Positions 1 to 64,000 of a DNA stretch of 64,000 nt are shown in pieces. The position numbers and the translations under genes were made by a program. How positions within the stretch are numbered: position 1 is the first letter of the stretch; every line of letters begins with the position of its first letter. The notes beneath the pieces are model-generated. The model saw only the letters and a program-made list of their open reading frames with translations. It had not been told where the DNA came from and made no database searches. Origin of the DNA: Candidatus Nanoarchaeia archaeon (GTDB taxonomy: Archaea; Nanobdellota; Nanobdellia; Woesearchaeales; JANQNC01); assembly GCA_028279745.1 (NCBI GenBank), contig JANQNC010000001.1:594154-658153 (forward strand), written 5' to 3'.

Positions 1-638
1 ATGTAGCATCACAAATCCCTGCAGAAGTTTTAGGGGTTAAAGCAGGAGATAAAGTGCTAGATATGTGTGCAGCGCCAGGAAGCAAAACAACACAGCTAGG
101 AGCTTTAATGAAAAACAAAGGCGTGATAGTATCAGTTGAGAATATGCTTGGAAGAGTTAAGGTATTGCGTAACAATCTAGAAAGATGCGGAGTAAGTAAT
201 TGTTTGGTGTATAAGAAAGATGCAAGATTCGTAAATGAGCTAGGGATCGAGTTTGATAAAATATTATTGGATGCGCCGTGTTCAGGAAACTACACACAAG
301 AAGAAACCTGGCTAAGAGAAAGAAAAGTAGAAGATTTCAAAGCAAACGCAAGAACACAAAAGGAGATGATAAAATCAGCAGTTAAGTGTTTGAAAAAAGA
401 TGGTGTGCTAGTTTACAGTACCTGTTCACTAGAACCCGAAGAAAATGAAATGGTCATACAATGGGCTTTAGATAAATTAGATGTTGAGTTAATGGATATC
501 AAGCTTAAAGTGGGTGATGAAGGCATTACAAATCCATTTGGGAAAGAATTGGATGAAAATGTTAGTAAATGTGTAAGAGTGTGGCCGCACAAAACAGGCC
601 TGCAAGGTTTTTTTGTAGCTAAATTAAAGAAGAAATAG
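1..638 (+). CDS. NOL1/NOP2/Sun-family RNA (cytosine-C5) methyltransferase, 3' part (gene starts upstream of window)
   Basis: The frame is open from base 3 and reads VLDMCAAPGSKT (SAM-binding motif), DAPCSGN (catalytic Cys motif) and VYSTCS. The ORF track begins it at an internal Met. Confidence 0.8.
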   Translation, partial: VASQIPAEVLGVKAGDKVLDMCAAPGSKTTQLGALMKNKGVIVSVENMLGRVKVLRNNLERCGVSNCLVYKKDARFVNELGIEFDKILLDAPCSGNYTQEETWLRERKVEDFKANARTQKEMIKSAVKCLKKDGVLVYSTCSLEPEENEMVIQWALDKLDVELMDIKLKVGDEGITNPFGKELDENVSKCVRVWPHKTGLQGFFVAKLKKK

Positions 639-2162
639 TTATTCTTTAGGTGAGATTTTGATTAATGTTTCGTTGGTAGGATCTAATAGTTGATCTGTGT
701 GCAAGTAACCTTCGAAAACAGTAGAACCAACTTTAGAAAGTTGATAGTTAGAATCAAGATAATCCAACAATGGCTGACCACCATAATTTATTGCAGAACT
801 CCAGGTTGTATAAACAGGTCTTCCTTCATCTAATGCGGCGGTTAGTTTTGGTAATAGCTCTTCAGACTCAACCAATACAAACTCCCTGTTAGCATAGTAG
901 TCAACAAAAATCCAATAATACCCCGAGATCAAGATCAATGAGTTAGGCTCTGTTGTTTCTTCCATATACATAAAGAACTCTTTAGTTCCAACAGTGTCAT
1001 GTCTGTACTTTATGACGGGATAAGCTGTTGCAAAAGTTGAGATTAAGATGAATAGCAGTAAGATCATGCCTATCAGTCTGGACTTTTTGAAAATATGTTC
1101 AAGACCGATTGAGCCTACGAAAATGAAAGGTAAAAATAAGACTAATAACATTCTTGGTCGGTAAACTGCGTTGGCAGTCATAACAAAAATGAAAACTATC
1201 AATGATGCAAGGAAATATATTGATATCTTTCGGTATACTTTTTTGAAGAAGATAAGATATAAAGCAAATATGAATGAAAGAGAGAATACCATAGTGAAAA
1301 TATTATTTAGATCAAGCAATATAGGAGTAAGCATAGTTCCGTAAGAAGTTTTCTGGCCGAAAAGCATGGTCTTTATTGTTGTGCCAAGCCAGAACTTAAG
1401 TTCTAATAAAATAATTATTAAGAAAGGTATGAAAAGATAAAGGAAATTCCTTAACTTGAATTTCAAGTCAGGTATCTTAAAAGAGAACTTCTTATCCTTG
1501 AATGAAAAATGAGGGAAAATGTAAAAAGCAAAGTATAATGGAAGAAGCATAAGTTTTATTTCCCTTGTCCCCATACAGAGAGCAATGGTCCCTCCTGACA
1601 AGGCTAAGAAAAGTTTTGACTTGTCTTCCAAGCCTTTGAATAAAAGATAGAAAGCAAGGATAAGATAGAACTGACTAAACCCATGTTCTTTACCTGAAGT
1701 GATTGCGTTAAGCAGAACATAGTTAAAACCGTAAATCAAAGTTACTATTGTTGCAAGAATGTCACTCTTTGAGATAATCTTGGTTAGCTTGTACATGAAG
1801 AATACTGCTAAAGATGCCAAGATAATATTTAGGTATATGTATAAGAATTCTGCAGATGTGTTTCCAGTAATAAGCTTGAAAGGTGCAAAGAAAATCATAG
1901 TTGTTAAAGGAACAACACCTCTCCAACCAATCTCATCAGTTTCTCCCGAGAGAAGGTTTTCAGTTTTCCAAGGCCAACCAGTACTATCACCATGCAACAA
2001 ACCATTAGCTGAGAAAGAAATACAGATTATCAAGAACAACGCAGTTATTATGAAAGGGAGAAATTTAACAGGGATCTTAATCTTGTCAACAACATTATTC
2101 AACCTACTATTTAACTTAGAAAAAACCGACAAATTCACGTTTAGCTCTTCTTCATCCGGCAA
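639..2162 (-). CDS. multi-pass membrane protein, GT-C-fold glycosyltransferase-like (PMT/ArnT-like)
   Basis: The 507-aa product has more than 10 predicted TM helices and a soluble C-terminal domain. The ORF starts on a TTG and has no in-frame ATG nearby. A homology search is needed to confirm the family. Confidence 0.45.
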   Translation of the reverse strand: MPDEEELNVNLSVFSKLNSRLNNVVDKIKIPVKFLPFIITALFLIICISFSANGLLHGDSTGWPWKTENLLSGETDEIGWRGVVPLTTMIFFAPFKLITGNTSAEFLYIYLNIILASLAVFFMYKLTKIISKSDILATIVTLIYGFNYVLLNAITSGKEHGFSQFYLILAFYLLFKGLEDKSKLFLALSGGTIALCMGTREIKLMLLPLYFAFYIFPHFSFKDKKFSFKIPDLKFKLRNFLYLFIPFLIIILLELKFWLGTTIKTMLFGQKTSYGTMLTPILLDLNNIFTMVFSLSFIFALYLIFFKKVYRKISIYFLASLIVFIFVMTANAVYRPRMLLVLFLPFIFVGSIGLEHIFKKSRLIGMILLLFILISTFATAYPVIKYRHDTVGTKEFFMYMEETTEPNSLILISGYYWIFVDYYANREFVLVESEELLPKLTAALDEGRPVYTTWSSAINYGGQPLLDYLDSNYQLSKVGSTVFEGYLHTDQLLDPTNETLIKISPKE

Positions 2163-2244
2163 GATACCCCTCCTCTTTTTTAGCCATCACTCTAAGGACT
2201 TCTGTATTTAAATGTTTGGATAATGAGAATTTATAAAAAAAAGA

Positions 2245-2356
2245 GGACAGCTTCCAGCATTTCCCGTTCATGAGAACAGTACAGTACTGAACGGAGGATT
2301 GCTTAACTTCCGTGTTCGAAATGGGAACGGGTGGAACCAAACCCCTTTGGCCGTCC
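2245..2356 (-). rRNA. 5S ribosomal RNA
   Basis: The reverse complement contains the universal 5S core CCACCCGTTCCCATTTCGAACACGGAAGTTAAGC and a GGGAAATGCTGG helix-IV/V-like segment. Its termini, GGACGGC and GCTGTCC, pair as helix I. It is not linked to 16S or 23S genes. Confidence 0.8.
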
Positions 2357-2378
2357 ATTATTGAGGAATAATAAATCC

Positions 2379-2386
2379 TTTATAAA
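2379..2386 (-). promoter_or_regulatory. TATA box (TTTATAAA) about 26 nt upstream of the 5S rRNA 5' end
   Basis: The palindromic TTTATAAA sits at the canonical archaeal -26/-27 position relative to the inferred 5S start. Confidence 0.4.
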
Positions 2387-2445
2387 GATTATGGATAGTA
2401 TATAAAAAAGCTTATAAATGGAGTTAGGTGAATGGATGAAGGGGT

Positions 2446-4299
2446 GTGGTAATGAGCTTATTCAGCATAATACTGTTTTTTGTATATCTGTGGGGCTTCG
2501 GGTTTTCTGTAACTCGATTTGTGAAACACTCTGAAAACTTCTGGGAACGAAACATAATGTACTTAGGGGTTGGGTTAGGAGTTTATTCTTTGCTTGTTAT
2601 AATCTTAAATTGGATACACGTTCCATTAAACTGGTTCATATTCTTAATCTTAAGTTTAATAGTTCCTGTTGTTTACTTGGTTAAATCTCTAAAGAAAGAA
2701 GAGATAAACTTTGACACTAAAATGTTTAAGTTGACAAAGTCAAACTTAAGGGTTTGGGTGTTGTTAGTTCTAGCTTTTGTATTATTTTTAGTTTATGTCA
2801 AAGGATCATTCAGCTATCCTTGGGTAGAAGATGGAGATCCATTTGAGCATTTACTTGGGATAGAGTATGTTGCAGAAAAACAAACATGGTTCTTTGAAGA
2901 TAATGTACTTGAAAAAAGATCCTTGATGCACTACCTAGAACCTTATCCGCCAACCTATGACGCAATAATAGGAATACAACACCAAGTAACAAACTCAATA
3001 GTCTGGACAACAAAAATATTCAACGTTTTCTTAATAACTTTAGGACACATATTCTTTTACTTCTTTTTAGCAAGGTTTATGGAGAACAAGAATAAAGCGT
3101 TGTTTGCATCATTCTTACTAATCATAATACCTTGTTTCTTAAGCCATTTCATATGGTCTTCAACATTAGCAATTACATTATTCTTCCCAGCATTCTACTG
3201 TCTGGAAATGATAAAGAAAGATAAGAAGTGGATGTATCCATCTATTGCATTAATAACTGCAATAATGATCGCACAACCAACTAATAACGTAATATTTGGA
3301 ATAATGTTTGGCATTTATTGGATAGTAAAATCGATATATGAGAAAAAGTTTTTAGTTCCTGAATTCTTAGTGGGAGTGGTTGGATTGATTGCTTCTCTGA
3401 TAATATACTGGATACCTATACTTCTCAGATTTGGATGGGAGAAGTTCAAAATTGGATTGGTAATAGTCCCAAGTATAGGTTTGGATGTTAATGAAGGTAA
3501 CTTTTACGGGTTAAGTGATTTTATGAGCTCAGCATTGAATAACAAAATAGACAACCCTATTGGATTGGGAATTGTTTTATTTTTACTTGTTGTTGTCTCT
3601 GCAATTATTGCGCTTGTAAGATTGAAAAAGTTAGCAAGCAAGAAAAATTTATGGGTGACAATAACCTTACTTTGGCTGTTGTTTGCATTCTTAGGATTGC
3701 ATCAAGCAAGACTGCCACTTCCATTCACACTATTCGCATATAGGTTCTGGGCAATATTTGCAATACCTGCTGTGATGATAGCTGCAGAAGGTGTTTCTCA
3801 GATAATACAGTTGTGCAAGAAACTTAAGTTTTCACATTATTTTGTAACAATACCTTTATTTGTGTTGTTATTGGCAACTTCGGCTTATCCAAAATATTCA
3901 GTACAAACAGCGATGTGGCCAGCACACGCTTATGGATCTGTAGAGGAAATGATGTCTTACGAATGGGTAAGAAACTCTATACCTCAAAATAGTTATGTAA
4001 TTCCATTATGTAACGACAATGACTGGAGCGACAGAAAAATAATAGGTCTAGATATGATGGTTGAGTTCTGGGATTTAGATCTAAGAGATTTCAGAAGAGG
4101 GTGGGTCAATAAATCAACAGACGAGATCCATACAAGACTGAAAGAAAAAGGATATGAGTTTACAACAATAGACAGTTCATGCGTAACACAAGGATATGAT
4201 CCTGAAGAAGTACAGAAAAAAGCAGAAGAGATGATCGGAACAGGAAAATTCCAACTAATCCATCAAAACACAGGACTTCTTGTCTTTAAGATAATATAA
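2446..4299 (+). CDS. multi-pass membrane protein with C-terminal extracytoplasmic domain (possible GT-C/oligosaccharyltransferase-like)
   Basis: The 617-aa product has about 13 hydrophobic helices followed by a roughly 150-aa soluble C-terminal domain. No diagnostic motif was recognised. Confidence 0.35.
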   Translation: MVMSLFSIILFFVYLWGFGFSVTRFVKHSENFWERNIMYLGVGLGVYSLLVIILNWIHVPLNWFIFLILSLIVPVVYLVKSLKKEEINFDTKMFKLTKSNLRVWVLLVLAFVLFLVYVKGSFSYPWVEDGDPFEHLLGIEYVAEKQTWFFEDNVLEKRSLMHYLEPYPPTYDAIIGIQHQVTNSIVWTTKIFNVFLITLGHIFFYFFLARFMENKNKALFASFLLIIIPCFLSHFIWSSTLAITLFFPAFYCLEMIKKDKKWMYPSIALITAIMIAQPTNNVIFGIMFGIYWIVKSIYEKKFLVPEFLVGVVGLIASLIIYWIPILLRFGWEKFKIGLVIVPSIGLDVNEGNFYGLSDFMSSALNNKIDNPIGLGIVLFLLVVVSAIIALVRLKKLASKKNLWVTITLLWLLFAFLGLHQARLPLPFTLFAYRFWAIFAIPAVMIAAEGVSQIIQLCKKLKFSHYFVTIPLFVLLLATSAYPKYSVQTAMWPAHAYGSVEEMMSYEWVRNSIPQNSYVIPLCNDNDWSDRKIIGLDMMVEFWDLDLRDFRRGWVNKSTDEIHTRLKEKGYEFTTIDSSCVTQGYDPEEVQKKAEEMIGTGKFQLIHQNTGLLVFKII

Positions 4300-4300
4300 A

Positions 4301-4972
4301 ATGGAAGCAAAAGAAAGAGAGAACTTGATTTATTCAAAAGGGAAAGATAACCCTATCGAAAAAGAAGAAAAGATAATGATATCTTTATTGCCTGATGCAG
4401 ATAAAAAAAAATTACTTGATATTGGATGTGGCGTAGGAACAATCTCAAAAGAGCTGCAAAAAAAAGGATTTGATGTTATAGGCATAGACTTTTCTGATGT
4501 TGGTGTGAAGAAGGCAAAAAAGAAAGGAGTGAAAGCAAAAGTATGTGACGTTGACAAAAAAGGACTGCCATTCGATAAGAATAGTTTTGGCGTAGTGTGG
4601 GCAGGAGACGTTATAGAACACGTGTTTGACCCAATAAATCTATTCAGAGAGATTACAAGAGTGATGAAACCAAAAGGGAATGTTTTAGTTACAGTACCAA
4701 ACGATTTTAATCTTCTGATGAGGTTATATGTGCTAATTACAGGCAATACACCACAATACTTAACTTACAAAAATCTGGAGCAGTGTAAACATCATACAAT
4801 GTTTAGCTGGAAGCTATTGAAATATATGCTGAAAAAAGGGAAGTTAAAGGTAGAAAAGTTTAGATCAATAGTGCGAGTGCCTTTCACAAAGATAGAGTTC
4901 AGTACAAGATTAAAGATAGTTGGAATACTATTTGGGAGAATCTTCATAGTTAAAGCAGGATATTTAAGATAA
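4301..4972 (+). CDS. class I SAM-dependent methyltransferase
   Basis: Motif I reads LLDIGCGVGTIS, followed by the acidic loop DVIGIDFSD and motif GDVIEHV. Confidence 0.7.
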   Translation: MEAKERENLIYSKGKDNPIEKEEKIMISLLPDADKKKLLDIGCGVGTISKELQKKGFDVIGIDFSDVGVKKAKKKGVKAKVCDVDKKGLPFDKNSFGVVWAGDVIEHVFDPINLFREITRVMKPKGNVLVTVPNDFNLLMRLYVLITGNTPQYLTYKNLEQCKHHTMFSWKLLKYMLKKGKLKVEKFRSIVRVPFTKIEFSTRLKIVGILFGRIFIVKAGYLR

Positions 4973-5012
4973 GAACATAGCATTTTTAAATTAGATAAAA
5001 CACTTAACAATC

Positions 5013-6305
5013 ATGACTTTGATCAATTATATATTGGACATGTGGCAGAATCCATATGTAAAAAAAACAGTAAAAGGATCTGCAGCAGTGTTCTCAATGG
5101 CATTACTGACCGGGTTAATAGGTTATGTGATTAGGATTGTATTATCAAGACAGTTATCGCTTGAGGATTTTGGGCTTTTTTATGCAGTATTCACTTTTGT
5201 AATCTTCTTTGATATGTTCAAAAACTTAGGTTTAAACCATGCATTGATGAAGTTCATACCTGAGTTTAAAGTAAAGAAAAAATACGGTGAGATAAGGTCA
5301 ATAATCAAATATGTGTTATTTACAAATTTAACAGCAGCAATAGTTATATCTGCAATCTGGTTAATATTTTCAAATTATCTTGCAGCAAACTATTTCAATA
5401 ATGTAATATCCACAGAGTTATTATTCATATTATCAATCTACTTTGTCATAAGTGTGTTTTTAGACACTCTTGCATACAGCTGTTTAGGATTTCAGAGAAA
5501 CCTGTTCTTTTCATTAAGGTTATTTTTAATCAACGTGTTTGTGTTGGCAGGAATTGTTCTGTCTAAAAATTTGGGAGTTATTTCCCCTGCATTATCTTAT
5601 GCTGGCGCAGTTATACTCACAGGGATAGTTTTTGTGTTTCTTTTCAAAAAATCTTTCAAAATACCAAAACGAAAAAGCAAGTTTTCATCAAAACTGTACA
5701 AACAACTTTTCAAATTTGGGATCCCCCTAACTTTAACAATAGCGGGATCTACAATAATCGGCTACATAGATGTTTTAATGCTGACATTCTTCAGAAACTT
5801 AGAAGAGGTGGGAGTGTATAGCGCAGTTTTACCTTCAGCAATATTCTTTTCAGTGATCGGACGAGCAATAGGAACTGTGTTGATTCCAGTTGTATCTGAA
5901 ATGTGGGCAAAAAAGAAATACAAAGAAGTCAATAGAGGAGTAAAACTAATCAATTATTATCTATCATTACTACTTGCACCTTTAGTTATAATATTCTTCA
6001 TATTCTCAAAACAGATAATCACAATACTCTTTGGTGAACAGTTTGCAATAGGACATATAGCTTTCAGAATACTCATAATAGGGGCGGCATTCCATTCACT
6101 GTTCTCAATTAATGGGAACTCAATAACCGCAAGAGGTAAGCCTCAAACCGTGACAAAAATAGTTTTATTTTTAGCAGTTGTTAATATAATAGTAAACTTA
6201 CTGCTAATTCCAAAATACGGGATGGTGGGTGCAGCAATAGCAACCTCTTTGAGTTATTTCTTGGGATTCTTACTGATAATAAGAAAATCAAGGTCACCTA
6301 AGTAA
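5013..6305 (+). CDS. Wzx/MOP-family lipid-linked oligosaccharide flippase (polysaccharide biosynthesis protein)
   Basis: The 430-aa product has about 12 TM helices and the typical N-terminal VKGSAAVFSMALLTGLIGYVIRIVLSRQLSLEDFGLFYAV. Confidence 0.65.
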   Translation: MTLINYILDMWQNPYVKKTVKGSAAVFSMALLTGLIGYVIRIVLSRQLSLEDFGLFYAVFTFVIFFDMFKNLGLNHALMKFIPEFKVKKKYGEIRSIIKYVLFTNLTAAIVISAIWLIFSNYLAANYFNNVISTELLFILSIYFVISVFLDTLAYSCLGFQRNLFFSLRLFLINVFVLAGIVLSKNLGVISPALSYAGAVILTGIVFVFLFKKSFKIPKRKSKFSSKLYKQLFKFGIPLTLTIAGSTIIGYIDVLMLTFFRNLEEVGVYSAVLPSAIFFSVIGRAIGTVLIPVVSEMWAKKKYKEVNRGVKLINYYLSLLLAPLVIIFFIFSKQIITILFGEQFAIGHIAFRILIIGAAFHSLFSINGNSITARGKPQTVTKIVLFLAVVNIIVNLLLIPKYGMVGAAIATSLSYFLGFLLIIRKSRSPK

Positions 6306-7361
6306 AGGTAAGAACCTTTTTAGGAAAGTTTCTGGGCTGTGTTCTTTAAGGACTTTTGTTTTAGCATTCTTGCCAAAAAAAATCAGTTTCTTGAAATTTA
6401 TCTTTCCGCCAGATATGAATGACTCAATCGAGTTCGATAAAGACTCTAGACTGTCTTTTTTGAATATAAACCCGTCTTTTCCGTGAGAGGTGTAACACTT
6501 AGTCCCATTATCAGAAGATAATATTACAGGAATCCCATAAGACATCGCTTCTAGATTTGAATAAGAAGCAGGTTCGTTATTGCTTGGAACAATGTAAAGA
6601 TCTGATTTTAGGAATAGTTTTTCCATATCTTTGTGAGCCACATTTTTATGGATCTTTATATCTATTTTTGCGGAGTTGATCTTCTTCATGACCGCATCAT
6701 AATAAGCGTTTTTGTAAGAAAGAGCGCCTGCAATAGAGAGATTAAACTTTATCTTTGGGTATTTTTCTTGAAGCTGGTTTAATGCTTCAATCAGCAAGAT
6801 ATGATTTTTTCTCTTTTCGTTAAACTTCCCAATGCATAAAATGTTAAGTGTGCTGCTTGTTTTGAAACTTTTAGTTTTTGAGGATTCAATAGGGCAAGGT
6901 ATGTAGTGAACATTCTTTAATTCCTTCTTTCCAGTTATGTAACCTTCTTTCACACTTGCATAGATCATTGTTCTTTTTGGGATAAGCAAGAATTTTACAA
7001 TAGGGTAAGCTAGTTGATATAATGGGTTCTTAAGGTGCTTAATCTTCTGAACGTTAACAATGAACTTTAGGCCTTTTAATTTGCAAAAAAACATAGCTAG
7101 AAAAGTTGACGGCACATTTATCTCTTTGAGTACAACAAAATCGTAATTCTTCTTGATATTCTTCCACAACTGGAAAATGTTTGGAAAAAATAGGCTGTTA
7201 ATTATTCTTGATTTGATCTTTATAGACTTAAATTCAGCTGGAACCTTTCTTTGTCCTATAGATAGAAGAGTTACGTCTGCAACTTTGGACAATGATTTCA
7301 AAGTATGGTAAACATTAGGGTGGTAGTTCTGGATAAAAAGTATCTTCTTTTTGGAATTCAT
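6294..7361 (-). CDS. glycosyltransferase family 4 (GT-B, retaining)
   Basis: The C-terminal EX7E-type motif reads PASYSNLEAMSYGIPVILS, typical of a GT4 fold. Confidence 0.7.
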   Translation of the reverse strand: MNSKKKILFIQNYHPNVYHTLKSLSKVADVTLLSIGQRKVPAEFKSIKIKSRIINSLFFPNIFQLWKNIKKNYDFVVLKEINVPSTFLAMFFCKLKGLKFIVNVQKIKHLKNPLYQLAYPIVKFLLIPKRTMIYASVKEGYITGKKELKNVHYIPCPIESSKTKSFKTSSTLNILCIGKFNEKRKNHILLIEALNQLQEKYPKIKFNLSIAGALSYKNAYYDAVMKKINSAKIDIKIHKNVAHKDMEKLFLKSDLYIVPSNNEPASYSNLEAMSYGIPVILSSDNGTKCYTSHGKDGFIFKKDSLESLSNSIESFISGGKINFKKLIFFGKNAKTKVLKEHSPETFLKRFLPLLR

Positions 7362-7975
7362 TTTTTCTTAAGTATGAAAAGCAGTTGAGGAGCATAAACT
7401 TTTCTAAAGAATGAAAAGAAACGTTCAACAAAGTACTGCCAGTTTGTTTTAGGATCAAAGTAGTAATATACTGAAAGAATTTTTAGGTCAAATCTCTCAG
7501 CCAACTGTTTTAAAGTGTAATAATCATAATAACAAGAATGGTTCTTATTTGGTATAATTTTACCGAATAAAAGATTTCTTAAAACAGTTCTGATTCCAAA
7601 AGCGTTAGGTGTAGATAATGCAATCTTCCCATCTGTTTTTAGGTGTTTTTTGATGTTTTCAATAAAAAGGCCGGCATTTGAAACATGCTCAATGAGTTCA
7701 CCTGCAACGATAACATCAAATTTCTTGTTTAGCTTAAAGGTTTCAGCGTTGCCTGCAACTATATTATAGCCTTTACTGCTTAGTTTCTTTACCTCTTCCT
7801 TAGCCATATCAACACCCGTGACTTCTTTTGCGACTGATTGGATCAATTTATGCAACCAGAAAGGATTTTTTTCAGTAAGGGCTTTATGATCAACACAACC
7901 AATATCTAGAACTACCTTATTCCTGCAAAGAGCCATTATCTTTTCTTCTCTTCTTCTTATTATTGTTGGTTTCAC
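7358..7975 (-). CDS. class I SAM-dependent methyltransferase
   Basis: Motif I reads VLDIGCVDH. Its 4-nt overlaps with the neighbouring genes indicate an operon. Confidence 0.65.
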   Translation of the reverse strand: MKPTIIRRREEKIMALCRNKVVLDIGCVDHKALTEKNPFWLHKLIQSVAKEVTGVDMAKEEVKKLSSKGYNIVAGNAETFKLNKKFDVIVAGELIEHVSNAGLFIENIKKHLKTDGKIALSTPNAFGIRTVLRNLLFGKIIPNKNHSCYYDYYTLKQLAERFDLKILSVYYYFDPKTNWQYFVERFFSFFRKVYAPQLLFILKKK

Positions 7976-9078
7976 TTTCTACAAATATCCACATATAACT
8001 TTTCAGTTTTTGAGACTGTGTGTTTTATATCAAAATATTCTTTAACTCGCTTATAAGCATTGTTGCCTAGTTTAGATGCAAGCTTCTTGTTTTTTATAAG
8101 TCTTATTATTGAATTAGCGGTTTTTTTAGGGGAACTTACTGGGACAAGCGATGCCTCCTTCCCGTTTCTTGCGACTTCAGCATTTTCAGGAATGTCGGTT
8201 GTAATTATTGCTTTTTTCATGGCCATCGCTTCAATCAGACTATTGGATTGGCCTTCTGTAAGTGTTGCGCTTATCCAAATATCAGATATGGAAAGAAGAT
8301 TGGGAATGTCGCCTCTATAACCTAGGAATCTTACGTTCTTAACATTCAACCTTTTAACCAAACTCTTTATCTTTTTTGTTTCATCTTCATAATCTGTGCC
8401 CCCACCAACTACGAGGAAGTTTAAGTCTGTCTCTTTTTGAGCGATCTTCACAGATTTGATCAATGTTGGATAATCTTTTTCTTTTCTTAAGTTTGCAACA
8501 GAGATTAGGGTAGGGATGTTTTTCAGATTAAGTGCTCGTTTAATGGTTGAAGCTTTCTTTGTTGGTTTTAACTTTCGTAAATTAACACCATTATAGATCA
8601 ATTTTATCTTATTCTCCTTAATCCCATACCCCTTAACAAATCTCTTAAGATTTAGTGAGTTCACAGTATGAACATCTACCAGGTGCTGAGTGAACCCATC
8701 AACAAGCCTCTGGAAGGCATTAACTAACTTACCTCTGACTGATGAGATTATTTTGCAATTCGTTCCTTTAGCGGCAAGTCTGCCCACAATATTAGCATGA
8801 TACATGAAACAGTGCAGTATGTCTGGTTTTTTTGTTGTGATTAATCTTCTTAACTTCTTGATTGCTTTGAAGAACTCAAAAGGAGTTTTAACATTAAGGG
8901 TGTAGACAGATATGCCTTTATTTTTCAGATTTGATGCAATCTTGCCACCTTTAATCATGCTACAGACAGAAACATCAAACTTTTTCTTGTCTATACTGTT
9001 AACTAATTTCTCAAGCATGCGTTCTGCTCCACCTACTTGGAGGTCGGTTATGAAATAAAGAATTTTTTTCTTTTTCAT
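7972..9078 (-). CDS. glycosyltransferase family 4
   Basis: The N-terminus carries FITDLQVGGAER and the C-terminus carries EGQSNSLIEAMAMKKAIITTD. Confidence 0.75.
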   Translation of the reverse strand: MKKKKILYFITDLQVGGAERMLEKLVNSIDKKKFDVSVCSMIKGGKIASNLKNKGISVYTLNVKTPFEFFKAIKKLRRLITTKKPDILHCFMYHANIVGRLAAKGTNCKIISSVRGKLVNAFQRLVDGFTQHLVDVHTVNSLNLKRFVKGYGIKENKIKLIYNGVNLRKLKPTKKASTIKRALNLKNIPTLISVANLRKEKDYPTLIKSVKIAQKETDLNFLVVGGGTDYEDETKKIKSLVKRLNVKNVRFLGYRGDIPNLLSISDIWISATLTEGQSNSLIEAMAMKKAIITTDIPENAEVARNGKEASLVPVSSPKKTANSIIRLIKNKKLASKLGNNAYKRVKEYFDIKHTVSKTEKLYVDICRK

Positions 9079-10190
9079 TTTAGTAAGCCCATAAATTTCT
9101 TAACACTTAGCTCCCAGTCAAAATCTTTCACACTTTTCTTTATGCATGTTGATAAGGATTTTCTTAGTTTTTGATCTTTGAGTAAATTTATTATGTTTTT
9201 TCTTAGTGTTGAAGAGTTATTGGGAGTTATGAGGATCCCTTTTCCTTTGTCGCTTAATATTTCTCTTGTTCCACCCACATTAGTAGCAATTATGGGCTTG
9301 CCAACAGCTGCTGCTTCTAAAACAGATGTTGGAAGGCCTTCTGCGTAAGAAGGGTTGACAAATATATCTGTAATGTTTAACACGTTGATTATCTCTTTTT
9401 CTGTATTTTCACCCATGAAAAGAATTTCTTTTCTGTTTTTTGCAAGCTGTTTTAGTTTGGATTCATAAGGACCTTTTCCAACTATCAAGATTTTTATGTT
9501 ATCTATATTTTCTGTTGCTTTTAGCAAGTCTTGGACACCTTTTGCATGAATCAATCTTCCTATAAATGTTATTATCTTTGTATCTTTTGGGATCTTTAGC
9601 TTGGTTTTTAAGTTAGTCTTCACTTTCCTGAATTTTTTAGTGTCAACACCATTATGTATCAGTTTTATGCTCTTAGCACCCATCTTTTTAGAAAAATTAC
9701 AGCACGCTTTGCTTATACCTACAACTTTCCAAGCGTTGCTTATCACTTTCTTTCCGAGAGTCATATCGTATAAAAATGAGAATAGCTCTACTAGCTTATT
9801 AGGATGGTTTACAAATGAATTCCCATGTTCTATATGGATGAGCTTCAAATTATGCTTTTTAGCAAACTTCAAACCCATATTAGAAGTGTAGAAAAACCTT
9901 GTTTGGGTGATGACGCAGTTGTATTTGTTGTTTTCTATCTCTTTCATAAGTTTTTGGAACTGGTTGTTCTTTTTTGGAACTGCATAAGTGCCTTTCAGAA
10001 TATACTTTGAAGGCAATCTGTAAATGTTTATGCCTTTGTACTTTTCTTTTGATTTCTTCTTTTCAGTGTTTAAGGTTACAACATCTATTTTTATCTTTTT
10101 TTTAGCAAGTCTTGTTGTTAATTCAATAAGGTACTTCTCTAGACCTCCCTGAAAAGGGTAAAAATGCGTAGAAAAAAACAAAAGTCTCAT
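9075..10190 (-). CDS. glycosyltransferase family 4
   Basis: The C-terminus carries YAEGLPTSVLEAAAVGKPIIATNVGG. Confidence 0.75.
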   Translation of the reverse strand: MRLLFFSTHFYPFQGGLEKYLIELTTRLAKKKIKIDVVTLNTEKKKSKEKYKGINIYRLPSKYILKGTYAVPKKNNQFQKLMKEIENNKYNCVITQTRFFYTSNMGLKFAKKHNLKLIHIEHGNSFVNHPNKLVELFSFLYDMTLGKKVISNAWKVVGISKACCNFSKKMGAKSIKLIHNGVDTKKFRKVKTNLKTKLKIPKDTKIITFIGRLIHAKGVQDLLKATENIDNIKILIVGKGPYESKLKQLAKNRKEILFMGENTEKEIINVLNITDIFVNPSYAEGLPTSVLEAAAVGKPIIATNVGGTREILSDKGKGILITPNNSSTLRKNIINLLKDQKLRKSLSTCIKKSVKDFDWELSVKKFMGLLK

Positions 10191-10528
10191 TTTTTCAGTG
10201 CAACTTTCCTGACAATCGTCTCTACTCGCTTCTCTGTCTTTCTCACACTCTTATAAAGGTAGAATATTATTATCGTAAAGAACATAAATCCACCAATAAC
10301 AAAAAAGTCAACTGTTCTTTGGATCTCAAGACTTTCCATAATGCCATAAACCACTTTTGGGAAGATGGTTATGAACAAGAAAAAAAGCCAAACCAATATC
10401 CACAATGAAAAATCTTTAACATCGTAGTCTTTCTTTCTAAAACTTAGAAAAGTCAAATAGATCATAATCAACCCAAACAAAATACCTAATATCTGAACTC
10501 CTGGAATCATTTTACAAACCTCCACCAA
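10187..10528 (-). CDS. small membrane protein (DUF2304-like, typically paired with a GT2 enzyme)
   Basis: The 113-aa product has 3 TM helices and lies immediately upstream of the GT2 gene, overlapping it. Confidence 0.4.
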   Translation of the reverse strand: MVEVCKMIPGVQILGILFGLIMIYLTFLSFRKKDYDVKDFSLWILVWLFFLFITIFPKVVYGIMESLEIQRTVDFFVIGGFMFFTIIIFYLYKSVRKTEKRVETIVRKVALKK

Positions 10529-11172
10529 ATCATACTAAACACTATCTTTATACCATCAAAAATTGTTGTTCCTTTATACTTATCAGAATATATCGTTTTT
10601 ATAAATATTTCTTTACATTTAAGCTTATTCTTGCCTGCCAAAGCAATCATTTCAGACTCAACACTATAGCTGCTTGAAGTCCATCTAATCTTCTTATATG
10701 CATCAGCAGTCATAGCACGATATCCTGACTGAGTATCATGAATGTTAATGTTAAATAAAATCTTGCTCATAAAACTGATAAACCAGTTTCCGAATTTGTA
10801 AACTATTGGCATGGTTCTTGTTCTTCTCCTGGATCCGAAGATGATATCTCTCCCTTTAAGCACGTTCAAAAATCTTGGAATTTCGTGAGGGTCGTGCTGA
10901 TTATCAGCATCTAGAAAAACTATGTTGTCTGCTTTATTCCTCACTGCAAATTCTGCACCAGTTTTCATCGCTGCACCTTTACCCAAGTTGATAATGTGCC
11001 TGATAACTTTAACCTTCTCTTCTTTAGCCACTTTGGAAGTGTTGTCTTGACTTCCATCATCCACCACAACGATGTCTTTTGAATATTTCTTAACTTTCTT
11101 AATTACCTTAGTGATGTTTTTTTCCTCATTATGGGCAGGAATTATTACAAAAGTTTTCATCTTAATCAACAA
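10507..11172 (-). CDS. glycosyltransferase family 2 (dolichyl-phosphate hexose synthase-like)
   Basis: The sequence reads [12 protein letters not shown]...[12 protein letters not shown] with a DAD motif. Confidence 0.75.
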
Positions 11173-11857
11173 ATCTGTACTTTACCAGATACCAAATAGC
11201 TAAAACACCATCTGTCCATCTGATCTTTTTACCTTCTTTAAAATCTCTGCACTTGTAATAAACAGGGACTTCTATGATCTTGTGATGTTTCTTTAGAAGT
11301 TTAGCCGTCACTTCGGGCTCAAAATCAAATCGTTTAGATCTTAGTTTTATGTTTTTGATTATTTCAGATTTGAAAACTTTATAACAAGTCTCCATATCAG
11401 TTATCTTACTGAAAAATAAAAGATTTGTTATGAAAGTAAGAAGCCTGTTGCCAAGATAATATGAGAAATACCTTGCACTGTGTTTTTTCATAAACCTGGA
11501 ACCAAAAACAACATCAGTTTTTCCGTCAACAATAGGTTTCAGAAGTTTTGGGTATTCAAAAGGATCATATTCAAGATCTGCATCCTGGATAAGAACGATA
11601 TCTCCTGTTGCTTCCTTAATTCCTCTTCGTAAAGCAGCACCTTTACCTTTGTTTTTTGGTTGAAGTATCAGTCTAGTGTAAAGTTTTCCCTTGTATGGCT
11701 TAAGAAGCTCCACAGTATTGTCTTGACTACCATCATCAACTATAACAATCTCTTTTTTTAGTTTAAGTTTAGATAAGTCTACTTTGTTAACTGTTTTCAA
11801 GACTGTTAAAATGTGCTTCTCTTCATTATAGGTTGGAATTATTATGCTTAGTTTCAT
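11162..11857 (-). CDS. glycosyltransferase family 2 (DPM1/dolichyl-phosphate glycosyltransferase-like)
   Basis: The sequence reads [13 protein letters not shown]...[12 protein letters not shown] with DADLEYDP. Confidence 0.75.
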
Positions 11858-13626
11858 TTTTCGTATACTGTATAATCTGTGAAGTCTCTCTTTATAAATC
11901 CATAGCTTGATAATGCTTCATCTATCTTTGCAGGCGTTTCTATCTCTCTACCTTTATTTGCTATGAAAACAAATACTTTAGCTTGAGAAGATATTTCAAC
12001 CAATCCAGGCAGATCATTAGCCAAGAAAGGATTAAGATATGCTCCAGGAATAAACCTAGAGTAAGTTCTTACCTTCTTAGGTTCAGATTCCTCTTCAAGA
12101 ATGAAAGTATTAAACATAAACGAATCGGGACTGTACTGGAACTGAGGTCTTGAAGGATCAAACTTGATGTAACTTACTGAATACCTGTTTTCCTCAAGTT
12201 TGGCTTTCTTGTATTGTTTTAGTTCTGCTGCTGTGTTAAAAATAGGCATGCTATCTTTATTTTCACCTTTCATCTTTGCAATTAAAGATTTTGTCAGAGA
12301 GATTGCTGCAATCTGAGGTTTTTCGTGAATAAAGTCTCCGCTATCATAACAACATTCTAGATTAACAAGGAAAATAGGGCCTGCGGCAGTTGAAACATAT
12401 TCAAATGCATCCCTGTTAATGTCTCCTTTTGCATGTTTGATCACAGAGGTAAAACCTATGTTAAGCAATAGCAAAAATATTGTGATTAATATAAAAAATA
12501 TCATAAACAAACTCTTCAGATTAATCTTTTTACCAAGCCAAGAAAAGAAAATGTGCATTCCTTTAACCGTAAATAGGGCAACAAAAGGTATAACATGCAT
12601 TATGTATCTTAGCTGTCTGTTTGAAATCAAGAAAGTTGAAAGTATAATTATGGTTAGGACAAGGAAAACCATCTCTTTATTTTCTGATATGAAACTGTCT
12701 TTCTTCTTGAAGAACAGTATGAAAGGAATCAAAGCGAATAGTGCCAGGAAGAATGTTTCAAAAGTTAGCTGTATTGGGAAGTGGAAAAGCCAAGCAAGAC
12801 CAGAACCTCTCCCTTCAGATACCCCCTGCCAAAGAAGCTGCTTGTAAGTCTCGAACTTGATAAGACTAAACCAGACCCAAGGCAAAGTGATTATGAAAGT
12901 AATTACTAATTGAATTATGAACTCTTTTATCAGCTTAAATGGTTGGTGTTTCCTAATGAATAAGAATATTGCATATGCTAAAATGAATGCAGCTGCAAAA
13001 ATAATTGATTGATACCTTATTAGGAAGGCCAGTGCTAAGAATATCCCTCCGATGAATATTGAAATGCTTCCCAGGCTTACTTTTTTGTTGTTTATGTTGA
13101 TTGCAATCCTTTTTGAGCCTTTAATAAATGTGAAATAAAACCACCCCAAGAAGATGTAACTTACTGATGTATCAACCATAGAATCTCTGTTGAATAAGAA
13201 GATGTAAGGAATCAAACTGCATAGGATGACTGTGCAGTAAGCTAGAAGTTTATTGTTGAAAACTTTTTTTGATATAAGATAAAGGAATATTGAACCTATA
13301 ACGAAAAAGAACATCGAAGGCAGTTTTGAAGCGTATTCATTGGGGCCTGCTATAAGGAAGAAAAAAGATTGTGCTATTGCGTGTAAAGGAGGATCATGTA
13401 ATACATAAAAACCTATAGCTTGCTTTTCATTATATGCTTCCATAAAAGATTCAACACCCATAAAATTACCTTGGAGTATGTTTGAAAAATACTTATAGAA
13501 GAAAACACCTTGGTTTGCGTGTCTTGACTGATCATAACCAAGATTAGAACTTATATTAATATGAAAAAGACCCACAAAAATAACTAAAATAAAAAATAAA
13601 ACTAAAAATTCTTTTTTAATCTTCAT
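11854..13626 (-). CDS. GT-C-fold membrane glycosyltransferase-like protein
   Basis: The 590-aa product has a polytopic N-terminal half and a soluble C-terminal domain. Confidence 0.45.
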
Positions 13627-16600
13627 TACCTTTTACCCTCGACCAAAATCAGGTGATATCCGAATTGAGTCTTGACTGGCTGTGAAATTTCTCCCACCTC
13701 TAAGTTAAATGCTGCCTGTTCAAAAGGAGCAACCATCATACCTTTACCGAACCAACCAAGGTCTCCTCCTCTCACTGATGAAGGCCCTTCAGAATATTCT
13801 GTTGCAAGTTCTGCAAAATTCTCTTCAGTTGCATTTTCTCTTATCTCGTTGATAAGGCTTAATGCTTCCTCTTCAGTTCGGTTGTCTAAGTTGATAAGTA
13901 TGTGTCTTGCTTTTATCTCATTCTTTAACACTTCGTTATATGCTGTGCCGTCCCACTTAACCTTGTAGATGTAGATTCCTCGTGCTTTATGGAACAGTTG
14001 GAAATATTTAGAGAATCTGCCTTCAAAGAAGTAAAGGTGTGTGAAAACTGACTCAGTCAGAGCAGGATCAGACACAAGAACTCTTTCGTTTTCCATATCG
14101 AATAGAACATCATAAGGAATTCCTGAATCGTTGTACTCTTCTTTAAGAATTCCTTCTTCAAAGAACATCGTTCCATTCTCCGCAGACACGCCATTAAACC
14201 CTATTTTAGCAAAACCTGCAGGTCTTAAAGAAGAACCGCCAACTACTGCGCCAGTATCTGAGTTTTGAGTAACTAGGTTGAATGTAGCAGACTCATTGAT
14301 TATAGAGACTGAGTCAAGAACCAAATTATTAACTCCTTGTCTTCCAAGGCCAATAGATAATCTGCAATCGTAACCTTCTTGGGTCTGTGAACAACTTTTC
14401 CATCCCCCACTTATGTAAGAAGGCCAAGGACTTATCCACTGATCTGCATTAGTATTTTTTATGTCAAAGTAAACTTTATTTGCGGTATTCTCATCTAACC
14501 CATATCTGTCTTTCAAAAGCTGTATGCCTTCACCAACTTTTAATTTTCTTACTTGGTTGTGCATCTCTGCTTTTGTGAAATTCCATGAACCAAAGTGCGC
14601 CCAAACACCTGACTTACCAATCATATCGCTTGAAACAATATAGTAATTTTCCCAAGGCTCGCAATGTGTACTTTCGATTATAGATGAGGTTTGTTGTGAT
14701 GTGAAACCTTCATCAGATAACAGCTGTGCTGCTTCATCTTCATCTAGAAGAATCAGTTGGTTAAGTATTTCTATAGATTTTACAGTATCGTTAGCTGTGA
14801 AGCTTTCTAGTTTTACTGAAGCATTATTTTGGTCACAGTTAAGCATCCTAAGTATTGCTGCAGATTCTTCTTCTGAATTAGTCAGTAATGATTTACCAAC
14901 CCAATGAATCCTTTTTCCTTGGTCACCACCATCGAAAGTTACTGGTCGTTCAGCAATTGCTTTAAACCAATGACCAAAGTCCCACCAGCTTGTTATAATT
15001 GCATTGTCAACAGTTGAATCTTCCTTGATCGTTATTAAAGAACTGTACCAACCATCATTCATACTTGGTGTTTCTGAAACTGCAACTTGATATCCTCTAA
15101 CTGTAGGGAATAACACAATGAAGAAAATTATTATTACAATCAAAGAGGTCATAACCCACGAAGGCATGTCAAGTTCTTTTTTGGTCCATCTTCTAAGCGG
15201 TTCGTATATTGTTCCAATAAGAACGCCTATAGCTAAAGCGAACCCAGGAACTAAAATTGCACTAAACCTTATACTTTTGATAGCAGCATAAGTTCCTGAA
15301 ACAAACCAGACTGCAAGTAAAATTGCACTAACCATGTAAAAACTCCAAAGTTTGTCTTTCTTTACAAGTTTTAGGATTGCAACAGTGAACAAAGCTACAA
15401 CTCCCCCAATAGCTACAAAGAATAATAAGCCTCCCATAGAGTTCATAACACCTGATATGCTTGAAGGATTAAGCTCTGCAACTGTCGTTAAAACGTTAGG
15501 CCATAAATTAACTTCAGCAACTGCCTTAAGATTTATGAACCATAAAGGTTTTCCTAATGCGCCAACAACACTTGTGAACCCTTCAGAGAATTTTCTTCCA
15601 GATACTAAGAAGATAAGTGAACTGAATATTGCAGTACTTAGGAATATTGTGATCAGTCCTGATAAAGGTGTTGTTATTGAAGATAGTGATTTCTTAATGT
15701 GTTTTCTGTTCTTGATCAGTTGGATAACTAACATGGCTCCTGCAGCAGTCAGTAGGAAAACAAAGTTATACCACCAACCACTCCATAAAGAGTTGTGTAA
15801 AGCTATAATAAATCCTGAACCTGCAAACAGAGCTATCTTTTTCTTAAGATCTTTTGAAGTGTAAGCTTCTAAGAACAGCCAGATTGCCGTTACAGGAAGC
15901 AAGAAGTGATAAGCGTCAGTGTCTGCAAAACCTGCTGTAGTTCTAGTCATCAATGCAGGATGGACTGCTGCCAAAGTTGCTGAAATGAACCCTCCAACAT
16001 TGCCTGCAATCTTTCTTCCCAAAAAGAAAAGAGGGATAACCCCTAAAGTACAGATCAATAACGGAGATAGGAATGCTGCCTGCATAACGGTGTAGTCTTT
16101 GTTGAATATACTCATTATTCGATATATCCAAGATTCAAATAGAGGGTGGAAGTTACCTTCTTGTTCAACCTGCCATCTTCCTTTTTTTAGGATGTCATAA
16201 CTTTTTCCGTCAATCTCTATCTCTCCAATGTGGCCATTGTTAACATAGTTTAAAGCGTGTTTGTACCAAAGATAGGGATCTATAGCTAAAAGATATGTGT
16301 TGCCATTTTCATCCTGATAGAAAGACCTTAAACTATTGGCTTGGTCTTTGATGGCTTGCTCTATAGCATCACCTTGTTCAGCCTTAACCTGCTCAAATTT
16401 TTTCAAAGCTTCAGCTCGTTTTTCTGCAGCAGGAAGGAAAGGGTATTGAGATTCAATCTCAGATTCATAGCTAGATATCAAATTATTATAAAGCTGATCT
16501 CTTACTCTATCTTCAAAACCAGACAGGTAAATTGGTTGAGCTCTTAGAAAGATACTCAAAAATATTGGGATAAGTATCAGTAATATTAAACCAGATTTTT

Positions 16601-16895
16601 TGAAAAAGCTGGTTACTCCTTTAAGGTCAACAGAAACTTCTTCATCTTCAGACTTAGTTTCAACTTTATGTTCTGGTTTTTGTTCTTTGTGCTTTTTAGA
16701 TTTTCCTTTGAAAATTTTCTTGAAATCTATAGTGATCTCTTCCTCATCAGAATCAACTTTTTTATCTTCTTTATGCTTTTCGCTAGCTTCAGAATGCTTT
16801 TTATGCTCTTCAGTACTCAATGTATGACACCCCCAATATTTAGCTAAAATATCGACACTGCATTTATAAAGGTTATGATTGGCATATATAAACAA
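13626..16895 (-). CDS. aglB: archaeal oligosaccharyltransferase AglB (STT3) with C-terminal parvulin (PpiC) PPIase domain
   Basis: It has a polytopic TM domain, a DPYLWY motif in the first external loop, and the catalytic WWDFGHW motif (WWDYG family) at about 14974-14987. The last roughly 95 aa read HILINL...[43 protein letters not shown], a clear parvulin signature. The N-terminal 100 aa are Lys/Glu-rich. The ORF opens on a TTG. Confidence 0.85.
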
Positions 16896-16930
16896 TTAGC
16901 TTTAAATATTAGCTAAAGAGCGTCAATAAT

Positions 16931-17515
16931 ATGAGACGAAGAAACAAACCAAAATTCGGATGGGTCATGCCAATGTTTATAGTAGTAATCATGGTAGGAA
17001 GCACATTTGGAATAATGCTTGGAGGGGACTCTGGAGTCAGCACATACTATAATGATCACAAAATAAAACCTCTAGAAGAAGGTTATGAAATTAAAGCAGG
17101 CGATCTAAAGATATATTCTTCGTTTCATCCGGAACAAGTTGAAAGCATACCTTCACCCGCAATAAATAGTTTTGATTTTATAGGGAAACAAGCAGTCATT
17201 GCATTTGATCCAGAACAAGAAAATCCAATGTATGGAGATTATGCAAGATTCCAGCTTGGAAAATTTTTGAACAGCTTACAAATTCCAGTTGGTGCTGGAG
17301 CAACAAAAGAAGGGAATCATACACTACCTATTGTGAGTTGTGAGAATGCAACAGAAAACACCGTAGTGATTGTCTTTAAAGAAGGAGAGATTACAAAAAT
17401 AGTACAAGAAGATCTTTCATGTTATGTTCTAGAAGCAGCAACACCACAAGATATGATAATGGTGCAGGACAGGTTTAAGTTAACACTTGCGGGCGTTATG
17501 GAAGGATCAAACTAA
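16931..17515 (+). CDS. hypothetical membrane-anchored protein
   Basis: The 194-aa product has a basic N-terminus (RRRNKPKFG) followed by a single TM helix. It is divergent from aglB. Confidence 0.4.
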   Translation: MRRRNKPKFGWVMPMFIVVIMVGSTFGIMLGGDSGVSTYYNDHKIKPLEEGYEIKAGDLKIYSSFHPEQVESIPSPAINSFDFIGKQAVIAFDPEQENPMYGDYARFQLGKFLNSLQIPVGAGATKEGNHTLPIVSCENATENTVVIVFKEGEITKIVQEDLSCYVLEAATPQDMIMVQDRFKLTLAGVMEGSN

Positions 17516-17989
17516 ATTAATCTTTATTTCTTTTATCAATTCGTTAGGAGACCTAGTAGTTGTATCTACAGTTATTATTGTGTTGTGTTTTAACTCTCTA
17601 GCTTCATTCAAGCAAATGTCAAATATTTCTGCATCCAGATTTTCTCTTACTTTTTCTTCATGATACTCTCTGCTCTTTAGTCTTTTTTCCAGTTCTTTTA
17701 GACCACATTTTGTTACGATACACAAATCTACCTTGTCTTTTGGTAAATTATGAGAAAGATGAGAGTCAATAACTGCATCTTTGTTCTTGTCTATTATTTT
17801 TATTAGCTCTTCATTTAGCTTTTCTGTGTCAATAATATCACACTTTCTCTCATTGTCGTAACCTTCAGAAAGATTCTTTTCTTTGATAAGTTCTGAGACA
17901 TCAACGTACGTTAATTTATGTTGTTTTGCCAAAGCTTTAGCTAATGAAGTTTTGCCGGTGCAAGGTGTGCCTGTAACTATTATTATCAT
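17507..17989 (-). CDS. adenylate kinase isoenzyme 6 / Fap7-type NTPase
   Basis: The P-loop reads IIVTGTPCTGKTS. Its length and the GYD..E..CDI.D motif match AK6/Fap7. Confidence 0.75.
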   Translation of the reverse strand: MIIIVTGTPCTGKTSLAKALAKQHKLTYVDVSELIKEKNLSEGYDNERKCDIIDTEKLNEELIKIIDKNKDAVIDSHLSHNLPKDKVDLCIVTKCGLKELEKRLKSREYHEEKVRENLDAEIFDICLNEARELKHNTIITVDTTTRSPNELIKEIKINLV

Positions 17990-18031
17990 GTGGTTAAGTA
18001 TTAAGAATTAGTATAAAAATGTAGGTGAAAA

Positions 18032-20158
18032 TCAGTCTTTTTTCTCTTTTCCTTCTTCATTATCTTCTTTCTTATGCTCTTTCTTTTTATCTTTCTTCTT
18101 CATATCTTCTGCAAGCTCAAGACCTTCTTTCTCTGGCTTCTTTTTCTTCTTTTTAGAATCCTTCTCTTCATTCTTTCTTCTTTTGAACAAGCCCAACAGA
18201 CCTTTCTTCTTCTTAGGCTGATCTTTTAATCGTTCAATAAGCTCTTTTCTAGTCTTAATCTTAGCAAGCTCTCTTGAAAGAACACTGTTCTTAAGAACAT
18301 ACTTAGCCCAGTTAGCAAAATCATTCTTATCTCTGTTTGAGTAACGCCTAAATGTCTTATCATCCATGTACTCCAAAGCTTCAACCATATCCTTAAGGCT
18401 CTTGATTACCGAACCATCATCAAGCTTAAAGTACTGTCCTGGTTTGATAGCATCAAATGCAGAAGATAACTTTCTTTCCAGCTTTTCTTTATCTCTGTTT
18501 CTTACAGCTTTAGCCGCGTGAAGGTGCAAGAATCTTAACTTCATAACCTGCTGAAGCAAAAGCATCAATATGAAAACTCCCGCAGCATAAGCTAATAATA
18601 TGTAAATCTCATTTGAGAGAGTGTAAAGATCAATTCCAAACAACATTGACTTCTTGATAAGCGCTTCACCCATCACAAACGGATTAAAGTCTGCTATCTG
18701 CTTAATGTAATCAGGCATGCTTTCCAAAGGCAAGATAAGATTTGATAGGAATAATAAAACTGAACTAACAGACACTGCAGCAAGCATAGCTGTCTCTTCC
18801 TTATTGAAAACCGTTCCAATAAGCATCCCAAGGAATATGAAAAGAATGACAAGAATTGCAACTATCAATAAAGTAACACCGAAATTGTTTAAGATATTAA
18901 TGTTGAATCCCCAATAAGCGACTGAAAGTATTATTGCAAGCTGAAGAACCAAGATAAATAAAGAAGATATGAAGTTTCCAGTCACAAAAGTTATATTCTT
19001 AACAGGCGCTGTAAAGTTCCTAAAGAAAGCGTTGCTTGTCTTTTCTCTGATCACAATACTGCAAGAAAGCATAACTGAAACAAACATGACTAAAAGTACG
19101 AGCAAAGCAGGAAGTAAGTAGTTCAGATGAGTTGATTCTGTTGTGATGGGTTCCACTTTAGTCTTGATAGGGCTTACAATACTTGAAGCAGAAGTGACAC
19201 CAATACTCTCAATGCTGTTGTTAAGCTCTGTGTTTGCATCCTGCATGGAATTCAAAAGATCAATTGAAGATGATATATCTGAAGAGATAGATGAAGACTT
19301 TGATATAATATTGCTTTGAGAGTTGCTTATCTTACTGACTAAAGAGTCCATATCTGAAACGTCCAAAGCGTCAATGTCTGTTTTCATAGTCTCGAGCTTA
19401 GTTGTTGCAGCAGTAAGAAGATTTTTGATTTCTGTTTCTTGGGAAGATGCCTCAGATGGAAGACTATTTGCTTTTGAAGTAACATCATCAATCAACTTAT
19501 CAAAAGTCTCTGCTAAATCATCTGCAATGTCTTTTAGTGAGGTGACATCTTCAGCTAAAGCATCAAGGTCATTTGAACTAAAAGAGTTCGCGCTTGACCT
19601 TATAGCGGACGTAGTGGATGTAAGCTGATCAGCTTTAGATAAAAGATCGTTAACATCTTCACTCTGGTTTGAGAGATGCCCCCTAGTCAAATCAATCCTA
19701 CTCAGCAAAACATTAGTCATATCAAGACTAAGCTCTGAAGATTTGCCAACCGCAATGTCTGAAACGCTCTTACTAACCATCCATGCTAAGTTAACATTGG
19801 ACTCATCAAGATGGAAAACTATCTCATTCGAGACATCATTGATAATCTCCATATTTGCCGGAAAAACAACACAGGCATGAATAGTCCTGTGCTTTACGTC
19901 AGCAACACACCTTTCAAAATTATCATAAGTGATCGTGTTAAATTCTTCATCCAGCTCAGAAACAAATAAGTTAGAAGTTTCACTGAATGAATCTGAGTAA
20001 ACCCCCACATTAATATTGTATGAGCTTGCGTTATTAAATGCAAGACCAACAAGAAGCATAATAATCAAAGGACCAATTATAACTATGAAAGCGCTCCTTT
20101 TAGATCTAAGCAAAAGCTTCAAATTCTTGCTTACAATCTTCAAAAACTTATTACTCAT
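18032..20158 (-). CDS. ABC-2 type transporter permease with large extracytoplasmic coiled-coil domain and Lys-rich C-terminal tail
   Basis: It has an N-terminal TM helix, a roughly 300-aa Ser/Asp/Leu-rich extracytoplasmic region, 5 C-terminal TM helices and a cytoplasmic KKKDKKKEHKK tail. It overlaps the ATPase gene by 8 nt. Confidence 0.6.
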   Translation of the reverse strand: MSNKFLKIVSKNLKLLLRSKRSAFIVIIGPLIIMLLVGLAFNNASSYNINVGVYSDSFSETSNLFVSELDEEFNTITYDNFERCVADVKHRTIHACVVFPANMEIINDVSNEIVFHLDESNVNLAWMVSKSVSDIAVGKSSELSLDMTNVLLSRIDLTRGHLSNQSEDVNDLLSKADQLTSTTSAIRSSANSFSSNDLDALAEDVTSLKDIADDLAETFDKLIDDVTSKANSLPSEASSQETEIKNLLTAATTKLETMKTDIDALDVSDMDSLVSKISNSQSNIISKSSSISSDISSSIDLLNSMQDANTELNNSIESIGVTSASSIVSPIKTKVEPITTESTHLNYLLPALLVLLVMFVSVMLSCSIVIREKTSNAFFRNFTAPVKNITFVTGNFISSLFILVLQLAIILSVAYWGFNINILNNFGVTLLIVAILVILFIFLGMLIGTVFNKEETAMLAAVSVSSVLLFLSNLILPLESMPDYIKQIADFNPFVMGEALIKKSMLFGIDLYTLSNEIYILLAYAAGVFILMLLLQQVMKLRFLHLHAAKAVRNRDKEKLERKLSSAFDAIKPGQYFKLDDGSVIKSLKDMVEALEYMDDKTFRRYSNRDKNDFANWAKYVLKNSVLSRELAKIKTRKELIERLKDQPKKKKGLLGLFKRRKNEEKDSKKKKKKPEKEGLELAEDMKKKDKKKEHKKEDNEEGKEKKD

Positions 20159-21134
20159 TCTCCTTCCTCACCAAATAGTTAAATGCTTCCCTAAGAGACG
20201 GCTCGTTAACCCTAATATCTCTAAGTGTCTCATCAGAGTGTTTCATTGCTTTCATAAGATCTGAAAGAACCTCGTAAGGTTTTTCTGTATGAATCGTTAA
20301 CCTGCCATGTTCCTCAACAGACTTGTTAAGATCTTTTTTGTTCAAGCTTTCCAGGAGTTTTTTGTAATTTCCTGGTTCTGATAATAATATAATCTCAGTA
20401 TCTTTAGAGAACCTTCTCTTAATGTTACGTGGAGTGTCTATGTTGCATATTCTTCCTTCAAACAGAAGACCCACTCTGTCGCACAATATTTCCAGTTCAT
20501 CTAAAAAGTGAGATGAGATGATAATTGTTGTTCCTTTATTGTTTATTTCACTTATAATATCCCACATCTGCTCTCTCAAAACAGGATCTAAATCAGCAGT
20601 CGGCTCGTCCATGATCAAAACTTTAGGGTCATGGATTAAAGCACAACCAATATCAAGACGCTTTTGCATGCCTCCTGACAAATTTTTAGCTAATGTTTTC
20701 TTTGCAGATTCCAAATCCAAGAACTTCAATAATGCTCTAATGTTGGAAGTCCTAGCCTCTTTAGAAATATTATGCAAACATCCAAAATAATCAAGGTTTT
20801 CGTAAACTGTCAATCCCGGATAGAAAGAAGGTGTTTGAGAAGCAAACCCCACGATTTTCTTAACATCCATAACATTACCATAAACTGACCTAAAAGTAGT
20901 CTCTTTATCAGAGAGCTGTAAAAGATGATCCATCCTGAAACTTATGTCTCCTTCATCAGGCCTTATGAAACCAACCGTTGAGTTAAGCAAAGTAGTTTTA
21001 CCTGAACCACTCATACCAATAATTCCAAAAATCTCGCCAGAACGAATATCAAGGTCTATCCCATCTAAAACTATATGGTTGCCAAAACTCTTAACAACCC
21101 CCTCAATCTTAATAACTGTATTATGACCCGTCAT
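20151..21134 (-). CDS. ABC transporter ATP-binding protein
   Basis: Walker A reads GMSGSGKTT, the signature reads LSGGMQKRL and Walker B reads LIMDEPTADLD. Confidence 0.85.
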   Translation of the reverse strand: MTGHNTVIKIEGVVKSFGNHIVLDGIDLDIRSGEIFGIIGMSGSGKTTLLNSTVGFIRPDEGDISFRMDHLLQLSDKETTFRSVYGNVMDVKKIVGFASQTPSFYPGLTVYENLDYFGCLHNISKEARTSNIRALLKFLDLESAKKTLAKNLSGGMQKRLDIGCALIHDPKVLIMDEPTADLDPVLREQMWDIISEINNKGTTIIISSHFLDELEILCDRVGLLFEGRICNIDTPRNIKRRFSKDTEIILLSEPGNYKKLLESLNKKDLNKSVEEHGRLTIHTEKPYEVLSDLMKAMKHSDETLRDIRVNEPSLREAFNYLVRKENE

Positions 21135-21219
21135 CCTAATAATAAATAGTATAAAGCATTTTTAAATGTAATGTTTTTTGAAAAGATTTAAAAATTATCT
21201 AAAAGATACTGTCTGTAAT

Positions 21220-21678
21220 ATGAGATGCGAAATGTGCGGAAAAGAAGCAACACTAGTCCGAGCTAAAATAGAGATGGCAGAGATGGACGTATGTGAAAAG
21301 TGCGCAAAACACGGTGTTGTGTTGAGAAGACTTGATGTTCCTTCCGCTAAAAAGAAAGAAAGAAGAGAGATAAAACCACAAAAAGAGATCATAGAAGAAG
21401 TTGTGGAAGATTACGCGCAAATAGTAAGAAAAAGCAGAGAAGACAAAGGGATGAGTCAAGAAGATTTTGCAAAAAAACTAAACGAGAAAGAAAGCGTGAT
21501 ACACAAAATAGAAACTGGCGGCCTGATTCCAAGTTTGAAGCTGGCTAGAAAGCTAGAAAGGTTATTACACATCAGATTAATCGAGATTGTTGAAGAACAT
21601 CACAATGCTGCTCCAAGTTCAAGCAAGAAAGGAAGTGAGTTGACACTTGGCGACCTAATAAAAATAAAGAAAAAATAA
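21220..21678 (+). CDS. mbf1: archaeal multiprotein-bridging factor 1 (zinc ribbon + XRE-type HTH)
   Basis: An N-terminal C-x2-C...C-x2-C ribbon (MRCEMCGKE...CEKCAK) is followed by an HTH (MSQEDFAKKLNEKESVIHKIETG). The start was taken at the internal Met. The ORF track starts at 21178. Confidence 0.7.
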   Translation: MRCEMCGKEATLVRAKIEMAEMDVCEKCAKHGVVLRRLDVPSAKKKERREIKPQKEIIEEVVEDYAQIVRKSREDKGMSQEDFAKKLNEKESVIHKIETGGLIPSLKLARKLERLLHIRLIEIVEEHHNAAPSSSKKGSELTLGDLIKIKKK

Positions 21679-23088
21679 CTATTTCTTAAACACTGCAAAG
21701 TATTCAAAAACACTTGAAGTGTTGTATAATAATTCTGAGCTGTCTGAAAGACGATTGAACTCTTCTCTTTTCATCACTTCACATTCTTCATCCACACAAG
21801 GGAAAGTGGAGCTGGAGAAAACAAAAAGATTATAGGAACTAGATTCGTTAAGGAACAGGTCTACGCTTGTAGGCAGATCAAAATATCTCCCATAAAACTT
21901 TTGATCTGTGCAAGGCACAACAATGGCAGTTGTTGAGAAAAGAGAATACTCTTCATCGTAACTGCTGAAAAAACTGCAAAGGTTTGTGTGAGCAGTATCC
22001 ATCTTTCCAAGGAAACCATACCCTAAAATAAATGAGTTAACCAGTATAAATACAACTACTGCGAAGACCAGCAGGTTGCTTATCCACTTAGACTTCCTTT
22101 TTATGAAAAACATGAGCTCATCCAAAGAGTGAGCAACCATTATCGTAATGAAAGGAAGGAACAATAAACCATACCTAAACTCTTTATGAGACAGCCAAGA
22201 AAAGTAGACTGTCAAAAATATTGCCGCAGTGACAAACAAATCAAAAGAAAAATCTTCGTGGAGCTTATTTTTGAAATAAAAGAAAACAAAAGCGATAAGA
22301 AGAATAAAAATCCAGTTATTAAGGAAAAACTGAACAAAGTAATAATAAAACGGCTGGGAATAGATTGCAATATTGTACCTGGTTATGTCTGCGTTAGCTA
22401 TTATAAACGGCCTTATCATTGAGTCAAAGAAGTTTGCAGTCACATCTCTGTAAAAGAAAATATTGAAAATGAAAAATAGTGAAGCAGGAATTGAGTAAAA
22501 GATTATGAATTTTATTATCTTTCTTATCTTAGCTACTTTGAAGATCATGAAAATTAACAAAGGTATCAACATCAAACCTGACGGAAACCTAATCATAAAA
22601 GCCAATCCTGCAAACAAGCCACACAATCCATACTTTTCTTCCTTAAAGAAGTAAATCGACGTAAGTAAAAGAAAAACTGCAGGTATCCCAGTAAGAAGCC
22701 TATGAGAAAAAGCAAAGAATAGAGGGAATGAAGCCAACAGTAAAACAGACCAGATTGCCGTATTTTTGTTAAAAAACTTCTTTGATAACATATAAGTCAT
22801 CGATAATGCACCAATCGCAAATGTAAGAGCTATCATTCTTCCAAATAAAACTATGGGAATATTTAGTTTCCAACCAACACCCAACAGCAGAGGGAATAGT
22901 ATAGGCCTCATCTCAGAATAAAAACCCGTCTGACCTAAAGAGTATATGAATTTAGCAATACCTATGTATTCATATTCATCGAAAAATAAAGAGTTGTAGG
23001 TTGTAAGAAGGATAATTTTTGCAGTAAGAAAAACAGCTAAAATAGCTACAAAAATCCAGTTTTCCTTGAACCAATTATTCTTCTTCAT
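21679..23088 (-). CDS. GT-C-fold membrane glycosyltransferase (PMT_2/ArnT-like)
   Basis: The 469-aa polytopic product has a first-loop FFDEYEY (DE motif) and a SHRLLTG region typical of PMT_2. Confidence 0.55.
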   Translation of the reverse strand: MKKNNWFKENWIFVAILAVFLTAKIILLTTYNSLFFDEYEYIGIAKFIYSLGQTGFYSEMRPILFPLLLGVGWKLNIPIVLFGRMIALTFAIGALSMTYMLSKKFFNKNTAIWSVLLLASFPLFFAFSHRLLTGIPAVFLLLTSIYFFKEEKYGLCGLFAGLAFMIRFPSGLMLIPLLIFMIFKVAKIRKIIKFIIFYSIPASLFFIFNIFFYRDVTANFFDSMIRPFIIANADITRYNIAIYSQPFYYYFVQFFLNNWIFILLIAFVFFYFKNKLHEDFSFDLFVTAAIFLTVYFSWLSHKEFRYGLLFLPFITIMVAHSLDELMFFIKRKSKWISNLLVFAVVVFILVNSFILGYGFLGKMDTAHTNLCSFFSSYDEEYSLFSTTAIVVPCTDQKFYGRYFDLPTSVDLFLNESSSYNLFVFSSSTFPCVDEECEVMKREEFNRLSDSSELLYNTSSVFEYFAVFKK

Positions 23089-23794
23089 TTTCTACTTCAC
23101 AAAAATCAGGCTTTTCAACATAATCATGACAGATTATATTAGCAAAATTTTTCTTGCTTATCACGCCTTGATAAACTTTATCATTAATCACAAGAGACGG
23201 CACAGAAGTTATGTTATATCTTGCTTTCAAGACCAATAAAGATCTTTCCTCTTCTTCATTGTTTAAATCGAGTGGGAAGATAAGCAACTGCTTATCCAAC
23301 TGTTTCTTGTAAAAAGTCAGAATAGTCCCTTGAATATTACACTCAGTGCATTTATCATCAAAGAAGTAAAGCACAGTAACTATATCCAAACCACAATCTT
23401 TCTTAGCCTGCTCAGCGAACAACCAATATCTTAAATTATCCAACGTGTACTGTCTTGATAAAAGATCAAACTTGTCTTTATTAAAATCAGACTCCTCGTT
23501 ATATGCTTCGATATCTGCCAAACTCTCACTCAAATCTTTAATTATATTTTCAAGTGTTGACTCAAGAACTATACAAGCTTCTGCACTGCTATTAAGAGTG
23601 TTCATAAAAAGGTACTGGAACTGCATGCTATCATAATCAAGATTCTGCATCTTGTTCTGGTTTTCTATGGATCTTACACGCTCGTTATCAACAACCAACC
23701 CAACTGAAAGACCCAACGCAAAAACTAACGAAGTGATAAAAAAAGCCACAATATACTTCTTATTGCTTCTTGCTCTAAATGAATTCTTTACCAT
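23075..23794 (-). CDS. membrane-anchored thioredoxin-fold protein (CxxC)
   Basis: It has an N-terminal TM anchor, a CTEC motif, and ITSVPSLVINDKVYQG, which resembles the thioredoxin/DsbA cis-Pro region. Confidence 0.4.
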   Translation of the reverse strand: MVKNSFRARSNKKYIVAFFITSLVFALGLSVGLVVDNERVRSIENQNKMQNLDYDSMQFQYLFMNTLNSSAEACIVLESTLENIIKDLSESLADIEAYNEESDFNKDKFDLLSRQYTLDNLRYWLFAEQAKKDCGLDIVTVLYFFDDKCTECNIQGTILTFYKKQLDKQLLIFPLDLNNEEEERSLLVLKARYNITSVPSLVINDKVYQGVISKKNFANIICHDYVEKPDFCEVENEEE

Positions 23795-25035
23795 TTCTGT
23801 TTAACCCCCAACACCAACTCAAACAATGAGATAAAGCATATGAAACTTATAAATATATTGTAAAAAAACAGATAAGCTAATAAGCTGAAAGAACCGTGCT
23901 TAAATAGCTTCTCCTCTGCATTCTTGTGAGAGAATAAAAGCATAGCGACCACCAAAAGGAATGCAAAATAAAGGATCACTATCGCGCCAAAACGAATATC
24001 TAAAATGTTAAATGAAAAAGACAAAGTAGACATGAAATGGAATATGTTAAAATTCAGTGCGGCAAGATTTGAGAACAGATGATACAGTGGTTTGAACGTA
24101 AAATATGCTGTGAAGAAAATAACTGAAAATGTAAGCATAAATGAGAAAACATTAAATGGTAGCTGAAGAAGACCAAAATCACCATATTTCTTATTAAGAA
24201 CCAACCCCCTATTCTTTAGGACAGTCAAAAATCCTCCCTTAAACCATCTTCTTCTCTGCTTAATAAGACCTTTAGGTGTGTCAGGAGAAACAGTGTAAAC
24301 ATATCCATTAAAACATTGCTTTATCTGATAATGTTTGCTTTGAAGCCTGTAAACAATCTCTTGGTCCTCAGTCAAGCTTTTAGTGTCAAAACCGCCAACT
24401 TTCTGTATAACATCTGTCCTATAGATACTGAAAGGGCCAGGAGCAACAAACAACATATTAAGCCTGGACATCATCCTAGCAAAAAACATAACTGTGATGT
24501 ACTCAAGCCTTTGCATCTTCTGAATAAGTGTTTTTGGTTTAAAGACCTTCATTGCAGGAGTTATGATCGCAACTTTCTTATTGTTTAACTGTTGGTATAA
24601 AGAGATCTGCTTCTTTAATGTTAAAGGATCAACAAAAGAATCCGCATCCAAATTTGCAAAAAACTCGGTTTTAAGAGTGCTAAGAACTTTATTAATAGAT
24701 GCAGCTTTACCCATATTCTCATGATGGATAACCTTCATGTTTCTGTCTTTGTATTTTGTTGCTGCTTTTTTCATAACAGCTAAAGTGTTATCTGAGCTGC
24801 CATCATCAACAGCGTACACTGAAAGTTTTTCTTTTGGGTATTCTAGCTTCATAATCGAGTCTATAGTCTTTCGTATTGTAGAACCCTCGTTAAATGCAGG
24901 GACAATAACTGCGACTGTGGGGAAATACTTTAACTTTGTAGATATTTTCTCCTTCTTGAAAATGTGCTCTTTATCTAAGAAGGTCAGCATCCAAAATACA
25001 AAAAAGTAAAGCGAAACAAACTGCAAACTCCACAT
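23788..25035 (-). CDS. processive family-2 glycosyltransferase (cellulose/chitin/PNAG synthase-like, QxxRW)
   Basis: It carries VAVIVPAFNE, AVDDGSSD, DADS, TEDQE and QRRRW, plus C-terminal TM helices. Confidence 0.75.
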   Translation of the reverse strand: MWSLQFVSLYFFVFWMLTFLDKEHIFKKEKISTKLKYFPTVAVIVPAFNEGSTIRKTIDSIMKLEYPKEKLSVYAVDDGSSDNTLAVMKKAATKYKDRNMKVIHHENMGKAASINKVLSTLKTEFFANLDADSFVDPLTLKKQISLYQQLNNKKVAIITPAMKVFKPKTLIQKMQRLEYITVMFFARMMSRLNMLFVAPGPFSIYRTDVIQKVGGFDTKSLTEDQEIVYRLQSKHYQIKQCFNGYVYTVSPDTPKGLIKQRRRWFKGGFLTVLKNRGLVLNKKYGDFGLLQLPFNVFSFMLTFSVIFFTAYFTFKPLYHLFSNLAALNFNIFHFMSTLSFSFNILDIRFGAIVILYFAFLLVVAMLLFSHKNAEEKLFKHGSFSLLAYLFFYNIFISFICFISLFELVLGVKQKW

Positions 25036-25054
25036 CAGAATCTTTAGCGCTATG

Positions 25055-26389
25055 TTAATTTGAATTCACCCCCCTAACTGCCCAGATCTCATTTTTACTG
25101 TCAGAGTAAGCAAGCTTAAACTTGTCACTCTTTTTCAATAAAAATAAAAGCCCTTCTTCATCTCTACTCCAGATAAGACCTTGCTTCATATCTTCAGTTA
25201 TCCAGATATACTTTATGCTATTATCTTTTAGAATGTCTAAAGTCTGGTCTAAGTTTCTATTACTGAACATATTGCTTGAAACCGACTCCATCTTGTTGTT
25301 ATCATCTGAAAAAGGTTTATTGGATGTATGATATGAAATCCAGAACCCATAGCTGTGGTGAGTCAAGATTGTGTTATTATCTGAGTTCTTGTTTAGCCAA
25401 TCCAGTGATTCTAGGGCTTCTTTTGATGGTTCAGAAAAGGAGGTTCTGTGTATGTAAGAAAGTGATGAAAAAAGCAAACCAAAAATAACTGCAAGCATAG
25501 TCAAAGATTTAATCAAGTCTACAATATACTTTCTTTTCATTATTGAAGAGAACGCATAAGTAGAAAAGACGATTATGAAAATGTTAACAAATATAAAAAC
25601 CCAGCTTGCAAAAAATAAAGCTGTGAGTGCAAGAATAAGCAAACAAACATACGCAGGGTATAACTTAAGCTTGTGTTTACTTGCGATAAAAATACCTATT
25701 ATGAACAACAATACAGTAAATATGCTGAACCCCAACCAAGAACCTAGGTCAGTTATCACTTCTGAAAGTATCAGTGAAAATGAAGACAGGTTATTTGTTG
25801 AGGGGATTGTGAAAGATTTAACAAGTGATGCAACAATCATGAAGATTATCGAAGGAATTAAAATCTTTGAAAGCTTTCTATTGTAAAAAATAAGTGAAAT
25901 TAGACATATTAAAATTATCAGGGTTTCTAAAGTTCCAAATAACGAAGAGGTTATGAGCAATAAAACAGACATGATGTTTAGCAGTTTGTTTTTTGATTGC
26001 AGCAACAATGTAGAAAGTAAAAACAAGAATAAAAGCATAGAGTGCGGTGTTGGAAATACTACACAATAAATCAATGCAGGGGATATTGCGAAAAATAAAG
26101 ATGCAAGTAGTGAAAACTTAACATTTGCCTTGAACTTGATGAGTAAACGGTAAAATATTATAACTGATAAGAATGTGAATATGAACGATAAGATGAAGGG
26201 GTTGATGAGTTGTGTTAAGAAAATGAAGGGGTTGTTAATATTGTAAATGAGATGATAATAAGGATCTGAACCAGGGAACGACCCTTTAAAGATAATCGTT
26301 CTAATCATAACAGGGAATAACAAGATTATGAGTGAGATGGGTGTTAGTGCAAGTAATGCTTTTGAATTAGTCCACTTCATCCATAACAC
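25055..26389 (-). CDS. divergent AglB/STT3-like polytopic membrane protein (degenerate WWDYG: HHSYGFW)
   Basis: It has a DPYYH motif in the first loop, about 11 TM helices and a soluble C-terminal domain. HHSYGFWISY replaces the WWDYG motif. Confidence 0.4.
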   Translation of the reverse strand: MLWMKWTNSKALLALTPISLIILLFPVMIRTIIFKGSFPGSDPYYHLIYNINNPFIFLTQLINPFILSFIFTFLSVIIFYRLLIKFKANVKFSLLASLFFAISPALIYCVVFPTPHSMLLFLFLLSTLLLQSKNKLLNIMSVLLLITSSLFGTLETLIILICLISLIFYNRKLSKILIPSIIFMIVASLVKSFTIPSTNNLSSFSLILSEVITDLGSWLGFSIFTVLLFIIGIFIASKHKLKLYPAYVCLLILALTALFFASWVFIFVNIFIIVFSTYAFSSIMKRKYIVDLIKSLTMLAVIFGLLFSSLSYIHRTSFSEPSKEALESLDWLNKNSDNNTILTHHSYGFWISYHTSNKPFSDDNNKMESVSSNMFSNRNLDQTLDILKDNSIKYIWITEDMKQGLIWSRDEEGLLFLLKKSDKFKLAYSDSKNEIWAVRGVNSN

Positions 26390-27828
26390 CCCACTTCGTA
26401 AATTAACACATTCTTATTGTAAACTTTTTCAAAACATTCAGAGTTAAGGTAATCTGGAGGCGTATCTTCCAGATATATGTAATCCACATCGTACTTAGCC
26501 AATAAATCTAAAGCTATTGTTTGGAACTTAGCATTGTATACTGTGTTGACATCATCTAATCTTATTTCTGCATCAGGTATGTTTAAAAAATTAGTATCAA
26601 TAACATTTTTTCTATCTGCAATTGACGTGATAAGATGGCCTTTATGCACATCAGCCAGAACTGTTGTGTTTTCTTCTGTGTTTTCACTTATCCATTCTAG
26701 CGCTTCAATAGTATCATCAGAAACAGAACTCTTAATGTTAAGATCCGAATAAACAAAAGATGGAATAACTGAATTGAATACAAAAATTATGAATATCAAT
26801 ATAGCAAATAAAGGGATCCTATTTGAAAACTTAGTCTTTGCAACATATTTGAAAATAAAATTAAGACAAGGGCTTAATAATACTACTAGCGTGACTCCTA
26901 AAAATACTGCACCCAGTTCTGGTGTGAGCAGTTTGAAAAATAAAAGAAGGAAAATAGTTATTGCTAAAGATGTAAAAATGTAAACAGGTCTGCTTTTTTC
27001 CACAAAAAAGTATCTATATACTGAGTAAACTCCGCAAACAAAAGGGATAATACCAATAAGAAGCATCAACTCTATCACATTTGCTGATGTGAAATACTGA
27101 TTCAGGAGTAATTCAGGAATGTTTCTCCAGATTATTGATGCTCCACTTGCAAGGAACGCATCCTTGAAGAAAATGATGTATGCCCAAACAGATATGAAAA
27201 TGAAGAACAGTATCGATTCTAATCTTGCTTCCTCAATCTTGACATCTTCAACTTTCGCCAGTATAAGATATATCCCTAAAGCTAAAGCAAGAATAGATGC
27301 AACAGGACTTATTAGTGCTAAGATAAAACAACCTATAACAAAAAAAGTTGAGTGCTTATTTATTTCTAAAAGCAGATAGACAAGCAAGAAGAAAAAAGGG
27401 ATTAAGAGTGAAAGGGTTGAAACTTTGTTAATTGTTTCGGTGAGGTAGATTGGGATAAAAATAGATACAAAAGATGTGAAAAGAGATATGTTTTTGCTGT
27501 TCGTAATCCTTTTTGATAAAAGAAAAATTACTAAGACTAAGCTTGAAGCCAGGATGTTTGGAATTATCTTTCCAACTAACGTTATCGGCAAGAAAAGATT
27601 AAAGATGGCTAACAAGTAGTGGAATATAGGTAGGAACGATAAAGTCCTTCCCCCATAGCTCAAAGGGTCATCGTACAATGGGATAAAGTTTTCTTTTATG
27701 TTTTCTACCTGTCTTAAGTTAAAGTAAGCTTCATCCCCTGTGAATGAAGGAGTTTGGAAAGCAAAAAATAACCTAAAAGACAGAGCTATAACGAAGAAAA
27801 GAATCAACCATTTATACTCGGATTTCAT
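26377..27828 (-). CDS. divergent AglB/STT3-like polytopic membrane protein
   Basis: It has DEAYFNLR in the first loop (compare DPYFNYR of STT3). The polytopic region is followed by a C-terminal domain that lacks a canonical WWDYG motif. Confidence 0.4.
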   Translation of the reverse strand: MKSEYKWLILFFVIALSFRLFFAFQTPSFTGDEAYFNLRQVENIKENFIPLYDDPLSYGGRTLSFLPIFHYLLAIFNLFLPITLVGKIIPNILASSLVLVIFLLSKRITNSKNISLFTSFVSIFIPIYLTETINKVSTLSLLIPFFFLLVYLLLEINKHSTFFVIGCFILALISPVASILALALGIYLILAKVEDVKIEEARLESILFFIFISVWAYIIFFKDAFLASGASIIWRNIPELLLNQYFTSANVIELMLLIGIIPFVCGVYSVYRYFFVEKSRPVYIFTSLAITIFLLLFFKLLTPELGAVFLGVTLVVLLSPCLNFIFKYVAKTKFSNRIPLFAILIFIIFVFNSVIPSFVYSDLNIKSSVSDDTIEALEWISENTEENTTVLADVHKGHLITSIADRKNVIDTNFLNIPDAEIRLDDVNTVYNAKFQTIALDLLAKYDVDYIYLEDTPPDYLNSECFEKVYNKNVLIYEVGCYG

Positions 27829-27944
27829 ACTGGTTTGAGTTTCAGAATCATATATAAATAGTGCGGAAACGGTTTATAAAACTTATAAATAGCTTCGGGA
27901 AGTGCTAAGATAAGCATATAAATGAGTTAGAACACCTTATAATT

Positions 27945-28646
27945 ATGAAAGTAAGCTCAGGAAATGAAGCAATTGATAGATTATTGGAAGGGGGGGTTGA
28001 GACAGATGTGATAACTACTGTCTATGGGCCTGCTGGTTCAGGTAAGACAAATATTGCTTTGATAATGGCAGTCAAAGCTGTTTCATCTGGCAAAAAAGTT
28101 GTGTTCATCGATACAGAAGGTGGTTTTTCTATTGAAAGGTTAAAACAGGTCTGCCATGACTATAAGAAAGTACTTGATCAGGTGTTGTTTTTCAAACCGA
28201 CTTCATTCAAAGAACAAAATAATGCGATCGATAAGTTGAAAGGGATACTTAATAATAAGATTGGGTTAGTAATAGTTGACTCAATTGCTCATCTGTATAG
28301 GATCGAGATGGCTGAAAAAGAAGCAATCTATTCTGTAAACAAAGCGATGGGGAAGTCGATTGGGATATTGACTGAAGTTGCCAGACTGAATAAAGTTCCA
28401 GTTTTAGTTACAAATCAAGTTTATTCTGCATTTGATGAAAGAGAGAAAGTAAATATGGTGGGTGGAGATTTACTTAAGTATGGAAGCAAATGTTTAGTTG
28501 AGTTACAGAAAACACCTGAGGGCAATAGAAGGGCTGTTCTTAAGAAACATCGGAGTCTTGCTGAAGAGAAAGACATCGTGTTTAGGATAGTCAATGATGG
28601 GATAAAGGTTACAAAAGAAGGTAAAGGTTTTGGTTTGTTTAAGTAG
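27945..28646 (+). CDS. radB: RadB (RadA paralog, KaiC/RecA-fold ATPase)
   Basis: The 233-aa product lacks an N-terminal HhH domain. Walker A reads GPAGSGKTN. It also carries VVFIDTEGGF and a Walker B VIVDS. Confidence 0.85.
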   Translation: MKVSSGNEAIDRLLEGGVETDVITTVYGPAGSGKTNIALIMAVKAVSSGKKVVFIDTEGGFSIERLKQVCHDYKKVLDQVLFFKPTSFKEQNNAIDKLKGILNNKIGLVIVDSIAHLYRIEMAEKEAIYSVNKAMGKSIGILTEVARLNKVPVLVTNQVYSAFDEREKVNMVGGDLLKYGSKCLVELQKTPEGNRRAVLKKHRSLAEEKDIVFRIVNDGIKVTKEGKGFGLFK

Positions 28647-28655
28647 AGTTTGGGA

Positions 28656-29555
28656 TTATTTTGTTTTCGAATAACTGTTCTCGGATGTAATGTCTCTCCC
28701 CTTGTCTACGTGAGGTGTGAATTTGATATCAATCCATTTAGACTTAACATTAATGGAACCATCAGGCATGTGTTTCACATAAGAATCTTTAGGAACGAAC
28801 TGATTATCAAGATGGAATACTCCCCCTGTTGAATCTAAATACTGCTTCATATCATCAGTGAATTTATAACGAGTAACACCATGTTCAGAACAAATACCTG
28901 AACTGAAATCAACGCTGGAGTCTGCCTTCCTAACACGATTTAAGTTGATTATTCCAGAAACCATGTCAACAACAGATACCCTTGCAGTATGTTTGCCTTT
29001 GAAAATAGAATGCATAACTTCAGAAGTCTCTTTTTGAGAATTATCATGGTATGCCTCTCTAGCTTTTGTTTCAGGCATTTTAGATGCCTCCTGTTCAAAT
29101 ACCTCAGGATCGCAATGAATATGCCAACCTTCAACCCTTTTATTGCCCTTAGCTAACTTTGCCAGATAGTCTCTATCCACTAACACTTCAGCTCTTATAA
29201 AACTAGAGTGGTTGTACAATTTTTCACGATATCCAGTTTCATGCCATTCTTTTTTGTCAGGCAAGTAGACCCAGTTTTCTTCAAGAGGCTGATTTAATAA
29301 AGTACGCATGTCTTGTATCCCTTCATCCATGCCTTTATTAACAACCTGCCGCGTTTTATTTTCAGTGTTTAACGCCAGCTTATCTACTAATTCATTATCA
29401 CGTTTTGGGATTCTATACTCATAATATTTTATATAATTGTAAAGTTCTTTATGGGGAATTGGAACATTAGGAAATAACTTTTCTACTGCCATTGAGGCTC
29501 CAAAGTAATAAGATGCCACAACCCATGTCCAAAATAATTTCTTTTTGAATCCCAT
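28656..29555 (-). CDS. secreted hypothetical protein
   Basis: Signal peptide MGFKKKLFWTWVVASYYFGASMA. The start was taken at this Met. The ORF track extends to 29585. Confidence 0.4.
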   Translation of the reverse strand: MGFKKKLFWTWVVASYYFGASMAVEKLFPNVPIPHKELYNYIKYYEYRIPKRDNELVDKLALNTENKTRQVVNKGMDEGIQDMRTLLNQPLEENWVYLPDKKEWHETGYREKLYNHSSFIRAEVLVDRDYLAKLAKGNKRVEGWHIHCDPEVFEQEASKMPETKAREAYHDNSQKETSEVMHSIFKGKHTARVSVVDMVSGIINLNRVRKADSSVDFSSGICSEHGVTRYKFTDDMKQYLDSTGGVFHLDNQFVPKDSYVKHMPDGSINVKSKWIDIKFTPHVDKGRDITSENSYSKTK

Positions 29556-29556
29556 A

Positions 29557-29688
29557 TTATACTCCCAAAATCTCATTAACTGCAAATTCGATAGCGTGAG
29601 ATTTATTTCTAAATACTCCTTTGCTGACTTGCTCTTTAATTCTAAAAAGGGTTTCAGTATCTATTGAAACGCATATTTTTTCCTTCAT
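29557..29688 (-). CDS. ribbon-helix-helix (CopG/Arc-like) small transcription factor, 43 aa, not in ORF track
   Basis: Manual translation gives MKEKICVSIDTETLFRIKEQVSKGVFRNKSHAIEFAVNEILGV. This shows the beta-strand (ICVSID), helix, helix pattern of RHH repressors. A TATA box TATATTTAAA lies 25-30 nt upstream. The gene is 1 nt upstream of the secreted-protein gene. Confidence 0.5.
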   Translation of the reverse strand: MKEKICVSIDTETLFRIKEQVSKGVFRNKSHAIEFAVNEILGV

Positions 29689-29747
29689 ACAGGTATGACT
29701 AAGTATAACCTATATTTAAATCTTTTGTTTTTTAGCCACTTGCGAGT

Positions 29748-29768
29748 AGTAACATATAACTAGTTACT
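29748..29768. promoter_or_regulatory. inverted repeat AGTAAC-N9-GTTACT upstream of RHH gene promoter
   Basis: This perfect 6-bp inverted repeat lies about 60-80 nt upstream of the RHH gene start. It is a candidate operator. Confidence 0.3.
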
Positions 29769-29813
29769 GCTGTTTATTACGTAATTCTATTCCCATTTAG
29801 GCACCAGATGTGT

Positions 29814-30049
29814 ACCTATTATGTAGGTATTTTTACTTACAATTTGAGTTATTTTACTTACTAATTAAGTATATTTACTTATTTTGTAGGTTTTTTACCT
29901 ACTTAGTAGGTTTAATTACTTACATAGTAGGACAAATACTTACATGGTAAGTCTTTTTTACTTACATAGTAAGTACAATAGAAAGTTTTATAAAGGATTA
30001 AACTTACAATGTAAGTTATTATAAATAAATAACAACTTACATAGTGAGT
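29814..30049. promoter_or_regulatory. array of seven 15-bp palindromes ACYTAC-N3-GTARGT plus TTTTACTTAC half-site direct repeats (candidate operator array)
   Basis: Palindrome copies lie at 29814-29828, 29897-29911, 29918-29932, 29938-29952, 29960-29974, 30002-30016 and 30035-30049. Half-sites TTTTACTTAC lie at 29831-29840 and 29853-29862. The last two palindromes flank the TATA-like TTATAAATAAAT at 30018-30029, just upstream of the ATG at 30058. Confidence 0.55.
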
Positions 30050-30057
30050 ATTAAAAC

Positions 30058-30276
30058 ATGATGGATGAGTATGGGAACGAAATAGAGACTTCTAAAATAT
30101 TTATACCTATCTCGATCTTCGAAGATAGAAGACTTTCTGCATTAGAATCAATCGTTGAATATCTCAAAGAAAAAAGACATCTAACACTACACCAAATTGG
30201 AGTCATGCTCAACAGAGATGACAGAACAATCTGGACAACATACAACAGAGCAAAACAGAAGAGGAAGAAAAGATGA
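30058..30276 (+). CDS. small HTH DNA-binding protein (sigma-70 region 4/LuxR-like helix)
   Basis: The 72-aa product carries LTLHQIGVMLNRDDRTIWTTYNRAKQKRKK, which resembles L..EIA..LG.S..TV..R..RA. It overlaps the next gene by 4 nt. Confidence 0.5.
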   Translation: MMDEYGNEIETSKIFIPISIFEDRRLSALESIVEYLKEKRHLTLHQIGVMLNRDDRTIWTTYNRAKQKRKKR

Positions 30277-32669
30277 AACATCACATAAATAACGCAGTCG
30301 CACTAATGTCGGTCATCCTAATACTTACAAGTTCAGTCTTAGTATACAATAGTGCAGAAAACATGCTAACAGGCTATTCAATCTATGATCCTGATGCAGA
30401 AATCTGCCACCAAAATATTGATTCATGTATTGACTTAGATGGAGATGGAATGGTCGGATCCGGAAGTAATGACGAAACAATATTCTCCTGTTTAATTGAT
30501 GAAAATGGACTGGGTTGTCCTGCAAACGATGCTGAATGGATTACTTTATTTGGAAACAGCAAAGAAAACTTCACAATACTAGCAGACTTTGACAATGATG
30601 GAGGAGTTAGCCAGTTAATAGACTTCCAAAGATGTTACGTGACAATGAGAGACAGAGCGATAGATGAAGGCACTTCCTATAATGTAACATGTAACCTACC
30701 ACAAGACGCAGTTAATGATGAAGTCTGCAGGTTTGGATGTCCAGACCTAAACGGAGATGGATTTGTAGACAAGTATGACTTAGCAATCTTAACCTCAGAC
30801 TCAGTATGGAAAAATGATAGTTTCAACCAAACATATCCTATGGCAGACATGACAAATGATTCTGTTGTAGATTGGGCAGATAGAAACTGTATGAGCCTGT
30901 ACTCAAATGAGTATGCACTATGCAACTTACCAAGACACTTCGAACATGAAAATGTGTATGTGTGTCCTGACTTAGAAAATATTACAACAGACTTAGACAA
31001 TGATGGATTTGTAGGAGTGAATGATAAAGCGTTGTTTGACTCTTACTTCGATGATGGTTTGTCAGTTGTTGACTTCACAGGAGAAGGAGACATCAACTGG
31101 AAAGACAGATGGGTCTTTGATGAATATTACAACTACAAAGCAGGAAGCGAATTCAATCAAAGCGTATTGAAAGTTGTAGGATGTAATTTGTACCATGCAG
31201 CATGGCACACAGGAGGGTTGGATCAGAACATTTCATGGGGGTTCACAGGAAGTGGAGGAATGCCGCAATCGATAAACTTCACCGTATTCGACAGTCCTGC
31301 AGATAATTTCGACTCGATGGGCACAACATATGGATGGCTAACAAAAGCAAGAATAAGAATAGAAGGAAACCCTGCAAATACCAAACCAATAAATGTAACG
31401 CTAATAGAACCTTCAACAGGCAAGACATTAGCAAGAACAGAAATACCTCCATTCGGAGATACAAGATGGGCTACAGCATACTTTGCATTACCACCTTACA
31501 CAAATCCAAGACTAACCAATGGAAGTAATTACACTTTGGTCCTTGATAGTCCTGTAACTGAGTTCTATGAAATACAAGGAGGACACAACTTCCAGACCTG
31601 GATGACAACAGCACATGGAGACTTGAATGGAGATGGAATAGTTGATAGTTTAGATGATCTAATCATATCTGCAATAAACGATAATCTGCAGTTTAATGGG
31701 ACAAGTAACTGGAGTTCAGATTACGATCTTAATAACGATTCAATAATAGACAATCTAGATCTGCAAATATTTGTTGATGCTGTTGGAAGCCCACCAATAT
31801 CTTCACAATCAACAATAAGTGTAGGAAGCTATTCACAAACTTTGCTGAATGGAGGAGGAATAATTCCAAACGGAGGCTTTAGTACATCTAACGGCACGGG
31901 TTGGCCACACAAATGGGTGGATAACCAACCAGATGTGGATGTTCCAACTGACATAAGTGTTGTTTCAGGAGAACTAAACATAACTGTAAACAATAACACA
32001 GGCAGTTTTACAGGTGTAAGAAGTAAAAAACTAAAACTAAAACCAAACACAAAATACAACGTAACTGCAAAAATAAAAATCCCAACCTCGATAACACAAT
32101 TAGATGGAACTTGGGAGCTACACCGACATGCACACAATGGGTTCTGTTCAGGAACGCCCGCTTGTCACGATTACACCTTATTAGGCGGGGACTACAGCTG
32201 GGATAATAGTACTTCTAGAGGGGTATGGCACGACAAATGGTGGACAATTGAAACCGGCGAGAATGTCAAAATAGGCTATGTGTTTGTTATAACAGATGTA
32301 AATGGTGGAAACGGAACAATACTTGTTGATGATGTAAGCCTCCACGAAGTTCCAGGATACGAATGGTTCGGCGGAGCTATAAAACTAAGACAGAAGTTTA
32401 CAGCAAACACAGACTCACCAATAAAAGTTGTTCAGCTAAATCTTGCGATGGATAAAGGAAATGATGATGACATCACTGTCAAGATCCTAGATGAAACGTT
32501 CACCCCAGTAGGAAGCACAGTAATACCTGCACTACACAACAGTACACCAACAATCTACAACGCAACGTTCACTCCTGCAGTTGCAGTTACACAAGACCTA
32601 GATTATTACATTGAAGTAAGTTCGCCAGGAGAATATACAGATTACAGATGGTTCGCAAACTATGACTAA
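30273..32669 (+). CDS. surface protein with four dockerin-like Ca-binding repeat pairs and a CBM4_9-like carbohydrate-binding module
   Basis: It has a signal/anchor peptide. Paired loops occur at DLNGDGFVDKYD/DMTNDSVVDWAD, DLDNDGFVGVND/DFTGEGDINWKD and DLNGDGIVDSLDD/DYDLNNDSIIDNLD. The sequence NGGFSTSNGTGWPHKW...KPNTKYNVTAKIK matches the CBM4_9 pattern. Confidence 0.6.
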   Translation: MKHHINNAVALMSVILILTSSVLVYNSAENMLTGYSIYDPDAEICHQNIDSCIDLDGDGMVGSGSNDETIFSCLIDENGLGCPANDAEWITLFGNSKENFTILADFDNDGGVSQLIDFQRCYVTMRDRAIDEGTSYNVTCNLPQDAVNDEVCRFGCPDLNGDGFVDKYDLAILTSDSVWKNDSFNQTYPMADMTNDSVVDWADRNCMSLYSNEYALCNLPRHFEHENVYVCPDLENITTDLDNDGFVGVNDKALFDSYFDDGLSVVDFTGEGDINWKDRWVFDEYYNYKAGSEFNQSVLKVVGCNLYHAAWHTGGLDQNISWGFTGSGGMPQSINFTVFDSPADNFDSMGTTYGWLTKARIRIEGNPANTKPINVTLIEPSTGKTLARTEIPPFGDTRWATAYFALPPYTNPRLTNGSNYTLVLDSPVTEFYEIQGGHNFQTWMTTAHGDLNGDGIVDSLDDLIISAINDNLQFNGTSNWSSDYDLNNDSIIDNLDLQIFVDAVGSPPISSQSTISVGSYSQTLLNGGGIIPNGGFSTSNGTGWPHKWVDNQPDVDVPTDISVVSGELNITVNNNTGSFTGVRSKKLKLKPNTKYNVTAKIKIPTSITQLDGTWELHRHAHNGFCSGTPACHDYTLLGGDYSWDNSTSRGVWHDKWWTIETGENVKIGYVFVITDVNGGNGTILVDDVSLHEVPGYEWFGGAIKLRQKFTANTDSPIKVVQLNLAMDKGNDDDITVKILDETFTPVGSTVIPALHNSTPTIYNATFTPAVAVTQDLDYYIEVSSPGEYTDYRWFANYD

Positions 32670-35600
32670 AAAAACACAAAATAAAAACATGTTGATGCTT
32701 TTGATAGTTGCAACACTATTTGCAATAACCTCTGTAGATGCTGTCCTAAACTGTACTTCGACAGATCCTTGTGAAATTCCTTTTACAGGCGGACACCCAC
32801 CAGGATTCCCCGCGCCACTAGAAAATTTACAATGTGGAGAGACGTTCTATTATGAATTTGAACTTCCAAGAAACCATAACTGCCAAGCCACAGTAATATT
32901 TGATGTGACTGATGGAGCAAACACCTCAAATAAAATAACATTCGGAGGCGATGATTTATTACAGAACTGTCAGAGAGTAATAACTTCAGCAGACTCACAA
33001 CAATGTGAAAACGTAAACATAAATGTGCCCATGGGAATAGATGAACTATTCACAGTAACTGCAAGCAGACCTGTAGAAGGGACTGAATGTAATAGCAGTG
33101 TAGAGATAGATTACACCTTAGCATATTATGCAACCTGCGCAACTACAAAAGACGGGTGGGGAAAGAATGGAAGTTTTGTAAACACAACTGGTGGAGAATT
33201 TTATTTTGAAACACTAATAGGTGAGGGTGGTAACTTCTCAGGACTGTCTATCTTTGATGTTAACAGCGATAATGTAATAAATGATACAGACTACTATGAC
33301 ATACTTTCAAGAGATGGTGAGCGAGACGGAACATTCTGGACCCCACTTATAGACTTTAACGCACAGTTTGGGGTATATGAAGTACTGCTTGATTATACGC
33401 TGGGATTCAGAGCATACTTAGGAAAAATAGTAAATGGAGCGATGCCAATAAGGTGGTTTATAACACAGGAAAATGATGGACGATGCTCATACGATGAAGA
33501 TAACACAAGCACAGACTGCCACTATTGTAACAACGATGGGTTCTGCGCAATAAACGAATATGAATACTTAGGAGAATCATGCCAAGACTGTAACGGGACA
33601 TTCCCACTAGAACCACAGATGACAGAGTTTGATTCTTGTAGCGAAACAACAGACATGGCAGACGTATTAGATATAGAACACGCAGAAAACTTCACAATAG
33701 AAGGAGAAGAACCAGGATGTAATGACGGAAACATCATGTTCACTCAAGAAATTAATCTAACAAATTCAGGATCAGGATACATACCATTAGACATTAACAC
33801 TTCAATAGACATAATTGACAATTACATAAGCGTAAATACAATAGAAGCACCACAGTTAGAGAAAGAAGCACAGCTGACAATCTACAACAGAACATGGTGC
33901 CACCCAGGAATATTAAAGAATGGTGCAGAATGTGTTGATTGTCCAGTACAAGAGTATGGAGATAAAATAAAATCATTAAACGCAACAGGAATAGCTGATG
34001 CAGACTTACTAACTAATGTAACAGGGCAAAGCTTTACACTAGAACTACAAGCAGAAAACTACACATTTGGGAAATTAACACAAAATAATGTTTACACACA
34101 GCAACAAGTCGGACAGGATAGCCCAATAAGTGTTGAGATAGTATCGGGGGCATTAACAACCAACGCAAGAATAAATATAACAGGAATAAACAAAATAATC
34201 TACCTGCCAAAGATGAACTTGGGAGGAGGACCATCTAAAGTTTATGTTGCAGAAGATGGAAGCACTTACACAGGTGCGGCACTTACAACAATATCAAAAT
34301 CTGCAGCAGATCCAATAAAAGTAACTTCACTTAGTGCAGTGAACACTTCAGGACCTCATGGAAAATCATTCTTCTGGTTCTATGCAGGAGAAACACCTAC
34401 ACTATTCGCAACAATAAATAATGATGGGATCTTCAATGCGACAGGCACAACAACAGTTCCAACACAGGTAAAAATTGTGTATACTGCAGAGTATCCTGTT
34501 AATATCACTCTAGACGGACACCATCTATTCCTACCTTCAACATTCCCCATATCTAATGCTGCATATCCTGCAACAAACAACATAACATACAAAGAAAGAG
34601 ATTTAGTGAATGTTAAAAGAACTCCTGAAAAAGATCTAAGCATAGTAGATAAAGATCCAACTAACTTAACATTTACAGTTCCAGCATTCGGATCAGAACT
34701 AATAACAGTATACGAATCAGAAGACCTAGTCCCAAGCTACAGTAACTTCAACGGAAGCACAACAAACTTCTGTTATGCAAAAGATGAAACGACAACACGA
34801 GAACTATCAATATTTAGAGCAGTCATTGAAGATACATCAAATGCAAAACTAGGATTAGTAAGTTATGCAAACTTTACAAAACTAGACCTTAATAATGAAA
34901 TCATCATGGGTGGAAGCAACAAGACAAAAATAATCTGGATAAACGGAAGCACAAGCGATGAGTTTGAAGGAAAAGCTGCAATAATAACATTCCACAGAAT
35001 GGATATAGTGCACCCACAAATAATGGGAACTGTAACAAATGTAGTTCCAATAAGACATTACGTGCCTCCAGGAGAAACACTATCAGAATTCATATTCTAT
35101 GCGGAACTAACTGGTAGTTCACCAATAAACATAACAATAGTAGACGCAGATAATCCAACAGAATTCCTAAGTGATATAGATAATATCACAATAAGAAATG
35201 GAACACAAGAAGTAAGAATTAATGTAAGTGATCACTTCAGTGATGACGATGTTAATGTGACTGACTTAGAGTATGGGGTTGCGAACCAAACAGGAAGCAT
35301 CAAAGTAACATTTGAGAAAGCAGCAAACGTAGTGACAGCAATAATAAGACCATTAACAAGGTTCTTCAATCCGTTCAGTTTCCAGTTCTTCGTTTATGAA
35401 CCTGGAGTAATTGATGGAGAGTCTGCATTCTCTAATTTCCTATTTGGAAACATACTGCCAGACAGACCACCAATACAAACACAAACAATACTAGACATAG
35501 TGTTCAATGAAGATGAAAACGGAACAATAGACTTATCTGACTACTTCGAAGATCCTGACAACCATCCATTACATTATACTTGGACACCGATAGATGCTGG

Positions 35601-38600
35601 CGGAAATATAACAATACACAAACAAGGAATGGCACAAAGCTTATGGTGGAACATAACTAATGCAACTTACACAGGGAATAACAGCATGACATTCCTACAA
35701 GAAGTTATTGCATTAGTTCAAACAAATACAACCGAACTACTTGCATCTCCAGGAACTTACGGATACATAGTGGCAGCAGGTTATGCAGACCAGACAGCTG
35801 AAGAAGGAACAGACCTACTTAGAATAAACTTCTGGAACACAACAGGAAATGGAATGTCATTCCCAGAAGGAAACATAAGCATAACATATGACAACGGAAA
35901 AGATCTGAAGATATACATACCTGAAGTTACCTATACTGATAGGAATAACTTCTCACTATTCGTATCAAAAGACGGATCAACATACTATGATGAAGGACTA
36001 ACACAGATTGCAAAAGTCTCACCTAACCCTATAGTTGTTCCTAGCTTAGTAATAGAACCAGATAGTGATTGGCACGGCAAGAGAACAATAGTCTTCATAG
36101 CAAACGACACAATACACAAGAAAACAAGCAACAACGTAGACATAATTGTTCATAACCTAAACGATGCACCAAGGAAACACAAAGACATTGATGATATAGT
36201 AATGCTAGAGGGAACTGTTGAGTTTGTTGTAAATGTAACACCCGACTACTTATTCGATATAGACATACCTACAGACACCGAGTTTGAAGCAGATGATGAA
36301 CTAACATTAACATATTCAAAACAGGGCGGCGGTGATGCTGAGTTTATCAACTTAACATTCAGCAATAACGGAGTTTATAGCGTTACAGAAGATAAACCAG
36401 TTAATATAACAGTTAAAGCACTGGATTTCCCATACTGGAACGGGTATGAAGCACTAACAGTAAAAGCAACAGACTCATACGGTAAGAGTGTTGAGACAAA
36501 CTTCACAGTATACATAATAGAAGTACCAACAGATCTTAACAGAACAATACTTCCAGCATACATCCCAATGGTTGAAGATGAAACTTATCCATTTGAACTG
36601 AACAACAACTGGTTTGTGGATGTGGAAGGAGATGCAACCTACAGATACTTCGGATTAAATTCAACAAACATAACAATAGAACTGAATATCGATAGTGGAA
36701 ATGGAACAATCAGAGCAGATCCAGACTGGTTTGGTGTAGCTGTAGTTAATTTCTCAGCATCAGACGCGACAAGCAACGTATCAGATATGTTTGTGATAAA
36801 TGTAACACCAGTAAATGACGCGCCAAGATTATATGGAGACATAGAAGTAAAACCATGGCCAAAAGATGAAAGTTATCTGGTTAATTTATCAGACCACTTC
36901 TACGAAGCATACGGAGAAGACACAAACAGTCTAGTGTTCTCAGACATAGACATAATACCAACACTAAGCACAACCTATCATGAACTAATCGCAAACAGCT
37001 ATACTAGTGAGACTGCAAACATGACCCCTGACACAGGATGGTACGGATCAGGATGGATAACCTTCTGCGCAGACGATGGTCAGTATCAGACGTGCAGCAA
37101 CATAGTAAGACTAAACATAACATCTGACAAACCGCCACAGTTAATATCACCATTCAATAGTCCGGAAATATGGCCAGAAGATAATGTTAACTACATCAAC
37201 CTAGAAGAACACTTCTGGGATGAAGAATTAGGAAGTGAGTTAGATTTCACACCATCACTAATAGGACCATTTGATGGATTCAACATAACACCATACGGGG
37301 AGTTGATTAACAGTAATGTATTACTTAACTTAAGCAACGTAAGAAAAGCAGCATACAACTTAACACTGGGAGGAGGATTCACATTCATAGCAGCAGACAA
37401 CAGTGGAAGATACTTAACAACCGCATATGGAACAAACGGAACACAGACACCAATCTTCCTATTAAGCCCACTACAACACAATGCAAAACCAATCAAGATA
37501 TACAAGACAAGCATGAAAGATCCAAGCTTTGAACTACCTGAAGAGACTTATAATTTAACAGGAAACGCAAACATTAGTGTAAGTTACACAGCTTATGAAG
37601 GAGATAAGTCAAGGAGAGTAGAAAGAAACATCGGAACAGGAATAACAGGAATAACAACAATAGATCCTATACCTGTAGTCAGTAACCAACAGTACACAGT
37701 ATCAGCAGTAATAACAACAGAGAACATAAGAGATCCTGGTGAGTCTGTAACAGTGGCAATAGAATGTGATGGCATAGCAACTGAAGTAGCAATACCAGGA
37801 ATGACAACACAAAAACAAGGACTGACAGATTGGGAGGATTGGGACACAATACAAAGAGTATACAACGTAGGATCAAGCACAGAATGTAGACCAAAATTAA
37901 TAATGGGATCTGGAACACTAGGTACTTTCTGGGCAGATCTATTCAACTTCGATAAGTACTACCCTACCAACACACCTGAAAGAGAGATGTCAATAACAGA
38001 ATCAAGCTTAGAATCAGCAACAGGAGGAGTAGAAGTATTCTTACCTGAACTAAACAACACACTACAAGCAATATACTTAGGAATAGACGGAACAACATAC
38101 TATGATGAAAACATGACAGTAGTTGCAAGAAGATCACCAAACATGGCATTAGTGCCAGACGAACACTGGTACGGCAACAGAACAATGGCAATAATTGCAA
38201 CAGACGGAATGTTTAACAGAACATCAAACAATATAAAATTAAGAATAGAACCAGTAAATGACATTCCAATATTCAAAGGACCAATCCAAAACATACCAAT
38301 GAATGAATCTGAAAGCAGAGCTGTAATACTAAGTAACTACTTCGAGGATGTTGAAGACAAAGTAGATCTAGATTACACACTTATCACAAACACAGAACCA
38401 GGAAACATATTTGTTACCATAAATAAAACTGAAAACGAAACAAACGCAACAATAACGACTGCACCAGGATGGGTTGGGTTTGGAGAACTACAATTTAAAG
38501 CAACAGACTCAAAAGGAGCGTCCAACGAGAGCAATGTGTTCATAGTATATGTTGGCGAGTATTCAGACAAAGTATTCGCAATACCTGGAGCAAATACAAC

Positions 38601-41600
38601 ATACTTCCTGGTAGAAGACCAAGGACCAAAACAGTTCCCAGTCAAAAACAAATACTTCAATGACACAGATGATGATGCAGTTTATTGGTACACAATAGAT
38701 GAAACCAAGTTTAATATGACTGCATGGGACGAAGACGCAGGATTCGGATTCATCAAACCATTACCAGACTATTGTAACTTTGTAAGCTGCACAAACACAA
38801 ACGGATATGACAATATAACATTACATGCACAAGACCCAATATCTGGAATAGTAAACACAACAGTGCAAATGGTTGTGGAATGTGTACCGGACATACCAAG
38901 AATAGAAGACGACATATACATAACCTTCCCAGAAGATACAAACTATTACACACTAATCGAATATGGATATGACCCGGATAAGATATGGGGTTGTGATAAT
39001 GTAACTGTAGAGTATCCAAGCTACGCAAATGTAAGAGTGAATCTATCAACATTCGATGGATTCAACATGAGCTTCCAGCCAGAACCTAACTTCAACGGAA
39101 TAGAGATAATCAATGTTACATTAACAGATGCTTATGGACTACAGAATTCAACAATCGTAACAATAAACGTTACACCAATAGATGATCCAACACAACTTAA
39201 CTGGACACCTTATGGATATACAATACCTGAAGATACTAACTTAACAGAAAACGTAAGCGACAAGATATGGGATGTTGATAACGTATTAACATTAAATGCT
39301 ACATACGATCCGTCAGTAATTGCATCAATAATATTTGAGCCGACCATGACCGTAGTCCCACTGATACAGAATTTCCTACAACAGATGATAGTGACACCAG
39401 TAATGGATTGGTTTGGCTTAACATTCTTCGATGTATATGCTACAAACGAATCAGGAGATGTTGTTGCAAATGTTTCATTGTATCTAAATGTAACACCAGT
39501 CAACGATGCACCAGTATGTGACGAGCAGATTGCAGATCAGGTAATGTGCGAAGATACCTTGCTTGACATACTGATAAATGGAAACATAATAGATGTAGAT
39601 AATGAAACATTAAATTACTTTGCACAAAATTTGACTGCAGGAATTGATAATGTGACATTCTTCAACGGGTGGAGAGATGAAGAAACATTATCAGAAAACA
39701 TACACTCCGTTACAGAATTTAATGATGTGCTTTATGCAGTAGGAGATGATGGATACATTGCAAGATACTATGATAAAGGTAATTGCACTGCAGAGTATGG
39801 ATGGGAGCAGGTAGAAAATACCTCAACTGCCAATGATTTACGAGCGGTCCATGGATACAACGGAATGTTGTTCACAGCAGGAGACAATGGAGAAGTTGAT
39901 GTGTATAATGGAACATGGAACAATGTAAGTAAATTTACAAGTTTAGATCTTCACGCACTGGAAACATACGATAATAAGCTATGGGTTGGAGGAGATGAAG
40001 GAGAGATATGGACATATAATGGAAACAACTGGACCAATATGACTAACTTATTCATCAACAGCCACGTAAGACATCTGAAAGCATTTGACGAAATACTGTA
40101 TGTGGGACAGTCATCAGGAACACACGGAGAAAAAATAGATTATTACAACACGAGCGAATGGAGAAACATAGTTAATGAACCATTAAACGGAAGCATAAAG
40201 GCAATGGAAGAATATGACGGAAAACTATTCGTTTCAGATGATAATGGAAGTATCGCGCACTTAGTTGAAGAAACATGGACATACCTAACAGGAACAAATG
40301 TCAATGACATAGAAAGTATGACTGTCTTTGATGGAATGTTATATACCGGTGGCGCTAGTGGAGAGATCGATAGATTTGATGGCACAGTATGGGAAAACGT
40401 GACAGGAACAACAACAGGGTTCACAACAGAGATGATACCATATAAACACTCCAAATATAACAATAATAGAGATTACCTATTCACATTCTCAAACGGAGAT
40501 GTAGATTCATATACAGGAGGATTCACAGCAGTAATCAATAGTTCAGACAACTGGTTTGGAAATGCAAATGCAACAATAGGCGCGACAGATGGTGAAATGA
40601 ACGGAACATGCGACCCAATCAATATAGAAGTGACACCAGTTGAAGATAATCCAACATTTGTCTCAATGTGGCCATGGATCAACACAGTAAGCATACTGAC
40701 AGAATCATATGATGTTGATAACTTGTACTCATACCTACAGAACTTAACATTAGATGTGTATAATGCAACCATCGAGAACAATGGAAGCTTATTATGTAGT
40801 GGTGTAAATGTTGAAAATGTAAGTTGTGAGTTCCCACAACCTGAAGATAACATGACACACACCGTGTTCGGATACTTATACGACAGCAACGGAAATGAGG
40901 CAGATAACAATCCACTAAATGCAAGCTATGAGTTTAATCCACCTACTGTTAACACAAATGCAGATGAAAGATTCTGGTTCATAGGGGATAATGGAACAAT
41001 CACAATAGGAACAACAGATGATACCGGATTATTGAATATTCAGTACTGCGTAGCAGATTATTATGAAGATGACTGCACAATAAATGAAACTGTTGCAGCG
41101 AGTGGAACTGTGAACTCACTAATACTAAGTGTAGAATGTGCACCTACAGATATAATGTGCAGAACAAAAGTCAAGTTCACAGCACAAGACATCTTCGGAA
41201 ACTATGCAGAAGAAGGAAGTGGAAGAGTCAACATGATATATGGCTCAGAAATCTATAATACCACCGTCAATGAAACAAGAAACGGAGAAAAAGTAGTTGT
41301 GTTAAATGGATCAGTAGTAAACAACTCAAACATAATCAGAAGTCTAGTAAGAAACGTAACATACAACGAAGTGACAATAATAGACAGTGAAGACAAGAAT
41401 AGTGTAACAAGTAATGCTATGATCTTTGTTGATCCATCAATACTAGAAAATAACACATACATAGGACCTAACACTTTGATCAATGCAATAATCAAACACA
41501 GCACAATAGAAGATAGCGATGTAAGAGACTCAGAAGGATGCCACATGATAATAAATGAAAGCACCATAATAAATGGAGCGATAATAAATGGAACTGTGAC

Positions 41601-42660
41601 CTGGAACGGAACAGTCTATAGTGCAGGTGAGCTAACAATAAAAGATGAAAATACAAATTGTGTATTCGATCAGTTCGAGCAAATACAAACACCACCTTCC
41701 GGAGGCGGAGGCGGCGGCGGAAGCTGCACACCTAACTGGGAATGCACAGAGTGGACAGAATGCGGATATTATAGCGGCATAAGGACAAGGACTTGCATAG
41801 ACACAAGAAATTGCAACAGAGACAGACCTGTAGAAAGAGAAACTTGCAGAGGAATACCTGCATGCTCAGACGGATTATGGAACAATGGAGAAGAAGGAGT
41901 AGATTGCGGAGGCAAATGCACGCCTTGTTCAGGTGAAGAAGAAATAACCGGCAGACCAATCATAGAAAGACCTGTAACTCCAATTGAAGAACAACCAGAC
42001 ACAATAGAGCCTCCAGTAGAGGAAGAAACAAAAGTTCCTTGGTGGTTCTTACTACTATTACTATTGTTCATAGTTGCAGTAATAGGATTCATTGCAGCAG
42101 ACATGAGAAAGAGACAAACAGTAATCCCAACAGTTAAAGAATCAGTTACACCAGTAGCAGTAGCTGAAAAACCAAAACAAGGAGTGTTGATGGTTGAGGT
42201 AGAAGAGTTAGAAAAATCAATACAGTCAGTGTTAGGCAGCGGATTTACTGTAGAAGATGTCAAACAAGCACTAATGAGAAAAGGATGGGACGAACAAACA
42301 GTTAACTTTGCATTGAAAGAAGCAGTTATCAAGAAGTATAAACTGCATGAACCTCACGGTGAATTAGAGAAATTAGAAAAATCAATATCATCCGTAGTTG
42401 GACACGGATATACTTGCCAAGACATCAGGAAGTCATTAGTCAAGAAAGGCTGGCCAAGAGATGTGGTAGATGAGGCATTACATGAAACAGTAGTAAGAAA
42501 TGAGAAACTACATGAAGTACATAATGATGTTGAACAACTGGTTAACTCTATCAAAGCAGTAAGGTGTCATGGATATGCTAAGGACGCAATCAAGAAAAAG
42601 CTATTAGATAAAGGATGGCCTCTTGCTAAAGTGAATGAAGCTATGAAAAAAGTTCCTTAA
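32662..42660 (+). CDS. giant (3332 aa) type-I membrane surface protein: cadherin-like repeats, 7-bladed beta-propeller, Cys-rich module, TM helix, cytoplasmic triple repeat
   Basis: A single uninterrupted ORF with signal peptide MTKKTQNKNMLMLLIVATLFAITSVDA. It has recurrent VTPVNDAP, NDIPIF and VEDNPTF motifs (cadherin-like DxNDNAPxF). It has blades of the form hL(Y/F)xxGDxGEIxxYNGTxW (about 39.7-40.5 kb). A Cys-rich module lies at about 41.70-41.94 kb. A TM helix WWFLLLLLLFIVAVIGFIAA lies at about 42.04-42.10 kb. N-x-S/T sequons are extremely frequent. Confidence 0.8.
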   Translation: MTKKTQNKNMLMLLIVATLFAITSVDAVLNCTSTDPCEIPFTGGHPPGFPAPLENLQCGETFYYEFELPRNHNCQATVIFDVTDGANTSNKITFGGDDLLQNCQRVITSADSQQCENVNINVPMGIDELFTVTASRPVEGTECNSSVEIDYTLAYYATCATTKDGWGKNGSFVNTTGGEFYFETLIGEGGNFSGLSIFDVNSDNVINDTDYYDILSRDGERDGTFWTPLIDFNAQFGVYEVLLDYTLGFRAYLGKIVNGAMPIRWFITQENDGRCSYDEDNTSTDCHYCNNDGFCAINEYEYLGESCQDCNGTFPLEPQMTEFDSCSETTDMADVLDIEHAENFTIEGEEPGCNDGNIMFTQEINLTNSGSGYIPLDINTSIDIIDNYISVNTIEAPQLEKEAQLTIYNRTWCHPGILKNGAECVDCPVQEYGDKIKSLNATGIADADLLTNVTGQSFTLELQAENYTFGKLTQNNVYTQQQVGQDSPISVEIVSGALTTNARINITGINKIIYLPKMNLGGGPSKVYVAEDGSTYTGAALTTISKSAADPIKVTSLSAVNTSGPHGKSFFWFYAGETPTLFATINNDGIFNATGTTTVPTQVKIVYTAEYPVNITLDGHHLFLPSTFPISNAAYPATNNITYKERDLVNVKRTPEKDLSIVDKDPTNLTFTVPAFGSELITVYESEDLVPSYSNFNGSTTNFCYAKDETTTRELSIFRAVIEDTSNAKLGLVSYANFTKLDLNNEIIMGGSNKTKIIWINGSTSDEFEGKAAIITFHRMDIVHPQIMGTVTNVVPIRHYVPPGETLSEFIFYAELTGSSPINITIVDADNPTEFLSDIDNITIRNGTQEVRINVSDHFSDDDVNVTDLEYGVANQTGSIKVTFEKAANVVTAIIRPLTRFFNPFSFQFFVYEPGVIDGESAFSNFLFGNILPDRPPIQTQTILDIVFNEDENGTIDLSDYFEDPDNHPLHYTWTPIDAGGNITIHKQGMAQSLWWNITNATYTGNNSMTFLQEVIALVQTNTTELLASPGTYGYIVAAGYADQTAEEGTDLLRINFWNTTGNGMSFPEGNISITYDNGKDLKIYIPEVTYTDRNNFSLFVSKDGSTYYDEGLTQIAKVSPNPIVVPSLVIEPDSDWHGKRTIVFIANDTIHKKTSNNVDIIVHNLNDAPRKHKDIDDIVMLEGTVEFVVNVTPDYLFDIDIPTDTEFEADDELTLTYSKQGGGDAEFINLTFSNNGVYSVTEDKPVNITVKALDFPYWNGYEALTVKATDSYGKSVETNFTVYIIEVPTDLNRTILPAYIPMVEDETYPFELNNNWFVDVEGDATYRYFGLNSTNITIELNIDSGNGTIRADPDWFGVAVVNFSASDATSNVSDMFVINVTPVNDAPRLYGDIEVKPWPKDESYLVNLSDHFYEAYGEDTNSLVFSDIDIIPTLSTTYHELIANSYTSETANMTPDTGWYGSGWITFCADDGQYQTCSNIVRLNITSDKPPQLISPFNSPEIWPEDNVNYINLEEHFWDEELGSELDFTPSLIGPFDGFNITPYGELINSNVLLNLSNVRKAAYNLTLGGGFTFIAADNSGRYLTTAYGTNGTQTPIFLLSPLQHNAKPIKIYKTSMKDPSFELPEETYNLTGNANISVSYTAYEGDKSRRVERNIGTGITGITTIDPIPVVSNQQYTVSAVITTENIRDPGESVTVAIECDGIATEVAIPGMTTQKQGLTDWEDWDTIQRVYNVGSSTECRPKLIMGSGTLGTFWADLFNFDKYYPTNTPEREMSITESSLESATGGVEVFLPELNNTLQAIYLGIDGTTYYDENMTVVARRSPNMALVPDEHWYGNRTMAIIATDGMFNRTSNNIKLRIEPVNDIPIFKGPIQNIPMNESESRAVILSNYFEDVEDKVDLDYTLITNTEPGNIFVTINKTENETNATITTAPGWVGFGELQFKATDSKGASNESNVFIVYVGEYSDKVFAIPGANTTYFLVEDQGPKQFPVKNKYFNDTDDDAVYWYTIDETKFNMTAWDEDAGFGFIKPLPDYCNFVSCTNTNGYDNITLHAQDPISGIVNTTVQMVVECVPDIPRIEDDIYITFPEDTNYYTLIEYGYDPDKIWGCDNVTVEYPSYANVRVNLSTFDGFNMSFQPEPNFNGIEIINVTLTDAYGLQNSTIVTINVTPIDDPTQLNWTPYGYTIPEDTNLTENVSDKIWDVDNVLTLNATYDPSVIASIIFEPTMTVVPLIQNFLQQMIVTPVMDWFGLTFFDVYATNESGDVVANVSLYLNVTPVNDAPVCDEQIADQVMCEDTLLDILINGNIIDVDNETLNYFAQNLTAGIDNVTFFNGWRDEETLSENIHSVTEFNDVLYAVGDDGYIARYYDKGNCTAEYGWEQVENTSTANDLRAVHGYNGMLFTAGDNGEVDVYNGTWNNVSKFTSLDLHALETYDNKLWVGGDEGEIWTYNGNNWTNMTNLFINSHVRHLKAFDEILYVGQSSGTHGEKIDYYNTSEWRNIVNEPLNGSIKAMEEYDGKLFVSDDNGSIAHLVEETWTYLTGTNVNDIESMTVFDGMLYTGGASGEIDRFDGTVWENVTGTTTGFTTEMIPYKHSKYNNNRDYLFTFSNGDVDSYTGGFTAVINSSDNWFGNANATIGATDGEMNGTCDPINIEVTPVEDNPTFVSMWPWINTVSILTESYDVDNLYSYLQNLTLDVYNATIENNGSLLCSGVNVENVSCEFPQPEDNMTHTVFGYLYDSNGNEADNNPLNASYEFNPPTVNTNADERFWFIGDNGTITIGTTDDTGLLNIQYCVADYYEDDCTINETVAASGTVNSLILSVECAPTDIMCRTKVKFTAQDIFGNYAEEGSGRVNMIYGSEIYNTTVNETRNGEKVVVLNGSVVNNSNIIRSLVRNVTYNEVTIIDSEDKNSVTSNAMIFVDPSILENNTYIGPNTLINAIIKHSTIEDSDVRDSEGCHMIINESTIINGAIINGTVTWNGTVYSAGELTIKDENTNCVFDQFEQIQTPPSGGGGGGGSCTPNWECTEWTECGYYSGIRTRTCIDTRNCNRDRPVERETCRGIPACSDGLWNNGEEGVDCGGKCTPCSGEEEITGRPIIERPVTPIEEQPDTIEPPVEEETKVPWWFLLLLLLFIVAVIGFIAADMRKRQTVIPTVKESVTPVAVAEKPKQGVLMVEVEELEKSIQSVLGSGFTVEDVKQALMRKGWDEQTVNFALKEAVIKKYKLHEPHGELEKLEKSISSVVGHGYTCQDIRKSLVKKGWPRDVVDEALHETVVRNEKLHEVHNDVEQLVNSIKAVRCHGYAKDAIKKKLLDKGWPLAKVNEAMKKVP

Positions 42661-42668
42661 GTCAAAAA

Positions 42669-43178
42669 ATGGAAGACATACACAATAAATGGCCCCACAG
42701 ATGGGTAAATTCAAAAGCAGCATCTGAAAACTCTAAACTGCATGGTCTTGGGGTATTCGCTAAAGAAGAAATAAAAAAAGGAGAACTAATCTGCATTCTT
42801 GGAGGAGTTATAGTTCCCAGTTCTGAAATTAAAGAATACTGGGGCAAGATGAGTCATGTGGGGATACAGATCCACGAGGACTTTTTTATGGTTCCCACAA
42901 CAAGAGAAGAGTTAGAACAAAACGGTGTATTTAACCATTCTTGTGAACCAAATATCGGCTTCTTGGAGGATATCCAGTTTGTAGCAATAAAAGATATACA
43001 ACCTGGAGAAGAGTTGGTTTTTGATTACGCATTTAGCGAAACTTTAATGGACCCTTTTGAATGTAAATGCGAGTCTGACAAATGTAGGAAAACAATAACT
43101 TCTAACGACTGGAAAATCAAAGAAATACAAACAAAATATAAAAAATACTTCTCTCCTTATTTAAGAAGAAAAATTTAA
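42669..43178 (+). CDS. SET-domain protein (lysine methyltransferase)
   Basis: It carries GLGVFAKEEIKKGELI, NHSCEPN, GEELVFDY and a post-SET Cys cluster CKCESDKC. It lies 9 nt downstream of the giant gene. Confidence 0.8.
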   Translation: MEDIHNKWPHRWVNSKAASENSKLHGLGVFAKEEIKKGELICILGGVIVPSSEIKEYWGKMSHVGIQIHEDFFMVPTTREELEQNGVFNHSCEPNIGFLEDIQFVAIKDIQPGEELVFDYAFSETLMDPFECKCESDKCRKTITSNDWKIKEIQTKYKKYFSPYLRRKI

Positions 43179-43184
43179 AAAAAA

Positions 43185-43787
43185 TTATTCTTCTGTGAAA
43201 TCTTCAACAGTTGGTTCGAATTCTTTATCTGAAGAGATCATACCTTTAGCTTTTAGGAACTCTCTAGTTAAAATCCAGAATATCAAACCTAAAGATTTCT
43301 TACCTTTGTTGTTACACGGAACAACCAAGTCTAAATTGTTTGTCTGGTTATTGGTGTCACATAAAGCGATGACTGGCACACCAATATTCATAGCGTCATC
43401 AACGATGTTCTTGTCAGGCCAAGGGTCTGCAACAAGAATAACTTTTGGTTCTATGAAGTTTTCAAGTTGAGCGTTAGTCATAACACCTGGCGGATAACGT
43501 CCTGCAAATATCTTAATCCCTGTGTGCTTACCTGTTAGTTTAGCGGGCTTCCAAGCATTCTCCCTTCTAGCTGCAATAACAATCTCTTCAGGTTCATACT
43601 GAGCCAAAAGCTTAGCTGCTACATTGATTCTTTCATCAATCTTTTTCAAATTAAGAACTGATAGACCATCTGGTCTTGTCTTATAGATGAAATTCTCCAT
43701 GTACTTAGTCTTAAACTTAGTACCTATGTGGATACCTGATTTCAGATAAACATCTGAGGGTATCAACAAATTATCTTCTTCTGCCAT
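43185..43787 (-). CDS. rps2: 30S ribosomal protein uS2 (archaeal type)
   Basis: It carries YLKSGIHIGTKFKTKYMENFIYKTRPDGLSVLNL and KIDERINVAAKLL. Confidence 0.85.
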   Translation of the reverse strand: MAEEDNLLIPSDVYLKSGIHIGTKFKTKYMENFIYKTRPDGLSVLNLKKIDERINVAAKLLAQYEPEEIVIAARRENAWKPAKLTGKHTGIKIFAGRYPPGVMTNAQLENFIEPKVILVADPWPDKNIVDDAMNIGVPVIALCDTNNQTNNLDLVVPCNNKGKKSLGLIFWILTREFLKAKGMISSDKEFEPTVEDFTEE

Positions 43788-43890
43788 ATTTTATACCTTC
43801 TGCAAAGAAATCTTATGTTTCATTGCACTTTTTTTTGCCTCATGCAAATTCGGCTTTACAGCTAATAGTTATAGGTTTATTTATAAATCT

Positions 43891-44319
43891 TTACCTTATC
43901 AGATCTGCTGTGACAGCGCTTAAACTAGCAGGTAATGCAAGTATTATAGACCTCTTAAACGCAACAATGGGGTGTAATTGCCAAGGTGCTTTCTCAATCA
44001 TCACCAGAAGAAATGTTACAGTAGCAAAAATGACCACATAAGAAGAAAGTACTTTTTTCCAATAACCCCAATCTTCCAAAGTTACAACAACATGTTTATA
44101 CCCCGTGTGGAAAGTTGCAACCGCAATTATGAATAAAGAAAAGATAAATATTATTCCAACATTAAATTCTTGTATTGTCTCACCAATACGCCAAACCTCT
44201 TCAGTAAAAGCCACAGGAACAGCCAATAAACAAGAACCAAAAATTAACTGCGCAATATCCTCAGGATGAATCTCGTGTGCAGTCTTCTTCCTTTTGTGAT
44301 GGTTATTGAACAAATTCAA
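43891..44319 (-). CDS. small integral membrane protein, function unknown
   Basis: The 142-aa product has 4 predicted TM helices. Confidence 0.4.
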   Translation of the reverse strand: MNLFNNHHKRKKTAHEIHPEDIAQLIFGSCLLAVPVAFTEEVWRIGETIQEFNVGIIFIFSLFIIAVATFHTGYKHVVVTLEDWGYWKKVLSSYVVIFATVTFLLVMIEKAPWQLHPIVAFKRSIILALPASLSAVTADLIR

Positions 44320-44372
44320 ACCTCTTTTTAGGATTTATTGGTTTTTTGATTTATAAATGTTACTGAAAAGAA

Positions 44373-44906
44373 TTATTTACGCTTGATGAAAACAAATCCT
44401 GCTAAAGCAGCCACTAAAATAACCAGAATTGCTGTTAAATTGAATTCAGGGATCACCTCTTGTTCAGACCCTTCAGGAACACACTGACCTAGATCACAAA
44501 AGAATCCTTCACTACACTCAATAGGAACATTGCTGCATCCATCTTCTTCTGGAGAACATGAGTCTATTGTACAAGGGTCTTGATCGTTACAGCTCCAATC
44601 TTCTTCAGAACCAACACTACAATAACCATCTCCTCCCACTAACAGCTCACAAGAGCCAATCCTATGAACTAAAGTAAGGCCATTACAGTAATAACCATTA
44701 CAAATCTCTTCAACACCTATAGGTTCTGCAGGCTGACAAGAATCAAACCCATCACACCTAAATTGAAAACTTACAAGAGTGTCAGGGTCACCACATAACG
44801 GAAGTTGACCACAGGGTGTGCCTGCAGACTCGTTTGAACAATCATCAAGTGCATAAGCTAAACTAATCGAGAAAAGAACTGCAAATAGTACTGATGCTTT
44901 CTTCAT
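44373..44906 (-). CDS. secreted Cys-rich protein with PEF-CTERM-like C-terminal anchor
   Basis: It has a signal peptide and more than 20 Cys in its ectodomain. The C-terminus reads CVPEGSEQEVIPEF followed by a TM helix and KRK. A paralog lies at 48253-48564. Confidence 0.5.
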   Translation of the reverse strand: MKKASVLFAVLFSISLAYALDDCSNESAGTPCGQLPLCGDPDTLVSFQFRCDGFDSCQPAEPIGVEEICNGYYCNGLTLVHRIGSCELLVGGDGYCSVGSEEDWSCNDQDPCTIDSCSPEEDGCSNVPIECSEGFFCDLGQCVPEGSEQEVIPEFNLTAILVILVAALAGFVFIKRK

Positions 44907-44985
44907 AGTATGCTTTTAGGTTTTGTAGTATATAAATCTTTTCAAAAAAGAAAATAATAAAAAGAACAAAAACTAAGATGAGTTT

Positions 44986-45507
44986 ATGAGACTATTTATA
45001 GCAGTAGAAGCAAGTGAAGAAGTTAAAGACTATCTAAAAGAAATTCAAAACAAAATAAAGAAAGCAGGGATAAGGCTGACAAAAGGATTTCATTTGACTT
45101 TAAGATTTGTTGGAGAAGTTCCGGATGAAAAAGTTGATCATCTGAAAAAGTCTCTTTCTGATATGAGATATGAGCCGTTCAAAGCTAAGCTAAATGGGAT
45201 GGGTTATTTTCCAGAAGAAGGAAAGTTAAGAGTTGCGTGGGTTGGATTGCATCCAGAGGATAAGATAAAAGAGTTGCATGAAAAAGTAGATGATGCAGTT
45301 GCAAAAATAGGATTCCAAAGAGACACAAGATTTAAGTCGCACATAACAGTTGCGAAAGTTAAGTTTATGAAAAACAAAAGAGAGTTCAAAGATAAGATAT
45401 TAAGCATAAATGTTAAACCAATGGATTTTATGATTGATAAGATAAAGTTGATAAAAAGTACTGCAACTGATACAGGTCATGTTTATGATACGATTGCGGA
45501 ATTCTAG
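44986..45507 (+). CDS. RNA 2',3'-cyclic phosphodiesterase (LigT/ThpR, 2H family)
   Basis: It has two H-x-T/S-x motifs, FHLTLRF and SHITVAK. The 173-aa length fits. Confidence 0.85.
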   Translation: MRLFIAVEASEEVKDYLKEIQNKIKKAGIRLTKGFHLTLRFVGEVPDEKVDHLKKSLSDMRYEPFKAKLNGMGYFPEEGKLRVAWVGLHPEDKIKELHEKVDDAVAKIGFQRDTRFKSHITVAKVKFMKNKREFKDKILSINVKPMDFMIDKIKLIKSTATDTGHVYDTIAEF

Positions 45508-45552
45508 AATAAGAAAAAAAGTAAAAATAAGAAAAATAAAAGAAAGGAAAAA
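45508..45552 (-). terminator. oligo-T tract downstream of TRAM gene (minus strand)
   Basis: The minus strand reads TTTCTTTTATTTTTCTTATTTTTACTTTTTTTCTTATT immediately after the stop codon. Archaeal terminators are T-rich. Confidence 0.3.
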
Positions 45553-46026
45553 TTATTCCTCTTTCTTCTCTTCTTCAGCCGGTTCTGGAAGGTCGTCAGG
45601 AGTTTCAGGCTCTTCTTCTACTGGAGCTTCTTCCTTAGTCTCTTCTTCAGCTGGCTCTTCACCAAAGTCATCAGATGCAGGTTCAGGTTCTGCAGGCTCT
45701 TCAGCCACAGGCTCTTCCTCTGCTGCAGGCTCTTCACCAAAATCATCTGAAGGTGCTTCCTCTTGAGGAGCTTCTTCAGCTGCAGGTGCATCTGCTGCGC
45801 CAACAACTTCACCAAAGCCTACTTTTCGCAGAACTCTGCTGATCTTAATCTTAACGTTGTCTCCTTCATTTACGTTAGGGACAAAAACTACAAATCCCTT
45901 AACTTTTGCGATACCATCACCTTTCTCGCCTACTGCTTCTATATTTACGTCATACTCTTCCCCGACCTTAACAGGGACAAATCGCGGTCTTCTGTCAAAA
46001 CCGCCTCGGTCATTTCCATATTCCAT
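45553..46026 (-). CDS. TRAM-domain protein with acidic low-complexity C-terminal tail
   Basis: The N-terminal TRAM-like beta-barrel reads VGEEYDVNIEAVGEKGDGIAKVKGFVVFVPNVNEGDNVKIKISRV. The tail is Glu/Pro/Ala-rich with a repeated SDDFGEEPA. Confidence 0.6.
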   Translation of the reverse strand: MEYGNDRGGFDRRPRFVPVKVGEEYDVNIEAVGEKGDGIAKVKGFVVFVPNVNEGDNVKIKISRVLRKVGFGEVVGAADAPAAEEAPQEEAPSDDFGEEPAAEEEPVAEEPAEPEPASDDFGEEPAEEETKEEAPVEEEPETPDDLPEPAEEEKKEE

Positions 46027-46137
46027 ATTGTTTACCTCTGTATTTAATAGCTGCTTAGCTTATAAGCAACGAGCCATAGTTAGTATATTGAGTATTTAAA
46101 TCTTTTCTTAGAAGTATATAATAAAAAAATAAAGACC

Positions 46138-47100
46138 TTAAAGGTCCTTAATTCCAAGCTCTTCAATCATGAAGTTGCACTCAGCATCTGGCAAGTTTGG
46201 TGCGTCAACAAGTTTTGCAACTCTTGAGCCTTTCTTACCTTTTCTCAGATAAATCCTGAATGTTGAGTTATGACCAACAATATGTCCTCCGATAGCTTCA
46301 GTAGGGTCACCAAAGAATTGATCTGGCTTTGACATAACTTGGTTTGTAACGATAACACAAACGTTATACATCTGAGCAACTTTAGCTAAGTCATGCATGT
46401 GCTTGTTTAGTTTTTGTTGCCTATCCGCTAGTGTTCCTCTACCCACAAACTCAGCTCTGAAGTGAGATGTTAATGAGTCTACTACTAACACTTTTACGTT
46501 AGTTCCACTCTTGATTAACTCTTCAGCTTTGCTAACTAATAACATCTGATGATCTGAATTGTAAGCTCTAGCAACCTTAACGTTTTTTAGAACTTCATCA
46601 GGATCTAAGTTTGCACCTTCTGCAAATTGTTTGATTCTTTCAGGTCTAAAGCTGCCTTCAGTATCAATATAGATCGTTTCTGATTCAGGATCTTGAAGCT
46701 GAGCAGTTACTGCAATTAAGTGTGCTATTTGAGTTTTGCCCCCACCATAAGGAGCGTAAAGTTCTGTGATAGACCCAGTTTCAAAACCACCACCCATGAT
46801 ATCGTCAAAACTTTGACTTGATGTGGATAGTTTAACTATTAACTCTCTCTTCTTAAGAAGTTCATCTCCTGATTCGAAACCCATCTCCAATGCGTCTCTT
46901 GCAGAAGATATCATCTTTCTTGCAGTTGATTCTGTAACGCCCGCAGCGTCTACCATCTTTCCAGGAGTAGATACAGCAATGCTCATTAAGTTGTCAAAAC
47001 CTGCTCCGACAAGTTTCTCAGCAGTTGCAGCCCCTACACCAGGCAATTCTTGAATTTGTTGTGCTTCAGTCATATTATCACCTTTTTTTTCTTTTTTCAT
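46138..47100 (-). CDS. radA: DNA repair and recombination protein RadA
   Basis: It has an N-terminal HhH (ELPGVGAATAEKL), Walker A (GGGKTQ) and VLVVDSLTSHFRAE. Confidence 0.9.
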   Translation of the reverse strand: MKKEKKGDNMTEAQQIQELPGVGAATAEKLVGAGFDNLMSIAVSTPGKMVDAAGVTESTARKMISSARDALEMGFESGDELLKKRELIVKLSTSSQSFDDIMGGGFETGSITELYAPYGGGKTQIAHLIAVTAQLQDPESETIYIDTEGSFRPERIKQFAEGANLDPDEVLKNVKVARAYNSDHQMLLVSKAEELIKSGTNVKVLVVDSLTSHFRAEFVGRGTLADRQQKLNKHMHDLAKVAQMYNVCVIVTNQVMSKPDQFFGDPTEAIGGHIVGHNSTFRIYLRKGKKGSRVAKLVDAPNLPDAECNFMIEELGIKDL

Positions 47101-47160
47101 TTTATTATACCTTGATTTGTTTATATACTCTATTTTAGGCCATGTCCAGTGACCAGTGGT

Positions 47161-47179
47161 GTACGGAATGCATTCCTAC
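47161..47179. promoter_or_regulatory. 19-bp palindrome GTACGGAATGCATTCCTAC in radA divergent promoter region
   Basis: The 12-bp core GGAATGCATTCC is perfect. It lies 60 nt upstream of the radA ATG, between the divergent genes. Confidence 0.3.
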
Positions 47180-47263
47180 CAGTAGTATAGTCGAGGAGTT
47201 TAATAAACTTTTTTATGCAATTATCGGAAAGAGTTATAAAGGCTACAGTATTCCTAGTATATA

Positions 47264-47422
47264 ATGGTGGTAAATCTCCCGAAATATAAGAAGAAATGCA
47301 GAGGATGTGACAAGTTTAAATTCATCAAACCAGGATGGAGCTACTGCATGGAATGTTACGAGAAAAACTACGGAAAATACAAGGGAGAAGACAGAAAGTT
47401 ATTTGTTAATGCAAATAAGTAA
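47264..47422 (+). CDS. small zinc-ribbon protein (52 aa), not in ORF track
   Basis: Manual translation gives MVVNLPKYKKKCRGCDKFKFIKPGWSYCMECYEKNYGKYKGEDRKLFVNANK. It has a CxxC...CxxC ribbon. A TATA-like AGTTATAAAGG lies 22 nt upstream. Confidence 0.4.
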   Translation: MVVNLPKYKKKCRGCDKFKFIKPGWSYCMECYEKNYGKYKGEDRKLFVNANK

Positions 47423-47424
47423 AA

Positions 47425-47772
47425 TCAATTTGACTTCTTTAGAGCTTCAGCAAAATCTTGTACTGTTCTGTAAAAGAATATGTGAGGCAATGAACCAACT
47501 TTTGTAAGTTTTACAGTTTCTTCAACAAGAGGTGTTGTGATAACTCTAAGATATCTTTGAGAGCCGTTGATGTTGTTTAGAACTTTAGCCAACAACCCAA
47601 TTTCAACAGAGTTAATCTTATCTGATTTGCCAAAATCAATAACAATATCTCTAAGAGAATCTTGTCTTAAACAGCCATGTACTTCTTTCTTAAGCTTATC
47701 CCACTCATTACCATATTGCTTGTCATATTTCAAGTACGTAAAACCAGGATAATCCTTTCTAATCAAAGGCAT
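47425..47772 (-). CDS. STAS-domain (SpoIIAA-like) protein
   Basis: VIDFGKSDKINSVEIGLLAKVLNNINGSQRYLRVI matches the STAS core. Confidence 0.5.
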   Translation of the reverse strand: MPLIRKDYPGFTYLKYDKQYGNEWDKLKKEVHGCLRQDSLRDIVIDFGKSDKINSVEIGLLAKVLNNINGSQRYLRVITTPLVEETVKLTKVGSLPHIFFYRTVQDFAEALKKSN

Positions 47773-47834
47773 TGTTCTATCAGAAAAGAGGTTTTTATTT
47801 ATAAATGTTTCGTTTTTTAACTACTTTAAAGTAG

Positions 47835-47996
47835 TTACTTCTTTTTCTTTATACTTAAACCAATCACAAAGAAAGCCAACCCAATAATCCAAATACCTGT
47901 GTTAGGTTTTGCTATACCCACAATAAACCAAACAGCACCTAACGTAATGAAGATCTCTCTGTCAACTTTCTTAACTTGTTCTAACGCTTTTTTCAT
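47835..47996 (-). CDS. tiny membrane protein (53 aa), not in ORF track
   Basis: Manual translation gives MKKALEQVKKVDREIFITLGAVWFIVGIAKPNTGIWIIGLAFFVIGLSIKKKK. Its ATG overlaps the stop of the upstream gene (ATGA). Confidence 0.35.
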   Translation of the reverse strand: MKKALEQVKKVDREIFITLGAVWFIVGIAKPNTGIWIIGLAFFVIGLSIKKKK

Positions 47997-48256
47997 TTTA
48001 AGATAAAAAAGATTATTCCCAAGATTAAAGTCAGTGCCAAAAGTGCTCCGACCACCAAAGCGGTTACTTTAGATTTTTTAAGGTTTGTTTCAAACTTGTT
48101 AATGCTCACCAAACCATAGATGAAACAACCCATACCCACCCCTTTTATCAGATCCTGGATGACCTCTTTGCTTGAACCTGCAAAGAACCACATCAAAACA
48201 CCTGCAATAGTTAAAGCGATCGCTAAAACTTTTCTATTTTTTTCTACTTCACTCAT
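47993..48256 (-). CDS. small membrane protein (87 aa)
   Basis: The product has two TM helices. Its 4-nt overlaps with flanking genes indicate an operon. Confidence 0.4.
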   Translation of the reverse strand: MSEVEKNRKVLAIALTIAGVLMWFFAGSSKEVIQDLIKGVGMGCFIYGLVSINKFETNLKKSKVTALVVGALLALTLILGIIFFILK

Positions 48257-48564
48257 CTTTTATGTGCTACGAACAATCCACCCAATACAAGAGCAAGAAC
48301 TATTGCAACAATGCCTCCTGTTGATAACTCTGGAATCTCTTCAAATCCTTCTGGCACACACATCCTGCCTTCTTCACAGAATTCACCATTCCACTGACAC
48401 TGATAGTACGGGTTATCTCCCACAAAACGATTTGGGCATTCTTCAAATGTGTAAATTCCACACGCTTCGCCAGGACCTGCCTGGCTAGGATCAAAACAAG
48501 TTTCTATTGCCAGTGCAGTTGTTGTCAATAATAAAGTCATCATCAGAAAAAATAGTTTTTTCAT
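48253..48564 (-). CDS. secreted Cys-rich protein with PEF-CTERM-like anchor (paralog of 44373-44906)
   Basis: It has a signal peptide and 8 Cys. The C-terminus reads CVPEGFEEIPEL followed by a TM helix and HKR. Confidence 0.5.
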   Translation of the reverse strand: MKKLFFLMMTLLLTTTALAIETCFDPSQAGPGEACGIYTFEECPNRFVGDNPYYQCQWNGEFCEEGRMCVPEGFEEIPELSTGGIVAIVLALVLGGLFVAHKR

Positions 48565-48809
48565 TTTCGTTTGCCTCTCTTTTTTGATTTTTTACCTTTC
48601 ATCTTTGAAAACACAAAAATGTAAAGTATAGGTAGAATACCTAACGTGTTAAAGATAAATATGCAGATGAACCACGCTAACTTGTTATTCTTTGCAGCTT
48701 TCCACATCGCAATACCTTTCCAAACTGCTTCCCAGATCATCAAAGGTATAATCGCAAGTGATATGCCTGCAAGTAAAGTTTCGTATGACATTTTAGTGCA
48801 TAATGGCAT
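48561..48809 (-). CDS. small membrane protein with basic C-terminus
   Basis: The product has two TM helices and a KGKKSKKRGKRK tail. Confidence 0.4.
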   Translation of the reverse strand: MPLCTKMSYETLLAGISLAIIPLMIWEAVWKGIAMWKAAKNNKLAWFICIFIFNTLGILPILYIFVFSKMKGKKSKKRGKRK

Positions 48810-48848
48810 TGAGAGTATTTAAATATTTAGAAAAAAAAAGAAAAAATC

Positions 48849-49106
48849 TTACTTTTTACAGTAAGCATGCTTCATAGGCACTATGGCAGCAACAACTGCA
48901 ATAACCAAATACCAGTACCATTCAAGGTAAAGTATTCCTGACCAAAGCTTTGCAACCATCAAGATAAAAGCTGCAGCTGAAAGTTTAGTCAAACTTATAT
49001 CATACCATTTCAAGTTCTTTATTTTTTTATTTAAATTTTTGAAACACATATTATCACCTCTTTGTTTTTGAAATTGCCATAATAACAAAACCCGCACCAA
49101 GACCAA
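48849..49106 (-). CDS. small membrane protein
   Basis: Two TM helices. The true start is probably the internal Met (MCFKNL). Confidence 0.35.
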   Translation of the reverse strand: MVLVRVLLLWQFQKQRGDNMCFKNLNKKIKNLKWYDISLTKLSAAAFILMVAKLWSGILYLEWYWYLVIAVVAAIVPMKHAYCKK

Positions 49107-49221
49107 TTAACGTACCTGCAGGAATATTACCTGTAATAAAACCAACACCAATACCTATCAATAGACCTCCAGGAATAAATAAACCTGAAGGATCGTCTTT
49201 ATCACTTTTCTTCTTAACCAT
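49054..49221 (-). CDS. glycine-zipper micro membrane protein (55 aa), not in ORF track
   Basis: Manual translation gives MVKKKSDKDDPSGLFIPGGLLIGIGVGFITGNIPAGTLIGLGAGFVIMAISKTKR. Confidence 0.35.
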   Translation of the reverse strand: MVKKKSDKDDPSGLFIPGGLLIGIGVGFITGNIPAGTLIGLGAGFVIMAISKTKR

Positions 49222-49278
49222 AACAACCACCTCTAAGGGTTTTTTGTTCTATGAGTTTAAAAAACTAGCGGTAGAATA

Positions 49279-49539
49279 TTACTTAGGATAAAATGCTTCT
49301 TTTAGTTTGTTACTAAAATCGGATCTGAACTTATGACCGCATTTCTTGCAAGTCCAGCCACCCCACAAAAACTGATCCCAACTGTCAGGAATTCTTATAA
49401 GAGGTGGTTTCTTGCCGCATTTAGGGCAAGGCTTTCTGGTTATGTAGTTAAAGATCAACAAAATAATAACTATTGGAACACAAAATATTGCAACTACCGC
49501 AACCATCATAATGAGTGTGATAACTATTTCTGAAACCAT
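49279..49539 (-). CDS. membrane-anchored zinc-ribbon protein
   Basis: It has an N-terminal TM helix and the ribbon CPKCGKK...CKKCGHKF. Confidence 0.45.
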   Translation of the reverse strand: MVSEIVITLIMMVAVVAIFCVPIVIILLIFNYITRKPCPKCGKKPPLIRIPDSWDQFLWGGWTCKKCGHKFRSDFSNKLKEAFYPK

Positions 49540-49575
49540 ATAATGAAGGAAATTGAAGAAATATATAAATTATAG

Positions 49576-50034
49576 CTAAAAAATGTTATTTGTTAATTTC
49601 AAAAAACCTAAAGTGATAAAAACTCCCAACATAATGTAATCTGCAATGCCTCCAGATTTAAGGAAGCCTTTGAGTTTTAGTTTCTTTAGTGGGAAAAGGA
49701 AAGCAATGCCTTGATGGTTCAATGCGTCAAGTATTAAATGAGACGAGTAACCAACCAAGATCGCTATGATTATTAATTGATTACCCCATGCAAGATAAGC
49801 TAAGATAGCGAATAAAGCAACCGCCAATAACGAGTGAAAGAAACCTCTATGACTGAAAAGCCAACCCAAAGGCTTAAACCATCTGCCAAGTTTAGAATCC
49901 GGGTGATCAATATCTGCAAATATCGAAGACACAAGAACAAAAAACATGAACAGAAGTTCTTGGCTGATGTTAAAAAAATCTATAGCATATAACCCAACTA
50001 AAAAACCAAAAGCAAGGTGAGTGAAGAATTTCAT
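49576..50034 (-). CDS. membrane-bound metal-dependent hydrolase (DUF457/YdjM-like)
   Basis: The 152-aa product has 4 TM helices and conserved His residues (ADIDHPDS, FFHS, SSHLILDALNHQG). Confidence 0.55.
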   Translation of the reverse strand: MKFFTHLAFGFLVGLYAIDFFNISQELLFMFFVLVSSIFADIDHPDSKLGRWFKPLGWLFSHRGFFHSLLAVALFAILAYLAWGNQLIIIAILVGYSSHLILDALNHQGIAFLFPLKKLKLKGFLKSGGIADYIMLGVFITLGFLKLTNNIF

Positions 50035-51023
50035 TTTAGCGCTTTTGCTTCTTCCTCAGGATTAGGGTTGGTGAAAACCAAATTAGAAGTGAATTCAAGG
50101 TCATTACTCATAGGATTCCGTCTTGTCTTGCCAACAACCTTAATTATAGAACCAACAACATCATTTCTAAGTTCTTCAAACTCTTCAGGATTATCCTTAA
50201 TTTTTAAGAAATCATCATTCTTTGAATTGAAAAGTCTAAGAACCTGGTTTCTGTAAAAAGCAGTTCTTATAACTCCAGAACCATCATCAACTGATGCATT
50301 TAGCACGTATGAGAAAATAGGTGTTACTTTACCATGTTGTTGGCAGTTGTAATCTTCTTCAGATCTAACCCTTCTACCACATTGAGGGCAGACCTCAAAA
50401 AAGTTAGGATTAAAAACTTGAACAACATGTCCCAATAAGTCTATGTTTTCGTCGTTTTCTTGTAATTCACTAATCTTCTTTCTAGTAGATGGTGCAAATG
50501 TTGATTCTTTAACTTCAATTGAGACTCCTTTTGGATTCATGACCATATCAGACTTATCATTAAGATGTAGTTCTCTAAAACCTTGGTTCTCTTTAACCCT
50601 TGCATTCTTTATCTTGATTATATCTCCTTCCTTAATCTCCCTTAATTTGTCTGCTTGATCGTTCCATAAAGTGATCCTTATCTTGCCAGTCTCATCACCT
50701 ATGAAAAATGCGCCAACTTGGCCTTCCCGATCATTTTTTGTTTTGAACTTTCTAACATCAAAAATTCTAGTAACTTTACCAACAGTATTAACACTTCTTC
50801 TGTCAGTAGAAATATTTTTTATCTTAAGCTCTCCCTGCGGAGCTATTTCCTCAAAAAGCTTAACACCTTTCTCATTAGCAATTATGTGTGCTGCGCCCTC
50901 TTTTGAGATCAAACCAGATAATTGCTCAAGCTTATCTGCAACCAATTCATCAATCTCTTCAGTAGAAATCTTTGTTGTTTCTGAAATCTTTTCAACTATC
51001 TCCGAATATGTCAGTCTAAACAC
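50031..51023 (-). CDS. rpa: replication protein A (ssDNA-binding, OB folds + zinc ribbon)
   Basis: It has two OB-fold regions (VGKVTRIFDVRKF...GQVGAFFIGDETGKIRITLW) and a C4 ribbon CPQCGRRV...CQQHG. Confidence 0.85.
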   Translation of the reverse strand: MFRLTYSEIVEKISETTKISTEEIDELVADKLEQLSGLISKEGAAHIIANEKGVKLFEEIAPQGELKIKNISTDRRSVNTVGKVTRIFDVRKFKTKNDREGQVGAFFIGDETGKIRITLWNDQADKLREIKEGDIIKIKNARVKENQGFRELHLNDKSDMVMNPKGVSIEVKESTFAPSTRKKISELQENDENIDLLGHVVQVFNPNFFEVCPQCGRRVRSEEDYNCQQHGKVTPIFSYVLNASVDDGSGVIRTAFYRNQVLRLFNSKNDDFLKIKDNPEEFEELRNDVVGSIIKVVGKTRRNPMSNDLEFTSNLVFTNPNPEEEAKALK

Positions 51024-51083
51024 TTTTAATCCCCCTCCCTAACTTGTAGAGCGGAGCAGATCATATAAAAAAGTATCTGTTAG

Positions 51084-51920
51084 CTATTTAAAGAAAAATA
51101 AGACCTTCTTAAAGAATATCAAAATTAGGATAATCACAACAATTGCAACCAGTAATAAAGTAGTCAGATTAAAACCGAATTTAAAAATACGTTTACTCTT
51201 AATATTTTCTGGATTTTGAAACAAATCTGAAACTTCTGATCCAGTCAGAACTCTGTCCCAAATCGCAGCTTCATCGATTAATCCTTTAAACGCATGAAAA
51301 TTATCCCAAGGCTGAGCACCAAAGTTTAAGTCTAAGTCTGGAGACTTTCTCCAACCATTGCCTGTTGATGAGTTGTCTTCAATCTTACCATTAACAAAAA
51401 GTTGGGTTCCTTCAGAAGTATCCCAAGTTATAGTTATATGATACCATTGGTTTAATAGAACCTCTGTAGTTGATATTAGTTCTGTTGGTGTGTTATCTTT
51501 CATCATGTGAAAATGGAATCTATTGTCCTTCTCTTCTCCACCTACAGAAACATATTCATAATCACCATACCTGCCGATAAACCTTGGCGAATCATTTTTG
51601 TTAGAGTTATAGCTCATAGGGTAAACCCACATAGAAATAGAACCCCTTTCCATATTATCCATATTGTTTAGCTTGTTGTTAAACCAAATCTTTTCTCCAT
51701 TACCCCCAAATCTTATTGATCCACCCACTTTACCGTTAGGCTCATACCTTGCACCTGAAGAAAGAACTGCGTTGATTGAACCCCAATCATCTCTTACTGG
51801 ATCAAACCTGCCGTCAAAACTCCAATAGCCAACTAAACCTTCTTCATGATCAAGAGGGTCTGCACTGACTAAGCTTATTGTGACTAATAATAGTAGTGTA
51901 AAAGTAAATAGTTTATTCAT
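51084..51920 (-). CDS. LamG/concanavalin-like domain surface protein with C-terminal TM anchor
   Basis: It has a signal peptide. LVGYWSFDGRF...GGSIRFGGNGEKIWF is typical of a LamG jelly-roll. The C-terminus has a hydrophobic helix and a basic tail. Confidence 0.55.
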   Translation of the reverse strand: MNKLFTFTLLLLVTISLVSADPLDHEEGLVGYWSFDGRFDPVRDDWGSINAVLSSGARYEPNGKVGGSIRFGGNGEKIWFNNKLNNMDNMERGSISMWVYPMSYNSNKNDSPRFIGRYGDYEYVSVGGEEKDNRFHFHMMKDNTPTELISTTEVLLNQWYHITITWDTSEGTQLFVNGKIEDNSSTGNGWRKSPDLDLNFGAQPWDNFHAFKGLIDEAAIWDRVLTGSEVSDLFQNPENIKSKRIFKFGFNLTTLLLVAIVVIILILIFFKKVLFFFK

Positions 51921-51955
51921 AAGTGAGCATCTTAGTGCATTTTATAAAAATGTTT

Positions 51956-53248
51956 CTAAAGAAATGGTGCAATGTCTTTCTGTTTAGGTATATGATTAAT
52001 GAAATAAATGTGTCTAAAGGAAGGGTGAGAGTAAAGTTTAATTCTACCCGAAACTTTGTACTCCAAGACATCTTCACCATGTATCTTGCACGGCTTCTTT
52101 TTCATCTGTCTTGCACCATTAAGTATGTTGCCATCGCAAAAACTCTCAAGATGAGATATGCAATGCTCCCAAGTCTTAGCAGAGTCTGTTGCATTTGTGA
52201 CTAAAGTAACGATGGGGTAATGATAGTCTGCACTACGGTCTAGTGCATTGTCAGTTACAATAACCGAGTAATAATTATCAATATCAAGTTTCTTACATAT
52301 GTCTGTGTAGATTTTACCCATAATAAGTTTTGGTTTGTTTGTTTTATTCACAAAATTTAGATCAAATGTATTTACACCTAATTTTTTACAAACCCCCTCA
52401 AACACATCATCAAGAGTGAGATTCTTAAGATTTAGCTCGCCATCAAAGGTTTCAATATCACACCCCATCATGTTCAGCAAGTCCCTATGCTTCGCCATCA
52501 CTTTAGGACGTCTTCCTTTATTCAAACTTTTAATATATGAACTGAACCCCTTAGTTAATTCAGCCAGGTGTTCATCCATTTTTTCACTTAGTAACGGAAT
52601 GTATTTTCGATTCATGACCTCCAACGTCATATGTTCACGTGCATTCGCTATTAGAGGGACCGAGTATGCGGCATCAAATAAATCCCTAAACCTTCTTTTT
52701 GCAGTATCATATTTTGTGGTTCTACTGCCCCAATCAAAAGTTGCTGAAGAGATTATAGTTGAGTACTTTCGTTTTCCCCTTTTCTTTTTATATGTGTTAA
52801 CAAAATTAAATAATCCTTTTCTAAGATTGTTGCTTATTTCACAAGTGTCATCCCAGTCTAAGAAAATAGCTGTTTTATTCTCATTGGTCTGTTCGTGAGA
52901 TTTTGAAATAGAATAAGATCCAACAATACTCCACTCCCTCATCGCTTTTTTCGCAGACTCTTCTACACTTAACCCACTTTTTTTCTTATTGGTGACACAG
53001 TAATAAAAGAAAGCCACATTGAGCTTGGACCTTGCAAGGAAATGTTTATAGATACTTTCAAGTTTTTCTACAGGAAGTCTGCAGTTGTACTTAACTTCTT
53101 TACTCCCATCAAAAAGTTCTGTAAAAACACCTACTGCTTCCATAGGGTGCATCTCAATCTTATCCTTAAAGAGGTTGTCACTATCTACATGGTTGACTTT
53201 GTTAAAAAAAGCCTCATATTCCTCAATAAACTGCTCTAAGTTTGCCAT
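51956..53248 (-). CDS. hypothetical cytoplasmic protein (430 aa)
   Basis: A long ORF with no recognised family. It carries a GS...(about 20 aa)...DWDD segment. Confidence 0.35.
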   Translation of the reverse strand: MANLEQFIEEYEAFFNKVNHVDSDNLFKDKIEMHPMEAVGVFTELFDGSKEVKYNCRLPVEKLESIYKHFLARSKLNVAFFYYCVTNKKKSGLSVEESAKKAMREWSIVGSYSISKSHEQTNENKTAIFLDWDDTCEISNNLRKGLFNFVNTYKKKRGKRKYSTIISSATFDWGSRTTKYDTAKRRFRDLFDAAYSVPLIANAREHMTLEVMNRKYIPLLSEKMDEHLAELTKGFSSYIKSLNKGRRPKVMAKHRDLLNMMGCDIETFDGELNLKNLTLDDVFEGVCKKLGVNTFDLNFVNKTNKPKLIMGKIYTDICKKLDIDNYYSVIVTDNALDRSADYHYPIVTLVTNATDSAKTWEHCISHLESFCDGNILNGARQMKKKPCKIHGEDVLEYKVSGRIKLYSHPSFRHIYFINHIPKQKDIAPFL

Positions 53249-53406
53249 TTTTAGTTGAAATTACCAAGAACCACCTCTTAGGTAGTTTAAAAGGGATAGT
53301 GGGTTATATATAAGGGTTTAGAAAAATATTTAAATAGATTTAATTATTTTCTATATAGAAAATAAATAGGTGAAGATATAAATTTTATTTTAATTTTTGG
53401 CATAGT

Positions 53407-55425
53407 TTAAGGGAAAAGCCTTACTGAGAAAGAATCCAAATCATATAGTTGGTTGCCAAACTTGTCAACGCCAACAACAGCGAAATGATAAATCTTGCCT
53501 TCAGTTTCAGTTAAAGAAACTTGTATAGGTTTGTAATATGTCTTGGTTTCCTTGTCAAAATAGAAAACATCTGGATGAGTTACCATATCTGATTCAGTTG
53601 TTGCATCTTGAACAGTTGAAAGAACAAGTTTTTCCTCCCTAAAAGCATCACTAACTTTCTTAAGATCAACAAGAGGCTTGTAATAAACAACATAGTGATC
53701 TATATCAGGGGAAGGACTTTGCTTAAATGATAGCAGTGCTGTTCTTGGAATTGTTTTAGGAAAACTAACTTCTATTGCAGGAGGTGGTGAAGAGTCATTA
53801 ATGTACAAAGCAAAGTTAATTGACACATTCTGTATTCCTTCTGATGTTAAAACTTCATTGTAAGTTGGGATACACATCTTAAAGGTTCGATCATCAAGCC
53901 TGCATTCGTTATCAACAGAGTTAACACTTGATAAAATATTATTTTCTTTATGGACTACAAGCTTGTCTTCAACATCAGAGATGAAAAGATTAGAGATGAA
54001 ACCTCGTTGAACATTTTCAATATCCGTAATCTCTATCTGTTGATTTGCTAAGACTGCAAAAGTCTTTGAACCATTTTTTATTATTTCAAACTCACTACCT
54101 TCAACAAAAATCTCACACTCACAACCATCATCTTTTGAATTTAAGCAAGAGTCAAGCTGTTCTCTGAAAGATCGTAATGGATCTAGTTTGTCACACTGAT
54201 AAGACATTTGCCAGCCATTAAAAGCAGCTTCGTTAGCTACACACTCACTAAGAGCATAAGAGTCTGTTACTGTCAGATCTTGTTTTGAGTTACATGTATC
54301 TGATAGCTGTTTTGCCAATCTTACATAAGCAGAGTAGTTTAATGAGGATTTTTCAAAAGGAATATTGAAGTAAGGCATCCTTGAATATAATCCAACAGTC
54401 CCGAATGTTGTCTCGACATCTCTCCCCAATGATTCTTGCAATGCGTTGAAAGGGTTTACAGCTCTTCCGTTGTACTGATCTTGATAAATTCCAAAATGCA
54501 AGTGGGGTTGAGTGTTATCAGGAATTCCGCAAGTGTTTCCTGGTTTAGTGGAGTCGCAATCAGTGTAACATCCTAAATTATCACCTACCGTGCCAAGAAT
54601 TTCGCCAGCGTTAATTGTATCTCCAACTCTCCAAACTCTGTCTTCATCAGTGTTAATACCATACTTCTCTAAATGAGCATAATAGAAATAGTTGCCTTCA
54701 CTATCTCTTACGCCTATCCTATTACCACCCCATTCATTACACCCTATCCGTTCAATCCTTCCTGAGACTGATGCTATTACAGGTGTACCCATAGGTGCAA
54801 AAATATCTGTGCCTTCGTGAAGTCTTCCGCCGGGCCTTTCATAACCCCAATCGTTCTCAAAATAATATTTTTCTTTAACCGGGAAATATTCTAGTTTGCC
54901 ATCATAGAAAGCACCTTGACCAACCTTAACTGTTATAGGTGCGACAGGAGTTGCTAGAATTCTGTCTTCTGTAATGTTTATCTTATAGTTATTTTTCTTT
55001 AACCTGAAGTTAGCCTCGTAAATATCCAAAGGACTGTTAAGGTTATTGTTGAATATTGATACAAAATTGTTTGGAATATTATCTAAGTTGTAAACCGTGG
55101 ATTCGTTTGACCATAATGTGAAACCATAATAACTATTTTCCATTTCTGCACTGCCGCCCTGATTTCCCAAATCATACAATGATTGCTGAGATGAAATAAC
55201 TGCAGAATCTGTAATGTAGTTTACTGCTTTCTCAGCATCTGCATATCTGTTAAAAAGATCTACCTGTCTCTCTCCAACATACCCATCTTGAACATAATCA
55301 AACTGTTTTACAGAAAGAACCCTATAACTTGCAATCATAAAAACCAAGAATCCCAAAACTAGGAAAAGATTGAAAAATTGGGATTTCTTATTTAACATTT
55401 TAGTTATACCTCTGCAACTCAACAT
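53407..55425 (-). CDS. M23 family metallopeptidase (LytM/lysostaphin-like) with pilin-like N-terminus
   Basis: It has the HxxxD motif (LHEGTDIF) and the HxH motif (PHLHFGIY). The N-terminus reads MLNKKSQFFNLFLVLGFLVFMIAS (basic, then hydrophobic). It is the last gene of the pilin-like operon and overlaps the upstream gene. Confidence 0.75.
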   Translation of the reverse strand: MLSCRGITKMLNKKSQFFNLFLVLGFLVFMIASYRVLSVKQFDYVQDGYVGERQVDLFNRYADAEKAVNYITDSAVISSQQSLYDLGNQGGSAEMENSYYGFTLWSNESTVYNLDNIPNNFVSIFNNNLNSPLDIYEANFRLKKNNYKINITEDRILATPVAPITVKVGQGAFYDGKLEYFPVKEKYYFENDWGYERPGGRLHEGTDIFAPMGTPVIASVSGRIERIGCNEWGGNRIGVRDSEGNYFYYAHLEKYGINTDEDRVWRVGDTINAGEILGTVGDNLGCYTDCDSTKPGNTCGIPDNTQPHLHFGIYQDQYNGRAVNPFNALQESLGRDVETTFGTVGLYSRMPYFNIPFEKSSLNYSAYVRLAKQLSDTCNSKQDLTVTDSYALSECVANEAAFNGWQMSYQCDKLDPLRSFREQLDSCLNSKDDGCECEIFVEGSEFEIIKNGSKTFAVLANQQIEITDIENVQRGFISNLFISDVEDKLVVHKENNILSSVNSVDNECRLDDRTFKMCIPTYNEVLTSEGIQNVSINFALYINDSSPPPAIEVSFPKTIPRTALLSFKQSPSPDIDHYVVYYKPLVDLKKVSDAFREEKLVLSTVQDATTESDMVTHPDVFYFDKETKTYYKPIQVSLTETEGKIYHFAVVGVDKFGNQLYDLDSFSVRLFP

Positions 55426-55897
55426 AAGCAGTCTTATTTATTGAAACAGGAACATAAGCGTCAACTGAAGTTGTTGGCGTACCACCAGCACCAGCACCAG
55501 AACCTGCAAAACGATCAGGATACCCTTTTTTTTCGTAAATACTTATTTCGTATCCTACTTCAATCTCATTACTTCCCTTTTTGTAAATATAGATTGCTGA
55601 AGACAGCGCTTCGGTTGTCTTATTGTCAAGAATTCCTCTTAATGATCTATCGTTATAGGTTAAGGCAATCAACTCAGACATCTTAATTGTTTTATTGTTT
55701 ACATCAACGGGCGTCCTAAGATAGTTAAGCAATACTAAGTTGGATGAAACCTCATTTGCTTTGCCCTCAATAGCGACTTCTCCCCTGTCACCTTGAACTG
55801 TAAACAAGACAAAGAAAACTGCTGCAATAGACACAAATGCAAGTATTGAAAATGTGTCAAGGTAAACATTTCCCGCCCAAAGTCCTTTCCTATTCAA
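55400..55897 (-). CDS. pilin-like/class III signal peptide protein
   Basis: MNRKGLWAGNVYLDTFSILAFVSIAAVFFVLF. It overlaps the M23 peptidase gene. Confidence 0.4.
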   Translation of the reverse strand: MNRKGLWAGNVYLDTFSILAFVSIAAVFFVLFTVQGDRGEVAIEGKANEVSSNLVLLNYLRTPVDVNNKTIKMSELIALTYNDRSLRGILDNKTTEALSSAIYIYKKGSNEIEVGYEISIYEKKGYPDRFAGSGAGAGGTPTTSVDAYVPVSINKTAYVELQRYN

Positions 55898-56417
55898 CTT
55901 CTACCACCACATCTAAATCTAATCTTCCCTTCTCAAGACTATTGTCTTTATGATACAAAATATAATATGACTTCTGAATATTTTCATACTGCTTGAAAGA
56001 AGTCAGAGGAATCCACCTATCATACCACAACTTATTGAAGTAAGAAGTCGAGATTATATTGTTGTTTTCATCTACTAACTCCCCTTTGAAAGCAATCAAA
56101 GGTTGTTGTCTTGCGGTATAGTTAAAGGCTTTTGAAAGTCTATCGTTGAGCACTGTTTCGTTGCTGAAGTATTGATAGTCTATGATGCCCGGGTGACAGA
56201 TCTCATCACAGTAAGTAAAACCATTATTGCTAAATAAGACTCTTGAAACCATAATCTCAGATTCTGCCTTGGCAGTATCAAATGCGATAGTGAAAAAAGA
56301 GCTTATGAAAAAAATAACAACAAAGACAACAATAGCAAGGAAAATAAAATTAAGAATAAGGTTTGGTTTTTTGAATCCAAGCAACGCTTTCTTATCCATA
56401 ATACTCCCCCACTGCAT
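55890..56417 (-). CDS. pilin-like membrane protein
   Basis: MDKKALLGFKKPNLILNFIFLAIVVFVVIFFI. Confidence 0.4.
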   Translation of the reverse strand: MQWGSIMDKKALLGFKKPNLILNFIFLAIVVFVVIFFISSFFTIAFDTAKAESEIMVSRVLFSNNGFTYCDEICHPGIIDYQYFSNETVLNDRLSKAFNYTARQQPLIAFKGELVDENNNIISTSYFNKLWYDRWIPLTSFKQYENIQKSYYILYHKDNSLEKGRLDLDVVVEVE

Positions 56418-57363
56418 TCTTAACTTTCAGAGCAAATTCTTTTCTTTTTTCTAAGTTGTTATATGGGAAGTCCTTGCTGACTTCTACCATAACTGAAACA
56501 TCTGATTTACTGTTCTTTATGAAAGATTTTTCAGTGATAGTTATGTCCCCTTTGTCCAATTCATCCATTTCAGAAAATTCGTTGATCAAAAGACAGGCAA
56601 ACTTCTTGTTCTTTAACGAATCATCTTTGATCTGGATATTAACTTTGTCTTCTTCAGTCAGAACGAAAGAAACTGTAAACGCTTTGTCTTGAGTAATACT
56701 TAACCGCGTAGTTTCAGAAACTTCCACATTATCATTCCGAGTCATAAAAACAGGATCAGGGATAAGTTGTGATTTAACTGCATTAGCTAAAATCCAAGTC
56801 ACATTAGCTTCACGATTCTGCTCAATAACCATGCCTGGGAAACTACCTTGGTAAGAAGGATCTAAAACGACACCTTCCTTTTCTTTTCTGAAATTCTTAT
56901 TTAGTGCTTCTGCGCAACCTAGTCTGTCTGATACGAATTTTATCTCTCCACCACTTATTGAAAGTGTGTTTGATGATTTTTTGAAGCTGATATCTGAATT
57001 GTTTATGAGATTTAGATGAGTGTAAGCTACAGATTGTTCTAGATTAGAATCAGACACGTAGGGAAAACTTATTCCATTAACGGGTTCTTTAAAGAAAATA
57101 GTTGCTTTCCCACCTTCAAAGCTAGCGCTGAAATTATTTATCCTGCCAGTGTAAATATAATTTACATCACCTGGTGCACCATATATGGATGTGGTCATCA
57201 AACCTACTTCCTTAGCAAGATAAATCTTATCAAACAAAATATCATTCTTAATATCACTAAGTTTAACTGAAAAAGAGATAAAAACAGTAAGAACTAACGC
57301 AATTTCCATCAAAACCCACAACATACTATGGGTTTGTGCTCTTTTACCTAACCCCTTTTTCAT
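56392..57363 (-). CDS. type IV pilin-like protein (class III signal peptide)
   Basis: MKKGLGKRAQT/HSMLWVLMEIALVLTVFI. Confidence 0.5.
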   Translation of the reverse strand: MKKGLGKRAQTHSMLWVLMEIALVLTVFISFSVKLSDIKNDILFDKIYLAKEVGLMTTSIYGAPGDVNYIYTGRINNFSASFEGGKATIFFKEPVNGISFPYVSDSNLEQSVAYTHLNLINNSDISFKKSSNTLSISGGEIKFVSDRLGCAEALNKNFRKEKEGVVLDPSYQGSFPGMVIEQNREANVTWILANAVKSQLIPDPVFMTRNDNVEVSETTRLSITQDKAFTVSFVLTEEDKVNIQIKDDSLKNKKFACLLINEFSEMDELDKGDITITEKSFIKNSKSDVSVMVEVSKDFPYNNLEKRKEFALKVKNAVGEYYG

Positions 57364-57403
57364 ATATACAATATTATATTACCGTGTTTATAAATGTTAT
57401 TCC

Positions 57404-58003
57404 TTAAGAAGAGAAAGTCAGAGTTATAATCTCGTTAGATTCCTTCTTATTAATCATGAACTCTTGACTGCCGAAATCAGATGTAGGATAAAGAATAAAA
57501 TTCAAGTTTCCTGATGATTTGTAATCTTTAGCATTACTGAAGAATTTTGTCAAATCTTTATTTACAACAAATACAACCTTCTTATTGTAACCAACACAAT
57601 CAATAGGATCTTCAAACCTACGATCATTTTGCTTGAAGTAACACAGACAAGATTCCTGCAGACCACAAAGCAAAGGTTTAGGCAAGAAATCATCGACAGT
57701 TCTTGAAGAAGGACAGTCATTATCAAACTTATCATTACAATCATAAGAATAAGCAACAACTTTCACACTATTATCAAAACTGACAATTAGTGAGGAAGTG
57801 AGTTCTTCTTCTGACCTAATCAACTCATCAACATTTGTTGAGAGCCTATCAAAATTATTCTTAGAAAGCTCTGATACTTTACTTCCAAAAAAGAAATCAT
57901 AGATCCCTCCAAATAAAGGAGTGAAAATCCCTAAAAGAATAACTGCAAAAATAGCCAAACCTATAACCGTTTCAGTAGGAATCTTAATACCTTTCTTATT
58001 CAT
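57404..58003 (-). CDS. type IV pilin-like protein
   Basis: MNKKG/IKIPTETVIGLAIFAVILLGIF. The start was taken at the internal Met. The ORF track extends to 58075. Confidence 0.5.
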   Translation of the reverse strand: MNKKGIKIPTETVIGLAIFAVILLGIFTPLFGGIYDFFFGSKVSELSKNNFDRLSTNVDELIRSEEELTSSLIVSFDNSVKVVAYSYDCNDKFDNDCPSSRTVDDFLPKPLLCGLQESCLCYFKQNDRRFEDPIDCVGYNKKVVFVVNKDLTKFFSNAKDYKSSGNLNFILYPTSDFGSQEFMINKKESNEIITLTFSS

Positions 58004-58004
58004 T

Positions 58005-58214
58005 TTAACCAAAGTTCTGACATTCAGGCAAACCAGGATTATTAATACAAGTAGAAAGATTTGTAATAGTCTCATTTTTAGGAGTTAAACCCGCAATGTT
58101 TTGTAAAACGTTACCAATCTGTTCTCTAAAAACCCATGCCATCAACGCAAGAAACAATAAAGCTAGGATAAACATAACCATCCAAAACTGAAGTTCTGCT
58201 CTCTTATCCATCAT
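58005..58214 (-). CDS. mini pilin-like protein (69 aa)
   Basis: MMDKRAE/LQFWMVMFILALLFLAL. It has 2 C-terminal Cys. Confidence 0.45.
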   Translation of the reverse strand: MMDKRAELQFWMVMFILALLFLALMAWVFREQIGNVLQNIAGLTPKNETITNLSTCINNPGLPECQNFG

Positions 58215-58217
58215 ATA

Positions 58218-58505
58218 TCACCCAAATATAGGAATGCAACACTGTCCATCTTTGTCTTGATCTGTTGTTGTGCCAACATATTTACAACCAGGAGTCAGAA
58301 GAACTGTTTCGTTTGAAGCGCACCTCTTATCATCCTTATCATCCATACATGTACCTTTCTTAGCCTCACAACTGTTCAAGCCCTGTGAAAATCTTCCAGA
58401 CTGAGTTGAAAAAATCCAACCTATAACCACTAAAGCAATCAAAGCTAAGACTGCGATAACAATAACGTTAATGGGCATTCCCTGCCCATTCTTAGAAAAA
58501 AACAT
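58218..58505 (-). CDS. small Cys-rich pilin-like protein (95 aa), candidate major pilin
   Basis: MFFSKNGQG/MPINVIVIAVLALIALVVIG. It has 6 C-terminal Cys. It is a paralog of the next gene. Confidence 0.55.
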   Translation of the reverse strand: MFFSKNGQGMPINVIVIAVLALIALVVIGWIFSTQSGRFSQGLNSCEAKKGTCMDDKDDKRCASNETVLLTPGCKYVGTTTDQDKDGQCCIPIFG

Positions 58506-58509
58506 TTGT

Positions 58510-58800
58510 TTACTCTCCTATCTTAAGACAACAGTACTGCGGTTGATCATCCACATTTCTACAGTTAAGTCCTGTTGTGTCTCTTATGTATCCGTCAATC
58601 AAATCCCCATCTGCGCTTGTCTGACATCCAGAATCAGTCGTACAGATGTAGTTTCCCGGCTGGCTTTCACAATCACTAACTTGTGTGCTAAAGAAACCTA
58701 ACCTTGACATGAATATAACACCAACTACAACTAAAACAAGCATAACCAAAATAGCGATGATAATAACATTCATCGGCAAACCTTGAGCTTTTTTATCCAT
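58510..58800 (-). CDS. small Cys-rich pilin-like protein, candidate major pilin
   Basis: MDKKAQG/LPMNVIIIAILVMLVLVVVG. It has 6 C-terminal Cys. The start is placed at the ATG. The ORF track extends to a GTG at 58809. Confidence 0.55.
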   Translation of the reverse strand: MDKKAQGLPMNVIIIAILVMLVLVVVGVIFMSRLGFFSTQVSDCESQPGNYICTTDSGCQTSADGDLIDGYIRDTTGLNCRNVDDQPQYCCLKIGE

Positions 58801-58856
58801 GATAATCACCTCTCTAATAGTATATGAAAAATGGCAATGTTAGTTTATAAAGGTTT

Positions 58857-59579
58857 CTACTTATTCAGACTATCTATATACTTAACTCTAGAATCTACAT
58901 CAGAAGTTCTTGAAGAGATAAAAACTTCAGTGTAACCAGTTAGTTTAGTTTTTTGCACAAACAGCTCAAGTCTTGATCCAAATTCTGGTTTATTCGTTCC
59001 GCCAGTGCCGCCATTAAAGATCACAAGATAAGTTAAAGGATCTTGACCAACTCTCACGCCGTGATTAAAAGGGTCTTCAGGAGATGCTCTGAAATTAATA
59101 TCACCATCAAAAGTTATACATGAATCAACAATAAAATTGTCATTGTGGTCATCACCTTCAAAAGTGTCACCCCAACCATCATCCTCATAGTTACAAATAC
59201 ATGCTTTGTCTCCGCATTCAGCAGGTTTAGGAATCTTAAAATTCTTATCAGCATCAGTTGTGCCCCCACTAGGACAGAGATTAGGAGATGAGGCTAGACA
59301 TCTGGTGTCAAAACCAACCATGGCAGTCTCTTTATCAAGCCAGAACTCATCAATAGACCTGTAAGATTCATCTTTATCATCTGTCAAAAGAGAGTTAATC
59401 GTGGTTCTTAGGTTTATGATATCTGTGGTTTTCTTTGTTGCATTCTCATCATTAAAGAAGTTAAATTTCCCAGCTAACTCTCTTATCTTTCCAGGACCTA
59501 TCGCAATTGAAACTATCAAAAGAAAAATCATCAAACCTGCAAAAACCAGCTGCCAACTTAAAGCTCCTTTTTTCATCAT
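58857..59579 (-). CDS. type IV pilin-like protein (240 aa)
   Basis: MMKKGA/LSWQLVFAGLMIFLLIVSIAIG. Confidence 0.5.
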   Translation of the reverse strand: MMKKGALSWQLVFAGLMIFLLIVSIAIGPGKIRELAGKFNFFNDENATKKTTDIINLRTTINSLLTDDKDESYRSIDEFWLDKETAMVGFDTRCLASSPNLCPSGGTTDADKNFKIPKPAECGDKACICNYEDDGWGDTFEGDDHNDNFIVDSCITFDGDINFRASPEDPFNHGVRVGQDPLTYLVIFNGGTGGTNKPEFGSRLELFVQKTKLTGYTEVFISSRTSDVDSRVKYIDSLNK

Positions 59580-59734
59580 CCACCACCAAAAGTAAGAGTT
59601 TCGGCAATCTTTTCTATGCCTCTACCGATCTGATCACGGAAAAAGAACAAAACAATAAGCAAGACAACTAATAAGATAATTACATAAATCCACTTACCCA
59701 ATTTGTCCCACATATTCTGTGCTTTTTTATTCAT
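59576..59734 (-). CDS. micro pilin-like protein (52 aa), not in ORF track
   Basis: Manual translation gives MNKKAQN/MWDKLGKWIYVIILLVVLLIVLFFF... It overlaps the downstream gene by 4 nt (ATGA). Confidence 0.45.
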   Translation of the reverse strand: MNKKAQNMWDKLGKWIYVIILLVVLLIVLFFFRDQIGRGIEKIAETLTFGGG

Positions 59735-59772
59735 AATAACCCTCTTAGTCTTCTTATTATATAAAATTTGTC

Positions 59773-60555
59773 TTAATCAATTCTTCTTTGTTTTACTAAC
59801 TCTTCACAACCAATCTCAGACATGTGATCATAAGGACTTACAAACACCTTATACTCTGCTTCTGCAATCCCTGTAGCTTCAGCAAACTTTTTAGGAGCGT
59901 AACCCATCAAAACAACAGCGTAGTCATTATTCTCATGACCAGCATCTATCAAACCATCCATAGTGTAAAATACTTGTTCAGTGTAAACATTAGCAATCTT
60001 ACTGACATCAATTCTCTCAATAAACGGTTCATCTAAAGGAAACGCTTTGACGAATTTTCCACTATAACGTTTGTCTGTGTAATTCAAAAAAGCCTCTTTC
60101 TCCAAAACATAAGTTTCATCACCTGAGAGCTCAGTTATCTCATCAAAATTAACAATAAAACGAGAACAGACAAAACAATAAAAATCATTAGTCAAGATAT
60201 GGTTCTCAAAAGGATCTAGTTTTCCTTCACCGAACTGGACCCAGCATTCTCTCATCAAAGGAGTTATTTGGTTTAATAGCTCTTCGGTCTGTTTTTCAGC
60301 GTCCTTTTCTTTAACAGTAAGGTTTTCCCTCCAGTTAGTTTCACACATCAAAGGAACGTTAGTGCCGGAAACAAAATAAGAAAGCAAACTTCCCTGTTCT
60401 TTATCCATCGCTTGAATTGTCGCTAAACAAGAAGCTGCCTTCTGACCAGAAGGGTAAAGAACTTTTCCAGAAAGCTGAACGAAAAATATTACAAAAATTA
60501 GTACTGCAACTCCAAAAACCCACCATAAAACCTTATTTGCTTGTCCTTTTCTCAT
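59773..60555 (-). CDS. type IV pilin-like protein (260 aa)
   Basis: MRKGQA/NKVLWWVFGVAVLIFVIFFV. Confidence 0.5.
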   Translation of the reverse strand: MRKGQANKVLWWVFGVAVLIFVIFFVQLSGKVLYPSGQKAASCLATIQAMDKEQGSLLSYFVSGTNVPLMCETNWRENLTVKEKDAEKQTEELLNQITPLMRECWVQFGEGKLDPFENHILTNDFYCFVCSRFIVNFDEITELSGDETYVLEKEAFLNYTDKRYSGKFVKAFPLDEPFIERIDVSKIANVYTEQVFYTMDGLIDAGHENNDYAVVLMGYAPKKFAEATGIAEAEYKVFVSPYDHMSEIGCEELVKQRRID

Positions 60556-60558
60556 CTT

Positions 60559-61440
60559 CTAGTTATGCATGTAATAACAGACATTCCCCACATTAGTAAC
60601 CTCATCAGGCAAACCTTTAGTTCCTTGCACAGTTTCAGTTATATCAAAACTGCTAAGTATTAATCTATCAGTTCCAATCCAGATAGAAGAGACAAACTCT
60701 TCATCATTCAAATCTGTATCAACATTAATGACAAAACCAAAAAAGTCTTTTCCTATAATGAAAGCTTCATTAACAGTATTACCTAAAAGCCTGTATTCAT
60801 AAACTGTATTGTCTCTTGTGGTTAACACCAGAGGATTGTTGTCTCTTTTTGCCTGTAATAGTTTATCCCAATAACCTTTCTTATCCACTTTCCAAAGTAC
60901 TGAGTAGTTTTCAGAGGTGTCAACAACAGCGAGATCATTCAAATCCATAAACTGCTGAACTAAAACCCCAGATGCAGTGTGCTGAGTCATACGATCGAAA
61001 AAATAATCTGTCTTGGAACCAGGAACAAAATTATAGGTAGACCAATAAGGGATTTCCCTTATCTTTTCTTCCTTTTCAAAGTAAAGCTCAGAACACACCA
61101 AACAGTTAGACTTACCTCTATACCTATCTTGTATGTAAGGGTTTTGTTCACCAAAACCAACACCATTAGTGCAACTTACTAATCTTGTCAAAATCTTCTT
61201 CTTCAACTTATCAATATCATCAAAATCAGTCTCCTTGTAATTTGTGGGTTTTTCCCTAGGACAGTTTAGTTCTCCCTTCCCCTGTGAAGATAAAGCAATC
61301 TGCGCAGTACAAAGACTGGACGTTCTTGTCCTGTCAAAAAAGTTAACAATACCTATCGTGATTATAAGAAGAACTATCGCAATACTAACAAGCAAGATAA
61401 GATTCTTTATCGTGTTCATGCCCTGTGCTTTTTTGTTCAA
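60559..61440 (-). CDS. type IV pilin-like protein (293 aa), TTG start
   Basis: (M)NKKAQG/MNTIKNLILLVSIAIVLLIITIG. With the TTG start at 61440 the N-terminus matches the family pattern. An alternative ATG lies at 61419. Confidence 0.5.
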   Translation of the reverse strand: MNKKAQGMNTIKNLILLVSIAIVLLIITIGIVNFFDRTRTSSLCTAQIALSSQGKGELNCPREKPTNYKETDFDDIDKLKKKILTRLVSCTNGVGFGEQNPYIQDRYRGKSNCLVCSELYFEKEEKIREIPYWSTYNFVPGSKTDYFFDRMTQHTASGVLVQQFMDLNDLAVVDTSENYSVLWKVDKKGYWDKLLQAKRDNNPLVLTTRDNTVYEYRLLGNTVNEAFIIGKDFFGFVINVDTDLNDEEFVSSIWIGTDRLILSSFDITETVQGTKGLPDEVTNVGNVCYYMHN

Positions 61441-61559
61441 CTTAACCCTCCTGCTGTGAGAATCCTTCTCACCACTATAAATGCAATTATCATAAATATC
61501 AAAATAGAAACAATAATTATTATGGGATTAATTCCAACTTCTTCTCCTTTTTTATCCAT
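61437..61559 (-). CDS. micro pilin-like protein (40 aa), not in ORF track
   Basis: Manual translation gives MDKKGEEVG/INPIIIIVSILIFMIIAFIVVRRILTAGGLS. A GGAGGTG Shine-Dalgarno-like sequence lies 8-14 nt upstream. Confidence 0.45.
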   Translation of the reverse strand: MDKKGEEVGINPIIIIVSILIFMIIAFIVVRRILTAGGLS

Positions 61560-61560
61560 T

Positions 61561-62028
61561 TTATCTACACACCTCCAAATATAAAGTAAGCAATGAACCA
61601 TATGTGGTTCTTAAAGGTTGGTAAGCGTTTTCTCGTTCACCACGACAGCCACTATTAATACCAACAGGTAAACTTTCTCCATCCACGTCTGCCTCAAACA
61701 CAAAACTCCTGTCCTGCACAGTGAGTGTTTTATCTAAAATATAAGCAATCGTACGGTTGACATAAGAGCAACTGTGCTCGTTATCACAAACTATTGCACC
61801 CCTAGTAGCACAATCAAGCAACAAGTCCTGAATATTAAGGCCTCTGCAAGTAGTAGTTGTGTACTGCAATGAATTTAAGGTAGATGAAGCAACAACACTT
61901 GTCGTAACTCTTTGCTCAAGCTCTGACTGAGGTCTCAAAACAACAAAAGCAATGAAAAACAGCAGACCTACCGCTATCAAAATCACAACAACAACCATAC
62001 CCATAACTTCTGTCTGTGCTTTCTTCAT
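61561..62028 (-). CDS. type IV pilin-like protein (155 aa)
   Basis: MKKAQT/EVMGMVVVVILIAVGLLFFIAF. Confidence 0.5.
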   Translation of the reverse strand: MKKAQTEVMGMVVVVILIAVGLLFFIAFVVLRPQSELEQRVTTSVVASSTLNSLQYTTTTCRGLNIQDLLLDCATRGAIVCDNEHSCSYVNRTIAYILDKTLTVQDRSFVFEADVDGESLPVGINSGCRGERENAYQPLRTTYGSLLTLYLEVCR

Positions 62029-62029
62029 C

Positions 62030-62509
62030 TTAACCCGTCCTAATCGTAATCAAACCCATGTGATACTCATCCTCAATAGGATACCATAATGAAACTGGAA
62101 TAAACGAGGCAGTTCCTATCGTTGTTCTGTTGTATAAAATACGGGACCAATTTCCAGGATAAACCTCTTCAACAATCACAAGACTGTTTCCTAACTCATC
62201 ACTATAATAAATTCTGTTAGTGCCATTAGCCATAACTTCTGATAACGATTCCAGTTTCAGTACATCAATGCAAGTAAAAACATCATCTCCCCCACCACAC
62301 TGAAGCTCAGGTAAAAAGAGAAGCTTTTGCATGTTCTCAATAGCTTTCAAATCTCTATACTTTTTAATATCTTCTTTGGCACTTCCAACTTGAATGTTAG
62401 CATAAAAAACTAACCCGATCACTAGAATGAAAAAGAAGACTATTAAAACCATCATCGTCTCCATCATTTTCATCTGTGCTTTTCTCATTTTCAATAAACC
62501 AACGGACAA
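62030..62509 (-). CDS. type IV pilin-like protein (real start probably Met at 62488: MRKAQM...)
   Basis: MRKAQM/KMMETMMVLIVFFFILVIGLVFYA. Confidence 0.5.
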   Translation of the reverse strand: MSVGLLKMRKAQMKMMETMMVLIVFFFILVIGLVFYANIQVGSAKEDIKKYRDLKAIENMQKLLFLPELQCGGGDDVFTCIDVLKLESLSEVMANGTNRIYYSDELGNSLVIVEEVYPGNWSRILYNRTTIGTASFIPVSLWYPIEDEYHMGLITIRTG

Positions 62510-63546
62510 GACTGCCTTCTAATATAATTATCCTGATACGAGTCAAGACTTAAAGCATTAGTTGTTAACGTGTCCCTTACAGAAGGACTGTAACCTAAAC
62601 TTGCAGTCACAATCATCTCATCAATAATTGAGTCAGGCTGGAAATAATAATCACGGCAGTACTCAGGAGCAAGATTTGGGTTTTGTTGAAGCTTTAACAT
62701 CCTGTTCTTGTACACTTGAGCAACTATGCTGAATGTATTTAACGCTTTATTCATGTTGCAATCATAAGTATCTTTAGAATCTGCAAATATAGCAGCATAC
62801 ATGGTGGCTTCAGAATCAGAATCAGTGCCGAAGAAAGGGGATGTGCCTTCAGAAACTAAAGATTCCTGATCCATTACATAAAAATTAACATTGTAAGGTG
62901 GAGAAGATGTTATGCTTACTGCCCTGACATCAGGGTCAGCAAAATTATAAAAACGAGACAGATCAAGATTTTGGATATTGTTATCACAATCAAAACATAC
63001 AATCTTAATCTTATAACCACTACTTATGTCAATAGTATCAACACTGTTCTCATCAACCAAATCAACATTCAAAAACTTGTTAGCCATACGCTCATAAACA
63101 TCATTAGTCAAAAGCGAGTTGGTGTTAGTGTCAAGAATAACATATTTTGCATCAGGACTTGTGATAAACAAAAGATTTGTGACCTTAAATGGAATGCTCC
63201 AAGGCATGCTCCACAATAACATAGTCCTGCCTTTAACACGGTCAGGAGTAAAAATGGCCCGGTAGTTAATGCTTTCAGACACTCCCTTGAGCCTATAATC
63301 CTCACAGCTGAAAAAGATTTCTAAATCATGAAGGTTAAGCTCGGCAGCACTTCCCCCGCTAACTCTTGCAGAAGTAATCTTAGTCTCTAAATCTTTAATT
63401 AAGGAAGCGCTAAGCTTCTGTTCAGAAGCTTCCCTCTGCTGCAAAACAAAAACAACAAAGAAAGAAAGGATTATTGCTCCAGCTACTAAAACAAACATCC
63501 AGTTAAACTGTATCTCTATCGCACCCTTCTTCCTCATTCTTCCCAT
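62491..63546 (-). CDS. type IV pilin-like protein (351 aa)
   Basis: MGRMRKKGA/IEIQFNWMFVLVAGAIILSFFVVFV. Confidence 0.5.
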   Translation of the reverse strand: MGRMRKKGAIEIQFNWMFVLVAGAIILSFFVVFVLQQREASEQKLSASLIKDLETKITSARVSGGSAAELNLHDLEIFFSCEDYRLKGVSESINYRAIFTPDRVKGRTMLLWSMPWSIPFKVTNLLFITSPDAKYVILDTNTNSLLTNDVYERMANKFLNVDLVDENSVDTIDISSGYKIKIVCFDCDNNIQNLDLSRFYNFADPDVRAVSITSSPPYNVNFYVMDQESLVSEGTSPFFGTDSDSEATMYAAIFADSKDTYDCNMNKALNTFSIVAQVYKNRMLKLQQNPNLAPEYCRDYYFQPDSIIDEMIVTASLGYSPSVRDTLTTNALSLDSYQDNYIRRQSCPLVY

Positions 63547-64000
63547 TCTGTAACCTTAACTCCTCCTCTAACACCCTCAAACTGGAGCTCCACATAGCCA
63601 CTAATAACTTCAGAACAGAAATAGTAAGGATGTTCAAGCTTTACCTTGCCAACTGACTCAGCAGAAACAACACCATCACTGTCTATAAGAAACAGATTAG
63701 TGTTTGATTCTCTAAGCTCTGGAGATATATCGGGGCCAGAAGGCCTAATACTAATTTCATCAAGAATCAAAGGGTAATCTGAGGTAATTATTCCACCTGA
63801 ATCAGTATCTGCACTTACAAAAGTGTTATAGTTAACTTCATAATCAACTAAACATACCGCTGAGTAGTCTGAAGGAACCTTGTATTCTACCTGGTCAATA
63901 CTCCTAAATCTAGTTCCATCAACAGCATTCGACACACCATTAACAAATCTAGTGTACAAAATCTTATCTTGGTTCTCAAGCTGTTGACCAACAAACCTAA
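63534..64000 (-). CDS. 3' part of a further operon gene (open to window end; 5' end beyond 64000)
   Basis: The frame stays open through base 63998. The track's first residue is a TTG codon. The gene overlaps the downstream gene by 13 nt. Confidence 0.4.
   Translation of the reverse strand, partial: RFVGQQLENQDKILYTRFVNGVSNAVDGTRFRSIDQVEYKVPSDYSAVCLVDYEVNYNTFVSADTDSGGIITSDYPLILDEISIRPSGPDISPELRESNTNLFLIDSDGVVSAESVGKVKLEHPYYFCSEVISGYVELQFEGVRGGVKVTEWEE

Follow-up and report, generated by a model that had tools for sequence, protein, structure and literature searches.

A woesearchaeal operon of pilin-like genes with a conserved short N-terminal leader

We analysed a 64-kb window, meaning the whole stretch of DNA under study, from a tiny, symbiont-type Woesearchaeal (DPANN) archaeon and found at its end a chromosomal operon whose products share one N-terminal design: a very short basic leader followed by a long hydrophobic helix. 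The design recurs in protein families with unrelated heads, and the core of the operon keeps its gene order in relatives. The proteins are probably divergent class III substrates of an EppA/PibD-type peptidase, assembled by machinery encoded elsewhere.

Results

From 55400 to 64000 the minus strand carries an uninterrupted run of unannotated open reading frames (ORFs), 15 complete and one truncated at 64000 (Table 1), which agrees with the original prediction of at least 16 consecutive pilin-like genes. Starts were set at the M-(D/N/R)-K-K methionines before intergenic distances in the cluster were measured. With the starts so placed, spacing was -8 to +6 nt at 12 junctions, much as expected from the claim that the genes overlap or lie 1-5 nt apart, but 38-56 nt at three, to which that claim does not extend. 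A Shine-Dalgarno-like motif was present 8-14 nt 5' of the start in 11 of the 16 cluster genes. Continuation of the operon just past the window edge was borne out by the ortholog of the truncated gene at a related locus, L001. Because this 184-aa ortholog begins MRDMRKAQISGQVFVYIMAIIIAGLVLMF, the truncated gene also fits the leader design; its family, fam5, consists of proteins of about 170-184 aa and was found in 49 loci at position -1.

The last gene of the operon encodes an M23 metallopeptidase (PF01551, E = 1e-16) whose N-terminus reads MLNKKSQFF..., bringing the set of genes with the cluster leader to 17. Orthologs at the equivalent position carry the leaders MNRKAQFF (L001) and MNKKAYVF (L085; PF01551, E = 1e-22), and the proposed tie between this enzyme and the pilin set is upheld by the leader common to all three genomes.

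Table 1. Genes of the operon in window coordinates. A slash marks the putative cleavage site.
Product	Coordinates	Strand	Length (aa)	Leader or N-terminus	Remarks
Truncated 16th gene, fam5	63534..64000	-	at least 154 seen		First of four-gene core
Anchor protein, fam1	62491..63537	-	348 (351 from upstream ATG)	MRKKG/AIEIQFNW	
Core protein, fam3	62030..62488	-	152	MRKA/QMKMMET	In 67 loci
Core protein, fam2	61561..62028	-	155	MKKA/QTEVMG	In 68 loci; six Cys
Headless protein	61437..61559	-	40	MDKKGEEVGINPIIIIVSILIF	
fam6 protein	60559..61440	-	293	MNKKA/QGMN	TTG start; six Cys; in 38 loci
260-aa protein	59773..60555	-	260	MRKG/QANK	FlaFind 1.2 pass; weak paralogy with 293-aa protein
Headless protein	59576..59734	-	52	MNKKAQNMWDKLGKWIYVIILLVVLLIVLFFF	
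fam10 protein	58857..59576	-	239	MKKG/ALSW	Paralog of 199-aa protein, E = 9e-6
Small Cys-rich protein, fam0	58510..58800	-	96	MDKKA/QGLPMNVIIIAILV	
Paralog of 96-aa protein	58218..58505	-	95	MFFSKNG/QGMPINVIVIAVLAL	E = 2e-8
Small protein	58005..58211	-	68	MDKRA/ELQFWMVMFILALLF	FlaFind 1.2 pass
199-aa protein	57404..58003	-	199	MNKKG/IKIPTE	Start at 58003 leaves 1-nt gap
fam16 protein	56392..57363	-	323	MKKGLGKRA/QTHS	
fam17 protein	55890..56399	-	169	MDKKA/LLGF	
fam24 protein	55400..55897	-	165	MNRKG/LWAG	TTG start
M23 metallopeptidase	53407..55398	-	663	MLNKKS/QFFNLFLVLGFLVFMIA	Last gene of operon

The cluster N-termini consist of a basic leader of 4-5 residues, a small residue (G/A), often a Gln, and one uncharged helix of 18-32 residues. 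Every complete cluster protein has a single N-terminal hydrophobic segment, as anticipated for a helix directly behind a basic n-region. This leader design was present in 14 of 16 cluster ORFs, as against 7 of the window's 51 remaining ORFs (Fisher p = 1e-7). Description of the leader as an M-(D/N/R)-K-K-(A/G)-Q family proved overstated: [KR]-[G/A] precedes the helix in 14 of the 15 complete genes, but Gln follows directly in only six proteins (96, 52, 260, 293, 155 and 152 aa), or eight if the N-G-Q of the 95-aa protein and a second site, R-A-Q, of the 323-aa protein are included. Many cluster proteins depart from canonical archaeal pilins in having 3-10 polar residues between the putative cleavage site and the hydrophobic core. 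Tested against the published FlaFind 1.2 motif, 8 of the 16 cluster N-termini passed, the failures being due to Ser at -1, Asn at -2, or Gly, Asn, Lys, Glu or Trp at +2.

Across relatives, K-K-[G/A/S]-Q is conserved in at least seven families, between whose heads profile comparison shows no relationship. Such a basic leader, small residue, frequent Gln and helix in front of unrelated heads make the pilin-style N-terminus a real conserved module. Family-wide, Gln +1 and Glu +6 are conserved at 100% in fam3, and Gln +1, Glu +3 and Gly +6 at 97% in fam2; the Gln is conserved at 95% in fam7, 83% in fam5 and 71% in fam0. Three of the four core families have a conserved Glu near the helix start, at +3 or +6 and not at +5. 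Because the small residue and Gln before the helix and the acidic residue in its start are conserved, a generic membrane anchor is disfavoured.

The core of the cluster is kept in hundreds of related species. Four genes, the orthologs of those for the 181-, 348-, 152- and 155-aa proteins, keep the same order in about 50-80 of 80 related genomes. Their anchor, fam1, occurs in 80 of 80 related loci, in 316 tblastn-confirmed matching stretches from a collection with one genome per GTDB species, and in 2,137 representative clusters, which are without annotation; colinearity across the 80 loci together with these matches and clusters argues that the module is under selection. The long array of 16-17 genes is restricted to a subclade, most relatives having only the four-gene core and small subunits. 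Headless proteins of 38-60 aa resembling the 40-aa protein are common in related clusters, and fam0 is present in 120 copies across 55 loci. In relatives the core is preceded by a giant surface protein exported by Sec, whose C-terminal transmembrane segment and basic tail form a membrane anchor.

Pfam scans detected no secretion ATPase, platform protein or A24 peptidase in the 64-kb window, and screening of the leftover ORFs by hydropathy and a Walker-A check agreed, as had been stated beforehand. The relatives contradict the accompanying presumption that the machinery lies upstream. In 84 related loci, the 10 kb on either side of the module contained no ATPase, platform or prepilin peptidase gene; the upstream order there is instead one or more giant adhesin-like proteins with Sec signals and then housekeeping genes. 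Separation of pilin genes from their ATPase is normal in Haloferax and Methanococcus (PMC3875500, PMC4858521). Woesearchaeota are reported to carry FlaI/FlaJ (PilB/PilC-like) and pilin-like genes (PMC6642349), and DPANN to carry TFF System 1 and 4A loci (10.64898/2026.04.22.720090); DPANN genomes have also been stated to be missing T4P components (10.1101/2020.05.14.094862).

Cysteine counts were even in all 17 proteins and four Cys are invariant in the anchor family, which fits a location of the heads outside the cell; the heads are extracytoplasmic in character. AlphaFold modelled the 348-aa protein (pLDDT 87, pTM 0.83) with a 56-residue N-terminal helix (7-62) followed by a beta domain and, at the C-terminus, a helical bundle, and the 96-aa protein with a helix at 10-45 and a low-confidence head. 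A fold search of the 348-aa model against the PDB gave no match, and none of the cluster proteins matched a solved pilin in sequence or fold. Pilin, archaellin, Class_IIIsignal and N_methyl models (Pfam, NCBIfam) gave no significant match among the window proteins and 161 relatives. The 52-aa protein has a weak match to PF16982 Flp1_like (E = 0.0023, 17.8 bits versus a cutoff of 33.5), and sub-threshold matches of this kind occurred in only 4 of 63 small proteins like it. A weak amidase likeness of the 323-aa protein (PF01520 Amidase_3, E = 6.5e-4) is below cutoff, and a search of the PDB gave no match. The fam0 sequences are near-invariant over their first 35 residues and hypervariable in the head, with a CC close to the C-terminus. 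A near-invariant N-terminus with a hypervariable, disulfide-rich head is the classic major-pilin pattern, making fam0 a candidate major subunit.

Discussion

The cluster pattern matches that documented for Methanococcus EppA substrates, which supports an EppA-substrate reading (PMC3875500). In those substrates a short leader ends in Gly and is followed by Gln at +1 and a nearby Glu; they measure about 70, 130-156 or 200-299 aa and are encoded at four or more loci (PMC3875500). PibD cuts leaders as short as 3-4 residues (PMC4307647). The System 1 or Epd pili of M. maripaludis are EppA-processed (clade 1 of Makarova 2016), and their Epd cluster has 11 genes with at least five minor pilins (PMC3875500, PMC4858521, 10.64898/2026.04.22.720090). 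The operon resembles this system in combining many heterogeneous pilins, in a short leader with a small residue, Gln +1 and an acidic residue near the helix start, in the same three size classes, the lowest being headless or small, and in having additional pilin genes away from the ATPase. It differs in that no DUF361/Class_IIIsignal or Flp1_like match is above threshold, the Glu is at +3 or +6 rather than +5, Ser is allowed at -1, and leaders have only 4-5 residues. The locus also has no gene for EppA, ATPase, double platform or FleN/MinD, and its companions are an M23 enzyme and giant surface proteins exported by Sec.

Bacterial minor-pilin and pseudopilin operons include FimU-PilVWX-PilY1-PilE and GspH-I-J-K. 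Shared with these are four conserved, co-transcribed pilin-like proteins of unequal sizes, one much larger; a neighbouring large Sec-exported non-pilin adhesin (PilY1-like), with the ATPase genes apart; and a Glu near the mature N-terminus of most, not all, members. The cluster differs in showing no homology to them, with no N_methyl or GFTLIE motif and no GspK/PilX-type fold match, in sitting in an archaeal cell envelope, and in that its giant protein is anchored in the membrane at its C-terminus, with a basic tail in the cytoplasm.

Modular pilins carry functional domains behind a class III leader (PMC8179133, 10.64898/2026.04.22.720090). As in these and the Sulfolobus bindosome, modules here sit on a pilin-type N-terminus (M23 and possibly an amidase-like domain), the difference being that the M23 module is a peptidoglycan hydrolase. 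We found no description of such a hydrolase as a modular-pilin head in the literature searched; those of archaea have until now been tied to Sec or Tat signals, or to no recognised signal (PMC12352652).

The leaders could instead be uncleaved signal anchors, holding bitopic proteins (N-in, C-out) in an envelope or cell-contact complex with the giant protein, with neither filament nor type IV machinery; the K-K-[G/A/S]-Q-x-E junction would then be a topology, packing or oligomerisation signal. Consistent with this are the lack of linked assembly genes in the 84 loci or the window, the FlaFind 1.2 failures, the lack of homology to any pilin family, the reported lack of T4P components in DPANN (10.1101/2020.05.14.094862), and a giant partner that is itself membrane-bound. 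We nevertheless regard such anchoring as rather unlikely, since passive anchors hardly account for a small residue and Gln, then Glu, Asn or Gly in the first turn, at 97-100% conservation across unrelated families. The 40-52-aa headless proteins, which recur in many clusters, would have no obvious role, the likeness to EppA substrates is specific (PMC3875500), and PilB/PilC-like genes are reported in Woesearchaeota (PMC6642349).

Processed class III substrates might also build a short envelope-embedded scaffold of the bindosome or pseudopilus type, not a long fibre, which would present the M23 enzyme, the amidase-like protein and the giant protein at the surface. One leader common to many large, functionally heterogeneous heads, borne by the M23 enzyme in three genomes, suits such display, the Sulfolobus bindosome and SPIII-bearing binding proteins are precedents (10.64898/2026.04.22.720090), and the four-gene core resembles, by analogy only, the four minor pseudopilins of type II secretion. 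This is improbable, however, as the multi-copy small subunits with conserved N-terminus and hypervariable head have the look of major pilins in a fibre that is exposed and subject to diversifying selection, and Bas-like machinery was not found nearby (NCBIfam BasB only E = 0.07). Very improbable is a third alternative, in which the N-termini act as ordinary class I (Sec) signal peptides and cleavage behind the hydrophobic region yields soluble secreted proteins. A basic n-region and hydrophobic stretch are generic to Sec signals, but at 18-32 residues the uncharged stretch here exceeds the length of a Sec h-region and is not followed by a small-x-small site, conservation sits before and at its start rather than after it, and the 40-52-aa proteins would be nearly all removed. 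Evident Sec signals of the same genome have a short h-region and a small-x-small site, ending VSA/D (LamG), AYA/L (177-aa protein) and VDA/V (3332-aa giant).

As divergent class III substrates, the precursors would insert with the 4-5-residue basic leader in the cytoplasm and the Cys-paired head on the outer side. Cleavage after G/A/S, usually exposing Gln +1, would fall to a prepilin peptidase of PibD/EppA type, and a type-IV-filament ATPase and platform would pull the mature helices from the membrane and bundle them; peptidase, ATPase and platform would all be encoded elsewhere, and a real fibre is the likely outcome. A part in host contact is inferred. By analogy, candidates for the main subunits are the 40-96-aa proteins, three of them headless and two of them Cys-rich paralogs; the 40-aa protein is a candidate Flp/Epd-like small subunit, and the four-gene core (181/348/152/155 aa) a candidate priming or tip complex. 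On the same analogy, larger proteins specific to the lineage, among them the M23 peptidoglycan endopeptidase, would be modular pilins with adhesive or lytic heads, and the likely partner adhesin would be the giant protein found before the core in relatives, which is exported by Sec and anchored at its C-terminus.

Gene run and shared N-terminal design

Minus-strand open reading frames (ORFs) listed in the window are contiguous from 55400 to its edge, with products of 40 to 348 aa. We re-set the cluster starts to the Met ahead of (D/N/R)-K-K, which left 12 junctions at -8 to +6 nt and 3 at 38–56 nt. A Shine-Dalgarno-like motif lies 8–14 nt upstream of 11 of the 16 starts, and the start of the 96-aa protein is the same as in NCBI's own call (P0025). 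Every complete cluster protein has a single hydrophobic segment, which is N-terminal and has an uncharged stretch of 18–32 residues; in several proteins 3–10 polar residues precede the hydrophobic core. Ahead of the helix, 14 of the 15 complete genes encode K/R at -2 and G/A at -1, the exceptions to [KR][GA] in the set being N-G in a 95-aa protein and K-S in the M23 protein.

The original prediction of an operon of at least 16 leader-plus-helix genes beginning at 55.4 kb describes a real, non-random run: [KR][G/A/S] with a strongly hydrophobic 15-mer within 12 residues was found in 14/16 cluster ORFs versus 7/51 other window ORFs (Fisher p = 1e-7). Its consensus motif had to be narrowed, in that the basic leader and the small residue hold throughout most of the run, while the Gln that follows is present at +1 in six window proteins directly and in eight counting variants, not in all. 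The run is followed directly by the M23 gene, whose product begins MLNKKSQFFNLFLVLGFLVFMIA and has the same leader design, which brings the set to 17. At the other end, the full-length ortholog of the truncated 16th gene in L001, a locus of a 58%-identical relative, starts MRDMRKAQISGQVFVYIMAIIIAGLVLMF; judged by sequence, the window gene must start about 90 nt past 64000, and we infer from this syntenic locus that the run continues beyond that point.

The number of Cys residues is even in 17/17 cluster proteins (12, 0, 2, 2, 6, 2, 6, 6, 6, 0, 6, 6, 0, 6, 2, 6 and 2), and 8/17 have exactly six. Together with four Cys that are invariant in the family of the 351-aa anchor protein, this fits oxidised heads outside the cell. 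Some gene calls in L085, a more distant locus, have odd counts, possibly from start-site errors. N-glycosylation sequons were not enriched (0.72 versus 0.60 per 100 aa).

A Sec (class I) signal peptide consists of an h-region of ~7–15 residues followed by a small-x-small cleavage site. Genuine Sec signals in the window have a short h-region, a small-x-small site and often a C-terminal anchor, examples being MNKLFTFTLLLLVTISLVSA↓D, MKKASVLFAVLFSISLAYA↓L and the signal of a 3332-aa giant protein. The cluster N-termini do not have this pattern, as no small-x-small site follows their 18–32-residue stretches. They form a class distinct from the window's Sec signals, and it is very unlikely that they are ordinary Sec signals themselves.

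Conservation and synteny of the module

An anchor-family profile gave 316 confirmed matching stretches in a collection with one genome per GTDB species. An exhaustive HMMER search returned 2,137 representative clusters, with E <= 1e-30 for 1,091; every one is ~330–390 aa long, and none carries an annotation. Gene calling and protein clustering over 84 fetched loci showed that the core is colinear and on the same strand (see the table). Gene order in L001 is that of the window and ends with M23 and then RPA, and L085 has ~14 such genes followed by M23 (735 aa), RPA and YdjM. The remaining window genes, M23 among them, are found in close relatives only. Runs of 10–19 such genes were seen in ~10/67 untruncated loci by crude gene calling.

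A mobile-element or viral origin was considered and rejected, since RPA/RadA and conserved chromosomal genes flank the operon and its synteny extends over many genomes. Dozens of the module-bearing records (L005–L084; TPA co-assembly bins) are titled 'uncultured Methanosarcinales archaeon', which is probably placeholder or erroneous taxonomy. Other anchor relatives come from genomes titled Woesearchaeota, Nanoarchaeota or Nanoarchaeia, which places the source of the window among the Woesearchaeal DPANN archaea. In one distant relative, L086, the small-subunit genes adjoin genes for a radical-SAM/SPASM protein and a 73-aa ORF, which would fit a peptide-maturation pair.

The window itself is archaeal, with a GC content of ~35%, and encodes RadA, an RPA-type ssDNA-binding protein, archaeal-type ribosomal protein S2 and, in a large glycosylation island, AglB/STT3. 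Two genes between M23 and RPA are missing at that place in L001 and L085 and look like a lineage-specific insertion.

Module genes and neighbouring features. Coordinates are those of the window unless a related locus (L) is named; positions count from the anchor, and the last two columns refer to the 84 fetched loci.
Feature	Coordinates (strand)	Product	Position	Length	Loci
fam4	Examples: L001 675-3437; L003 4279-7422; L006 5476-9057; L004 215-6739	Giant Sec-signal surface protein	-2	median ~1,446 aa	59
fam5	63534-64000 (-)	Truncated 16th gene	-1	~170 aa	49
fam1	62491-63537 (-)	Anchor, 348 aa (351 aa from upstream ATG)	0	~351 aa	80
fam3		152 aa	+1	~165 aa	67
fam2		155 aa	+2	~166 aa	68
fam0		96 aa, multi-copy, Cys-rich	downstream	~96 aa	55 (120 copies)
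fam6		293 aa	downstream	~319 aa	38
323-aa protein	56392-57363 (-)	Weak amidase-like match			
M23 gene	53407-55398	M23 endopeptidase			
Gene pair between M23 and RPA	51084-53248 (-)	430 aa, no signal, no Pfam match; 278-aa LamG (Laminin_G_3, E = 4e-23), Sec signal, C-terminal anchor			
RadA	46138-47100	Full RadA			
SET-domain protein	42669-43178 (+)	E = 3e-16; adjoins giant ORF			
Giant ORFs	30273-42660 (+)	798 aa and 3332 aa; Sec-type signals; Pfam nearly blank (weak C-terminal RecX_HTH1 only); strongly positive AT skew (0.19-0.30)			
Short RadA paralog	27945-28646 (+)	RadB-like, 233 aa; beside full RadA			
Glycosylation island	5-27 kb	GT1, GT2, GT4, PMT_2 and flippase genes around AglB/STT3			
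AglB/STT3	13626-16895 (-)	1089 aa (E = 2.5e-42), fused to C-terminal PPIC-type isomerase domain (Rotamase_3, E = 2.6e-28)			
Three proteins with the island	639-2162; 25055-26389; 26377-27828	8-10 TM, no Pfam match			
Radical-SAM/SPASM locus	L086 180-2294 (-)	704-aa double radical-SAM/SPASM protein and 73-aa ORF			

N-terminal signal across families

When the families were aligned on the leader/helix junction, K/R at -2 and G/A/S at -1 were each present in ~100% of sequences across families. Gln at +1 is found in 100% of fam3, 97% of fam2, 95% of fam7 (another pilin-like family), 83% of fam5 and 71% of fam0. Positions within the helix differ by family: fam3 has Glu at +6 (100%), fam2 has Glu at +3 and Gly at +6 (97% each), and Asn at +6 is invariant in the close family of small fam0 proteins. 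The anchor junction reads [G/A]-x-I-E-I-Q-F-N-W, with Glu at +3.

What defines type IV pilin-like proteins is a shared, conserved N-terminal module that carries heads unrelated to one another. Profile comparisons of the core families on their heads alone, after removal of the helix, showed the heads to be mutually unrelated and gave no hidden common origin; merging was confined to three pairs of split orthogroups.

The closest documented pattern is that of the EppA substrates of M. maripaludis, which have a leader of 5–13 residues ending in Gly, then Gln at +1 and Glu at +5; these proteins are 67–76, 130–156 or 200–299 aa long and are encoded in at least 4 loci (PMC3875500). Gln at +1 is common to both groups, whereas EppA-type pilins have Glu at +5 and DUF361/Class_IIIsignal and the cluster has Glu at +6 (fam3) or +3 (fam2 and the anchor family), with no match to that model (PF04021) in window proteins or relatives. 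The minimum leader is 3–4 residues for PibD and at least 5 for FlaK (PMC4307647).

We applied the FlaFind 1.2 motif, [KRDE][GA][ALIFQMVED][ILMVTAS] followed by a hydrophobic segment (PMC4307647). It divided the window proteins evenly, so that class III signals, predicted for the whole run, were called in 8/16 and failed in the other 8. Family-wide pass rates were 32–69%, versus 12.5% for other neighbourhood proteins. It follows from the deviations (Ser at -1; Gly or Asn at +2) that predictors in current use miss part of the class III signals in DPANN.

Predicted structures

AlphaFold gave a confident model of the 351-aa anchor from a 19-sequence alignment (pLDDT 87.3, pTM 0.83), with a 56-residue N-terminal helix (residues 7–62), a beta-rich domain (67–237) and a C-terminal helical bundle. 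For the 96-aa protein, only helix 10–45 was modelled with confidence, and the head (pLDDT 62) was too uncertain for a fold search. Within this family the N-terminal 35 residues are near-invariant and the head is hypervariable and disulfide-rich, with CC near the C-terminus. A type IV pilin-like protein is expected to have, at its mature N-terminus, a hydrophobic stretch of ~20 residues within a long alpha-1 helix that bears a globular head. Modelling gave such a helix and head for the anchor and left the 96-aa head at low confidence.

Searches for pilin families and assembly machinery

None of the 17 window proteins significantly matched curated pilin, archaellin or class III signal models in Pfam and NCBIfam, nor did any of the relatives scanned in batches of 98 and 63 match a pilin-type Pfam model. 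Sub-threshold, TM-driven matches of the 17 proteins in these databases were to TadE, Flp1_like, BasB and ComGE; the best pilin-type match, Flp1_like at E = 0.0023, is well under its cutoff, and it was sub-threshold in 4/63 small relatives. The bacterial N-methylation motif G↓F-T-L-I-E (N_methyl) with a pilin/pseudopilin head fold was not found. When the small-subunit profile was searched against PDB sequences, only receptor and generic TM helices matched.

The 64-kb window was scanned for secretion ATPase, FlaJ/TadC platform and A24 prepilin peptidase genes and contained none, confirming what had been read from the sequence. The original prediction had presumed that these genes lie just upstream. 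In 84 related loci, the 10 kb on either side of the module contained none of them; upstream of the core in relatives are giant Sec-exported, adhesin-like proteins, then the fam7 gene or housekeeping genes, so this expectation was not borne out. Walker-A proteins of at least 300 aa and polytopic proteins near the module were identified as ABC, AAA_14, SecY, ZIP, Vut_1, Yip1, gyrase, MFS and LPG synthase. The sole polytopic exception was a 379-aa five-TM protein in L015, a related locus, with no Pfam match.

It is common for pilin genes to lie apart from the gene for their ATPase (PMC3875500, PMC4858521). Large heterogeneous pilin clusters are found in archaeal TFF System 1 (Epd), a system reported from Methanococcales, Thermococcales and DPANN (10.64898/2026.04.22.720090; PMC4858521). 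FlaI, FlaJ and pilin-like genes have been reported in Woesearchaeota (PMC6642349), in contrast to another study, according to which DPANN lack T4P components (10.1101/2020.05.14.094862). A literature search found no paper describing the module.

Giant surface proteins and putative peptidoglycan hydrolases

The fam4 giants combine a Sec signal with Ig-like repeats and with TSP3-like repeats that are rich in Cys and Asp. They also have a linker rich in Pro and Thr, a C-terminal TM segment and, on the cytoplasmic side, a tail of ~190 aa enriched in Lys, Arg, Ser and Gln. In L001 the giant gene's stop overlaps the first core gene's start. The 3332-aa giant of the window is distinct from them.

The M23 protein matched PF01551 at E = 1.1e-16 (61 bits against a cutoff of 28.7), and its L085 ortholog did so at E = 1.4e-22. 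Within the run, the 323-aa protein had a sub-threshold Amidase_3 match at residues 165–227 (E = 6.5e-4) and a weak CwlD match; a PDB search found no relative, so the amidase idea is unconfirmed. If the match is real, the run would have two peptidoglycan hydrolases behind pilin-type leaders, M23 and this protein. Peptidoglycan hydrolases, including M23, are prominent in Nanoarchaeota, and 32% of the archaeal ones have a recognised Sec/Tat signal (PMC12352652).

Discussion

Our favoured reading, which we hold to be reasonably probable, is that the cluster encodes divergent class III signal peptide proteins that undergo PibD/EppA-like processing and are assembled by a type IV filament machinery whose genes lie elsewhere. 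The main subunits would be the small proteins, and the larger ones, M23 among them, would be modular pilins. Bacterial minor pilins and pseudopilins are encoded beside PilY1, and by analogy the four-gene core (fam5, the anchor, fam3 and fam2) could form a priming or tip complex. Cleavage, assembly, subunit roles and host contact are all steps that we infer. The pilin reading of the original prediction stood as far as the conserved N-terminal module and its EppA-like pattern go, and gained neither a curated family match nor linked machinery.

The main rival reading, which we hold to be less likely, is that the products are uncleaved bitopic envelope proteins that form a contact complex with the giant protein. 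The small residue and Gln before the helix and the acidic residue in its first turns would not be expected in passive anchors. A variation on the favoured model, in which the proteins form a short pseudopilus or a bindosome-like display, seems improbable to us. We class the module with archaeal type-IV-pilin-like systems, as a new variant spread across the lineage that matches no curated pilin family.

A pilin-type leader on M23 may offer an explanation for the majority of archaeal peptidoglycan hydrolases, which have no recognised Sec/Tat signal (PMC12352652). A bolder proposal, which we regard as unlikely, is that the module belongs to an unrecognised Woesearchaeales surface apparatus of at least ~10 unannotated pilin-like families and giant adhesins, in which one subclade has 'weaponised' its filament or pseudopilus with the leader-bearing endopeptidase, attaching to and locally opening the wall of a bacterial host. 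In a radical variant, the same apparatus may be assembled without a canonical type IV ATPase or prepilin peptidase.

Among uncultured DPANN archaea, Woesearchaeota rank with the most abundant. The module, in which every family lacks annotation, is a concrete, lineage-wide candidate contact apparatus for them, and it offers as targets the candidate major subunits, the four-protein core as candidate tip complex and the neighbouring giant adhesins. The pilin-type leader of the M23 protein points to peptidoglycan-walled bacteria as the partners of at least one subclade.
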